Positions 1-16,613 of a DNA stretch of 16,613 nt are shown here, one piece after another. The stretch's first letter is position 1, and every line of letters begins with the position of its first letter. The stretch is taken from the NCBI GenBank assembly GCA_041687095.1, contig JAWLCQ010000100.1, forward strand, positions 1-16,613. Reading direction: 5' to 3'. Below the pieces are notes generated by a model. That model made no database searches. It saw only the letters and a list, made by a program, of their open reading frames with translations, and was not told the origin of the DNA. The position numbers and the translations under genes are program-made. This DNA comes from Phycisphaerae bacterium (GTDB lineage Bacteria; Planctomycetota; Phycisphaerae; SM23-33).

Positions 1-91
1 GTGGTAAGCCGGCTTCCTCACTACGGGATCACCAACGGGCGCGGACGATGCGCGGTCCCTGCGCGCTGGCCGTAGTCGGGAGCCGTTTGAA

Positions 92-193
92 CCACCGACG
101 CGGGGTCGGTGGGGAAAAGACGAAGAGGCAAGAGAACCATGGGGCCTGTGAGTAGTCAATAGCCGCCTTCCACCGACGCGGGGTCGGTGGGGA
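92..193. repeat. Two copies of a 24-nt palindromic unit ccaccgacgcggggtcggtgggga (92-115 and 170-193, period 78 bp). Each folds as an 8-bp stem CCACCGAC/GTCGGTGG with a 5-nt loop. REP-like or terminator-like hairpins; a CRISPR remnant is not excluded.
   Basis: The 24-mer is identical at both sites and the inverted-repeat core was verified by reverse-complementing the sequence. The flanks differ between copies. The same CGAC...GTCG core recurs in hairpins at 15424 and elsewhere. Confidence 0.5.
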
Positions 194-571
194 GGTCCGG
201 GCGGCGGGCGTCTCTCCCATGTCCCCGACCGCACTGCGGGGACAGTCTCCAATCTCCACTTGGAGCGGCCACCTCAATGGGAGATTGGAAAAGCGCAATT
301 GGTAACCGCTCACGTCTTTGCATGCGACGACAGCAGCCTGAACAACGGCCGGAGAGAAGGGGATTACACAGATTTCTGGATTACACCGAAGAGAGAGAAG
401 AGCGGTGTTCTTCTCCTCAATCTGTGCAATCTCATCTTCTGCGTAATCCCTTTCTTCGGGGCTGTTTCTTCTGCCCAGGCCTTTCCGCTTTCGGCGGACC
501 TTCGGCGGATTTGCGAAGGCATGAACGGTTATGGCAATTGGAAGTGATTCGCGGGCAGAGCCGGCGCAACC

Positions 572-1558
572 CTACACGCGCTCGGAGTCCGCCTCGGGGT
601 CGGGCTCGACGTGGACGATGACCTGCGAGACCTCGGGGACCTTCTCCTGCACGCGGTCGCGGACGGCCGTCGCGATGTCATGGCCGGCGGCGACGCTGAG
701 TTGGGGGTCGACCTGGACGTGGATGTCCATCTCGACGCGGCCGCCGCTCTGGCGGGCGCGGACCGCGTGGTAGCCGCGCACCCCCCGGGTATCGACGACG
801 GCGCGTTCGATGCTCTCGATGACGTCGCGCCCGGGGGCGCGGTCGACGAGTTCGGCGGCGGCGGCGTGCATGATGCCGATGGCGACGATGACAAGGAACG
901 CCCCGAGGACGACGGCGGTGACGGAGTCGAGGAATGCCCAGCGGGGGCCCCCGAACTCGACGGCCGCCAGGCCGATGGCGGCGGCGACGGAGGTGACGGC
1001 GTCGGAGCGGTGGTGCCACGCGTTCGCCCGCAGGGAGACGTTGCCCGTTCGCTGGCCCACGTAGCGGGTGATGCGGAACAGGACCTCCTTCACCGGGACC
1101 GACAGCAGCGCCAGGGCGAAGGGCAGCCCGGCGGCGATGGGCGCGGTGGGCTGCTGCAGGGCGTGGACGGCGTCGTAGATGATCCACCCCGCCGCCGCCA
1201 GCAGGACCAGGCCCACGAACATCGACGTGAGCGTTTCGAGCCTGCGGTGCCCGTAGGGGTGGCAGGCGTCGGGGGGTTTGCGGGCGGCCTGGAGGCCGGC
1301 GAGGACGGCGACGTCGGTGACCAGGTCGGACCCCGAGTGCAGCCCGTCGGCGAGGATGGCACGGGAGTGCAGGAGGCTCCCGGCCAACACCTTCGCCACC
1401 GCCAGGGCCGCATTGGCCCCCAGACCAATCCAGGTCACCCCCTCCGCCGTCACGCGTGCGGGCCACGTTGTGCGCTCAGTGGTCATGCGGGAGGATTCTA
1501 TCCGTCGGCCGTGCCCCGCGACACCGGGAATTCCGACTTCGGGCCGGGTGCGGATCAT
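572..1558 (-). CDS. Cation diffusion facilitator (CDF) family divalent-metal efflux transporter (CzcD/FieF-like), about 328 aa.
   Basis: TM-rich N-terminus carries the CDF signature ...LHSRAILADGLHSGSDLVTD... A cytoplasmic C-terminal domain follows (...GYHAVRARQSGGRVEMDIHVQVDP...). I chose the start at ATG 1558 because it overlaps the upstream ORF's TGA in an ATGA junction. ATG 1486 and an upstream ATG at 1621 are alternatives. Confidence 0.85.
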   Translation of the reverse strand: MIRTRPEVGIPGVAGHGRRIESSRMTTERTTWPARVTAEGVTWIGLGANAALAVAKVLAGSLLHSRAILADGLHSGSDLVTDVAVLAGLQAARKPPDACHPYGHRRLETLTSMFVGLVLLAAAGWIIYDAVHALQQPTAPIAAGLPFALALLSVPVKEVLFRITRYVGQRTGNVSLRANAWHHRSDAVTSVAAAIGLAAVEFGGPRWAFLDSVTAVVLGAFLVIVAIGIMHAAAAELVDRAPGRDVIESIERAVVDTRGVRGYHAVRARQSGGRVEMDIHVQVDPQLSVAAGHDIATAVRDRVQEKVPEVSQVIVHVEPDPEADSERV

Positions 1559-1926
1559 GTGTCGGCGTAGGGGGAGGAGGGACGCATGACGTAGCGCGCG
1601 CCGTCCTGGCGGGCGGACCATTTGACCTCGTCGTCATACCCGCCCCGCGACGCCTCCCCCCGCCACTCCGTCTTCACGTGCCCGTGGTGATGGTAGACGT
1701 TGCAGGCGTTGCACTTGACGGTCTCGTCCAGGTGAGCCCCCTCGTACCGTCCCAGCCGCTCCCGTAGCATACGGAGTTGCTGGACGACCTCCGCCACCTC
1801 CGCCCCGGCCGCCTCGGAGGCATCCGCCTCTCCGGTGCGGCGATAGCGCATGCTGCCGAACGTCTGGATGGCATCGTCCAGGGCACGAAGGCACATGTCG
1901 TAGCACATGGCAAATCTCCCGTTCAT
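1555..1926 (-). CDS. Small hypothetical Cys/His-rich protein (about 123 aa) with a CxxxC...CxxC pair and an HHHGH run. Putative metal-binding partner of the CDF exporter.
   Basis: Protein-like composition, unlike the Arg/Pro/Gly-rich shadow ORFs around it. Motifs are MCYDMC and CNACNVYHHHGH. Its stop overlaps the CDF start in ATGA (1555-1558). The ORF-track start is TTG 1932; the first ATG is at 1926. Confidence 0.5.
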   Translation of the reverse strand: MNGRFAMCYDMCLRALDDAIQTFGSMRYRRTGEADASEAAGAEVAEVVQQLRMLRERLGRYEGAHLDETVKCNACNVYHHHGHVKTEWRGEASRGGYDDEVKWSARQDGARYVMRPSSPYADT

Positions 1927-1991
1927 CTGCAAGGCCAGGGAAAGGGGACGGGCTGCACCGTCGTCCGGCGGGGCTGCCCTCGAAACCGGGT

Positions 1992-3314
1992 TTATGTCTG
2001 CTTTCCGCGCAGCCGCCGCATGATGGCCATGTACTGCCGTTTACGGGCAGCGAAGGCGGCGTCGTGGTACAGGTCGCCGAACAGGTCGTACAGGCCCCGG
2101 CGGAGCTGCTCGCGCGTCATGCCGCGCGGCTCGTAGGTCACGTCGAACAGCGTGCAGCGGTCCCAGAACGGAGGCGGATCCAGGCGGCCCTCGCGTTGCA
2201 GGCGGGCGTACAGCGGCGTGCCCGGAAAGGGCGTCAGGACCGTCACCTGGATCTCCAGCGGCTCGGCGGCGGCGACGAAACGGCGGATGTCGTCGAAGAC
2301 TTCGGGGGTGTCCCCGTCGAGTCCGACGATGAAGCACGTGTTCACCGTCACGCCCGTGTCCTGGATGCGGCGGACGGCGTCGACGTACCGATCCGCCTGC
2401 CGCGCCTTCCATCCCGTGGACTCCACCCGCTCCAGCCGTTCGCACGACAGGCTCTCCAAGCCGATAAGCAACTGGTAGCACCCGCTCGCCCGCAGGTCGC
2501 GCAGCAACTCGGGCTGATCGGCGACGGAGAGGTCGGTCTCGGCGAACCAGCGGAGGCCCAGCGGGCCGATCCGCTCGATGAACTCGCGCGACCAGCGGGG
2601 ATCGACGAAGAGGTTGTCGTCGGCGAACTCGATAAAGGGCCTCTCCCAGATCTCGCACACCGCATCGAGTTCGCGGTGGACCTGATCCACGGTCTTCTGG
2701 CGGTAGCCCGGCCCGTACAGCCGCGAGCCCGCGCAGAACTCGCAGCAGTGCGGGCACCCGCGCGAGGTCTGCACGGGGATGCGGTTGTAGTTCTCCGGAT
2801 CCAGGAGGTCGAATCGCGGAACGGGCGCGGTCCGCAGGTCGTACGGCTCGCCTCCCTGGCATCCGTAGGTCCGCTGGAGCGTCCCGCGGGCGAGGTCGGT
2901 CATCACGCGGGGCCAGTGGGGTTCCGCTTCCCCGAGGACGACGGCGTCGGCGTGCTGGAGGGCCTCCGCGGGAAGGGCCGTCACGTGCGGCCCGCCCAGG
3001 ATCACCCGCGTGCCCTGGCGGCGGAGGTGGTCGGCGAGGGCGTAGGCCTCGTGGATCTGAGCGGAGTAGGAGGAGATGGCGGCGACGTCGTAGGGGGGGA
3101 GGCGGCGGAGGTTGAGATCGTCGATGTGGGGGATCTCGGCGTAGTCGAGTTCGACGCCGGGGGGCGTGAGGGCGGCGAGGGTGAGGAGCGAGAGGCTCGG
3201 CAGGGAGGCGATGACGTGCCCGCGGGCGAGGAAGCCCGGCAGGGTCACACCCAGCCACGCCAGTTCCGGGTCGATCACCCGCACCCCGCTCATCGCCAGC
3301 AGCCCCAGGTGCAC
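1992..3314 (-). CDS. B12-binding-domain radical SAM enzyme (class B radical SAM), 440 aa.
   Basis: CxxxCxxC cluster in ...TSRGCPHCCEFCAGS.... The N-terminal region is a Rossmann-like B12-binding domain (RVILGGPHVTALPAEAL...). The length is typical of the family. Confidence 0.85.
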   Translation of the reverse strand: MHLGLLAMSGVRVIDPELAWLGVTLPGFLARGHVIASLPSLSLLTLAALTPPGVELDYAEIPHIDDLNLRRLPPYDVAAISSYSAQIHEAYALADHLRRQGTRVILGGPHVTALPAEALQHADAVVLGEAEPHWPRVMTDLARGTLQRTYGCQGGEPYDLRTAPVPRFDLLDPENYNRIPVQTSRGCPHCCEFCAGSRLYGPGYRQKTVDQVHRELDAVCEIWERPFIEFADDNLFVDPRWSREFIERIGPLGLRWFAETDLSVADQPELLRDLRASGCYQLLIGLESLSCERLERVESTGWKARQADRYVDAVRRIQDTGVTVNTCFIVGLDGDTPEVFDDIRRFVAAAEPLEIQVTVLTPFPGTPLYARLQREGRLDPPPFWDRCTLFDVTYEPRGMTREQLRRGLYDLFGDLYHDAAFAARKRQYMAIMRRLRGKQT

Positions 3315-3317
3315 GGT

Positions 3318-3725
3318 TCACCCTCCCCGCGACAGCAGAAGGATCCAGCCCCACACCTGGATCGCCACGCCGAGCGTGACGCAGGAGGCGGGAATTGGAA
3401 ACAGGTACTTGCACGGTTCCCGCCACGCGGAGAGCAGGCACACAAGGGGCATGAGAAGAGCCCCGGCGATCATGGCCAGGCCCCCGACGGGGAGAGCCCA
3501 CGGCGGAAGGAGGCCCAGTCGCGGACCGCACACGCCGTACAGCACATTGATGATCCCCAAGGCGAAGGCCGCCACGTGACCGAGGCGCATCGCCTGCCGA
3601 CGGAAGCTGCCGTATCCGCCCGCCCAGTGGCGGTCGGCGGCCCAGAGCCCGAAGGTCATCCCCAGCAGGGCCCCCAATCCCATCCCGCACCAGCCGACGG
3701 CAATGTTCCACGATGCGACGTTCAT
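3318..3725 (-). CDS. Small integral membrane protein (about 4 predicted TM helices, 135 aa), function unknown. Immediately upstream of and probably co-transcribed with the radical SAM gene.
   Basis: Hydrophobic helices rich in G/A/L/W. Its stop at 3318-3320 lies 3 nt from the radical SAM ATG at 3314. Confidence 0.55.
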   Translation of the reverse strand: MNVASWNIAVGWCGMGLGALLGMTFGLWAADRHWAGGYGSFRRQAMRLGHVAAFALGIINVLYGVCGPRLGLLPPWALPVGGLAMIAGALLMPLVCLLSAWREPCKYLFPIPASCVTLGVAIQVWGWILLLSRGG

Positions 3726-3897
3726 GCTCCCGCCTTTCCCGTTCGTCTGGTCGGAGTCTACCGCGCTGTCCGCCCCGTGGGAAGGGGACGCGGGGCGCTG
3801 CGTACCCAGATCGATTTCCAGTCGCCAAAGTCCAATGGAGCTGACGCCCTGACGAGGTCCCGTTGCCCCGCGGATCCTGCGGTGCGTGCGGGACGAC

Positions 3898-3964
3898 GGA
3901 CGCCAAATGGCAAGCCACGGTCAGATCCTGTTCGCGGTCTTCCCCGGGCTTGCCATTTGGCGTC
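3898..3964. promoter_or_regulatory. Perfect 19-bp inverted repeat ggacgccaaatggcaagcc / ggcttgccatttggcgtcc with arms 29 bp apart, in the divergent intergenic region between the 4-TM gene and hicB. Candidate operator, terminator or small RNA hairpin.
   Basis: Reverse-complement identity of the two arms was checked by eye. It lies in the 360-bp non-coding gap between divergently transcribed genes. Confidence 0.4.
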
Positions 3965-4086
3965 CGTCCGTCCCCCGCGAACCCGCAGCAGATGCGCGGA
4001 ACATGATGCGCGCGGAACGTTGTCTCCATCACCGCCTGGTGGTTAGACTGATCCGTAGGATTTACCGCTGAGCGTGGAGGTGCACT

Positions 4087-4287
4087 TTGAAGCAACTGCA
4101 GCAGAACATGACGATGATCTACTGGAAGGGCGAGACGCACTGGGTAGGCAAACTGCTGGAGCACCCCGAGATCATGACCCAGGGCGAAACGCTGGGGGAA
4201 CTCGAGGAGAACCTCCGAGACGCCTACCGCATGATGGTCCTTGAGGATGTGCCCGAAGACCACCACACGAAGGCCATCGCGATATGA
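4087..4287 (+). CDS. hicB: Short HicB-family (UPF0150/RNase-H-like fold) antitoxin, 66 aa.
   Basis: ...IYWKGETHWVGKLLEHPEIMTQGETLGELEENLRDAYRMMVLED... matches the short HicB pattern (hhhh-dg-W-a-v-elPg-v-tqG-TleEa-eNl-eA). TTG start at 4087 lies 6 nt after a GGAGG at 4076-4080. Internal ATGs at 4108 and 4114 are alternatives. Confidence 0.6.
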   Translation: MKQLQQNMTMIYWKGETHWVGKLLEHPEIMTQGETLGELEENLRDAYRMMVLEDVPEDHHTKAIAI

Positions 4288-4465
4288 AGCGAAAGAGTTC
4301 GTCCACCGCCTCTCCCGGGACGGTTGCGTGCTCCTTCGCTCCGGGGGCAGACATGACATCTACCTCCATCCCAAGACGGGGCGGAAGCAACCGGTTCCCC
4401 GGCACGTGGAGATCGACGACGCCCTTGCACGACACATCCGCAAGTTCCTGGGCCTGGAACCGTAG
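4241..4465 (+). CDS. hicA: HicA-family mRNA-interferase toxin (YcfA-like). The canonical ATG (4284) is out of frame. The body is readable only from TTG 4241 or ATG 4247 inside hicB. Possible frameshifted pseudogene or start-shifted gene.
   Basis: Body ...KEFVHRLSRDGCVLLRSGGRHDIYLHPKTGRKQPVPRHVEIDDALARHIRKFLGL matches the HicA consensus (GSH...HP...vPrH...lkqlgl). The hicB TGA overlaps ATG 4284 in ATGA. A 1-nt indel in the A-run around 4292-4294 separates that ATG from the HicA frame. Confidence 0.55.
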   Translation: MRMCPKTTTRRPSRYEAKEFVHRLSRDGCVLLRSGGRHDIYLHPKTGRKQPVPRHVEIDDALARHIRKFLGLEP

Positions 4466-4487
4466 CAAAGATTTCTTCCGAATCCAC

Positions 4488-4516
4488 TTGCCTTTTCGCC
4501 AAAGCGCGCAATACTA
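4488..4516 (+). promoter_or_regulatory. Weak sigma70-like promoter candidate TTGCCT-N17-ATACTA in an AT-richer stretch about 215 bp upstream of pspA1.
   Basis: Hexamer spacing is 17 nt. This is a local AT-rich island in a 70% GC background. Motif-level guess only. Confidence 0.2.
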
Positions 4517-4621
4517 CAATTAGATACGCATGCTTCTGATGCGCTCCGGTCCGCTCGTGGGGGCGGAACTGCCGGGGCGCTTCGGGCGATGAGAAGGGCC
4601 GCGACGGTCGAAGTTTCTCCC

Positions 4622-4657
4622 GCTGATAGCTGATAGCTAACGGCGGATGGCTGAGAG
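4622..4657 (+). repeat. Array of 7-bp units GCTGATA GCTGATA GCTAACG GCGGATG GCTGAGA upstream of pspA1.
   Basis: Period-7 repetition read directly from the sequence. The same unit recurs in direct and inverted arrays at 5677-5778. Confidence 0.6.
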
Positions 4658-4731
4658 CTTCCTCCCTCCCGCCCTTCGTCGCCGGTGATCTCCGCCCCAG
4701 GGCGGGGAGCCTAGCAGAGAGGAGCACTGTC

Positions 4732-5460
4732 ATGGGGCTGTTTGCACGTCTACACCGCATCACTGTGGGCCGCGTCGAGGCCTTCCTTGCGCGCGCCGAG
4801 GACCCCGAGATCATCTTCCCCCAACTCGTCCGCGAGATGGAGGACCAGTTGCGCCTCGCGACCGACGCCGAGGCCAAGGCCGCCGCGGCCGTCAAGGCCG
4901 CCCAGCGCGACCTCCGCACCGCCGCCGAGAGCGGGCAGCGCATGCACCGCGGGGCCGCCCTCGCCCTCCAGCAGGGCGACGAGGCCACCGCCCGCAAGGC
5001 CCTCGCCGCCCAAATCGACGCCGAACGCTCCGCCGCCCAGGCCCACGACGCCGTCGGCGGCGCCGAGGCCACCCGACTCCAGGCGGAAGGGGCGCGGCAG
5101 CAGATCCAGCGCCAACTGGAGGAGCTGCGCTCCAAGCGCAACGAGATCCTCACCCGCTCCCGCGTCGCCCAGACCCGCCAGAAGATCCAGCGGACCGTCG
5201 GGGGCTCGGCCGGGACGACCGACACCATCCTCGACGCCGTCGCCCGCCTGGAGGCCGGGGTCGAGGAGGTCGAGGCCGAACTGGAGATCCAGTCCCGCCT
5301 CACGGGCGGACCGGCGACGGGCCCGTCGCTGGAGGCCAGGCTCTCGGAACTCGAGGGCCAGGCCCAGATCGAATCCCGCCTCGCCGAGTTGCGGCGGAGC
5401 GTGGAAGGCGAGGGCGACAGCGCGCCCGCGGTGGCGGAAGCGGCATCCGAAACCCAGTGA
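4732..5460 (+). CDS. pspA: PspA/IM30/Vipp1 family protein (phage-shock protein A-like, ESCRT-III superfamily), 242 aa. Paralog 1.
   Basis: N-terminus MGLFARLHRITVGRVEAFLARAEDPE...LVREMEDQL matches the PspA family N-terminal helix (E. coli PspA [27 protein letters not shown]...IQEMEDTL). Long coiled-coil body. GAGGAG RBS lies 7 nt upstream of the ATG. Confidence 0.9.
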   Translation: MGLFARLHRITVGRVEAFLARAEDPEIIFPQLVREMEDQLRLATDAEAKAAAAVKAAQRDLRTAAESGQRMHRGAALALQQGDEATARKALAAQIDAERSAAQAHDAVGGAEATRLQAEGARQQIQRQLEELRSKRNEILTRSRVAQTRQKIQRTVGGSAGTTDTILDAVARLEAGVEEVEAELEIQSRLTGGPATGPSLEARLSELEGQAQIESRLAELRRSVEGEGDSAPAVAEAASETQ

Positions 5461-5488
5461 TCTTCCTGCGTCCCGCGCGTCCACAACG

Positions 5489-5509
5489 CCCCCGGACTGC
5501 GTCCGGGGG
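5489..5509 (+). terminator. GC-clamp hairpin CCCCCGGAC-tgc-GTCCGGGGG (9-bp perfect stem) 28 nt after the pspA1 stop. Probable intrinsic terminator. A similar hairpin lies at about 5571-5592.
   Basis: Perfect inverted repeat followed by a tgtcgtgg tract. Position is immediately 3' of the CDS. Confidence 0.45.
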
Positions 5510-5676
5510 GTGTCGTGGCCAGCCACGGTCCTGGGAATAGGGGGACCGGGCGCTTCGGTGACGGAGCGCACCCCCCTGATGCAGTCCGGGGGGCGTTGGG
5601 CGCCGGGGCGCGTTACAACCCGTGCGGAAACAACATGAACGGTCCAGCAGCCACGAGAGCAGAGTTGAAGCCTTTG

Positions 5677-5778
5677 GCTATCAGCTATCAGCTGTCAGCT
5701 AACAGCTTTCAGCAGACTTGTCTGGATTCTCCTCGCTCCTCGCTGATCGCTGATCGCTGATCGCTGAAAGCCGATAGC
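5677..5778. repeat. Large imperfect palindrome built from heptamer arrays. (TCAGCTN)x5 at 5677-5716 and (GCTGATC)x3-5 at 5742-5778 face each other across a 25-bp centre.
   Basis: Units were read directly. The left array is the reverse complement of the right array and of the 4622-4657 array. Confidence 0.6.
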
Positions 5779-5996
5779 TTGTCGGATCGCTGTTCAGGTT
5801 GTTCCTGCGGAGCGCCTGACCCGGATCTGTCCGGGGACGCCGAAACGTCTCCTGGTGGGTCTGGAGTCGGAGACATTTGAGACTGCTGACTTGATTCTGA
5901 ACCATCCGTCCCGTATGGGAATATCGTACGGCGGCGGCCAGGCACCGGCTGAAGGGCCCCCCGTGGGCGAGGCGGCCGGTGGGAAAGGGCGGAAGC

Positions 5997-6668
5997 ATGT
6001 CCATCTTTGAACGCATTCAACGCATCGCCAAGGCCAACGTGAACTGGCTGCTCGACCGGGTCGAGCCGCCCGAGCAGGAACTCGAGTCCCGCATCCGTGA
6101 GCTGGAACAGGCCCTTCGGGAGGGCCGCGAGTGCGCCGCCACCTACGGGGCCACCTTCCGCCGCATGGAACGCGAGCAGGAGCAGCTCCGCCTGCAGCAG
6201 GCCCAGTGGCAGCAGCGGGCGCAGCAGGCGGTGGCGGGCGGGGACGACGACACCGCCCGCCGCGCCCTGGGCGAGAAGGTCCGCCTGGGCGAGCGCGTGG
6301 CCAACCTCACCCCCGGGATCGAGCAGGGCCGCCGAACGTACGACCAACTCCGCGACAACCTCGCCAAGCTCCAGGACCAGCTCCGCGGGGCGAAGCTCAA
6401 GCTCGAGGAACTCCGCTCCCGCCGCCGCACCGCCGAAGCCCAGAAGGCCTTCGGGCAGCACCTCGACGGGGCGCTGGGCGCCGCGGACGGGGCCGCCTTC
6501 GAACGCCTCGAGGACACCGTCCTTCAGACCGAGGCCGAGGTCGAAGTCGCCGACGAGATCCGCGGAACCGCCCTGCTGGACGCGGACCTGGAGCAACGCT
6601 CGCGCGACCTGCAGGTCGACGCCGAACTCCGCGCCCTCAAGGCCGAGTTCGACGGGGACGAACGCTGA
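5997..6668 (+). CDS. PspA/IM30/Vipp1 family protein, paralog 2 (about 223 aa). A different subfamily from paralogs 1 and 3.
   Basis: MSIFERIQRIAKANVNWLLDRVEPPE... is the PspA N-terminal amphipathic helix motif, followed by a coiled-coil body. The ATG is at ORF-track 5979+18. The in-frame GTG at 5979 is a less likely start. Confidence 0.85.
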   Translation: MSIFERIQRIAKANVNWLLDRVEPPEQELESRIRELEQALREGRECAATYGATFRRMEREQEQLRLQQAQWQQRAQQAVAGGDDDTARRALGEKVRLGERVANLTPGIEQGRRTYDQLRDNLAKLQDQLRGAKLKLEELRSRRRTAEAQKAFGQHLDGALGAADGAAFERLEDTVLQTEAEVEVADEIRGTALLDADLEQRSRDLQVDAELRALKAEFDGDER

Positions 6669-6681
6669 AAGGACTCGTGCC

Positions 6682-7362
6682 ATGTGGGACGTCATCACCG
6701 CCGCTTTCCTGCCCGTGAACCTGGTGTTCACCGTGCTGCTGCTCGCGATGGTGCTGTATTGGCTCGCGGTCATCCTCGGGGCGCTGGACACGGAGTTCCT
6801 CAACGTGGACCTCCATGGCGGGGCGGACGCGGGGGCTGACCTCGACGTCCACGCCGACGTCGACCTGGACGGGGACGCCGACGCGGGCTTCGCCCACACG
6901 TGGATGGGGCACATGCTGGCGTTCTTCTACGTCGGGGAAATCCCCGTCATGATCCTCGTCAGCATCCTCATCCTGAGCATGTGGACGATCTCCGTGATCG
7001 CCAACCACTACCTCAACCCGACGGGCTCGCTGCTGCTCTGGACGCCGATCGTCGCGGCCAACCTGCTGGCGAGCCTGCTGGTGCTCAAGGTGGTGGGGCG
7101 CCCCTTCCAGCGGGTCTTCGCGGCGCTGAACACCGACGCCAACGCCCCCCGCCCCGTCATCGGGCGGATCGGGATCGTGCTCACCACGCAGGTGTCCGAA
7201 CGGATCGGACAGGTGGAGGTGCCCGAGCGGGGCGCCCCGCTGCTGCTCAACGCAATCACCGAGGATGGCCGCGTCCTGCGTAAGGGGGATGAGGCCGTAG
7301 TGGTCCGCAGGGACAACGAGCGGGGCGTGTACATCGTCGCCCCCGTAGAACTGGAGACATGA
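6682..7362 (+). CDS. yqiJ: NfeD-like membrane protein (YqiJ/YuaF-type flotillin partner), 226 aa. N-terminal TM helices, an acidic Asp/His-rich loop and a C-terminal NfeD OB-fold beta-barrel.
   Basis: C-terminal ...GRIGIVLTTQVSERIGQVEVPERGAPLLLNAITEDGRVLRKGDEAVVVRRDNERGVYIVAPVE fits the NfeD short-form beta-barrel pattern. It starts 13 bp after the pspA2 stop. Its stop overlaps the flotillin ATG in ATGA (7359-7362). Confidence 0.7.
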   Translation: MWDVITAAFLPVNLVFTVLLLAMVLYWLAVILGALDTEFLNVDLHGGADAGADLDVHADVDLDGDADAGFAHTWMGHMLAFFYVGEIPVMILVSILILSMWTISVIANHYLNPTGSLLLWTPIVAANLLASLLVLKVVGRPFQRVFAALNTDANAPRPVIGRIGIVLTTQVSERIGQVEVPERGAPLLLNAITEDGRVLRKGDEAVVVRRDNERGVYIVAPVELET

Positions 7363-9425
7363 ACATGATTCTGGCAGCCTTAGCATCGGACGCAATCCTC
7401 TTCGCCTTCGCCCTCGGGGCGGTCATCGTCATCGGCGTCCTGGCGCTGATCGTCAAGTGTTACCGCAAGGTCTCCCAGGGCGAGGCCCTCATCCGCAACG
7501 GGCTGGGGGGGACCAAGGTGAGCTTCTCGGGCATGGTCGTCATCCCCGTCCTGCACAAGGCCGAGTACATGGACATCTCGGTCAAGCGGATCGAGATCGA
7601 CCGCCGCGCCATCCAGGGCCTCATCTGCAAGGACAACCTCCGCGCCGACATCGTCGTCGCCTTCTTCGTGCGGGTGAACAAGACCGTCGACGACGTCATC
7701 AAGGTCGCCCAGTCCCTCGGCTGCGCGCGGGCGAGCGACTCCAAGGCCCTCGTCGAACTCTTCGACGCCAAGTTCTCCGAGGCCCTCAAGACCGTCGGGA
7801 AGCAGTTCGACTTCGCCGAGCTGTACATCAACCGCGTCCGCTTCCGCGAGCAGATCCTCGACATCATCGGGACCGATCTGTCGGGCTACGCCCTCGAGGA
7901 CGCCGCCATCGACTACCTCGAACAGACCGACAAGAAGCTCCTCAATCCCGACAACATCCTCGACGCCGAGGGCATCAAGAAGATCACCGTCCTGACGGCC
8001 GAGCAGTTCGAACTCGCCAACGCCCGCGAGCGTGAGAAGGACAAGACGATCAAGAAGCAGGACGTCGAGGCCGGGGAGGCCATCCTCGAACTGCAGCGCC
8101 AATACGCCGAGGCCGAGGCCAAGCAGAAGCGCGAGATCGCCGAGGTCCAGGCCCGCGAGGAGTCCTCCGCCCACCAGGTGCAGGCCCAGGAGCGTCAAAA
8201 GGCCGAGAAGGCCCGCATCGCCGCCGACGAGGACATCGCCGTCGCCGAGGAGAACCGCCTCCGCCAGATCATCGTCGCCGCCAAGAACAAGGAACGCACC
8301 GAGGCCGTCGAGATCGAACGCGTCGAACGCGAACGCGGCCTGGAGGCGACCGAGCGCGAGCGCCTCGTCTCCCTCGCCCAGCTCGCCAAGGACAAGGCCG
8401 TCGAGTCCGAGCGCAAGGAACTGCAGGACGTCGTCCGCACCCGCGTCGAGGTCGAACGCGGTGTCGCCGTCGAGGAGGAACGCATCAAGGACACCCGCGA
8501 GTTCGCCTCCGCCGACCGCTCCAAGCGCGTCCAGATCACCAAGGCCGAAGAGGAAGCCGAGCAGGCCCTCGTCAAGGACATCAAGCAGGCCGAGGCCGCC
8601 CGCAAGGCCGCCGAGCACTACGCCCAGCAGCAGCTCATCGACGCCCAGGCCCACCTGGAGGCGTCCGAGAAGAACGCCGACGCCAAGAAGGCCCTCGCCG
8701 CCGCCGGGGTCAAGGAATCCGCCGTCGAAGGCATCGCCGAGGCGGAGGTCCTCGAGGCCAAGGCCCGCGCCTTCCGCGCCCAAGGCCAGGTCGAGGCCGA
8801 CATCCTCGCCCTCAAGGCCGACGCCAAGGAGAAGGACGGGACCGCCGAGGCCACCGTCGCCCAACGCAAGTACGCCGCGGAGGCCGAGGGCATCACCGCC
8901 AAGGCCGAAGCGATGAAGCTCTTCAACGACGCGGGCAAGGACCACGAGGAGTTCAAGCTCCGCCTCCAGAAGGACCTCGAAGTCGAACTCGCCGAGATCC
9001 GCATCCGCAAGGACGTCGCCGCCGAACAGGCCAAGCTCGTGGGCGAGGCCCTCAAGAGCGCCAAGATCGACATCGTCGGGGGCGAGAACCGCTTCTTCGA
9101 GCGGCTCGTCAACTCCATCACCACCGGAAAGATGGTCGACCGCGCGGTCCAGAACAGCGAGGTCCTGCAGGACTTCCGCGCGGCGATCGTGGGGGCGGAC
9201 GGGCAGGAGACGATGACCCGCATCCGCGAGATGGTCGGGCGCTTCGGGCTCTCCAGCGAGGACGTCAAGAACCTCACGGTCTCAGCGCTGATGATGAAGC
9301 TCATCGGGCTCGCCCAGGACCAGGAGAAGGGCCTCCTCCGCAACCTCCTCGACGCCGCCCACGCCGCCGGGATCTCCAACCACCCCGTCGCGACGTACCT
9401 CGCCCCGGCGGTGGAGACCAAGTAG
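7359..9425 (+). CDS. yqiK: Flotillin-like SPFH/band-7 protein of the YqiK type, 688 aa, with an unusually long Glu/Ala/Lys/Arg-rich coiled-coil region.
   Basis: N-terminal TM segment then ...YRKVSQGEALIRNGLGGTKVSFSGMVVIPVLHKAEYMDISVKRIEIDR...DIVVAFFVRVNKTVDDVIKVAQSLG. This aligns closely with E. coli YqiK (LYRRASAEQAFVRTGLGGQKVVMSGGAIVMPIFHEII...VDVVVAFFVRVKPSVEGIATAAQTLG). It is translationally coupled to the upstream NfeD gene. Confidence 0.9.
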   Translation: MNMILAALASDAILFAFALGAVIVIGVLALIVKCYRKVSQGEALIRNGLGGTKVSFSGMVVIPVLHKAEYMDISVKRIEIDRRAIQGLICKDNLRADIVVAFFVRVNKTVDDVIKVAQSLGCARASDSKALVELFDAKFSEALKTVGKQFDFAELYINRVRFREQILDIIGTDLSGYALEDAAIDYLEQTDKKLLNPDNILDAEGIKKITVLTAEQFELANAREREKDKTIKKQDVEAGEAILELQRQYAEAEAKQKREIAEVQAREESSAHQVQAQERQKAEKARIAADEDIAVAEENRLRQIIVAAKNKERTEAVEIERVERERGLEATERERLVSLAQLAKDKAVESERKELQDVVRTRVEVERGVAVEEERIKDTREFASADRSKRVQITKAEEEAEQALVKDIKQAEAARKAAEHYAQQQLIDAQAHLEASEKNADAKKALAAAGVKESAVEGIAEAEVLEAKARAFRAQGQVEADILALKADAKEKDGTAEATVAQRKYAAEAEGITAKAEAMKLFNDAGKDHEEFKLRLQKDLEVELAEIRIRKDVAAEQAKLVGEALKSAKIDIVGGENRFFERLVNSITTGKMVDRAVQNSEVLQDFRAAIVGADGQETMTRIREMVGRFGLSSEDVKNLTVSALMMKLIGLAQDQEKGLLRNLLDAAHAAGISNHPVATYLAPAVETK

Positions 9426-9447
9426 CGGAGCCGTGACGGCGAAGAGG

Positions 9448-9637
9448 AAATCCGAAATCCGAAACACGAAGTCCGAAACAAATTCGAAACGGCAAATTCA
9501 AATGACAGAAACTAAGGAACACCCCAGCGGGCGCCCACAGGCTTGTACAGCGGGGTTCGCTTGCGAGCGTCCGTTTTGAACATTTGAGTTTCGTGCTTTG
9601 AATTTGTTTCGGATTTCGTGCTTCGGATTTCGGATTT
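9448..9637. repeat. AT-rich inverted-repeat element. 57-nt arms (9448-9504 and 9581-9637, about 47/57 identical as reverse complements) are each built from 8 heptamer units (AAATCCG / CGGATTT) and flank a 76-nt centre. Candidate MITE, structured RNA, RNase III processing site or regulator binding array. It ends 26 nt before the giant gene's ATG.
   Basis: Arms were aligned by hand after reverse-complementing. The period-7 internal structure was read directly. The AT content is strikingly higher than the 70% GC surroundings. Confidence 0.7.
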
Positions 9638-9662
9638 GGGAGCTGCAGAACCGAGGATCGGT

Positions 9663-12600
9663 ATGACTGAGCAGAAGGAACAACAGGCGTCCCCGCCTCC
9701 GCAGACACAGCTCGAAGGTGGGACGTACGAGATCATCCGCCGGCGACTGGCGGAGCGGGGGCAGGAGCTGCGCCAGCGGATCGAGCAGCTCAACGACGCC
9801 CGCAAGGACGTCTTCGGGACCATCGAGACCCAGCTCACCGCCAGCGAGTCAATCTCCACCGACAACAACTGCGTCCCGCGGGACATGGTGTCCGTGGGGC
9901 GCAGCTTCCTCTTCGGGTACAACGTCTTCATCGGCCTGCGGGCCCAGACCGTGCTGGAGGATGTCTTCGCCCAGTACGAATGGGCCGATGGCGCCTTCCG
10001 CCGCCAGGAGCTGACGCTCCTGCGCGGGGAGCGGTTCGAGACCGACTTCCGCAACCTCTACAAGTACTACCGCCACACCACCTTCGCGAAGTTCCACGAG
10101 GCGGGCCCGCACCTGTACCTCGTCTTCCGCACGGGCAAGGCCGTCACCGACGTCAAGACCTTCAAGTTCCTCCTCCGCGGGGAGGCCCTGGAGTACGTCG
10201 ACAACCGCAGCGACCACGAGTACGCCTTCCCCCCCCAGCAGGAGTTCGACTGGACGCGGGTGACGCACGACATGCAGCGCAGCGGCCGCTGCCCCCACGT
10301 CTCCATCGCCGACCGCGTCTTCGTCGAGACGATGGGCGGGGACCTGACGATCAAGATCGAGGACAACACCGAGAGCGGGGAGGGCATCTACTCCGAGCCC
10401 GTGGACAACCCCGACCAGACCCTCGACGACGCCGAGATGTACTACGCCCTCGTCGGGAACCTCATCGTCCTCAAGATCCGCCCCTACCAGGAGAAGGCCT
10501 GGCGGCACATCGTGTACAGCGAGAAGGCCCAGCAGGCCGTCCGCATCGACTCCATCGCCGACGCCTGCGTCCTGCTGCCCGACGGGCACGGGCTGATCTT
10601 CCCCCGAGGGTGCTACCTCCAGACGGGCGAGCTGAAGCTCTTCGAGATCGAGATCGAGGACATGGTCTTCGATCGCCGCATCGCCAGCCCCAACGGGGAG
10701 GACTACCTCTACCTCTTCTACAACCGCGACAGCGGCACGTACGTCCTGCTGGGCTACAACGTCATCGCCCAGCGCGTCGCCACCCCCATCGTCTGCAACG
10801 GGTACTCGCTCTTCGACGACGGGACGCTCCTGTACTTCCGCGCGGGCACGCAGCCCCAGAAGCACCACACGCTCCAGGTCTGGCAGACGCCCTTCCGCGG
10901 GCCCGACTTCCGCCAGGAGGTCCGCACCGACTCGCACCTCTACCGCATCGGCAACAAGGACATCGTCCGCTGCATGGCCGAGTGCCACGAACTGCTCGTC
11001 CTCCTGGGCAAGGAGGACACCTACGCCAACCTCTACGTCGACATCGCCCGCACCGCGCAGAACATCCTCGACGGGTACTTCTGGCTCAACAGCCCCGACA
11101 CCTTCCGCCTCGACGAACCCCTCCGCGCCCTGCAGGAGGCCGCCGCCGGGGCCATCGCCGAGTTCGAGAAGGTCACCCGCACCCAGCGCGACACCCGCCA
11201 GCGCATCGCCGCCGCCCGCGACCGCGTCCGCAAGGCCATCGCCTCCATCGACTACTACCACCTCGACGACATCGGCACCTTCGTCCGCCTCCTCGCCGAA
11301 CTCCGCGCCCTCCGCGGCGAGGTCATCGGCCTCAAGGACCTGCGGTACGCGGACCTGCCCCTCGTCGAGGCGCTGGAGGCCGAGGTCGCCCAGCACGCCG
11401 AGACGCTCTCCGCCCGCTGCGTCGAGTTCCTGCTGCAGCCCGAGGCGCTGGCGCCGTACGTCCAGCGGATCGAGGCCCACCAGGCGGCGATCCCCGAACT
11501 CGCCAAGGTCACCGACGCCAAGGCCCTCGCCGAGCAGCTCGCCGCCGCCACCGCGGAGCTGGAGATGCTCATCGAGATCGTCAGCAACCTCAAGATCGAC
11601 GACGCCACGCAGACGACGGCGATCATCGACGCCATCTCGCTCGTCCTCGCCCAGCTCAACAAGGCCAAAAGCGCCCTCAAGAACCGCACCTCCGCCCTCG
11701 CCGCCAGCGAAGGCGCCGCCGAGTACGCCTCCCAGACCCAGCTCATCGACCAGGCCGTCATCAACTACCTCGACGTCTGCGATGCCCCTGACCGCTGCGA
11801 CGAGTACCTCGGGAAGGTCATGGTCCAGCTCGAGACCCTCGAGTCCCGCTTCGCGGACTTCGACGACTTCGTCGTCCAACTCGCCCAGAAGCGCGAGGAG
11901 GTCTACGGGGCCTTCGAGTCCCGCAAGGCCCAGCTCGTCGAGGACCGCAACCGCCGCTGCTCCGCCCTCCTGTCCGCCGCCCAGCGCGTCCTCAAGGGCG
12001 TCCGCAACCGCGCCGCCGCCCTCGCCACCCTCAACGAGATCAACGCCTACTTCGCGTCCGACCTCATGATCGAACGCGTCCGCGAAACCGTCCGCCAACT
12101 CCGCGCCCTGGGCGACACCGTCAAGGCCGACGACATCGACTCGCAGCTCAAGAGCCTCCAGCAGGACTCCGCCCGCCAGCTCAAGGACCGCCAGGCCCTC
12201 TACGAGGACGGGGAGAGCGTCATCCGCTTCGGGCGCCACCGCTTCAGCGTCAACCACCAGAACCTCGAACTCACCACCGTCCTCCGCGACGGGGAGCTGT
12301 ACCTGCACCTCACGGGCACGGGGTTCTTCGAGCGGGTCACCGACCCCGACCTGCTCGCCACCCGCGACACGTGGGGCCTGGAGTGCGTGAGCGAGAGCCC
12401 CGCGGTCTACCGCTCCGAGTACCTCGCCTACCTCCTGCTCCGCGACGCGCAGGAGCGGGGCGAGGCGGCCGTCGAGGAACTCGCGGGGCTCGACGACGAC
12501 GCGCTGCTCCAGCGGGTGCAGGCGTTCATGGCCCCGCGGTACGCGGAGGGGTACGTCAAGGGCGTCCACGACGCCGACGCCGCCCTCCTCCTCCGCGCGC

Positions 12601-15044
12601 TGCTGCACCTGCGGGCGTCGGTGGGGCTCCTCGCCTACGCCCCCCCCGCCCGCGCCCTGGCGAGCGTGTACTGGCGATGGCAGGAGGACGGGGAGGCGAA
12701 GGCCCGGCTCTCCGCGCGTTTGGCGGCGGCGGGGAGGGCCCGCACGCTCTTCGCCGACCGGCGGATCGACGGGCCCTACATCGCCGAACTCCGCGACGCC
12801 CTCGCGGGCTTCGCCGAGCGGACGAGGCTCTTCGACGCCCAGCACGTCGCCCCCGCGGCCGAGTACCTCTACCACGCCCTCGCCGCCAACGGGTCGGGCC
12901 CGTCCGCCCCCGCGCCCTTCGCGCTCAGCGCGGTGGCGGCGGGGATCCGCAAGCGGTTCGAGTCGCACCTGCGGCACAGGAAGCACGATTCGCACTTCAC
13001 CTCGGCGGCCGAGGCGCTGGCGGACGACCTGGTGAACGGGTATCGGCTGCGCCGGGAGTGGGTGGCGTCGTACCTCGGCGCACATGGGAGCGCGGAGGAG
13101 CACGAGTTCGCCGACGAAGTCGCCGCCGCCCTCCTCGACGGGCAGTCCCCCCCCGCCGTCATCGACGTCCCCCTGGCGGTGGACCTGGAGGGCCTGGCGG
13201 GATCGCACCCGCGGATCCAGGACGGCAAGTGCCGGGTGAACTACGGGCACTTCCTCACCCGCCTGCAGCACCACGAGCGGGAGGTGGCCCCGAAGTTCCG
13301 GGCGTACGTGGAGGCGAAGAAGCGCCTGCTGGCGGAGGCCTCGGAGGCGATGCGCCTCGACGAGTACCAGGCGCGGGTGCTGACGACGTTCGTCCGCAAC
13401 AAGCTCATCGACAAGGTCTTCCTGCCGCTGGTGGGCGACAACCTCGCCAAGCAGATCGGGACCGTGGGGCAGGACAAGCGGACGGACCGCCAGGGGTTGC
13501 TGCTGCTGATCAGCCCCCCGGGGTACGGCAAGACGACGCTGATGGCGTACGTCGCCAACCGCCTGGGGCTGATCTTCGTGAAGGTCAACGGGCCCGCCAT
13601 CGGCCACCGCGTGACGAGCCTCGACCCCTCCGAGGCGCCCAACGCCTCCGCCCGGTCCGAGCTGGAGAAGATCAACCTCGCCTTCGAGATGGGCGACAAC
13701 GTGATGATCTACCTGGACGACATCCAGCACTGCCACCCCGAGCTGCTCCAGAAGTTCATCCCCCTCTGCGACGCCACCCGCCGCGTCGAGGGCGTGTACA
13801 AGGGGCGGACGAAGACCTACGACCTGCGCGGCAAGCGCGTGTGCGTGGTGATGGCCGGGAACCCCTTCACCGAGAGCGGGGAACGCTTCCAGGTCCCCGA
13901 CATGCTCACCAACCGCGCCGACACCTACAACATCGGCGACATCGTGGGCGACAACCGAAGCGAGTTCGAACTCAGCGTCATCGAGAACTGCCTCACCAGC
14001 AACCCCATCCTCGCCCCACTGATGAACCGCTCGCAGGAGGATGTCTACGCCCTCATCCGCCTCACCGAGACGGGCGAGCGGGAGGGCATCGAGTTCGAGG
14101 GCGCCTACTCCCCCGACGAACTCAACGAGTACGTCTCCGTCCTCCGCAAGCTCTTCATCGTCCGCGACGTGGTCCTCAAGATGAACGCCCAGTACATCGC
14201 GTCGGCCGGGACCGCCGACGAGTACCGCACCGAACCCCCCTTCCTCCTCCAGGGCTCGTACCGCAACATGAACCGCATCGCCTCGCGGGTCCTGCCCGTG
14301 ATGAACGACGCGGAGCTGTGGACGCTCATCGAGTCCAGCTACGAACAGGACGCCCAGACCCTCACCACCTCCGCCGAAGCGAACCTGCTCCGCTTCCGCG
14401 AACTCGTCGGCCGACAGACCCCCCAGCAGGCCGCCCGCCTCGAGGAGATCCGCAAGACCTTCCGCCGCAACCTGCTGCTGGGCGGGGAGAGCGACGACAA
14501 GTTCGGGACCATGATCCGCCAGCTCAACGCGTTCTCCGCGGGGCTGGACTCCATCCGCGACGTGCTCGCCGGGGGGGTCGGAGCCCTGGCCAAGGCGAAG
14601 ACGCCCGAGGCGCCCGACCCGCTCCGCCAGACCGCCGACGCCGTCCTCGGCCGCATGGATCGCATCGTCACCGAACTCCGCGAGCAGCGCAAGGCCCTGA
14701 TCGAGCACGACTCCGCCCAAAGCGCCGCCGACGCCGCCCACGCCGCCGCCGGACTCACGGGCATCCTCGAGGAGCAGTTCCGCACGATGGAGACGTGGCT
14801 GCGACCCGTCGCCCGGACGGAGGCGGGACGCGCCCAGTACGCCAACGACCTCGTCCGCCGCTTCGAGGACATGATCGACGGGTACTCCCGCCTCGTGGGC
14901 ATCCTCAAGGAGCGGCAGGCGGGGCACGACGCCGACGAGGCCGACGTGGAGATCACGGTGCGGAGCGGGGATGCGGATCCGCAGGAACCGCCCGATGCCG
15001 AAACGGACGTGACCGAGAACGACGCGAGCCACGAGCAGACGTAA
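9663..15044 (+). CDS. Giant 1793-aa soluble protein with one MoxR/AAA_5-type AAA+ ATPase module in the C-terminal third. Walker A GYGKTT is near residue 1287, Walker B DD at 1352-1353, and a sensor-1 Asn near 1400. The long N-terminal region is mixed beta-rich and coiled-coil, and the tail is acidic. No named family recognised.
   Basis: ...LLLISPPGYGKTTLMAYVANRLG..., ...VMIYLDDIQHCHPELLQKFIPLCDATRRVEGVYKGRTKTYDLRGKRVCVVMAGNPFTESGERFQVPDMLTNRADTYNI... parallels MoxR (hhhhDEINRa-p--qsaLLeamqe...atqNP...lp-a-lDRF). GAGGA RBS lies 5 nt upstream of ATG 9663. The ORF-track start 9618 is an upstream extension reading through the IR element. Strong coding periodicity over 5.4 kb. Confidence 0.85.
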   Translation: MTEQKEQQASPPPQTQLEGGTYEIIRRRLAERGQELRQRIEQLNDARKDVFGTIETQLTASESISTDNNCVPRDMVSVGRSFLFGYNVFIGLRAQTVLEDVFAQYEWADGAFRRQELTLLRGERFETDFRNLYKYYRHTTFAKFHEAGPHLYLVFRTGKAVTDVKTFKFLLRGEALEYVDNRSDHEYAFPPQQEFDWTRVTHDMQRSGRCPHVSIADRVFVETMGGDLTIKIEDNTESGEGIYSEPVDNPDQTLDDAEMYYALVGNLIVLKIRPYQEKAWRHIVYSEKAQQAVRIDSIADACVLLPDGHGLIFPRGCYLQTGELKLFEIEIEDMVFDRRIASPNGEDYLYLFYNRDSGTYVLLGYNVIAQRVATPIVCNGYSLFDDGTLLYFRAGTQPQKHHTLQVWQTPFRGPDFRQEVRTDSHLYRIGNKDIVRCMAECHELLVLLGKEDTYANLYVDIARTAQNILDGYFWLNSPDTFRLDEPLRALQEAAAGAIAEFEKVTRTQRDTRQRIAAARDRVRKAIASIDYYHLDDIGTFVRLLAELRALRGEVIGLKDLRYADLPLVEALEAEVAQHAETLSARCVEFLLQPEALAPYVQRIEAHQAAIPELAKVTDAKALAEQLAAATAELEMLIEIVSNLKIDDATQTTAIIDAISLVLAQLNKAKSALKNRTSALAASEGAAEYASQTQLIDQAVINYLDVCDAPDRCDEYLGKVMVQLETLESRFADFDDFVVQLAQKREEVYGAFESRKAQLVEDRNRRCSALLSAAQRVLKGVRNRAAALATLNEINAYFASDLMIERVRETVRQLRALGDTVKADDIDSQLKSLQQDSARQLKDRQALYEDGESVIRFGRHRFSVNHQNLELTTVLRDGELYLHLTGTGFFERVTDPDLLATRDTWGLECVSESPAVYRSEYLAYLLLRDAQERGEAAVEELAGLDDDALLQRVQAFMAPRYAEGYVKGVHDADAALLLRALLHLRASVGLLAYAPPARALASVYWRWQEDGEAKARLSARLAAAGRARTLFADRRIDGPYIAELRDALAGFAERTRLFDAQHVAPAAEYLYHALAANGSGPSAPAPFALSAVAAGIRKRFESHLRHRKHDSHFTSAAEALADDLVNGYRLRREWVASYLGAHGSAEEHEFADEVAAALLDGQSPPAVIDVPLAVDLEGLAGSHPRIQDGKCRVNYGHFLTRLQHHEREVAPKFRAYVEAKKRLLAEASEAMRLDEYQARVLTTFVRNKLIDKVFLPLVGDNLAKQIGTVGQDKRTDRQGLLLLISPPGYGKTTLMAYVANRLGLIFVKVNGPAIGHRVTSLDPSEAPNASARSELEKINLAFEMGDNVMIYLDDIQHCHPELLQKFIPLCDATRRVEGVYKGRTKTYDLRGKRVCVVMAGNPFTESGERFQVPDMLTNRADTYNIGDIVGDNRSEFELSVIENCLTSNPILAPLMNRSQEDVYALIRLTETGEREGIEFEGAYSPDELNEYVSVLRKLFIVRDVVLKMNAQYIASAGTADEYRTEPPFLLQGSYRNMNRIASRVLPVMNDAELWTLIESSYEQDAQTLTTSAEANLLRFRELVGRQTPQQAARLEEIRKTFRRNLLLGGESDDKFGTMIRQLNAFSAGLDSIRDVLAGGVGALAKAKTPEAPDPLRQTADAVLGRMDRIVTELREQRKALIEHDSAQSAADAAHAAAGLTGILEEQFRTMETWLRPVARTEAGRAQYANDLVRRFEDMIDGYSRLVGILKERQAGHDADEADVEITVRSGDADPQEPPDAETDVTENDASHEQT

Positions 15045-15087
15045 GTGGCACCGTGCCCCGACGCTTGCGTCTCAGGGAAGCAAGTGA

Positions 15088-15239
15088 CGTGGGTGCCACG
15101 GCTGCGCCGTTTGCAGCCGTGCTGGCGTGGGTGCCACGGCTGCGCCGTTTGCAGCCGTGCTGGCGTGGGTGCCACGGCTGCGCCGTTTGCAGCCGTGCTG
15201 GCGTGGGTGCCACGGCTGCGCCGTTTGCAGCCGTGCTGG
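15088..15239 (+). repeat. Four perfect tandem copies of a 38-bp unit cgtgggtgccacggctgcgccgtttgcagccgtgctgg. Each contains a 9-bp-stem hairpin (cacggctgc-gccgttt-gcagccgtg). A degenerate inverted copy and three 21-bp repeats (15269-15331) follow.
   Basis: Copies were compared base by base. 38 is not a multiple of 3 and there are no spacers, so this is neither a coding repeat nor a CRISPR array. Confidence 0.8.
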
Positions 15240-15423
15240 CGGGAAGGACACGGCTGCAGACAGCGCAGCCGTGGCACCCGCAGTAGAAGCCGTGGCACCC
15301 GCAGTAGAAGCCTGGGCGCCCGCAGTGGAAGGCTGGGTGCCGTGGTTTGCGGAGCGCAGCGGAGCAACCACGTCAAACCGACGTGGCAGCCCGAGCCAGG
15401 CGGTACCGTAGTGGCATGCAACG

Positions 15424-15445
15424 CCCCCCGACCGGGTCGGGGGGG
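15424..15445 (+). terminator. GC-clamp hairpin CCCCCCGAC-cgg-GTCGGGGGG (9-bp perfect stem) between the repeat region and pspA3. Same hairpin family as 5489-5509.
   Basis: Perfect inverted repeat read from the sequence. Confidence 0.4.
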
Positions 15446-15570
15446 TGAGCCTGGAGAAGACGAAGCTTCGCGTTCGCGGACAGCAGCGCGAAGTACCGAT
15501 ACGAACGGCAGATGTCAACCCTGTCCCCGGCCGCACGCTGTTTGCGGTCCGGGGGCATCAGGATCGCAGT

Positions 15571-16248
15571 ATGGGATTCATTGATAGACTCAAGCGAATC
15601 ACCCTCGGACGGGTGGAGGCGTTCCTGGCCGCCCAGGAGACCCCCGAAACCGTCCTGCCCCAACTCGTCGAGGAGCTGGCCGCCAAGGTCCGCCAATCCG
15701 CCGATGCCGAGGCCAAGGCCCTCACCGCCGTCAAGGCCGCCCAGCGCCGCTGCGATGAGGCCCGCGGGCGGTCCCAGCGGATGGGCCAGGGGGCCCACTT
15801 GGCGCTGCAGGCGGGGGACCCCGACCTCGCCCGCCGCGCCCTCGCCGCCCAACTCGACGCCGAACGCGAACTCGACGCCCACCTCCCCCCCCTCGCCGCC
15901 GCCGAGTCCGCCCTGGAGTCGGCGAGGGCGGCGAGGCGGCAGTTGGGCGAGACGCTCGAGCAGGTGAAGGCGCGGCGGGACGAGCTGATCGCCCGCGCCA
16001 AGGCCGCCCGCGCCCGCCAGACCGCCCCCCCCCAGCGTGGATCCATCCTCGACGCCGTCGCCCGCATGGAGGAGAAGGTCGGACACGCCGAGGCCCACGC
16101 CGACGCCCGCGACGAAGTCGCCCGCACACTGGGCCCCGACGTGGTCGAACGCGACCTCGAAGAACTCCGCCGCAACGCCGAAGTCGAACGCCGCCTCCAG
16201 GAACTCAAGGCCCGCCTCGGTGGGCAGGGGCAGGGGGAGCAGGCGTAG
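15571..16248 (+). CDS. PspA/IM30/Vipp1 family protein, paralog 3 (225 aa). Closely related to paralog 1.
   Basis: MGFIDRLKRITLGRVEAFLAAQETPETVLPQLVEELAAKV... parallels paralog 1 (MGLFARLHRITVGRVEAFLARAEDPEIIFPQLVREMEDQL). ATG 15571 was chosen over the ORF-track start 15445, whose N-terminal extension is not PspA-like. Confidence 0.85.
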   Translation: MGFIDRLKRITLGRVEAFLAAQETPETVLPQLVEELAAKVRQSADAEAKALTAVKAAQRRCDEARGRSQRMGQGAHLALQAGDPDLARRALAAQLDAERELDAHLPPLAAAESALESARAARRQLGETLEQVKARRDELIARAKAARARQTAPPQRGSILDAVARMEEKVGHAEAHADARDEVARTLGPDVVERDLEELRRNAEVERRLQELKARLGGQGQGEQA

Positions 16249-16306
16249 GGCCTCACCGGCGGATCGCAACGGACGCCAAAGGGCAAGCCACTGCTGACCC
16301 GTCCCG

Positions 16307-16446
16307 CGCGCCTGCGCCAGCGCGTCTGCGGCGGCGCGTCTGCGGCGGCGCGTCTGCGGCGGCGCGTTTGCGGCGGCGCGTTTGCGGCGGCGCGTCTGCG
16401 GCGGCGCGTTTGCGGCGGCGCATCTGCGGCAAGGCGTCTGCTGCGG
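16307..16446. repeat. About 9-10 tandem copies of a 14-bp unit cgcg(t/c)ttgcggcgg immediately 3' of pspA3. A GGGGGTC-tccc-GACCCCC hairpin follows at 16445-16462.
   Basis: Units were counted directly (16321-16432 are near-perfect, with degenerate copies at both ends). 14 is not a multiple of 3. Confidence 0.8.
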
Positions 16447-16613
16447 GGGTCTCCCGACCCCCCACCTCCTGCGCCGGGGGTCTCCTGACCTCGTTGTTCT
16501 ACACATCTCGGCCTCGCGGGGCGGCAGGGACCCGATTCCGGGCGTCGGTCCGACAGCCCCGACAGGGGCGCGGGACAGTAGCCGGGGGTGGAGCGCAGCG
16601 GAACCCCCGGAAG

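Follow-up and report, generated by a model that had tools for sequence, protein, structure and literature searches.

A palindromic GCTGA heptamer-array element, found at gene boundaries in other phyla and phages, in the psp locus of a Phycisphaerae bacterium

Tandem heptamer repeats are familiar from cyanobacteria, where they are known as STRR. Across bacteria, heptanucleotides are reportedly the commonest class of long simple repeats, according to the summary of Mrazek 2007 given in PMC4679880. The GCTGA arrays described here share with the heptanucleotide LSSR and STRR their tandem 7-base units in several copies, their non-coding location, probably their many loci per genome and their sporadic phylogenetic distribution, but they fix only five of the seven bases, their arms have about four units, half of these arms lie in inverted pairs with a fixed order and their carriers are Planctomycetota-like and Acidobacteriota genomes and their phages rather than the groups that the summary lists. 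TAACTGA direct repeats, which occur in marine Beggiatoaceae, some cyanobacteria and Bacteroidetes, are present in 2–6 copies, are nearly all intergenic and lie, in the forward orientation, just a few bases before start codons; the unit is fully fixed, one set among 170 is inverted and the role of the repeats is unknown (MacGregor 2015, PMC4679880). Both TAACTGA and GCTGA repeats are built from heptamers, are common to unrelated phyla and contain CTGA as well as stops in all frames, whereas the GCTGA element consists mostly of inverted pairs, leaves two positions free and, in the arrays studied here, lies 75–219 nt from start codons.

Several other bacterial elements combine short palindromes or heptamers with positions near genes. 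REP sequences, single palindromes of 20–40 bp, carry a conserved tag (GTAG or CGTC) and have a RAYT transposase as their cognate enzyme, and REP/BIME have been proposed to stabilize upstream mRNA or to attenuate read-through. Rickettsia palindromic elements (RPE), which are 100–150 bp long, conserved in sequence, without heptamer periodicity and confined to Rickettsia, can insert in frame into coding genes and be translated. At a few promoters, the omega repressor of plasmid pSM19035, encoded by a cognate ribbon-helix-helix gene, has operators of contiguous WATCACW heptads in direct and inverted orientation. SARP heptamers have a period of 11 bp, and the hmw phase-variation tracts are long, perfect and hypermutable. 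Published work describes REP/BIME as extragenic palindromes (PMC3733652), SARP sites as heptameric direct repeats (PMC5930380) and the 7-base repeats of Haemophilus influenzae hmw as intergenic or 5′-UTR sequences that affect expression (PMC12721329). Like REP/BIME, the GCTGA element is a short imperfect palindrome of high copy number that follows stop codons between co-directional or convergent genes and is often paired; unlike them, it has an internal 7-base periodicity. Omega and SARP sites are likewise built from 7-base units and are bound by proteins, but neither is a genome-wide gene-boundary element, and the hmw tracts differ in that the arrays studied here are short and interrupted and GCTGA arrays are stable between near-identical Terriglobales assemblies. 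In the literature that we searched, heptamer direct repeats are described and no description of the paired, polar heptamer form was found.

The window, a stretch of 16,613 nucleotides from a Phycisphaerae bacterium, contains the paralogues pspA1 (ATG at 4732, stop codon at 5458–5460) and pspA2 (ATG at 5997). A first-pass annotation had placed three arrays of a heptamer around these genes, one of them inverted, and all three are confirmed by the sequence, Tandem Repeats Finder and shuffled controls. Array A (4622–4657, plus strand), seen in the sequence, by Tandem Repeats Finder and in pattern statistics, lies 75 nt before the pspA1 ATG, with GCTGA on the coding strand, and has two perfect and three degenerate heptamers (GCTGATA, GCTGATA, GCTAACG, GCGGATG and GCTGAGA, followed by GCT); no TCAGC partner was found upstream of it. 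Array B (5677–5716, minus strand), which begins 217 nt past the pspA1 stop codon, has five heptamers that read GCTGAAA, GCTGTTA, GCTGACA, GCTGATA and GCTGATA on the minus strand. An unstranded spacer or loop with a short CTCCTCG repeat (two copies) at its right end (5717–5741) separates B from array C (5742–5778, plus strand), whose four perfect cores and one degenerate unit (GCTGATC three times, GCTGAAA and GCCGATA) end 219 nt upstream of the pspA2 ATG.

Tandem Repeats Finder assigns a period of 7 to 4622–4638, 5677–5713 and 5740–5767, and GCTGATNGCTGAT, allowing up to two mismatches, has 12 matches in the window, every one in A, B or C (expected, 1.05 ± 0.98; 0 of 200 shuffles reached 12). 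A core-based caller gives perfect cores in B at 5681–5713 (minus strand; four over five units) and in C at 5742–5767 (plus strand; four of four), with a gap of 28 nt measured between the outermost perfect cores. The unit had been given as GCTGATN; its 7-base period holds strictly, but the conserved part is the 5-base core GCTGA followed by two variable bases. These arrays are heptanucleotide simple repeats in the accepted sense (head-to-tail 7-base units, at least three copies, beyond chance), and the earlier remark that heptamer periodicity is unusual is right for transcription-factor sites but not for simple repeats in bacteria, judging from the account of Mrazek 2007 in PMC4679880. In a period scan blind to repeat family, the window has exactly five arrays of period 7, each of them between genes, with periods other than 7 and multiples of three at chance level.

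The two arrays in that scan that are not of the GCTGA type, which it places at 9441–9478 and 9607–9645, form a second heptamer palindrome. Its left arm, array D (9447–9480, plus strand; Tandem Repeats Finder, sequence and period scan), is made of GAAATCC units and lies in the spacer between a gene for a 688-aa protein and a DUF3686/AAA gene, and its right arm, array E (9590–9641, plus strand; RNA fold), has GGATTTC units and an irregular GTGCTTC unit. Together D and E close a predicted hairpin of about 195 nt (9448–9641), with an RNA fold of −104.8 kcal/mol compared with −68.6 ± 4.4 in shuffles (z −8.2). Two contigs of a viral collection (L159 and L142) are identical to arm E over 29 nt and also carry the inverted partner. 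Genomes with GCTGA arrays also carry other heptamer families of the same architecture (TAGGGAG/CTCCCTA, GGATTTC and AGGAGNT); among the families compared, a pattern of five conserved and two variable bases is clear for GCTGA only.

The GCTGA element family is also present in other phyla and in phages. Viral contigs scanned with three GCTGATN units and metagenome contigs scanned with four GCTGANN units each yielded at least 120 loci. Among the matches listed, 240 loci (1.74 Mb) contain 495 arrays, with none in shuffles, and the core spacings in these loci are 7 and 14 only; six further GCTGA arrays lie in 267 kb of loci ascertained with another heptamer. Arrays are carried by a Terriglobales chromosome and by a true phage, among others, and their neighbors include ValRS/CoaX, MacB permeases, RecG and phage portal and capsid genes. 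The terminase of an array-rich phage is most similar, at 50%, to that of Microcystis phage Mae-JY09, a match that is uninformative as to host; in the annotation of Mae-JY09, genes are tightly packed and often overlap.

The canonical form of the element is 5′-(NN TCAGC)~4 – variable spacer – (GCTGA NN)~4-3′. Arm order is fixed: adjacent arms in the listed loci run TCAGC then GCTGA in 103 cases, in the opposite order in 8 and in the same sense in 12. The modal arm has four units, and paired arms are separated by a median of 17 nt (range −2 to 86 nt, with no phase), a range within which the B–C gap of the window falls; 264 of the 495 arrays have no partner within 150 nt. The element sits at gene boundaries. 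Genes in the fetched loci were called by a crude heuristic based on ORFs and GC3; by these calls, no ORF contains any of 93 elements, the flanking genes are co-directional for 54 elements, convergent for 9 and divergent for 5, and the median distance from the upstream stop codon to the start of the element is 9 nt. In phage L085, elements fill the spacers from stop codon to ATG. Where arrays do overlap ORFs, none is on the sense strand and 49 are antisense, and among 150 solitary arms, 39 GCTGA and 13 TCAGC arms have a sense start codon at most 20 nt downstream. In 112 of 164 arrays, the two columns that vary most lie side by side (chance rate, one-third), and constraint on the core is specific to position: C2 and A5 are almost invariant, and positions 1, 3 and 4 accept transitions, in a manner symmetric between the arms. 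The 2-base spacers drift, and the 5-base core stays the same.

Arrays B and C have the exact 7-base core spacing, the 3–6 units per arm, the 5′ TCAGC-reading arm and the gap of at most 100 nt that characterize this element, and we read them as one complete element and A as a solitary half. Their distances to the pspA1 stop and the pspA2 start are 217 and 219 nt, compared with medians of about 9 and 33 nt elsewhere. As the first-pass annotation had proposed, B and C form a palindrome at the pspA1/pspA2 boundary; it is imperfect, with arms of 31 nt at 5683–5713 and 5749–5779 that are 81% complementary and 35 nt apart. The predicted RNA fold is −54.1 kcal/mol compared with −42.9 ± 3.5 in shuffles (z −3.2), the DNA fold has a z of −3.0 and B pairs with C in both predictions, which supports the suggestion that a hairpin or cruciform could form here. 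A second, larger palindrome in the same spacer (5467–5612; fold z −6.2) occupies the site adjoining the pspA1 stop codon, and the array A region has no unusual structure (fold z −0.28). It is plausible that a stem-loop forms between pspA1 and pspA2. A consensus scan of 4200–6100 on both strands found no intrinsic terminator (a GC-rich stem followed by a T run), and Rfam returned no match in 4466–5996 and sub-threshold miRNA-like matches only, to hairpins at 15202–15282 and elsewhere.

Some tests argue against pairing as the property preserved by selection. RNA covariation and wobble tests gave outcomes that were negative or underpowered: the variable dinucleotides of the two arms are complementary at the chance level (0.306 versus 0.297, z 0.5), degenerate cores have no compensatory excess (0.156 versus 0.143) and the sense strand lacks a bias toward sparing wobble pairs, with 11 transitions that keep pairing and 21 that break it. 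The arrays without a nearby partner, which are more than half, the coaX arm described below and the lack of an intrinsic terminator in 4200–6100 weigh in the same direction.

How do these elements change over time? Terriglobales loci that share 90–92% identity have retained a 5-unit GCTGA arm abutting the ATG of coaX, with 25 of 25 core bases and 3 of 8 spacer bases identical, even though decay has left only one unit of its partner arm; in a third relative, the element is missing altogether. Between relatives at 90–92% identity, unit numbers differ (3 versus 1, and 4–5 versus 3), and whole elements are gained or lost (L283), while in two Terriglobales assemblies at 99.5% identity the arrays are identical. 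Phage L085 carries a clean in-frame insertion of a 69-nt (23-codon) element in a Mu-F-like head-morphogenesis gene, which its relative L049 lacks, and in this the element resembles RPE. Neither B/C nor the L085 insertion has flanking direct repeats. A MITE is not a good description of the GCTGA family, as the copies share cores only, their spacers vary in length and sequence and the two copies just named lack flanking direct repeats; it may still apply to the D/E family, which shares 29 identical bases with other contigs.

We consider it probable, on balance, that the arrays are copies of a dispersed, palindromic repeat of heptamer arrays without specificity for psp and that the B/C stem-loop likely uncouples pspA1 from pspA2, the two statements being taken jointly. 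Since unrelated soil bacteria and phages have the same palindromic repeat at gene boundaries, the arrays look like generic intergenic repeats rather than a psp switch. Four orthologous psp loci of Phycisphaerae relatives (L001, L010, L012 and L013) keep the same gene order, and the pspA1–pspA2 spacer is 20–100 bp in relatives compared with 536 bp in the source organism; the element appears to be a lineage-specific addition to an otherwise compact pspA1–pspA2 operon. PspA1 has no relative above 64% identity. Such elements may arise by insertion or by local expansion and fold-back. Transcription of pspA1 through B/C would yield an imperfect stem-loop of 5-bp helices separated by 2 × 2 mismatches, which, with the palindrome at 5467–5612, would most likely end or stabilize the pspA1 message. 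The resulting decrease in read-through into pspA2 would uncouple the two paralogues, much as REP/BIME hairpins do in enterobacterial operons.

Could the arrays instead serve psp itself, as operators or iteron-like sites for a dedicated regulator or as the ends of a segment that a recombinase inverts? The layout in the window invites both ideas, since each pspA gene has arrays upstream of it, and A and B, inverted around pspA1, match over 23 nt at 91% (B as its reverse complement, flanking bases included). The pattern of GCTGA before a gene and TCAGC after it is automatic, however, when every spacer carries its own element, and other phyla and phages have many such arrays next to unrelated genes. 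Not one of the four orthologous psp loci carries any period-7 array; 2.08 Mb of array-bearing loci contain no PspA homologue and 203 kb of psp-orthologue and Haloferax loci contain no GCTGA array. Among the ORFs of the window scanned with Pfam, none has a recombinase or regulator domain, large ORFs without a Pfam hit had no NCBIfam match and pattern searches found no sigma-54-type promoter in either psp spacer and no sigma-70-like promoter in 4200–6100. With an unrelated heptamer pair, D/E, in another spacer of the same window, psp-dedicated control is largely refuted and we give it almost no weight; the site-specific inversion of pspA1 that had been envisioned is likewise not supported, given the short A/B match and the lack of a recombinase domain in the ORFs scanned. 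A more general proposal is that the arrays are neutral simple-sequence repeats, generated by 7-base slippage and surviving only between genes, with the hairpin incidental. Heptanucleotide repeats are a known and sporadically distributed bacterial class (Mrazek 2007, in the summary of PMC4679880), unit numbers vary between the Terriglobales relatives, whole elements come and go and many unit sequences share one architecture. Moreover, three or more regular GCTGA units would place TGA in all three frames, which suffices to explain their absence from sense-strand ORFs. Yet slippage copies whole units, and here the spacers are heterogeneous and the cores uniform; arm length peaks sharply at four units, with no geometric decay, the 103:8 arm order is unexplained by slippage and local expansion does not account for the clean insertion of 69 nt into a phage gene. 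We therefore think neutral slippage improbable. Phase variation of psp, a version of this idea that the first-pass annotation had raised, is not supported, as the longest perfect run in A, B or C is three identical units, the arrays are unchanged at 99.5% assembly identity and no array lies in a psp promoter spacer or reading frame.

Another possibility, which we judge unlikely but take more seriously than slippage, is that a general sequence-specific factor, either a protein or specifically an RNA-binding one, reads the GCTGA core at 7-base spacing without being dedicated to psp. Each arm would then be an independent boundary signal, with GCTGA in the 5′ leader or upstream DNA and TCAGC after the stop codon. 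The unpaired variable bases and the missing wobble signature keep such a factor a live rival to RNA pairing, and it would fit the conservation of the core beside variable spacers, the position-specific constraint that is symmetric in both arms, the arm size of about four units, the strict arm order, the threefold excess of solitary GCTGA over TCAGC arms near start codons and the retention of the coaX arm without its partner. Precedents exist in the heptad operators of the omega repressor and in the TAACTGA repeats that abut start codons in Beggiatoaceae (PMC4679880). Against it, the variable inter-arm distance argues against one symmetric complex bridging both arms, the several heptamer families of the same genomes would each require a factor of their own and the arms in the window, at 75 and 219 nt, do not adjoin start codons. 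Neither Pfam nor NCBIfam gave a candidate binding protein in the window, and no gene family is common to independent array-dense contigs, a missing signal that follows from the collapse of those contigs to one phage lineage.

Other assignments were also rejected. A role for GCTGA as a stop codon is not the main constraint, as the stop triplet is kept in just 29 of 59 degenerate units and the best-conserved base, C2, falls outside it. The window arrays are not REP/BIME, as the heptamer arms lack the GTAG/CGTC tag and the window has no transposase domain or RAYT gene, and they are not omega-type heptad operators, as the unit is GCTGANN, Pfam found no ribbon-helix-helix domain in the scanned ORFs and there is no sigma-70-like promoter nearby. 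A Chi-like reading, prompted by the polarity with which arrays point into genes, was set aside on the known features of Chi sites, which are single, mostly intragenic and oriented with replication.

For the psp locus, the outcome of reading the arrays as a dispersed repeat is deflationary: they define neither a psp regulon nor a switch, and at most they would uncouple pspA1 from pspA2 through RNA structure. There is also a practical warning to annotators, because the arrays mimic operators and create spurious ORFs. Finally, a short element of strict architecture recurs at gene boundaries in Acidobacteriota, a Planctomycetota-like genome and phages, and we raise, as a tentative and rather doubtful idea, that GCTGA arrays are a cross-phylum "punctuation" of gene boundaries, common to phages and their hosts, with fixed polarity, insertable in frame and either read by a factor or mobilized. 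If so, they would be a new class of REP- or RPE-like element with a 5+2 heptamer code, of which the psp copies would be ordinary members. An element that is factor-read or mobile would provide a new handle on transcript punctuation and genome plasticity in poorly studied phyla of soils and sediments.

The three arrays placed around pspA1 (4732-5460) and before pspA2 (5997-6668) by the first-pass annotation are present at 4622-4657 (array A, plus strand), 5677-5716 (B, minus strand) and 5742-5778 (C, plus strand), each with a TRF period of 7. Allowing up to 2 mismatches, GCTGATNGCTGAT has 12 matches in the window, all confined to these arrays, where 1.05 are expected; none of 200 shuffles reached 12. 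The constant part of the heptamer is the pentamer GCTGA, while positions six and seven vary. B and C are the two 31-nt arms, 81% complementary, of an imperfect palindrome; over 23 nt, A is 91% identical to the reverse complement of B. The suggestion that a hairpin forms at the pspA1/pspA2 boundary is plausible, as B/C folds more stably than shuffled sequence (RNA z -3.2, DNA z -3.0).

Palindromes are not limited to this element. A larger one without heptamer periodicity (5467-5612) begins 7 nt past the pspA1 stop codon, and each of its arms has its own GC-rich hairpin (CCCCCGGAC...GTCCGGGGG); the 220-nt region around it has a folding energy of -128 kcal/mol (z -6.2). With B/C included, the 536-bp pspA1-pspA2 spacer therefore consists mostly of palindromic elements. 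A family-blind scan of the window found five period-7 arrays, all intergenic, with periods 4, 5, 8, 10, 11 and 13 at chance level. GAAATCC (9447-9480) and GGATTTC (9590-9641) arrays are the left and right partners of an inverted pair that closes a near-perfect hairpin of ~195 nt (9447-9641, z -8.2) upstream of the gene for a 1793-aa DUF3686/AAA protein (9663-15044). The right arm, over 29 nt that include an irregular GTGCTTC unit, is identical in two contigs of the viral collection (L159 and L142), which also hold its inverted partner, and the GGATTTC family may be a conserved mobile element.

Is any of this a property of psp genes? In the window, a whole contig of 16.6 kb with a high G+C content, pspA1 and pspA2 are followed by genes for a YqiJ-like membrane protein (6682-7362), a 688-aa protein (7359-9425) and the DUF3686/AAA protein. 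The closest PspA relatives are 58-64% identical, and the named ones among them come from Phycisphaerae, Sedimentisphaerales or Anaerohalosphaeraceae MAGs. The order pspA-pspA-YqiJ-like-(~665-690 aa, no family)-giant ATPase is kept in four orthologous loci (L001, L010, L012 and L013), which points to a conserved membrane-stress module with two unannotated partners across Phycisphaerae-like genomes. The pspA1-pspA2 spacers of these loci are only 20-100 bp, and period-7 arrays are absent from all four, so the arrays are lineage-specific additions rather than conserved psp control.

The window has four further genes. Three are on the minus strand: a cation-efflux gene (572-1621) and two ORFs, of 772 aa (2041-4359) and 377 aa (15373-16506), that match no family. 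The fourth encodes a HicA toxin (4241-4465; PF07927, E 3.6e-10), for which a HicB partner is not obvious. Because the HicA gene overlaps the 5′ end of the 772-aa ORF as listed, the start of that ORF is probably further in. Within the 5′ part of the 377-aa ORF, a 14-bp unit, GCGCGTCTGCGGCG, is repeated ten times in tandem (16306-16446, 88% matches); since this period is not a multiple of three, the start may be miscalled or the repeat non-coding. The spacer that follows the giant ATPase gene also holds repeats (15088-15331): a 38-bp unit with a 9-bp hairpin (CACGGCTGC...GCAGCCGTG) occurs there four times in perfect tandem, ahead of three copies of a 21-bp unit; Rfam gave only sub-threshold, miRNA-like hairpin matches to these repeats.

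GCTGA arrays are abundant elsewhere. Scans with three GCTGATN units in viral contigs and with four GCTGANN units in metagenome contigs each gave at least 120 matches; the former pattern, with 18 specified bases, would be expected by chance about once per 7 × 10^10 positions. The 240 listed loci (1.74 Mb) contain 495 arrays of at least three cores, of which at most 240 are attributable to how the loci were found; shuffled sequences contain none, and the only spacings are 7 and 14. Loci fetched with three GGATTTC units hold 6 GCTGA arrays in 267 kb, so the two families co-occur, as they do in the window; psp-orthologue and Haloferax loci hold none in 203 kb. Carriers include a genuine tailed phage (L085; portal, capsid, protease and terminase genes) with 31 period-7 arrays in 14 kb, and chromosomal loci encoding valyl-tRNA synthetase and pantothenate kinase, RecG, MacB/FtsX permeases or acyl-CoA carboxylases. 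One of these, L205, is from Terriglobales; its ValRS shares 92% identity with a named Terriglobales MAG protein. Another, L180, has four tandem MacB/FtsX permease genes of ~800 aa each (1295-11428), with GCTGA palindromes in two successive spacers (3745-3819 and 6284-6358). With arrays beside unrelated genes and no PspA homologue in 2.08 Mb of carrier loci, the proposed psp regulon finds no support. That A, B and C are a generic dispersed element and not a psp operator is well supported.

The family has a consistent anatomy. Among arrays within 150 nt of each other in the 240 loci, 103 pairs read TCAGC then GCTGA, 8 have the reverse order and 12 are in the same sense. The median gap is 17 nt, against 112 nt in the reverse-order class; six reverse-order pairs inspected enclose 17 to ~140 nt, and in most of them this sequence resembles a small ORF. 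The commonest arm size is four units, 33 of 93 elements are of the 4+4 form, and gap lengths, from -2 to 86 nt, follow no fixed phase. By a crude gene call based on ORFs and GC3, all 93 elements fall outside ORFs; 54 are flanked by co-directional, 9 by convergent and 5 by divergent genes, and the median distance from the upstream stop codon to the element is 9 nt. In phage L085, a stop codon is followed by four TCAGC units, a short loop and then four GCTGA units, with only a few bases left before the ATG. B/C, with 5 + 4 units in the correct order and a 28-nt gap, is a canonical copy. Solitary arms, such as A, make up 264 of the 495 arrays; in 39 of 150 cases a solitary arm reads GCTGA in the 20 nt that precede a sense start, and in 13 of 150 it reads TCAGC there.

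How are elements acquired? Comparison of L085 with a related phage, L049 (72-86% DNA identity), reveals clean gains and losses at the elements. The Mu-F-like head-morphogenesis gene of L085 (regions 6737-6800 and 7040-7110) contains a whole GCTGA palindrome as a 23-codon in-frame insertion (…GGQQSAISGQLNARLNADKLKADSFVKE…) that L049 lacks, with conserved sequence on both sides, and a second, shorter in-frame insertion of like kind adds 16 residues near the N terminus. A regular GCTGA array of at least three units places TGA in all three frames, and arrays inside ORFs therefore always have TCAGC on the coding strand (49 of 49); an irregular 3-base spacer in the L085 element keeps the frame without TGA. 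Elements are thus gained as units, by insertion or rapid local generation, which fits the enlarged pspA1-pspA2 spacer in the window.

If transcription from pspA1 continues through B/C, the RNA would fold into a stem-loop in which 2x2 mismatches separate 5-bp helices. Jointly with palindrome 5467-5612, this stem-loop probably marks or stabilizes the pspA1 3′ end and probably reduces read-through into pspA2, in the manner of REP/BIME hairpins. Counting against a stem-loop function, no T-run terminator was found in 4200-6100, and the pairing tests were negative. Complementarity between variable bases of opposite arms is at chance (0.306 versus 0.297), degenerate cores show no compensatory excess, and sense-strand transitions show no excess of wobble-keeping changes (11, versus 21 that break pairing). 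Both arms have degenerate units at equal frequency, and the core profile is position specific, with C2 and A5 nearly invariant and transitions tolerated at positions 1, 3 and 4. Selection for a fully paired stem is not favored by these results.

It is conceivable, though rather doubtful, that a general factor reads the GCTGA core, whose profile is position specific and which is kept while spacer bases vary. In 112 of 164 GCTGA arrays the two columns that vary most lie side by side, versus 82 of 181 arrays from other families. Next to the coaX start codon of Terriglobales loci L205 and L282/L284, a five-unit GCTGA arm (GCTGAACATG) with flanks of 90-92% identity has identical core bases (25 of 25) and only 3 of 8 identical spacer bases; its partner differs between the two lineages (3 units versus 1), and a third relative, L283, has no coaX element. 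However, a single dedicated factor is hard to reconcile with other heptamer families of like architecture in the same genomes (TAGGGAG/CTCCCTA, AGGAGNT/CTCCT and GGATTTC). In the Terriglobales ValRS-biotin ligase spacer (compared at L205 3586-3684, L282 8839-8918 and L283 8900-9035), a (TAGGGAG)n-loop-(CTCCCTA)n palindrome starts at the stop codon, and a relative has an ATGAATG/CATCATT family at that position; one family can therefore give way to another under a constant architecture. Slippage repeats of a neutral kind, or phase variation as raised by the first-pass annotation, are unlikely. Against phase variation, L282 and L284, 99.5% identical, have identical arrays. Least probable by far is psp-dedicated control or inversion of pspA1: no sigma-54-like promoter in the psp spacers, no sigma-70-like promoter in 4200-6100, and no recombinase or ribbon-helix-helix gene among the window ORFs scanned was found to support it.

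Rickettsia palindromic elements can sit in frame within genes. The GCTGA element resembles them in this ability, and REP/BIME in position and likely effect, but lacks the defining features of both, as it does those of omega-type operators, MITEs, contingency repeats and invertible segments. Heptanucleotide repeats are a recognized class with a sporadic distribution (PMC4679880); the closest described case is the TAACTGA direct repeats that adjoin start codons in Beggiatoaceae, cyanobacteria and Bacteroidetes (PMC4679880), and heptamer repeats near starts and promoters are reported from Nostoc as well (bioRxiv 10.1101/2022.06.06.494920). Searches of the open-access literature, including a survey of DNA structural features, yielded no account of heptamer arrays that are paired and polar and combine a conserved five-base core with two variable bases (5+2). 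A, B and C are a local copy of a widespread repeat class, one that seems under-described, and the interest of GCTGA arrays rests mainly with this family rather than with the psp locus.

Follow-up and report, generated by a model that had tools for sequence, protein, structure and literature searches.

A contig of 16,613 nt from a Phycisphaerae bacterium, analysed here over its whole length and referred to below as the window, carries three PspA genes grouped with genes for an NfeD-like protein, a flotillin and a giant AAA+ ATPase. Do these genes form one functional module and, if so, which of the proteins encoded beside it does the ATPase serve? The sequence-only reading had proposed a membrane-remodelling or defence module. 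The cassette comprises six genes, all on the plus strand and located where that reading had placed them, apart from slight corrections of the start codons (Table 1).

Table 1. Genes of the cassette and predicted domains of the giant ATPase, in window coordinates.
Feature	Position	Strand	Assignment and evidence
PspA1 (242 aa)	4732..5460	+	PspA/IM30, PF04012 E 1.5e-26; orthogroup 'a'
PspA2 (223 aa)	5997..6668	+	PspA/IM30, PF04012 E 5.3e-31; orthogroup 'b'
YqiJ/YuaF-type short NfeD-like protein (226 aa)	6682..7362	+	YqiJ_N E 1e-3, under Pfam cut-off
SPFH/Band-7 protein, flotillin (YqiK-like) architecture (688 aa)	7359..9425	+	Band_7 E 1.3e-11, residues 1-250
Giant ATPase (1793 aa)	9663..15044	+	DUF3686 E 5.6e-181, DUF7902, AAA/AAA_5
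Beta-propeller domain (residues ~57-408, DUF3686 core)	9831..10886	+	AF2 all-beta; Foldseek
All-helical coiled-coil-like region (residues ~425-843, incl. DUF7902)	10935..12191	+	AF2 long helices
MoxR-class AAA+ module	13500..14207	+	Foldseek CbbQ 6l1q, NorQ 9qh6; motifs
PspA3 (225 aa)	15571..16248	+	PspA/IM30, PF04012 E 5.9e-22; orthogroup 'c', sister to PspA1

The central genes are tightly packed. A spacer of 13 nt separates PspA2 from the NfeD-like gene immediately downstream, and the stop codon of the latter overlaps the start codon of the flotillin gene in an ATGA tetranucleotide (7359-7362), through which these last two genes are translationally coupled. Three intergenic gaps are long (537, 238 and 527 nt) and full of repeats and hairpins; a GC-rich hairpin and the repeat-rich 537-nt spacer lie on the 3' side of PspA1. 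Because structured spacers of 238-537 nt interrupt the cassette of the window, co-transcription is only putative here. The contig ends 365 nt past PspA3. Neither signal peptides nor extracytoplasmic domains are predicted for the six proteins.

The neighbourhood was surveyed in the best 80 of at least 574 loci encoding the giant protein, a set biased towards relatives of the query, which spans Planctomycetota, Bacteroidota, Verrucomicrobiota, Desulfobacterota, Clostridia and Lentisphaeria; the triad of NfeD-like protein, flotillin and ATPase was also found in Actinomycetota, Pseudomonadota and Acidobacteriota. Upstream flanks of 3.2 kb or more were available for 63 loci; in 61 of these a flotillin gene immediately precedes the giant gene in the same direction, and 56 have an NfeD-like gene. 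PspA, in contrast, adjoins in only 19 of 61 loci. Since this is about one third, it is the flotillin/NfeD pair rather than PspA that constantly accompanies the giant ATPase. Three genes make up the invariant core, encoding a short NfeD-like protein of the membrane, an SPFH protein of the flotillin type and the cytoplasmic giant ATPase, and in many lineages this triad occurs alone. The expected adjacency to both PspA and Band-7 genes was thus confirmed for Band-7 but failed for PspA, and a search for giant-protein homologues without flotillin neighbours did not refute the module.

The full arrangement is nevertheless well preserved near the window. The exact order PspA-PspA-NfeD-flotillin-ATPase-PspA recurs in all six close relatives sampled (L081-L083 and L089-L091), with spacers of 11-143 nt and within unrelated flanks. 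As the gene order recurs across many unrelated genomes, the six-gene arrangement is far beyond chance, and the view of the six genes as a single functional module is strongly supported by synteny. What flanks the cassette varies among relatives and is mostly housekeeping or unrelated to defence; two exceptional loci have a STAND-type NTPase or Uma2 gene in their flanks.

Structural modelling (AF2, pLDDT 85 and 82) predicts that the giant ATPase consists of a beta-propeller, a helical arm of about 400 residues and a MoxR-class AAA+ ring module, with a helix at the N-terminus preceding the propeller (AF2, Foldseek); no transmembrane segments were found in its sequence. Foldseek matched the propeller to PDB structures of CyRPA, prolyl oligopeptidase, a trilobed protease propeller and WD40/Kelch proteins (E ~1e-5 to 1e-3). 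DUF7902 covers residues 609-691 in the translation of a longer, GTG-started ORF (9618-15044; E 6.5e-26). The best matches of the AAA+ core were CbbQ (6l1q) and NorQ (9qh6), both with a probability of 1.00 and TM ~0.6 normalised to the target, which upholds the earlier assignment to the MoxR/AAA_5 class and not to that of Vps4. Its motifs include Walker A PPGYGKTT (nt 13521-13538), a Walker B variant DDIQH (DD at nt 13716-13721), sensor-1 AGNP and PDML-NRA. Motif counts over 318 family members indicate that PPGYGKTT, AGNP and PDML-NRA are conserved, and that Walker B reads DD rather than DE in 316 of them, so robust ATP hydrolysis by the giant protein is not assured. With 43% identity across 1680 aa, BacE/PA3728 of P. 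aeruginosa is its orthologue.

In the window, the SPFH-domain gene has its NfeD-like partner directly upstream, with the layout of transmembrane segments and a C-terminal beta domain. Three transmembrane segments, an acidic loop and, at the C-terminus, a beta domain make up the NfeD-like protein, which aligns over its full length with counterparts from P. aeruginosa and pQBR103; the P. aeruginosa orthologue PA14_16160 has been named a short NfeD (PMC13086221). YqiJ_N was matched by 6 of 17 family members (best E 2e-5), a PDB search with the family profile gave YuaF (2k14) as its best yet weak match (E 0.49), and neither the protein nor its family matched PF01957, the C-terminal OB-fold of NfeD. 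The flotillin-type protein, 46% identical to P. aeruginosa PA3729/PaFlo3, has an N-terminal transmembrane segment followed by the SPFH domain, a long coiled coil rich in Glu and Ala, and a C-terminal region that is conserved; its Band_7 match surfaces only in a scan restricted to the first 250 aa.

The literature places the PspA family in the ESCRT-III superfamily (Ravi et al. 2024, PMC11237479; PMC7619361). Positional orthologues of PspA1 in L081, L082 and L083 score 190-230 bits and those of PspA2 218-305 bits; the N-terminus of PspA2 is canonically PspA-like, and its Snf7 match is weak (8e-4). In relatives, the counterparts of PspA3 follow the giant gene after 11-143 nt, and PspA genes 3' of the giant gene occur in L001 and L058 as well as in the six close relatives. 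Judged from the orthogroup scores, the three PspAs are ancient, position-specific orthogroups, which does not agree with the recent three-fold duplication assumed before. Their co-occurrence in the Phycisphaerae-type (Planctomycetota) lineage suggests a PspA heteropolymer.

The cassette belongs to the operon family that includes bacABCDEF of P. aeruginosa and the class of Ravi et al. 2024. Taken together, we consider it probable that it maintains or remodels the cytoplasmic membrane. In this view, flotillin and NfeD would assemble into an oligomeric scaffold lining the membrane on its inner face. The giant ATPase, probably hexameric by analogy with other MoxR proteins, may engage this scaffold with its propeller and arm and spend ATP on assembling, opening or recycling it, while PspA polymers would assist as co-effectors, sealing or reshaping membrane under stress at the scaffold sites. 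Around this core, the accessory layer differs between lineages, with three PspAs in the Phycisphaerae-type Planctomycetota and a CesT-like chaperone, a single PspA and a phospholipase D in Proteobacteria. We infer the putative substrate of the ATPase from synteny alone, and the literature yielded no biochemical or cell-biological work on its family.

The earlier idea of an ATP-driven remodeller of membrane scaffolds remains reasonable, and a flotillin/NfeD-centred role is better supported than a PspA-specific one. According to the latter, the ATPase would disassemble or recycle PspA polymers as an analogue of Vps4, with flotillin and NfeD as a mere membrane platform. In the lineage of the window the ATPase is flanked on both sides by conserved PspA paralogs, three in all, PspA adjoins in Bacteroidota and Proteobacteria too, a 2025 review (PMC7619361) notes that no Vps4-like ATPase acting on PspA exists in bacteria, and Ravi et al. 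2024 (PMC11237479) have proposed ATP-dependent remodelling for associations of PspA with AAA+ proteins at large. The likeness to the ESCRT-III/Vps4 systems of archaea and eukaryotes, in which paralogous subunits of the ESCRT-III superfamily are combined with one AAA+ ATPase, is however one of logic only. Unlike Vps4, a classical-clade AAA protein with an MIT domain, the giant ATPase has a MoxR-class AAA+ module, a beta-propeller N-domain and no MIT domain; its similarity to VCP/Cdc48 is limited to the Walker A region. Moreover, its occurrence goes with the flotillin gene rather than with PspA, and the triad lacks PspA in many lineages. Given how few loci have PspA beside the giant gene, the PspA-specific role is less supported and we regard it as unlikely.

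Two further explanations were weighed. The cassette could be an anti-phage or abortive-infection island alongside hicBA; several giant NTPases are known defence proteins, and a gene for the HicA toxin is found 267 nt 5' of PspA1. Induction by phage would fit such a role, but it also defines the classical, non-defence Psp stress response. Such induction is on record for the orthologous PA3728-PA3732 genes of P. aeruginosa, up-regulated in all samples infected with two virulent phages (PMC12041424). Against defence, a search of PADLOC-DB 2.0 with the six proteins gave nothing beyond coiled-coil (JetC) noise and a marginal P-loop match to mad8 (4e-4), the flanks are variable and mostly housekeeping, and HicA is not kept beside the cassette in relatives. 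No relatives were found among 50,697 phage records or in IMG/VR, and plasmid copies occur in 13 of 72,556 records, mostly megaplasmids or chromids. The stress or phage-defence island proposed from the sequence thus loses its defence part, which we judge very unlikely; HicA and the intergenic repeats, taken then as fitting such an island, are incidental to the cassette, neither being conserved beside it in relatives. It is even harder to see the giant protein as a DNA repair ATPase whose membrane-gene neighbours are coincidental, although the databases name it so (Pfam describes DUF3686 as 'ATPase involved in DNA repair', and NCBI calls the family 'DNA repair ATPase') and weak RuvB_N P-loop matches were obtained. 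The matches to RuvB, like those to VCP, are confined to the Walker A region, the closest structures are the MoxR chaperones CbbQ and NorQ, Pfam and Foldseek revealed no DNA-binding or nuclease domain, and the literature searched contained no mention of DUF3686. The one nearby RecJ gene is that of P. aeruginosa, lying two genes away but beyond the operon, with no repair-gene neighbourhood elsewhere; membrane-scaffold genes adjoin with the constancy described above. A repair function is therefore, in our opinion, extremely improbable.

Maintenance or remodelling of the cytoplasmic membrane, the reading preferred here, can be set against several known systems. The flotillin/NfeD part resembles the SPFH-NfeD pairs of E. 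coli (YqiJ-YqiK, QmcA-YbbJ) and B. subtilis (YuaF-FloT) in its similar cytoplasmic orientation and in that an NfeD-type gene lies immediately 5' of the SPFH/flotillin gene and is translationally coupled to it. With the family profile, a weak match to QmcA (8z5g, E 0.007) was obtained. The classical pairs differ in having neither a downstream giant ATPase nor PspA genes. MoxR chaperones (CbbQ, NorQ, RavA) have the fold closest to the AAA+ core, and the MoxR-like motifs AGNP-x-E-x-G and PDML-NR are present. Unlike in these chaperones, the AAA+ module of the giant protein is fused on its N-terminal side to ~1270 residues comprising the propeller, the helical arm and a helical domain, and has DD, not DE, in Walker B; a VWA-domain partner of the MoxR type was also sought, and no VWA Pfam family occurs among the neighbours at any annotated locus.

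The closest characterised relative is the 'biofilm-associated cluster' bacABCDEF (PA3732-PA3727) of P. aeruginosa, which has an orthologous core with the same NfeD-flotillin-ATPase order. BacB corresponds to PspA, BacC to the short NfeD/YqiJ-like protein, BacD/PaFlo3 to the flotillin and BacE/PA3728 to the DUF3686 giant ATPase, and the locus reads DUF2170-PspA-213aa-688aa-DUF3686-PLDc_2-YaeQ-RecJ. RT-PCR, in P. aeruginosa only, demonstrated co-transcription of bacABCDEF, and BacB-F accumulate jointly, 6- to 13-fold, in a bacA mutant (PMC10948618). BacB is more abundant during osmotic shock. Deletion of paFlo3 reduced biofilm by only ~20% with no strong stress phenotype (PMC13086221), which weighs against the preferred reading. 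The operon differs from the window at its ends, as it starts with BacA (DUF2170, CesT/YjfI-like) and finishes with the PLD-family BacF, both types lacking in the window. It also contains a single PspA of a distant subtype (~20-55 bits versus the window PspAs), in contrast to the three paralogs of the window, one of them 3' of the ATPase.

Such operons had already been described by comparative genomics, so the composition is not without precedent, as had been thought. Ravi et al. 2024 (PMC11237479, section 19, Table S3) defined operons of CesT/Tir-PspA, YqiJ/YuaF, Band-7/flotillin and a beta-propeller/coiled-coil AAA+ protein, exemplified by Dokdonia donghaensis ANH61663.1; the functional claim is an in-silico prediction only, the CesT/Tir-PspA dyad is optional ('abbreviated operons'), and a PLD gene occurs in only some Proteobacteria. 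We found PLDc_2 in P. aeruginosa and Lysobacter. In 18 Bacteroidota loci, the layout (a divergent cHTH-protease gene, a 140-aa ORF, PspA, NfeD-like, flotillin and giant genes) matches that class. The window shares with it the three-gene core and the ATPase domain architecture, and it has the features of the Ravi and bac operons, i.e., a DUF3686 ATPase, a flotillin, a YqiJ/YuaF-type protein with three transmembrane segments and at least one PspA (three PF04012 proteins). No ORF, and thus no CesT/Tir-like (DUF2170/YjfI) gene, lies between hicA (ending at 4465) and pspA1 (starting at 4732), and none of the six close relatives has a CesT-like gene, which makes the window a variant of the class. 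Downstream, no PLD (HKD) gene was found within the contig or in close relatives, and PspA follows the ATPase instead. In gene content and order the cassette is thus a lineage-specific variant of the described operon class. The triple-PspA, CesT-less Planctomycetota form does not appear in the available portion of the text and table of Ravi et al. 2024; what is new here, besides the absence of CesT-like and PLD genes, is the set of three ancient, position-specific PspA paralogs.

The giant ATPase gene of the window belongs to a conserved neighbourhood whose most constant partner is a flotillin gene. Relatives of the giant protein were collected by scanning one genome per GTDB species, which gave at least 574, and the best 80 loci were kept; these cover Planctomycetota, Bacteroidota, Verrucomicrobiota, Desulfobacterota, Clostridia and Lentisphaeria. 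Their six-frame ORFs were searched with the window proteins and an iterated PspA HMM and clustered all against all. Within this best-80 set, 63 loci offer 3.2 kb or more of sequence upstream of the giant gene; a flotillin gene lies there on the same strand in 61 of them, and an NfeD-like gene is present in 56 of the 63. The two flotillin-less exceptions carry unrelated genes there instead: one has a STAND NTPase with TPR, the other Uma2 with TonB_C. The NfeD-flotillin-giant ATPase triad also occurs in Streptomyces, the Pseudomonas plasmid pQBR103, Sulfidibacter, Lysobacter and P. aeruginosa. Among the 61 loci of the same best-80 set whose upstream sequence extends to 5 kb or more, only 19 have PspA. 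The proposal of the sequence-only reading that the six genes form a functional module is strongly supported. That reading would have been refuted by giant-protein homologues that mostly lack PspA or flotillin neighbours; for flotillin this is clearly not the case, and the association with PspA is real but lineage-restricted.

In the window itself, Pfam matches and the ATGA overlap between the NfeD and flotillin genes, read from the sequence, uphold the six-gene arrangement on one strand that had been described initially (see the table). The window is a complete NCBI contig (16,613 bp, G+C about 68%), and its nearest relatives come from Phycisphaerae, Sedimentisphaerales and Anaerohalosphaeraceae. 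The three PspAs match their family with E values of 6e-22 to 5e-31. The Band_7 match of the SPFH protein requires a scan restricted to the N-terminal 250 residues, and the protein gave no match in a PDB sequence search. YqiJ_N is matched by 6 of 17 homologues of the small NfeD-like protein; the family profiles retrieved only weak QmcA and YuaF matches from the PDB, the top one for the NfeD-like family being YuaF of B. subtilis, which is not significant (E 0.49). The PspA2-NfeD spacer is 13 nt. The giant gene starts at ATG 9663 in the collection's gene call; a longer GTG ORF from 9618 enters an intergenic hairpin.

Features of the cassette, the giant protein and the surrounding DNA (window coordinates unless residues are stated)
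Feature	Position	Strand	Evidence or content
PspA1	4732-5460	+	PF04012 (PspA_IM30)
PspA2	5997-6668	+	PF04012 (PspA_IM30)
NfeD-like membrane protein, 226 aa	6682-7362	+	YqiJ_N, E 1e-3, below cut-off
SPFH protein, 688 aa	7359-9425	+	Band_7, E 1.3e-11
Giant protein, 1793 aa	9663-15044	+	DUF3686 (E 5.6e-181), DUF7902, AAA/AAA_5 (Pfam)
PspA3	15571-16248	+	PF04012 (PspA_IM30)
Giant protein, N-terminal helix	residues 19-51		AlphaFold2
Giant protein, all-beta domain	residues 57-408		AlphaFold2
Giant protein, long helices, about 420 residues	residues 425-843		AlphaFold2
Giant protein, small beta element, then helical domain	after long helices, before AAA+ core		AlphaFold2
Giant protein, alpha/beta AAA+ core plus lid	about residues 1280-1515		AlphaFold2
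Giant protein, helical tail	after AAA+ core		AlphaFold2
Giant protein, Walker B	13716-13730 (residues 1352-1356)		DDIQH
PspA1-PspA2 spacer, 537 nt	between the two genes		GCTGATAGC- and CGCTGAT-type simple repeats
Flotillin-giant spacer, 238 nt	inverted repeat 9448-9637		57-nt arms, 86% complementary, GAAATCC/GAAAC-like simple repeats
Giant-PspA3 spacer, 527 nt	15045-15570		five 38-nt tandem units at 15085-15280, then inverted copy
66-aa ORF, before and overlapping the HicA gene	4087-4287		marginal UPF0150/HicB-like match, E 0.1
HicA toxin gene	4241-4465		E 3.6e-10
Simple-sequence blocks flanking PspA1, inverted	4622-4652 and 5669-5770		GCTGATAGCTGATAGC; CGCTGATCGCTGATCGCTGA; 31-nt arms, 77% complementary
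GC-rich hairpins	5488-5511 and 15434-15450		
14-nt unit, just 3' of PspA3, near contig end	16278-16473		GCGCGTCTGCGGCG, about 12 tandem copies

The full order PspA-PspA-NfeD-like-flotillin-giant-PspA recurs in all six close relatives examined by precomputed Pfam annotation (L081, L082, L083, L089, L090 and L091), whose giant proteins are 56-62% identical to that of the window, with intergenic distances of 11-143 nt and unrelated flanking genes. A seven-gene version exists as well, with an extra Band_7 gene of 184-190 aa between the NfeD-like and large flotillin genes; it was seen in two of these six loci (L089 3331-3885; L091 3229-3801) and in another relative, L008 (7005-7556). The PspAs fall into three orthogroups set by position, those of PspA1 and PspA3 being sisters (about 100-190 bits between them) and that of PspA2 remote from both (about 20-80 bits). 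These positions and scores indicate old, differentiated paralogs rather than a recent triplication. A comparison of PspA subtypes across phyla, aimed at independent recruitment, returned similarly low scores between all groups (35-80 bits).

AlphaFold2 models of the giant protein were built on 58-sequence alignments (mean pLDDT 85 and 82). In Foldseek searches of the PDB the all-beta domain resembles beta-propellers, namely CyRPA, prolyl oligopeptidase, a trilobed-protease propeller and WD40/Kelch proteins (E about 1e-5), and the ATPase core is closest to the MoxR-family chaperones CbbQ (6l1q) and NorQ (9qh6), with a TM score of about 0.6 to target; RuvB, Lon and classical AAA proteins rank below them. 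Together with the Pfam AAA_5 match, this agrees with the MoxR/AAA_5 class proposed from sequence. A PDB sequence search found no solved structure of a relative, its matches covering the P-loop region only. Across 318 family members the Walker A PPGYGKTT, sensor-1 AGNP and PDML-NRA motifs are near-invariant, and Walker B reads DDIQH in 316; an Asp-Asp pair in place of the usual Asp-Glu is unusual for an AAA+ protein presumed to hydrolyse ATP. The DUF3686 family exceeds 5,000 clusters at 90% identity. At 50% identity, a search with the N-terminal domain alone retrieves 771 representatives for E up to 1e-3 and 253 for E up to 1e-30; those of full length have 1600-1900 aa.

Unlike its relatives, this contig has long repeat-filled intergenic spacers. 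The 3' arm of the hairpin between the flotillin and giant genes (RNA fold dG -104.5 kcal/mol, z -7.25) extends across the alternative GTG start at 9618. Each 38-nt unit of the giant-PspA3 spacer holds a GC-rich hairpin (CACGGCTGC...GCAGCCGTG); the region as a whole has an RNA fold of dG -198.6 kcal/mol (z -7.1), and these repeats are an insertion specific to this contig, as relatives have only 11-143 nt there. The structured spacers may modulate or break co-transcription in this contig. Rfam at gathering thresholds gave no match anywhere in the window, spacers included. A consensus sigma-70 scan of 4300-16613 found no promoters, and intrinsic terminators were at chance level; the consensus is uninformative for this organism. 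A scan for the sigma-54 -24/-12 pattern, prompted by the reported sigma-54 dependence of the P. aeruginosa operon, gave five matches against 4.5 expected, in no case upstream of a + strand gene.

At the core of the system, conserved NfeD and flotillin genes are translationally coupled, and after them comes the gene of a cytoplasmic MoxR-class ATPase that carries a propeller and a long arm of helices; PspA genes are added to this core lineage-specifically. According to literature cited in PMC13086221, solved SPFH-NfeD complexes form an oligomeric scaffold on the cytoplasmic membrane face, and by analogy the flotillin/NfeD pair would do the same. The giant ATPase, probably a hexamer like other MoxR proteins, could bind this scaffold through its propeller and arm and spend ATP on its assembly, opening or recycling, and PspA polymers at the same sites would seal or reshape stressed membrane. 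Taking family assignment and general role together, we regard such a flotillin/NfeD-centred remodeller with PspA as co-effector as fairly probable. It ranks above a PspA-specific analogue of Vps4, because 61 of 63 loci place the ATPase behind a flotillin, and PspA accompanies it in only 19 of 61; that narrower role, to which the triple-PspA layout lends some appeal, appears unlikely.

A role in defence had been suggested by the adjacent hicBA-like genes and the dense repeats. However, no relative has the HicA gene or its 66-aa partner beside the cassette, the long structured spacers are likewise not kept, and a PADLOC scan of the cassette proteins gave nothing meaningful, which leaves a stress or phage-defence island with little support and a very low probability. 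Least credible of all is a DNA repair ATPase. In source databases the family goes by 'DNA repair ATPase' or by 'MoxR-like ATPase', but nothing supporting a role in repair was found; the former name is probably a misnomer, an unsupported legacy label. Neither domain content nor gene context points to DNA repair.

These observations bear on the assembly and disassembly of bacterial ESCRT-III-superfamily polymers (PspA, Vipp1) and of SPFH/flotillin cages. A Vps4-like ATPase appears absent from bacteria (2025 review, PMC7619361); the flotillin-linked DUF3686 ATPase is a widespread candidate for such a role, and the triple-PspA cassette is the clearest genomic hint of it working with a multi-subunit PspA system. 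In the Phycisphaerae-type lineage, the differentiation of the three PspAs suggests a heteropolymer. A bolder and rather doubtful extension would have this ESCRT-III-like heteropolymer nucleated on the flotillin/NfeD platform, with the giant ATPase as its dedicated ATP-driven remodeller; if true, the ATPase would match Vps4 in function without being homologous to it, and would explain how bacterial ESCRT-III polymers are recycled.

The cassette is not the undescribed system it was first taken for. Ravi et al. (2024, PMC11237479) described an operon class of CesT/Tir-PspA, YqiJ/YuaF, Band-7/flotillin and beta-propeller/coiled-coil AAA+ ATPase, with a PLD gene added in some Proteobacteria and more widely distributed shortened operons without PspA; Popp et al. 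(2022) noted PspA with Band-7/FloT and NfeD in Acidobacteriota. We recovered the layout of Ravi et al. in 18 Bacteroidota loci. In these (e.g., L017 4142-6278), a divergent regulator with an HTH and a C-terminal protease-like part and then a conserved 140-aa ORF precede the cassette. BLAST finds no similarity between this ORF, a putative CesT/Tir-like protein, and BacA of P. aeruginosa, and the equivalence of the two rests only on the profile analysis of Ravi et al. In the P. fluorescens megaplasmid pQBR103 (L084 1-10668) the triad comes immediately after a DUF2491-DUF350-DUF1190-glutathionylspermidine synthase string, uniting both PspA-associated operon classes of these authors.

The P. aeruginosa string around P0123 (DUF3686, 1746 aa), DUF2170-PspA-213aa-688aa-DUF3686-PLDc_2-YaeQ-RecJ-M4 peptidase, contains PA3732-PA3727, the bacABCDEF operon; its DUF3686 protein shares 43% identity with the giant protein of the window (1680 residues aligned), and the two flotillins share 46%. 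All six bac genes are co-transcribed (RT-PCR), a sigma-54 promoter is predicted, and BacB-F co-accumulate 6- to 13-fold in a bacA mutant (PMC10948618). Mutants in bacA and bacB show biofilm, rhamnolipid and virulence phenotypes, osmotic shock raises BacB abundance, deletion of the flotillin gene paFlo3 lowers biofilm by only about 20% (PMC13086221), and PA3728-PA3732 were up-regulated in all phage-infected samples (PMC12041424). Our literature search found no mention of DUF3686 and no biochemical work on the giant ATPase. The cassette is a Phycisphaerae-type variant of this known operon class, which was predicted in silico and is partly characterised genetically, and it provides a second, independent accessory layout for comparison with the genetically tractable bac operon: in contrast to the latter, it has three PspA paralogs and neither a CesT-like gene nor a PLD gene.

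Follow-up and report, generated by a model that had tools for sequence, protein, structure and literature searches.

The 190-bp AT-rich palindrome at positions 9448–9637 was identified by sequence comparison as a dispersed palindromic repeat that, in this lineage, has been inserted into a short intercistronic spacer. The element is a member of a multi-copy family and not a regulator made at this locus. Arms of the same family flank S23p genes in other genomes, and we consider it probable that the element is an ORF-less miniature of a cassette of the intervening-sequence (IVS) type that provides a likely RNase III-cleavable stem in the operon transcript. The window is the whole stretch of DNA that was analysed (16 613 nt); unless a strand is named, coordinates are given for its forward (+) strand.

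The element lies between a flotillin-like ORF, the stop codon of which is at 9425, and a giant DUF3686/AAA gene with its ATG at 9663; the latter gene was assigned to DUF3686 by Pfam (5.5e-181). The flanks described in the earlier note (flotillin stop at 9425 and giant-gene ribosome-binding site at 9653) hold. Residual original spacer could be read from the sequence after the flotillin stop (9426–9447), and a second residual spacer (9638–9662) contains the Shine–Dalgarno sequence GAGGA (9653–9657) outside the stem and precedes the giant-gene ATG. The immediate flanks of the element are GAGG and GGGAG. The left, A-rich arm (9448–9504) was defined from the inverted repeat, the family arm profile and the lag-7 periodicity, and the right, T-rich arm (9581–9637), which is its reverse complement, from the inverted repeat and the arm profile. 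Both arms are 57 nt long and have exactly the coordinates first reported for them. They enclose a variable centre of 76 nt (9505–9580; 59% GC) without significant structure of its own. The arms pair at 49 of 57 positions, a complementarity of 86%, which is slightly higher than the identity of about 82% given previously.

The left arm reads AAATCCG, AAATCCG, AAACACG, AAGTCCG, AAACAAA, TTCGAAA, CGGCAAA, TTCAAAT. Its lag-7 self-match is 0.52, a value that none of 2000 shuffles reached, and that of the right arm is 0.54 (reached in two of 2000 shuffles). Tandem Repeats Finder returned a period of 7 for the arms, with 4.6 and 5.0 copies. A description of each arm as eight heptamers is correct for the length (8.1 units), but units resembling AAATCCG are restricted to the outer four to five. 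The GC content is 39% in the arms and 0.684 in the window. As had been noted, the element is the AT-richest stretch of the window; this holds when GC is averaged over 60 nt (0.37) or 190 nt (0.47), whereas over 100 nt the element ties with position 357. The 18-mer AAATCCGAAATCCGAAAC, with up to three mismatches allowed, has four occurrences in the window, all of them within the element (chance 0.01).

RNA corresponding to 9440–9645 was predicted to fold at −95.2 kcal/mol, compared with a shuffle mean of −57.2 (z = −9.1; 0 of 200 shuffles as stable). The predicted stem is imperfect and approximately 57 bp long, with 16 + 24 bp nearly continuous, and leaves the 3′ flank unpaired. A very stable hairpin directly upstream of the ribosome-binding site of the giant gene would be compatible with a cis-regulatory RNA that evolved at this locus (attenuation, intrinsic termination or a small RNA), and two weak terminator-like hairpins (5–8 bp, one per strand) in the centre point in the same direction. 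We nevertheless regard such a locus-specific RNA as extremely unlikely. The centre has no extra stability over shuffles (z = −1.2 on the + strand and −1.7 on the − strand), and no promoter-like site was found. An Rfam scan of the window gave 0 matches at the gathering threshold; at E ≤ 10 the best match was MIR8562, a generic long hairpin, with a score of 38 bits (gathering score, 211). The repeat is also present in multiple copies in many genomes, as described below.

The operon order of PspA, YqiJ-like, flotillin/YqiK-like and DUF3686-AAA genes is conserved, and at related flotillin–DUF3686 junctions the element was found in 0 of 19, with no match to the arm profile at E ≤ 1. The spacers at these 19 junctions range from 0 to 204 nt, and at one junction the genes overlap in ATGA. 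When the element is subtracted, the spacer in the window is 47 nt (9426–9447 plus 9638–9662) and falls inside the range of the orthologues. Because the element is not conserved at orthologous junctions, the reading as a locus-specific RNA is largely refuted. A locus-specific regulatory role had been put forward in the earlier note, together with a statement that dispersed copies and a lack of orthologous conservation would speak against it; a multi-copy family with 0 of 19 junctions occupied is what was observed, and this role was abandoned. The organism is related to MAGs of Phycisphaerae/Planctomycetota, the best identity being 73%. Searches of the flanking genes with PADLOC and NCBIfam gave nothing meaningful.

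The family was collected by searching one seed 18-mer across genomes and then applying an nhmmer arm profile to the fetched loci (∼1.9 Mb). The seed was present at at least 119 loci, compared with approximately 35 by chance. Among the matches listed, the non-seed motif CGAAACAAAT was found at 68 of 119 loci and GAAGCACGAAAT at 47 of 119; these motifs span 6–10 phyla, and control motifs gave 0. The arm profile yielded, among the matches listed, 231 arms and 77 +/− pairs (clean hairpins) with a median length of 147 nt. In the window, it matched the left arm at 9449–9504 (42.4 bits, E = 2.4e-11) and the right arm at 9578–9636 on the minus strand (46.6 bits, E = 1.2e-12). Copies occur in Planctomycetota, Verrucomicrobiota, Desulfobacterota, Patescibacteria (CPR) and others, and the seed was also found on 26 viral contigs. 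Additional copies are present inside several of the 8-kb loci, and we infer a copy number of dozens to hundreds per genome. No Rfam family and no paper describing the repeat were found, and a literature search with the repeat sequence returned nothing relevant.

The plan of the family is two AT-rich arms of approximately 50 nt made of degenerate heptamers, ends of the form 5′-AAATCCG…CGGATTT-3′ and a variable centre. The centres differ in sequence and in length (11–181 nt), even within one genome. The outer ends are well defined, and the order of the variant units (AAGCACG, AAATCCG, AAACAAA, TTCAAAT and so on) is conserved across phyla. The outer 38–41 nt of the right arm in the window recur with 100% identity in copies from Tepidisphaeraceae (L002 and L118), Gemmataceae (L112) and a Pseudomonadota MAG (L111). 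The conserved unit order, the 41-nt stretch shared with distant taxa, the well defined ends and the association of the arms with one gene subfamily (see below) all argue against polymerase slippage in situ, by which two inverted arrays of heptameric simple-sequence repeats, resembling the Xanthomonas GGGAATC repeats, would have been made on the spot and not acquired as a copy. We consider slippage to be very unlikely, even though the number of outer AAATCCG units varies between copies, intergenic tandem repeats outside the family are mostly heptamers in these genomes (76 with period 7, seven with period 6 and 30 with period 8) and Xanthomonas has approximately 70–75 inverted heptamer pairs per genome with a similar split of gene contexts (PMC4692102).

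According to the crude gene calls on which the context statistics rest, 39 of the 51 copies with resolved flanks lie between co-directional genes, eight between convergent genes and four between divergent genes (76, 16 and 8%, respectively). The copies are positioned at a median of 21 nt past the upstream stop and 32 nt ahead of the downstream start. Convergent contexts are not enriched (8/51 versus a background of 15.6%, p = 0.55) and divergent spacers are depleted (4/51 versus 17.9%, p = 0.037). The convergent count, which also counts against a locus-specific RNA, and the z values of the centre give no support to the suggestion that the giant gene has an attenuator or terminator of its own. 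An intrinsic (bidirectional) terminator, which would have a GC-rich stem with a U-tract right behind it and would be enriched at operon ends, was likewise rejected, with only weak hits of 5–8 bp, a centre without significant structure and no convergent enrichment. In the stems, G·U and A·C are about equally frequent on the sense strand (104 versus 96), so that no strand bias is seen. Given this result and the absence of an Rfam match and of a promoter-like site, the proposal of a small RNA gene is not supported.

For 55 copies with defined ends, no target-site duplication was detected beyond chance by comparison with shuffled flanks; direct repeats of 0, 1 and 2 nt flank 35, 16 and 4 copies, respectively, and 38, 12 and 4 in the shuffles. 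No transposase was found between the arms of larger copies in the ∼1.9 Mb of fetched loci, and the sole enclosed gene is of the PF05635 family. These results bear on a classical MITE, i.e. a deletion derivative of an insertion sequence with a DDE transposase that is mobilized in trans through its terminal inverted repeats. Of the readings offered in the earlier note this was the closest, in that the element is dispersed in many copies and absent from 19 of 19 orthologous junctions; long terminal inverted repeats, small size and an intergenic location agree with it as well. The missing target-site duplication and transposase partner do not, nor do heptamer-periodic arms of 57 nt and centres that vary within one genome, and a classical MITE is highly improbable.

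Compensatory evolution of the arms was not detected: over the outer 45 nt the value was 0.72 both within and between elements, and when whole halves were compared an arm's own partner had a median rank of 45 of 77 and a mean score of 39.8, compared with 41.0 for other copies. Since the own partner matches no better than the arms of other copies, RNA pairing is not visibly selected locus by locus. Conservation of the arms as sequence and not as pairs would be compatible with paired arrays of heptad sites that are bound as DNA or RNA by an abundant protein, either nucleoid-associated or S23p/Avd-like, with the palindrome as a by-product. The 38–41 nt that are identical across classes and phyla, the AT-richness kept in a 68% GC genome and the variable arm-to-arm spacing would fit such binding arrays. 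Avd-like proteins (bAvd) are reported to be nucleic-acid binders. PF05635 proteins resemble Avd (PMC10053308). In Geobacter metallireducens, tandem repeats form inverted pairs with variable spacing, which carry the annotation of putative global-regulator (IHF/HU) sites; one such pair is located between proB and proA (PMC2700814). Binding arrays are nonetheless unlikely to be the explanation. The binding protein is hypothetical, and a single regulator in more than ten phyla would be implausible unless it were encoded by the element, whereas most copies have no ORF. The copies are also located inside operons and not in promoter regions, consistent with the depletion of divergent spacers.

The preferred reading, an ORF-less miniature of an IVS-type cassette, is based on the gene-carrying copies. 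In one subfamily, arms of the AAATCCG family flank a PF05635/TIGR02436 ORF in 5/5 inspected cases (L040, L079, L046, L244 and L245–247). The cargo gene encodes approximately 120 amino acids and is variously named S23p, four-helix-bundle protein or Avd-like. The cassettes are inserted inside operons (coxM/coxS; DUF58 and the following gene), and two further homologues, viewed by gene neighbourhood only, are also located between co-directional genes (PSD1 and DUF1501). In L245 the S23p gene lies between two complete hairpins and not inside one. In cultured isolates, genes of other S23p subfamilies are accompanied by inverted arrays of heptamers that differ in sequence from AAATCCG: the flanks in Nostoc punctiforme are (CAATTCG)n/(CGAATTG)n and are 97% complementary, and the S23p cassettes of Chlorohelix and Nostoc TCL26-01 have the same inverted heptamer layout. 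No S23p gene was found in viral contigs using back-translated patterns.

The copy in the window has no PF05635 ORF, only a dead-end ORF of 25 codons that terminates with TGA at 9577–9579. This ORF opens with ATGACAGAAACTAAGGAACA (9502–9521), a putative remnant of the start of an S23p (PF05635) ORF. In the putative remnant, 13 of 15 nt match the S23p gene start that directly follows the corresponding arm in L046, ATGACCGAAACTCAAAAC, and ATGAC[CA][AG]A is present in the left half of 21 of the 77 family copies. When the window centre was aligned with full-length cassettes with gaps allowed, no region gave a convincing match other than the arms and the initial 15 nt of the ORF. The arms are shared with copies that carry S23p, and the window element is therefore most likely to be an ORF-less miniature. 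Its gene appears either to have been lost or never to have been present, with at most the first codons kept. Miniatures may be deletion derivatives of cassettes; alternatively, palindromes that already existed may have received S23p genes.

The IVSs of 23S rRNA (Coxiella, Leptospira, Salmonella and others) resemble the element in their complementary ends, which form a long stem, in the PF05635/TIGR02436 cargo of the gene-carrying relatives with window-type arms and in the existence of short ORF-less versions. The Coxiella IVS has an S23p ORF with tandem GACAGAT heptamers beside the ORF start (PMC4990558), and the window element has period-7 arrays in both arms. IVSs are sporadically distributed and are thought to be horizontally transferred (PMC11270868); the AAATCCG family similarly extends across many phyla. 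In contrast to IVSs, the window element is located in an mRNA intercistronic spacer and not in helix 25 or 45 of 23S rRNA, the family is multi-copy, its arms are approximately 50 nt long and heptamer-periodic (the Coxiella stem is 28 bp) and the window copy is without an ORF. The fetched loci gave no match to conserved rRNA motifs and all of the family copies found are outside rRNA genes, so the term IVS is used for the architecture only. As the window copy lacks the PF05635 ORF that its relatives carry, it is classed as an ORF-less derivative and not as a full member of the IVS type.

In the mechanism that we propose, the element would be co-transcribed with the operon and its arms would pair in the transcript to give the imperfect stem of ∼57 bp. 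The double-strand-specific RNase III would then cut the stem, by analogy with the terminal stems of rRNA IVSs; that of Coxiella is cut by RNase III in vitro, with ends mapped by RACE (PMC4990558). The suggestion of an RNase III substrate in the earlier note thus gains indirect support from the IVS-type architecture of the full-length relatives. By such a cut the message would be split into a flotillin part and a giant-gene part with independent stabilities, and the giant-gene Shine–Dalgarno sequence would stay free of the stem. For the host, the element is probably not adaptive but selfish or neutral.

Correia (Neisseria), ERIC/IRU (enterobacterial) and REP/BIME elements are also small palindromic multi-copy repeats that are co-transcribed in operons. 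In Correia elements the hairpin is a processing site of RNase III, and in REP elements it stabilizes the upstream mRNA. The window element probably works like transcribed palindromes of the Correia/REP type. It differs from these groups in size and arm structure, and the AAATCCG family is cross-phylum and not genus-restricted. Unlike Correia elements, the family has no TA duplication. REP/BIME elements are defined as palindromes of 20–40 nt with a GTAG or CGTC tag and a RAYT transposase (PMC3733652), whereas the arms here are 57 nt long, start with AAATCCG and have neither a GTAG/CGTC tag nor a RAYT partner. The PF05635 cargo of the full-length relatives resembles Avd of diversity-generating retroelements (PMC10053308), but no reverse transcriptase, template repeat or variable repeat adjoins the inspected cassettes and the window copy encodes no protein.

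The known heptameric simple-sequence repeat pairs (Xanthomonas GGGAATC, cyanobacterial STRR and those of G. metallireducens) share the layout of two inverted 7-nt arrays with variable spacing. They are likewise dispersed, intergenic and mostly co-directional, the Xanthomonas pairs being 65–70% co-directional, 16% convergent and 7–8% divergent (PMC4692102), compared with 76, 16 and 8% here. Unlike the Xanthomonas unit, AAATCCG is AT-rich and cannot form a G-quadruplex, and inspection of the element sequence revealed no G-runs or G-quadruplex potential. The AAATCCG family is further distinguished by arms with a fixed order of variant units common to several phyla and by its link to a protein-coding cassette; we know of no report of such a link for the heptameric pairs. 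A common regulatory principle had also been suggested for a GCTGATN palindrome at 5677–5778 of the window. The heptamer architecture is indeed alike, and heptamer arrays are generally abundant in such genomes; a regulator acting on both would be hypothetical. As to whether the GCTGATA palindrome may likewise be the relic of an S23p cassette, no S23p ORF was found near GCTGATA arrays in 80 viral loci.

A wider proposal is advanced as a conjecture with a rather low chance of being correct. Heptamer inverted arrays of bacterial intergenic DNA in general would stem from a single class of selfish S23p (Avd-like) cassettes distributed across phyla, either as the ends of a cassette or as relics without an ORF. 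The class would cover the AAATCCG family and possibly cyanobacterial STRR, the GGGAATC pairs of Xanthomonas and the paired sites of Geobacter, with the rRNA IVS being only the best-known landing site. The RNA excised by RNase III, perhaps together with an Avd-like protein and a reverse transcriptase acting in trans, might be the spreading intermediate. Selfish cassettes with an RNA intermediate would account for well defined ends without target-site duplication, and also for the way in which the repeat has spread from phylum to phylum and to phage contigs.

Accordingly, the hairpin should not be regarded as having been designed to regulate the giant DUF3686 ATPase gene, although its insertion may incidentally split the transcript of a conserved membrane-stress operon. 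Repeats of this family probably break metagenome assemblies, because the contigs that bear S23p are mostly short, and they also spawn spurious small ORFs. The family is an abundant AT-rich palindromic repeat that is tied to the enigmatic S23p genes and to rRNA intervening sequences, and it provides a lead on the over-representation of 7-nt repeats in bacterial intergenic DNA and on the nature of S23p genes and IVSs.

The inverted repeat search found the arms of the element, the AT-rich palindrome between the flotillin-like gene and the giant gene, at 9448–9504 and 9581–9637, in agreement with the earlier note. The arms (57 nt each) are 86% complementary, close to the 82% or so claimed before, and are separated by 76 nt. 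In a window of 68.4% GC the element is, as had been remarked, the most AT-rich stretch at both the 60-nt and the 190-nt scale, with 39% GC in the arms and 59% in the centre. Of the eight heptamers described for each arm, the 7-nt period was recovered in both (Tandem Repeats Finder, period 7 and 4.6–5 copies; lag-7 self-match of 0.52 and 0.54, values attained in 0/2000 and 2/2000 shuffles), but resemblance to AAATCCG is confined to the four or five outermost units, and further inward the sequence shifts to AAACAAA, TTCGAAA and TTCAAAT. The RNA fold predicted for the region is a stable hairpin at −95.2 kcal/mol versus a shuffle mean of −57.2 (z = −9.1), an energy matched by none of 200 shuffles.

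The element lies within a conserved operon comprising genes for PspA/IM30 (5979–6668), a YqiJ/NfeD-like membrane protein (6688–7362), a flotillin/YqiK-like SPFH protein (7359–9425) and a 1793-residue DUF3686, DUF7902 and AAA protein (9663–15044). The giant gene starts at ATG 9663 with GAGGA at 9653–9657; this ribosome-binding site and the flotillin stop at 9425 were placed correctly in the note. Positions 9502–9521 of the element centre and 9663–9682 at the giant-gene start are identical at 15 of 20 positions, both beginning with ATGAC; as chance alone would give about 0.8 matches of this kind in the region, the likeness is probably a coincidence. The ORF at 7359–9425 had no Pfam, NCBIfam or PADLOC match at E ≤ 0.001, and its relatives carry the names 'flotillin family protein' or YqiK. 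The window is an entire NCBI contig of 16,613 bp. Its relatives are Phycisphaerae/Planctomycetota MAGs, and the PspA–YqiJ–flotillin–DUF3686 order is kept in the two nearest, with flotillins 73% identical. At least 7989 flotillin homologues were found at E ≤ 1e-20 and the operon is widely conserved; to our knowledge, no function has been published for it.

Nineteen related flotillin–DUF3686 junctions (L120, L121 and 17 metagenome loci) were compared using the arm profile, an nhmmer model built iteratively from arms (consensus AATCCGAAATCCGAAACCCGAAATCCGAAACAAATTCGAAATTCAAATGTCCAAA). Their spacers range from 0 to 204 nt; in one the genes overlap at ATGA, several contain short GC-rich hairpins, and no junction matched the profile at E ≤ 1. 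Without 9448–9637 the window would have a spacer of 22 + 25 = 47 nt here, which is typical of this junction. The element is therefore an insertion in the lineage of the window and not an ancestral regulator of the giant gene. At the same junction, L126, L137 and L124 carry a different insertion, a 234-residue ORF (606–1310 in L126) with HVH and RYIHRNP motifs, which, judged by these motifs, resembles an IS200/RAYT-type Y1 transposase. The junction seems to be a recurrent landing site of selfish DNA.

The element is multi-copy; a copy count had been proposed in the note. Among species-representative genomes, its arm 18-mer AAATCCGAAATCCGAARC has at least 119 matching stretches (about 35 expected by chance). 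By MAG label, the matches listed comprise 54 loci from Planctomycetota, 19 from Desulfobacterota, 14 each from Verrucomicrobiota and Patescibacteria, a few each from Pseudomonadota, Bacteroidota and Chloroflexota, and singletons from six other phyla including Omnitrophota, with GC contents of 33% to 69%. These are not chance heptamer runs, because motifs outside the seed recur among the listed loci (CGAAACAAAT in 68/119 and GAAGCACGAAAT in 47/119, spanning 6–10 phyla) and scrambled controls gave none. The arm profile recognized 231 arms and 77 clean plus/minus pairs among the loci listed, the hairpins measuring 69–264 nt (median 147 nt). It also detected extra copies lacking the seed in several 8-kb loci, which suggests a high copy number per genome. 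In IMG/VR the seed occurs in 26 contigs, eight of which hold a complete two-arm hairpin by the profile; no Rfam family matches the element. The element scores 42 and 47 bits, with no other copy in the window, and its right arm is 100% identical over 38–41 nt to copies in Tepidisphaeraceae, Gemmataceae and a Pseudomonadota MAG. A pure slippage origin is contradicted by this identity to distant copies and by the conserved order of units, although slippage probably alters the number of outer heptamers. Two other AT-rich patches of the window, at 353–457 (GC 0.44 at the 100-nt scale) and 4467–4527 (0.40 at the 60-nt scale), appear intergenic and have no arm-profile match.

Family copies keep their arms and the order of the variant units, and the centres (11–181 nt) vary in sequence even inside one genome. 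The ends are well defined, usually 5′-AAATCCG…CGGATTT-3′, and show no target-site duplication beyond chance. Copies fill the spacer, beginning a median of 21 nt past the stop and ending 32 nt ahead of the next start. Where flank orientation was resolved, 39 copies were co-directional, eight convergent and four divergent, against a background of 384, 90 and 103; with these crude gene calls, copies are rarer than expected in divergent spacers (p = 0.037) and show no excess in convergent ones (p = 0.55). Read on the sense strand, co-directional stems hold 104 G·U versus 96 A·C, and therefore indicate no strand-specific RNA selection. The reading of the element as a locus-specific attenuator, terminator or small RNA is contradicted by these properties of the family, by its absence from the 19 junctions, by its dispersal in a cross-phylum family and by its unstructured centre. 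Nor did a check for compensatory pairing find maintenance of pairs: the own partner of an arm ranks at a median of 45/77 and scores a mean of 39.8, versus 41.0 for arms of unrelated copies. Pairing is not maintained locus by locus, and the palindrome thus reflects both arms copying one consensus. That arm conservation follows sequence rather than pairing would also fit putative arrays of protein-binding sites, as which similar paired sites are annotated in Geobacter (PMC2700814); this reading is less likely.

Three unusually long family elements (in L040, L079 and L046) each enclose an ORF of 121–124 residues matching PF05635 (23S rRNA intervening-sequence protein) and TIGR02436 (four helix bundle protein) above the cut-offs. 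A homology search with this S23p protein gave at least 7999 matches at E ≤ 1e-10, most of them encoded on short contigs. In a Gemmataceae MAG (L244), an A-rich arm (1462–1505) follows the coxM stop, the S23p ORF occupies 1501–1875 and a T-rich arm (1886–1931) precedes coxS. Two more homologues sit between PSD1 and DUF1501 genes, and family arms flank 5/5 S23p genes of the subfamily whose DNA was inspected. In L046 the ORF starts within the inner arm (ATGACCGAAACTCAAAAC), which the start of the window element centre, ATGACAGAAACTAAGGAAC, matches at 13/15 positions; a similar ATGAC motif occurs in 21/77 miniatures, the copies lacking an ORF. A classical MITE is contradicted by the long elements, which in the roughly 1.9 Mb of loci covered carry the S23p ORF and no transposase, and by the missing target-site duplication that a MITE should have; of that proposal, the dispersed multi-copy repeat stands. 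In L245–L247 the ORF lies between two complete miniature hairpins. Those of L245 (1343–1999) have near-identical centres and the gene is not inside one palindrome, an arrangement relevant to the way such cassettes are assembled or copied.

Other S23p subfamilies, in cultured organisms, have the same inverted layout with different heptamers. In Nostoc punctiforme pNPUN02, (CAATTCG)x5 precedes and (CGAATTG)x5 follows the gene, the 36-nt arms being 97% complementary; the flanks are GAAGGAT.../...TCATAAT in Chlorohelix and (GTAAAAA)n in Nostoc TCL26-01, and the inverted arrays of Anabaena, Pseudanabaena and Bernardetia are less regular. On Nostoc and Anabaena plasmids (L248 592–948 and L249 592–939), an S23p gene flanked by inverted heptamer arrays separates cas1 from cas2 and runs on the opposite strand.

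The window has a second heptamer-periodic palindrome about 200 nt upstream of the PspA gene (5683–5713/5749–5779, GCTATCA.../...GCTGATC; 31-nt arms, 81% complementary) and a short GCTGATA array at 4622–4638. The GCTGATA-type 19-mer GCTGATAGCTGATAGCTGA occurs in at least 80 IMG/VR contigs, in a few as inverted pairs, and no S23p ORF was found beside the arrays among these listed matches. Across L001–L119 (the genome-scan matches listed) and the window, tandem repeats outside family arms and called genes are dominated by period 7 (76 arrays versus seven of period 6 and 30 of period 8), with many different units and inverted pairs in several loci (L064, L083, L090 and L102). Between the giant-gene stop and a convergent gene, 15088–15331 holds a 38-nt hairpin unit repeated 4.1 times at 100% identity, an inverted partner at 15249–15279 and a 21-nt unit repeated three times (15267–15331); this possibly represents a terminator region or an array of the REP type. 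Near the contig end, 16306–16446 holds about ten copies of a 14-nt unit, GCGCGTCTGCGGCG, at 88% identity.

The closest architectures are those of the intervening sequences (IVSs) of 23S rRNA, the paired tandem-repeat sites of Geobacter (PMC2700814) and the inverted heptameric SSR pairs of Xanthomonas, the gene-context split of which is nearly identical to that of the family (PMC4692102). The Coxiella IVS carries an S23p ORF preceded by tandem GACAGAT heptamers; RNase III cleaves its terminal stem in vitro, the ends having been mapped by RACE, and a mobile-element origin has been hypothesized (PMC4990558). RNase III cleavage of IVSs is not followed by ligation, and their sporadic occurrence points to horizontal transfer (PMC11270868); PF05635 is similar to Avd, a protein of diversity-generating retroelements (PMC10053308). 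Unlike an IVS, the element has no ORF and lies outside rRNA; lacking the target-site duplication of a MITE as well, it was therefore assigned to no named family. The searchable literature, whose coverage is incomplete, held no description of the AAATCCG-arm family, of which an earlier description is possible, and no report of S23p genes bounded by heptamer-periodic inverted arrays.

Most likely, the window element is an ORF-less miniature of an IVS-type cassette family inserted in an operon spacer, probably selfish or neutral and probably working like Correia or ERIC elements. Co-transcription is suggested by its location within a conserved operon whose genes overlap or are close in several relatives. 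By analogy with IVSs and Correia elements, RNase III would cut the roughly 57-bp stem (nearly continuous over 16 + 24 bp), parting the flotillin message from that of the giant gene, whose Shine–Dalgarno sequence would lie outside the stem. 'MITE-like repeat' and 'RNase III substrate' were thus the closest of the readings first offered. At the level of the family, the finding ties heptamer palindromes to S23p/IVS cassettes.

What the first reader, a model, noticed from the sequence alone, without database searches (positions are those of the whole stretch)
9663..15044. 1793-aa orphan protein with a single embedded MoxR/AAA_5 ATPase and no recognisable partner domains
MoxR-class ATPases are normally about 300-aa stand-alone chaperone-like proteins paired with VWA partners. 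Here one such module (P-loop near residue 1287, DD 1352-1353, AGNP sensor near 1400, and a TNRADTYNI arginine-finger region) is buried in a roughly 1800-aa polypeptide. The N-terminal 550 residues are beta-rich with an internal duplication hint (FLFGYNVFIGL / VLLGYNVIAQRV). The middle part is a coiled-coil or helical region of about 700 residues, and the tail is acidic. No TM segment is present. This resembles a bacterial midasin or dynein-like mechanoenzyme. The single-ring AAA module on a long lever could pull on or disassemble polymeric membrane scaffolds.
Basis: partly seen in the sequence, partly recalled or inferred. Interest (0 to 1): 0.8.

Follow-up and report, generated by a model that had tools for sequence, protein, structure and literature searches.

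The report
Giant flotillin-partnered MoxR-type ATPase
The 1,793-residue gene is real but not an orphan: it belongs to a widespread, experimentally unstudied bacterial family (labelled 'DNA repair ATPase') that joins a beta-propeller, a spectrin-like rod and one MoxR-type ATPase, and it almost always sits next to flotillin-type membrane-scaffold genes, so it is a candidate motor for remodelling those scaffolds.

The parts
9663..15044 (+). Gene for the 1,793-aa DUF3686/DUF7902/AAA+ protein (called BIG here), stop codon included
   Evidence: ORF and translation; GC3 0.97; Pfam matches; full-length homologues
9717..9815 (+). N-terminal helix, residues 19-51
   Evidence: AF2 model me17e82d2fe74, pLDDT about 82-94
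9831..10892 (+). Beta-propeller, residues 57-410 (about 28 strands, probably 7 blades); core of Pfam DUF3686 (residues 35-473)
   Evidence: AF2 secondary structure. Foldseek hits to CyRPA, Kelch KLHDC3, Cdh1 WD40 and prolyl-oligopeptidase propellers at probability 1.0. Pfam DUF3686 E 5.5e-181
10935..12191 (+). Helical rod, residues 425-843, with helices up to 58 residues; spectrin-repeat-like; contains Pfam DUF7902 (residues 594-676, nt 11442-11690)
12219..12335 (+). Small beta element, residues 853-891
   Evidence: AF2; 18% of columns >=95% conserved
12411..13130 (+). Helical domain, residues 917-1156; the least conserved folded part
   Evidence: AF2; 5% of columns >=95% conserved
13383..14012 (+). 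Pre-AAA helix plus MoxR-class AAA+ alpha/beta core, residues 1241-1450; a beta-hairpin precedes the sensor-1 strand
13512..13538 (+). Walker A, SPPGYGKTT (residues 1284-1292)
   Evidence: Invariant in A1; PPG[YFW]GKT[TS] present in 76/76 orthologues
13704..13721 (+). Walker B, MIYLDD (residues 1348-1353); DD instead of the usual DE
   Evidence: D1352 and D1353 invariant; DD[ILVM][QH]H present in 76/76
13854..13865 (+). Sensor 1, AGNP (residues 1398-1401)
   Evidence: 76/76 orthologues
13911..13922 (+). Putative arginine finger, NRAD (residues 1417-1420)
   Evidence: 72/76 orthologues; R1418 invariant in A1. The role is assigned by position relative to the MoxR pattern (inference)
14013..14582 (+). 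Lid and conserved C-terminal helical domain, residues 1451-1640 (includes the YRTEPPFLLQGSYRNMNRI motif)
   Evidence: AF2; invariant columns
14583..15041 (+). Lineage-specific C-terminal helical extension (residues 1641-1757) and acidic disordered tail (residues 1758-1793)
   Evidence: Low pLDDT; 60-84% gaps across orthologues; charge count
7359..9425 (+). YqiK-type flotillin (688 aa): N-terminal TM, divergent SPFH domain, E/K/A-rich coiled coil, conserved C-terminal domain
   Evidence: hhalign against E. coli YqiK: probability 100%, E 3.1e-41. TM at the N-terminus. 2 of 24 orthologues hit Band_7. Directly upstream of BIG in 61/63 loci
6682..7362 (+). YqiJ/NfeD-like 3-TM membrane protein (226 aa); its stop overlaps the flotillin start (ATGA)
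   Evidence: Pfam YqiJ_N E 8.5e-4. BLASTP against E. coli YqiJ E 2e-5. Start and overlap. Present in 54/63 loci
4732..5460 (+). pspA1 (PspA/IM30, bacterial ESCRT-III family)
   Evidence: Pfam PspA_IM30 E 1.5e-26; TIGR02977 E 3e-29
5997..6668 (+). pspA2 (PspA/IM30); ends 13 nt before the yqiJ-like start
   Evidence: Pfam E 5.3e-31; TIGR02977 E 1e-30
15571..16248 (+). pspA3 (PspA/IM30), downstream of BIG; a paralogue of pspA1
   Evidence: Pfam E 1.1e-21; TIGR02977 E 2e-20; 70-74% nt identity to pspA1. The same position is held by a PspA gene in L001, L057 and L082

Best explanation
BIG is the ATPase subunit of a conserved three-gene membrane module: a YqiJ/NfeD-like protein, a YqiK-type flotillin and BIG. 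In this organism three PspA (ESCRT-III-type) paralogues extend the module. SHOWN: BIG is a cytoplasmic protein made of a beta-propeller, a spectrin-repeat-like rod, a helical domain and one MoxR-class AAA+ module with intact, conserved nucleotide-binding motifs. Its gene is almost always immediately downstream of, and co-oriented with, the flotillin pair. INFERRED: like other MoxR ATPases, the AAA+ modules form a hexameric ring. The roughly 1,200-residue arms (rod plus propeller) project from the ring and dock on the cytoplasmic flotillin assembly, and where PspA is present also on PspA polymers. ATP binding and hydrolysis are then converted into assembly, remodelling or dismantling of these scaffolds as part of a membrane-stress or membrane-maintenance response. 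The fused propeller would take the place of the separate VWA adaptor that classical MoxR systems use. The invariant DD Walker B suggests a slow or switch-like ATPase rather than a fast unfoldase.
Against: No experiment on any family member was found. Physical interaction, oligomeric state and ATPase activity are all untested. Gene adjacency does not say which protein is the substrate or which way the reaction runs (assembly or disassembly). The loop after beta-2 (AIGHxVTSLDP) has no aromatic pore-loop residue, so a threading mechanism is doubtful. Walker B is DD, not DE, which could mean very low turnover. No VWA partner, the usual MoxR adaptor, is present. The 237-nt and 526-nt repeat-filled gaps on either side of BIG in this window leave co-transcription with its neighbours unproven here. 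pTM values of 0.49-0.59 mean the relative domain arrangement is not reliable.
Confidence: 0.55

Rival explanations
1. BIG is specifically the bacterial functional analogue of Vps4. Its substrate is PspA/ESCRT-III polymers, which it recycles. Flotillin/YqiJ would only be the membrane platform that recruits it.
For: Three PspA paralogues flank the gene here, and the same order is kept in L082, L057 and L001. CesT_Tir-PspA precedes the module in 17 Bacteroidota loci, and a PspA gene lies in the same cluster on pQBR103. Reviews state that bacteria lack a Vps4-like ATPase for PspA (PMC7619361; PMC10936438). Archaeal Vps4 loci also carry SPFH and beta-propeller proteins.
Confidence: 0.15
2. BIG is what its database name says, a DNA repair ATPase (SMC/Rad50/SbcC-like).
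For: The names 'DNA repair ATPase' (NCBI) and 'ATPase involved in DNA repair' (Pfam DUF3686). A weak PADLOC hit of the helical rod to JetC/MukB-like (E 3e-4). A LexA/CI-like XRE-S24 regulator sits next to the operon in Bacteroidota.
Against: The ATPase is AAA+ of MoxR class, not an ABC/SMC head. The JetC hit covers only coiled coil. No nuclease, DNA-binding or recombination gene is a conserved neighbour; the conserved neighbours are membrane proteins. No paper supports the name. The name probably derives from coiled-coil similarity (inference).
Confidence: 0.03
3. The module is a membrane-associated conflict or anti-phage system. BIG would be a large sensor NTPase that triggers membrane remodelling or damage.
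For: Large ATPases with propeller 'sensor' domains are common in defence systems (own knowledge). A HicA toxin gene lies just upstream in the window. The distribution is patchy and multi-phylum at 40-60% identity, including megaplasmids such as pQBR103. There is a CI-like regulator in Bacteroidota.
Against: No PADLOC model matches at a meaningful level. There is no match in 50,697 phage records, and only 13 of 72,556 plasmid records match, mostly chromids or chromosomes. No effector domain is present. The conserved partners are housekeeping-type flotillin, NfeD and PspA.
Confidence: 0.07
4. BIG is a nucleotide-gated structural adaptor. The AAA+ module acts as an ATP-binding oligomerisation switch with little or no turnover, and the protein serves mainly as a long spacer or scaffold linking flotillin domes to other cytoplasmic structures.
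For: Invariant DD Walker B instead of DE. DnaA uses DD-I-Q and works as a slow switch (own knowledge, not tested). Spectrin-like rod. No aromatic pore loop.
Against: Sensor 1 and the arginine finger, which matter for hydrolysis rather than binding, are conserved in 72-76 of 76 orthologues. The AAA core is under the strongest constraint.
Confidence: 0.12

Closest known systems
The 'beta-propeller + coiled-coil + AAA+ ATPase' of the CesT/Tir-PspA-YqiJ/YuaF-flotillin operon (Ravi et al., mSystems 2024, PMC11237479; example context Dokdonia donghaensis ANH61663.1); Pfam DUF3686 + DUF7902; named 'DNA repair ATPase' by NCBI
   Same: Same family and same gene order: YqiJ-like, then TM-Band7-coiled-coil-flotillin, then propeller-coiled-coil-AAA+. 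Same Pfam domains.
   Different: This Phycisphaerae-type locus lacks the CesT_Tir gene and the divergent XRE-S24 regulator of the Bacteroidota version. It carries two PspA genes upstream and a third downstream. BIG here has a lineage-specific C-terminal extension of about 150 residues with an acidic tail.
MoxR AAA+ ATPases (CbbQ, NorQ, RavA)
   Different: Six times larger, with the ATPase at the C-terminal end of a propeller-rod fusion. No VWA/MIDAS partner gene. Walker B is DD. Only 13-17% identity to CbbQ/NorQ. A sequence search with the module finds only 889 cluster representatives in 1.84 billion, which is essentially the family itself.
Vps4 / CdvC (ESCRT-III disassembly AAA ATPase)
   Same: An AAA+ motor encoded next to ESCRT-III-superfamily genes (PspA), with a substrate-recognition module N-terminal to the ATPase. 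The Walker A to beta-2 sequence 'PPGyGKT...NGP' resembles classical AAA.
Midasin / dynein heavy chain
   Different: Those proteins have six concatenated AAA modules in one chain, whereas BIG has one. Their scores are no better than generic AAA+.
E. coli yqiJ-yqiK and B. subtilis yuaF-floT flotillin operons
   Same: The two upstream genes are homologues of YqiJ and YqiK in the same order.
   Different: The E. coli operon has no BIG gene downstream. BIG-associated flotillins are about 130 residues longer and only about 30% identical to YqiK.

Membership tests
DUF3686/DUF7902 'DNA repair ATPase' family (propeller-rod-AAA+ of flotillin operons) | Pfam PF12458 (DUF3686) match above the gathering score | tested here: met
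   602.4 bits against a cutoff of 25; E 5.5e-181; residues 35-473 cover profile positions 1-448 of 448
DUF3686/DUF7902 'DNA repair ATPase' family (propeller-rod-AAA+ of flotillin operons) | Pfam PF25472 (DUF7902) in the helical rod | tested here: met
   90.8 bits against a cutoff of 26; E 6.4e-26; residues 594-676
DUF3686/DUF7902 'DNA repair ATPase' family (propeller-rod-AAA+ of flotillin operons) | Single C-terminal AAA+ module with the family-invariant motifs PPGYGKTT, DDIQH, AGNP and NRAD | tested here: met
   All four are present at 1285-1292, 1352-1356, 1398-1401 and 1417-1420. They occur in 72-76 of 76 orthologues
DUF3686/DUF7902 'DNA repair ATPase' family (propeller-rod-AAA+ of flotillin operons) | Gene immediately downstream of a YqiJ/NfeD-like and YqiK-type flotillin pair | tested here: met
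   In the window: 6682-7362, 7359-9425, then 9663-15044. In 61/63 loci
MoxR class of AAA+ ATPases | AAA+ fold closest to solved MoxR members | tested here: met
MoxR class of AAA+ ATPases | Pre-sensor-1 beta-hairpin | tested here: met
   The AF2 model shows two strands (fragment residues 225-230 and 233-238, which are protein residues 1374-1387) between Walker B and the sensor-1 strand, pLDDT about 85-90. This is a prediction, not an experimental structure
MoxR class of AAA+ ATPases | Helix-2 insert | tested here: inconclusive
   A conserved 18-residue loop (GPAIGHxVTSLDPxEAPN) lies between beta-2 and helix 2, but the model shows no hairpin there
MoxR class of AAA+ ATPases | Canonical Walker B hhhhDE | tested here: not met
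   DD in 76/76 orthologues
MoxR class of AAA+ ATPases | Co-encoded VWA/MIDAS partner protein; stand-alone protein of about 300 aa | tested here: not met
   No VWA hit in any window gene. No further conserved neighbour family appears in 80 loci. The protein is 1,793 aa
MoxR class of AAA+ ATPases | Hexameric ring assembly | not testable with these tools
   No multimer prediction or experiment was available
Vps4 / classical-clade AAA | N-terminal MIT domain, and a classical AAA core lacking a pre-sensor-1 hairpin | tested here: not met
Midasin / dynein | Six tandem AAA+ modules in one polypeptide | tested here: not met
   One AAA/AAA_5 match only, at residues 1280-1403. The rest of the chain is propeller and helices
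SMC/Rad50/SbcC-type DNA repair ATPases | ABC-type head split by a coiled coil; nuclease or kleisin partner | tested here: not met
   The ATPase is a contiguous AAA+ module. The only similarity is coiled coil (JetC, E 3e-4). No such partner is among the conserved neighbours
Known anti-phage defence systems (PADLOC) | Significant match to a defence-system protein model | tested here: not met
   Only E 3e-4 and 4e-4 partial hits for BIG, and none for the two membrane partners

The most novel reading that the evidence does not exclude
BIG is the long-sought ATP-driven recycling engine for bacterial membrane scaffolds. In this reading it is a MoxR-class motor, convergent with archaeal and eukaryotic Vps4, that uses its propeller-tipped spectrin-like arms to open or dismantle flotillin (SPFH) domes and PspA/ESCRT-III polymers. 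The combination of ESCRT-III, SPFH, beta-propeller and AAA+ would then have been assembled independently in bacteria and archaea.
Probability: 0.25. Interest if true: 0.85.

Novelty: new member of a known kind. Interest (0 to 1): 0.5.

Why it matters
Bacterial flotillins and PspA/Vipp1 (ESCRT-III) form large, stable polymers on membranes. Current reviews state that bacteria lack a Vps4-like ATPase to regulate them (PMC7619361; PMC10936438). How SPFH cages are opened or turned over is also unknown. This family has an intact and very highly conserved ATPase site, and it is tied to flotillin genes in more than 95% of informative loci across about ten phyla. That makes it the most obvious candidate for such a regulator, and it makes the question testable, because homologues exist in tractable organisms: Pseudomonas fluorescens pQBR103, Proteus mirabilis, Vibrio campbellii, Streptomyces, Hymenobacter and Bacteroides. 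The work also shows that the database name 'DNA repair ATPase' has no support and should not be propagated.

Tried and rejected
(1) 'Orphan' was rejected by homology searches.

(2) Sequence-level internal duplication in the propeller was tested by local self-alignment against 300 shuffles and is not significant.

(3) Sequence and profile searches of the PDB for a solved relative find only a 38-residue Walker A to beta-2 similarity to p97/VAT/RuvB, and no structure of the family.

(4) Clathrin and IFT-A 'protocoatomer-like' top Foldseek hits were rejected as global matches (TM about 0.1, rmsd above 30 A). The helices are long and spectrin-like, not solenoid.

(6) Defence-system membership: PADLOC was negative and phages gave no match.

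(7) The acidic tail is not a family feature (8/76).

(8) Genes lying between flotillin and BIG in some Bacteroidota loci are variable lipoproteins or small TM proteins and are not conserved.

(9) The promoter/terminator scan and Rfam were uninformative.

(10) Look-up of the window's own contig failed, so the organism is inferred only from its nearest relatives (Phycisphaerae/Sedimentisphaerales).

(11) The AFDB50 fold library was unavailable.

(12) Literature searches for DUF3686, PF12458, 'DNA repair ATPase' + flotillin, and MoxR + flotillin found no experimental study.
Full report
OBSERVATION. The window is about 68% G+C. A + strand ORF opens at GTG 9618. The ATG at 9663, preceded by 'gagga', gives a 1,793-residue product ending at the stop 15042-15044. 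Homologue N-termini align with this ATG. GC at codon positions 1/2/3 is 0.69/0.41/0.97. This frame is therefore the coding one, and the 1,727-codon antisense ORF is the usual high-GC artefact. No 19-residue window reaches TM-like hydrophobicity (maximum 1.59). The last 39 residues hold 14 D/E and 1 K/R.

NOT AN ORPHAN. Pfam matches DUF3686 'ATPase involved in DNA repair' over residues 35-473 (E 5.5e-181, full profile length). It also matches DUF7902 over 594-676 (E 6.4e-26) and, more weakly, AAA_5 and AAA over 1280-1403 (E about 7e-6, above their cutoffs). A search of 5.8 billion proteins returned 5,438 hits at E<=1e-5 among the 8,000 candidates scored. The top 120 are full length (about 1,750-1,890 aa), 52-63% identical, and are named 'DNA repair ATPase' or 'MoxR-like ATPase' by their sources. 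The hosts are Planctomycetota (Phycisphaerae, Pirellulales), Bacteroidota, Verrucomicrobiota, Desulfobacterota, Clostridia, Lentisphaeria and Chitinispirillaceae. Other searches add Acidobacteriota, Actinomycetota, Deinococcus and Gammaproteobacteria. The ATPase module alone finds 359 cluster representatives (50% identity clusters) at E<=1e-30 and only 889 at E<=1e-3 among 1.84 billion. The module is therefore well separated in sequence from other AAA+ families. Full-length representatives are 1,590-2,036 aa with the module at about residues 1,200-1,660.

ARCHITECTURE. Two AlphaFold2 models were built from 60-sequence alignments. Residues 1-1190 gave mean pLDDT 83.1. They comprise:
- a disordered N-terminus;
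- a helix at 19-51;
- about 28 beta-strands at 57-408;
- long helices (up to 58 residues) at 425-843;
- a small beta element at 853-891;
- a helical domain at 917-1156.

By sequence, the only similarity to solved structures is a 38-residue Walker A to beta-2 stretch shared with p97/VAT/RuvB. The two halves of the propeller show no significant sequence self-similarity (z = 0.1), so the 'duplication hint' reflects structural blades at most.

CONSERVATION. In 76 full-length orthologues taken from the 80 loci, the motifs occur as follows:
- PPG[YFW]GKT[TS]: 76/76
- DD[ILVM][QH]H: 76/76
- AGNP: 76/76
- [LM]xNRAD: 72/76

The AAA core and the helix before it have 43-45% of columns at least 95% conserved. 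The propeller has 14%, the rod 11% and the 917-1156 domain 5%. Residues 1641-1793, including the acidic tail, are mostly absent outside Planctomycetes, and the tail is acidic in only 8 of 76 orthologues. The protein is thus not a decayed pseudo-ATPase. It does, however, universally have DD rather than DE in Walker B, and the loop after beta-2 (AIGHxVTSLDP) carries no aromatic residue. From my own knowledge, DnaA also uses DD-I-Q in Walker B and works as a slow switch. This is a lead, not a test.

GENOMIC CONTEXT. On the + strand of the window the genes are:
- pspA1, 4732-5460
- pspA2, 5997-6668
- a 3-TM YqiJ-like gene, 6682-7362
- a 688-aa TM plus coiled-coil protein, 7359-9425, whose start overlaps the previous stop (ATGA)
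- BIG, 9663-15044
- pspA3, 15571-16248

The 688-aa protein escapes Pfam and NCBIfam, but a profile of 24 orthologues aligns to E. coli YqiK flotillin with probability 100%, E 3.1e-41, 30% identity over 391 columns. Two orthologues hit Band_7 directly, and the profile touches the SPFH protein QmcA. The 226-aa protein aligns to E. coli YqiJ (E 2e-5; YqiJ_N E 8.5e-4).

Across the 80 loci, 63 have at least 3 kb upstream of BIG. Of these, 61 carry the flotillin gene directly upstream on the same strand (median gap 174 nt), and 54 carry the YqiJ-like gene. An unsupervised clustering of all flanking ORFs found only three other recurrent families:
- PspA, in 21 of 81 loci;
- a CesT_Tir_1 protein, in 17 loci (E 8e-54);
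- a divergently transcribed HTH_XRE + Peptidase_S24 regulator, in 17 loci.

The last two are in Bacteroidota. No VWA, nuclease or other enzyme recurs. The closest complete genome (L082) has the same order of PspA, PspA, YqiJ, (small Band_7), flotillin, BIG, PspA. Sulfidibacter has only the trio. Pseudomonas fluorescens plasmid pQBR103 has PspA, rhomboid, DUF2491, DUF350, DUF1190, glutathionylspermidine synthase, a hypothetical protein, an SPFH protein and then the 'DNA repair ATPase'. There is no homologue in 50,697 phage records, and only 13 of 72,556 plasmid records match, mostly chromids or megaplasmids. PADLOC gives nothing meaningful.

WHAT IS ALREADY KNOWN. Ravi et al. [quoted passage not shown] They note that abbreviated versions without PspA are more widespread. 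[quoted passage not shown] That is this family and this operon. I found no paper mentioning DUF3686, PF12458, or 'DNA repair ATPase' together with flotillin, and no experimental work. A 2025 review states that a Vps4-like ATPase 'appears absent in bacteria' (PMC7619361). Makarova et al. 2024 confine vps4 + ESCRT-III systems to archaea and eukaryotes, while noting SPFH and beta-propeller proteins in archaeal Vps4 loci.

MECHANISM. Shown: the domain composition; the MoxR-class fold; the intact and strongly constrained nucleotide site; cytoplasmic location (no TM); obligate adjacency to a YqiJ/YqiK pair whose bulk is predicted to be cytoplasmic (a single N-terminal TM followed by KCYRK); and facultative adjacency to PspA. 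Inferred: hexamerisation through the AAA+ module, as in CbbQ, NorQ and RavA (established knowledge of the class); arms of rod plus propeller that engage the flotillin assembly and/or PspA polymers; and nucleotide-driven remodelling of those scaffolds, with the fused propeller replacing the VWA adaptor of classical MoxR systems. Because flotillin is the near-universal neighbour and PspA is not, I rank 'flotillin/NfeD-coupled remodeller' (0.55) above 'PspA-specific Vps4 analogue' (0.15). The direction of the reaction (assembly or disassembly) cannot be decided from sequence. The DD Walker B and the non-aromatic pore loop argue against a fast threading unfoldase and keep a 'nucleotide-gated adaptor' reading alive (0.12). 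The 'DNA repair' label has no support (0.03). A defence role is unlikely (0.07).

VERDICT. The protein is a new member, in a Phycisphaerae-type operon variant with three PspA genes and no CesT/Tir, of a known, widespread, computationally described but experimentally uncharacterised family. Interest is moderate (0.5). It would not surprise a specialist who knows the 2024 paper, yet it points to a concrete and tractable candidate for an open question in bacterial membrane biology.

LIMITS. The structure models rest on alignments of sequences 50-67% identical to the query. pTM values are 0.49 and 0.59, so inter-domain geometry is unreliable. Blade number is estimated from strand counts. No multimer prediction was possible. 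The AFDB library was unavailable. The source organism could not be looked up.

Noticed in passing
window 4259-4465 (+), with an overlapping ORF at about 4102-4287 (+): A HicA toxin-like ORF (Pfam HicA_toxin E 2.8e-10) is preceded by an overlapping 61-aa ORF that looks like a HicB antitoxin N-terminus (no Pfam hit; resemblance from memory). Both lie in a lower-GC stretch (about 0.64) just upstream of pspA1.
   Followed up: partly
window 9448-9504 and 9581-9637: A 57-nt inverted repeat (86% complementary, 76-nt spacer) built from CGAAATC/CGAAAC-like units fills most of the 237-nt gap between the flotillin gene and BIG. It could be a REP/MITE-like element or a large RNA hairpin. Rfam gives no hit.
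   Followed up: partly
window 15047-15335: A 38-nt tandem repeat in 5 copies (15047-15274, 82-99% identical) has an inverted partner at 15249-15279. It is followed by three copies of a roughly 21-nt unit 'gccgtggcacccgcagtagaa'. Together they occupy the 526-nt gap between the BIG stop and pspA3.
   Followed up: no
window 16278-16473: A 14-nt tandem repeat (GCGCGTCTGCGGCG-like) of about 14 copies lies downstream of pspA3. It creates spurious ORFs on both strands.
   Followed up: no
window 4622-4652 and 5669-5699: An inverted pair of GCTGATAGCTGATAGCT-type short-repeat tracts brackets pspA1 (I20). Intergenic regions of this genome seem rich in short tandem heptamer or hexamer tracts.
   Followed up: no
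window 4732-5028 versus 15571-15867: pspA1 and pspA3 share 70-74% nucleotide identity over their first 300 nt or so (D6 and D12). They are relatively recent paralogues placed on either side of the flotillin-ATPase core. pspA2 is more divergent.
   Followed up: partly
Bacteroidota loci, for example L063:5522-5914 (+) and L025:3871-4665 (-): In 17 loci the module is preceded by a CesT_Tir_1 gene (PF22550, E 8e-54) and a divergently transcribed HTH_XRE + Peptidase_S24 (LexA/CI-like, self-cleaving type) regulator. This hints at stress-inducible control. Both are absent from the window.
   Followed up: partly
L082:7229-7801 (+): The closest complete-genome relative carries an extra 190-aa Band_7 gene between the YqiJ-like and flotillin-like genes. 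The window has no counterpart.
   Followed up: no
L084 (Pseudomonas fluorescens SBW25 plasmid pQBR103, record 85112-97641): On this well-studied megaplasmid the SPFH-ATPase pair is fused to the polyamine-type PspA operon: PspA, rhomboid, DUF2491, DUF350, DUF1190 and glutathionylspermidine synthase. This makes it a tractable experimental system.
   Followed up: no
window 3318-3725 (-) and 572-1621 / 1992-3314 (-): The - strand carries a small hydrophobic ORF with no family match (GC3 0.81), a CDF cation-efflux gene and a B12-binding radical SAM gene. None is conserved next to the module elsewhere.
   Followed up: no
loci L011 and L031: These are the only two loci with ample upstream sequence that lack the flotillin pair next to BIG: a Desulfobacteraceae MAG and a Bacteroidia MAG. 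Whether the partners are encoded elsewhere in those genomes was not checked.
   Followed up: no
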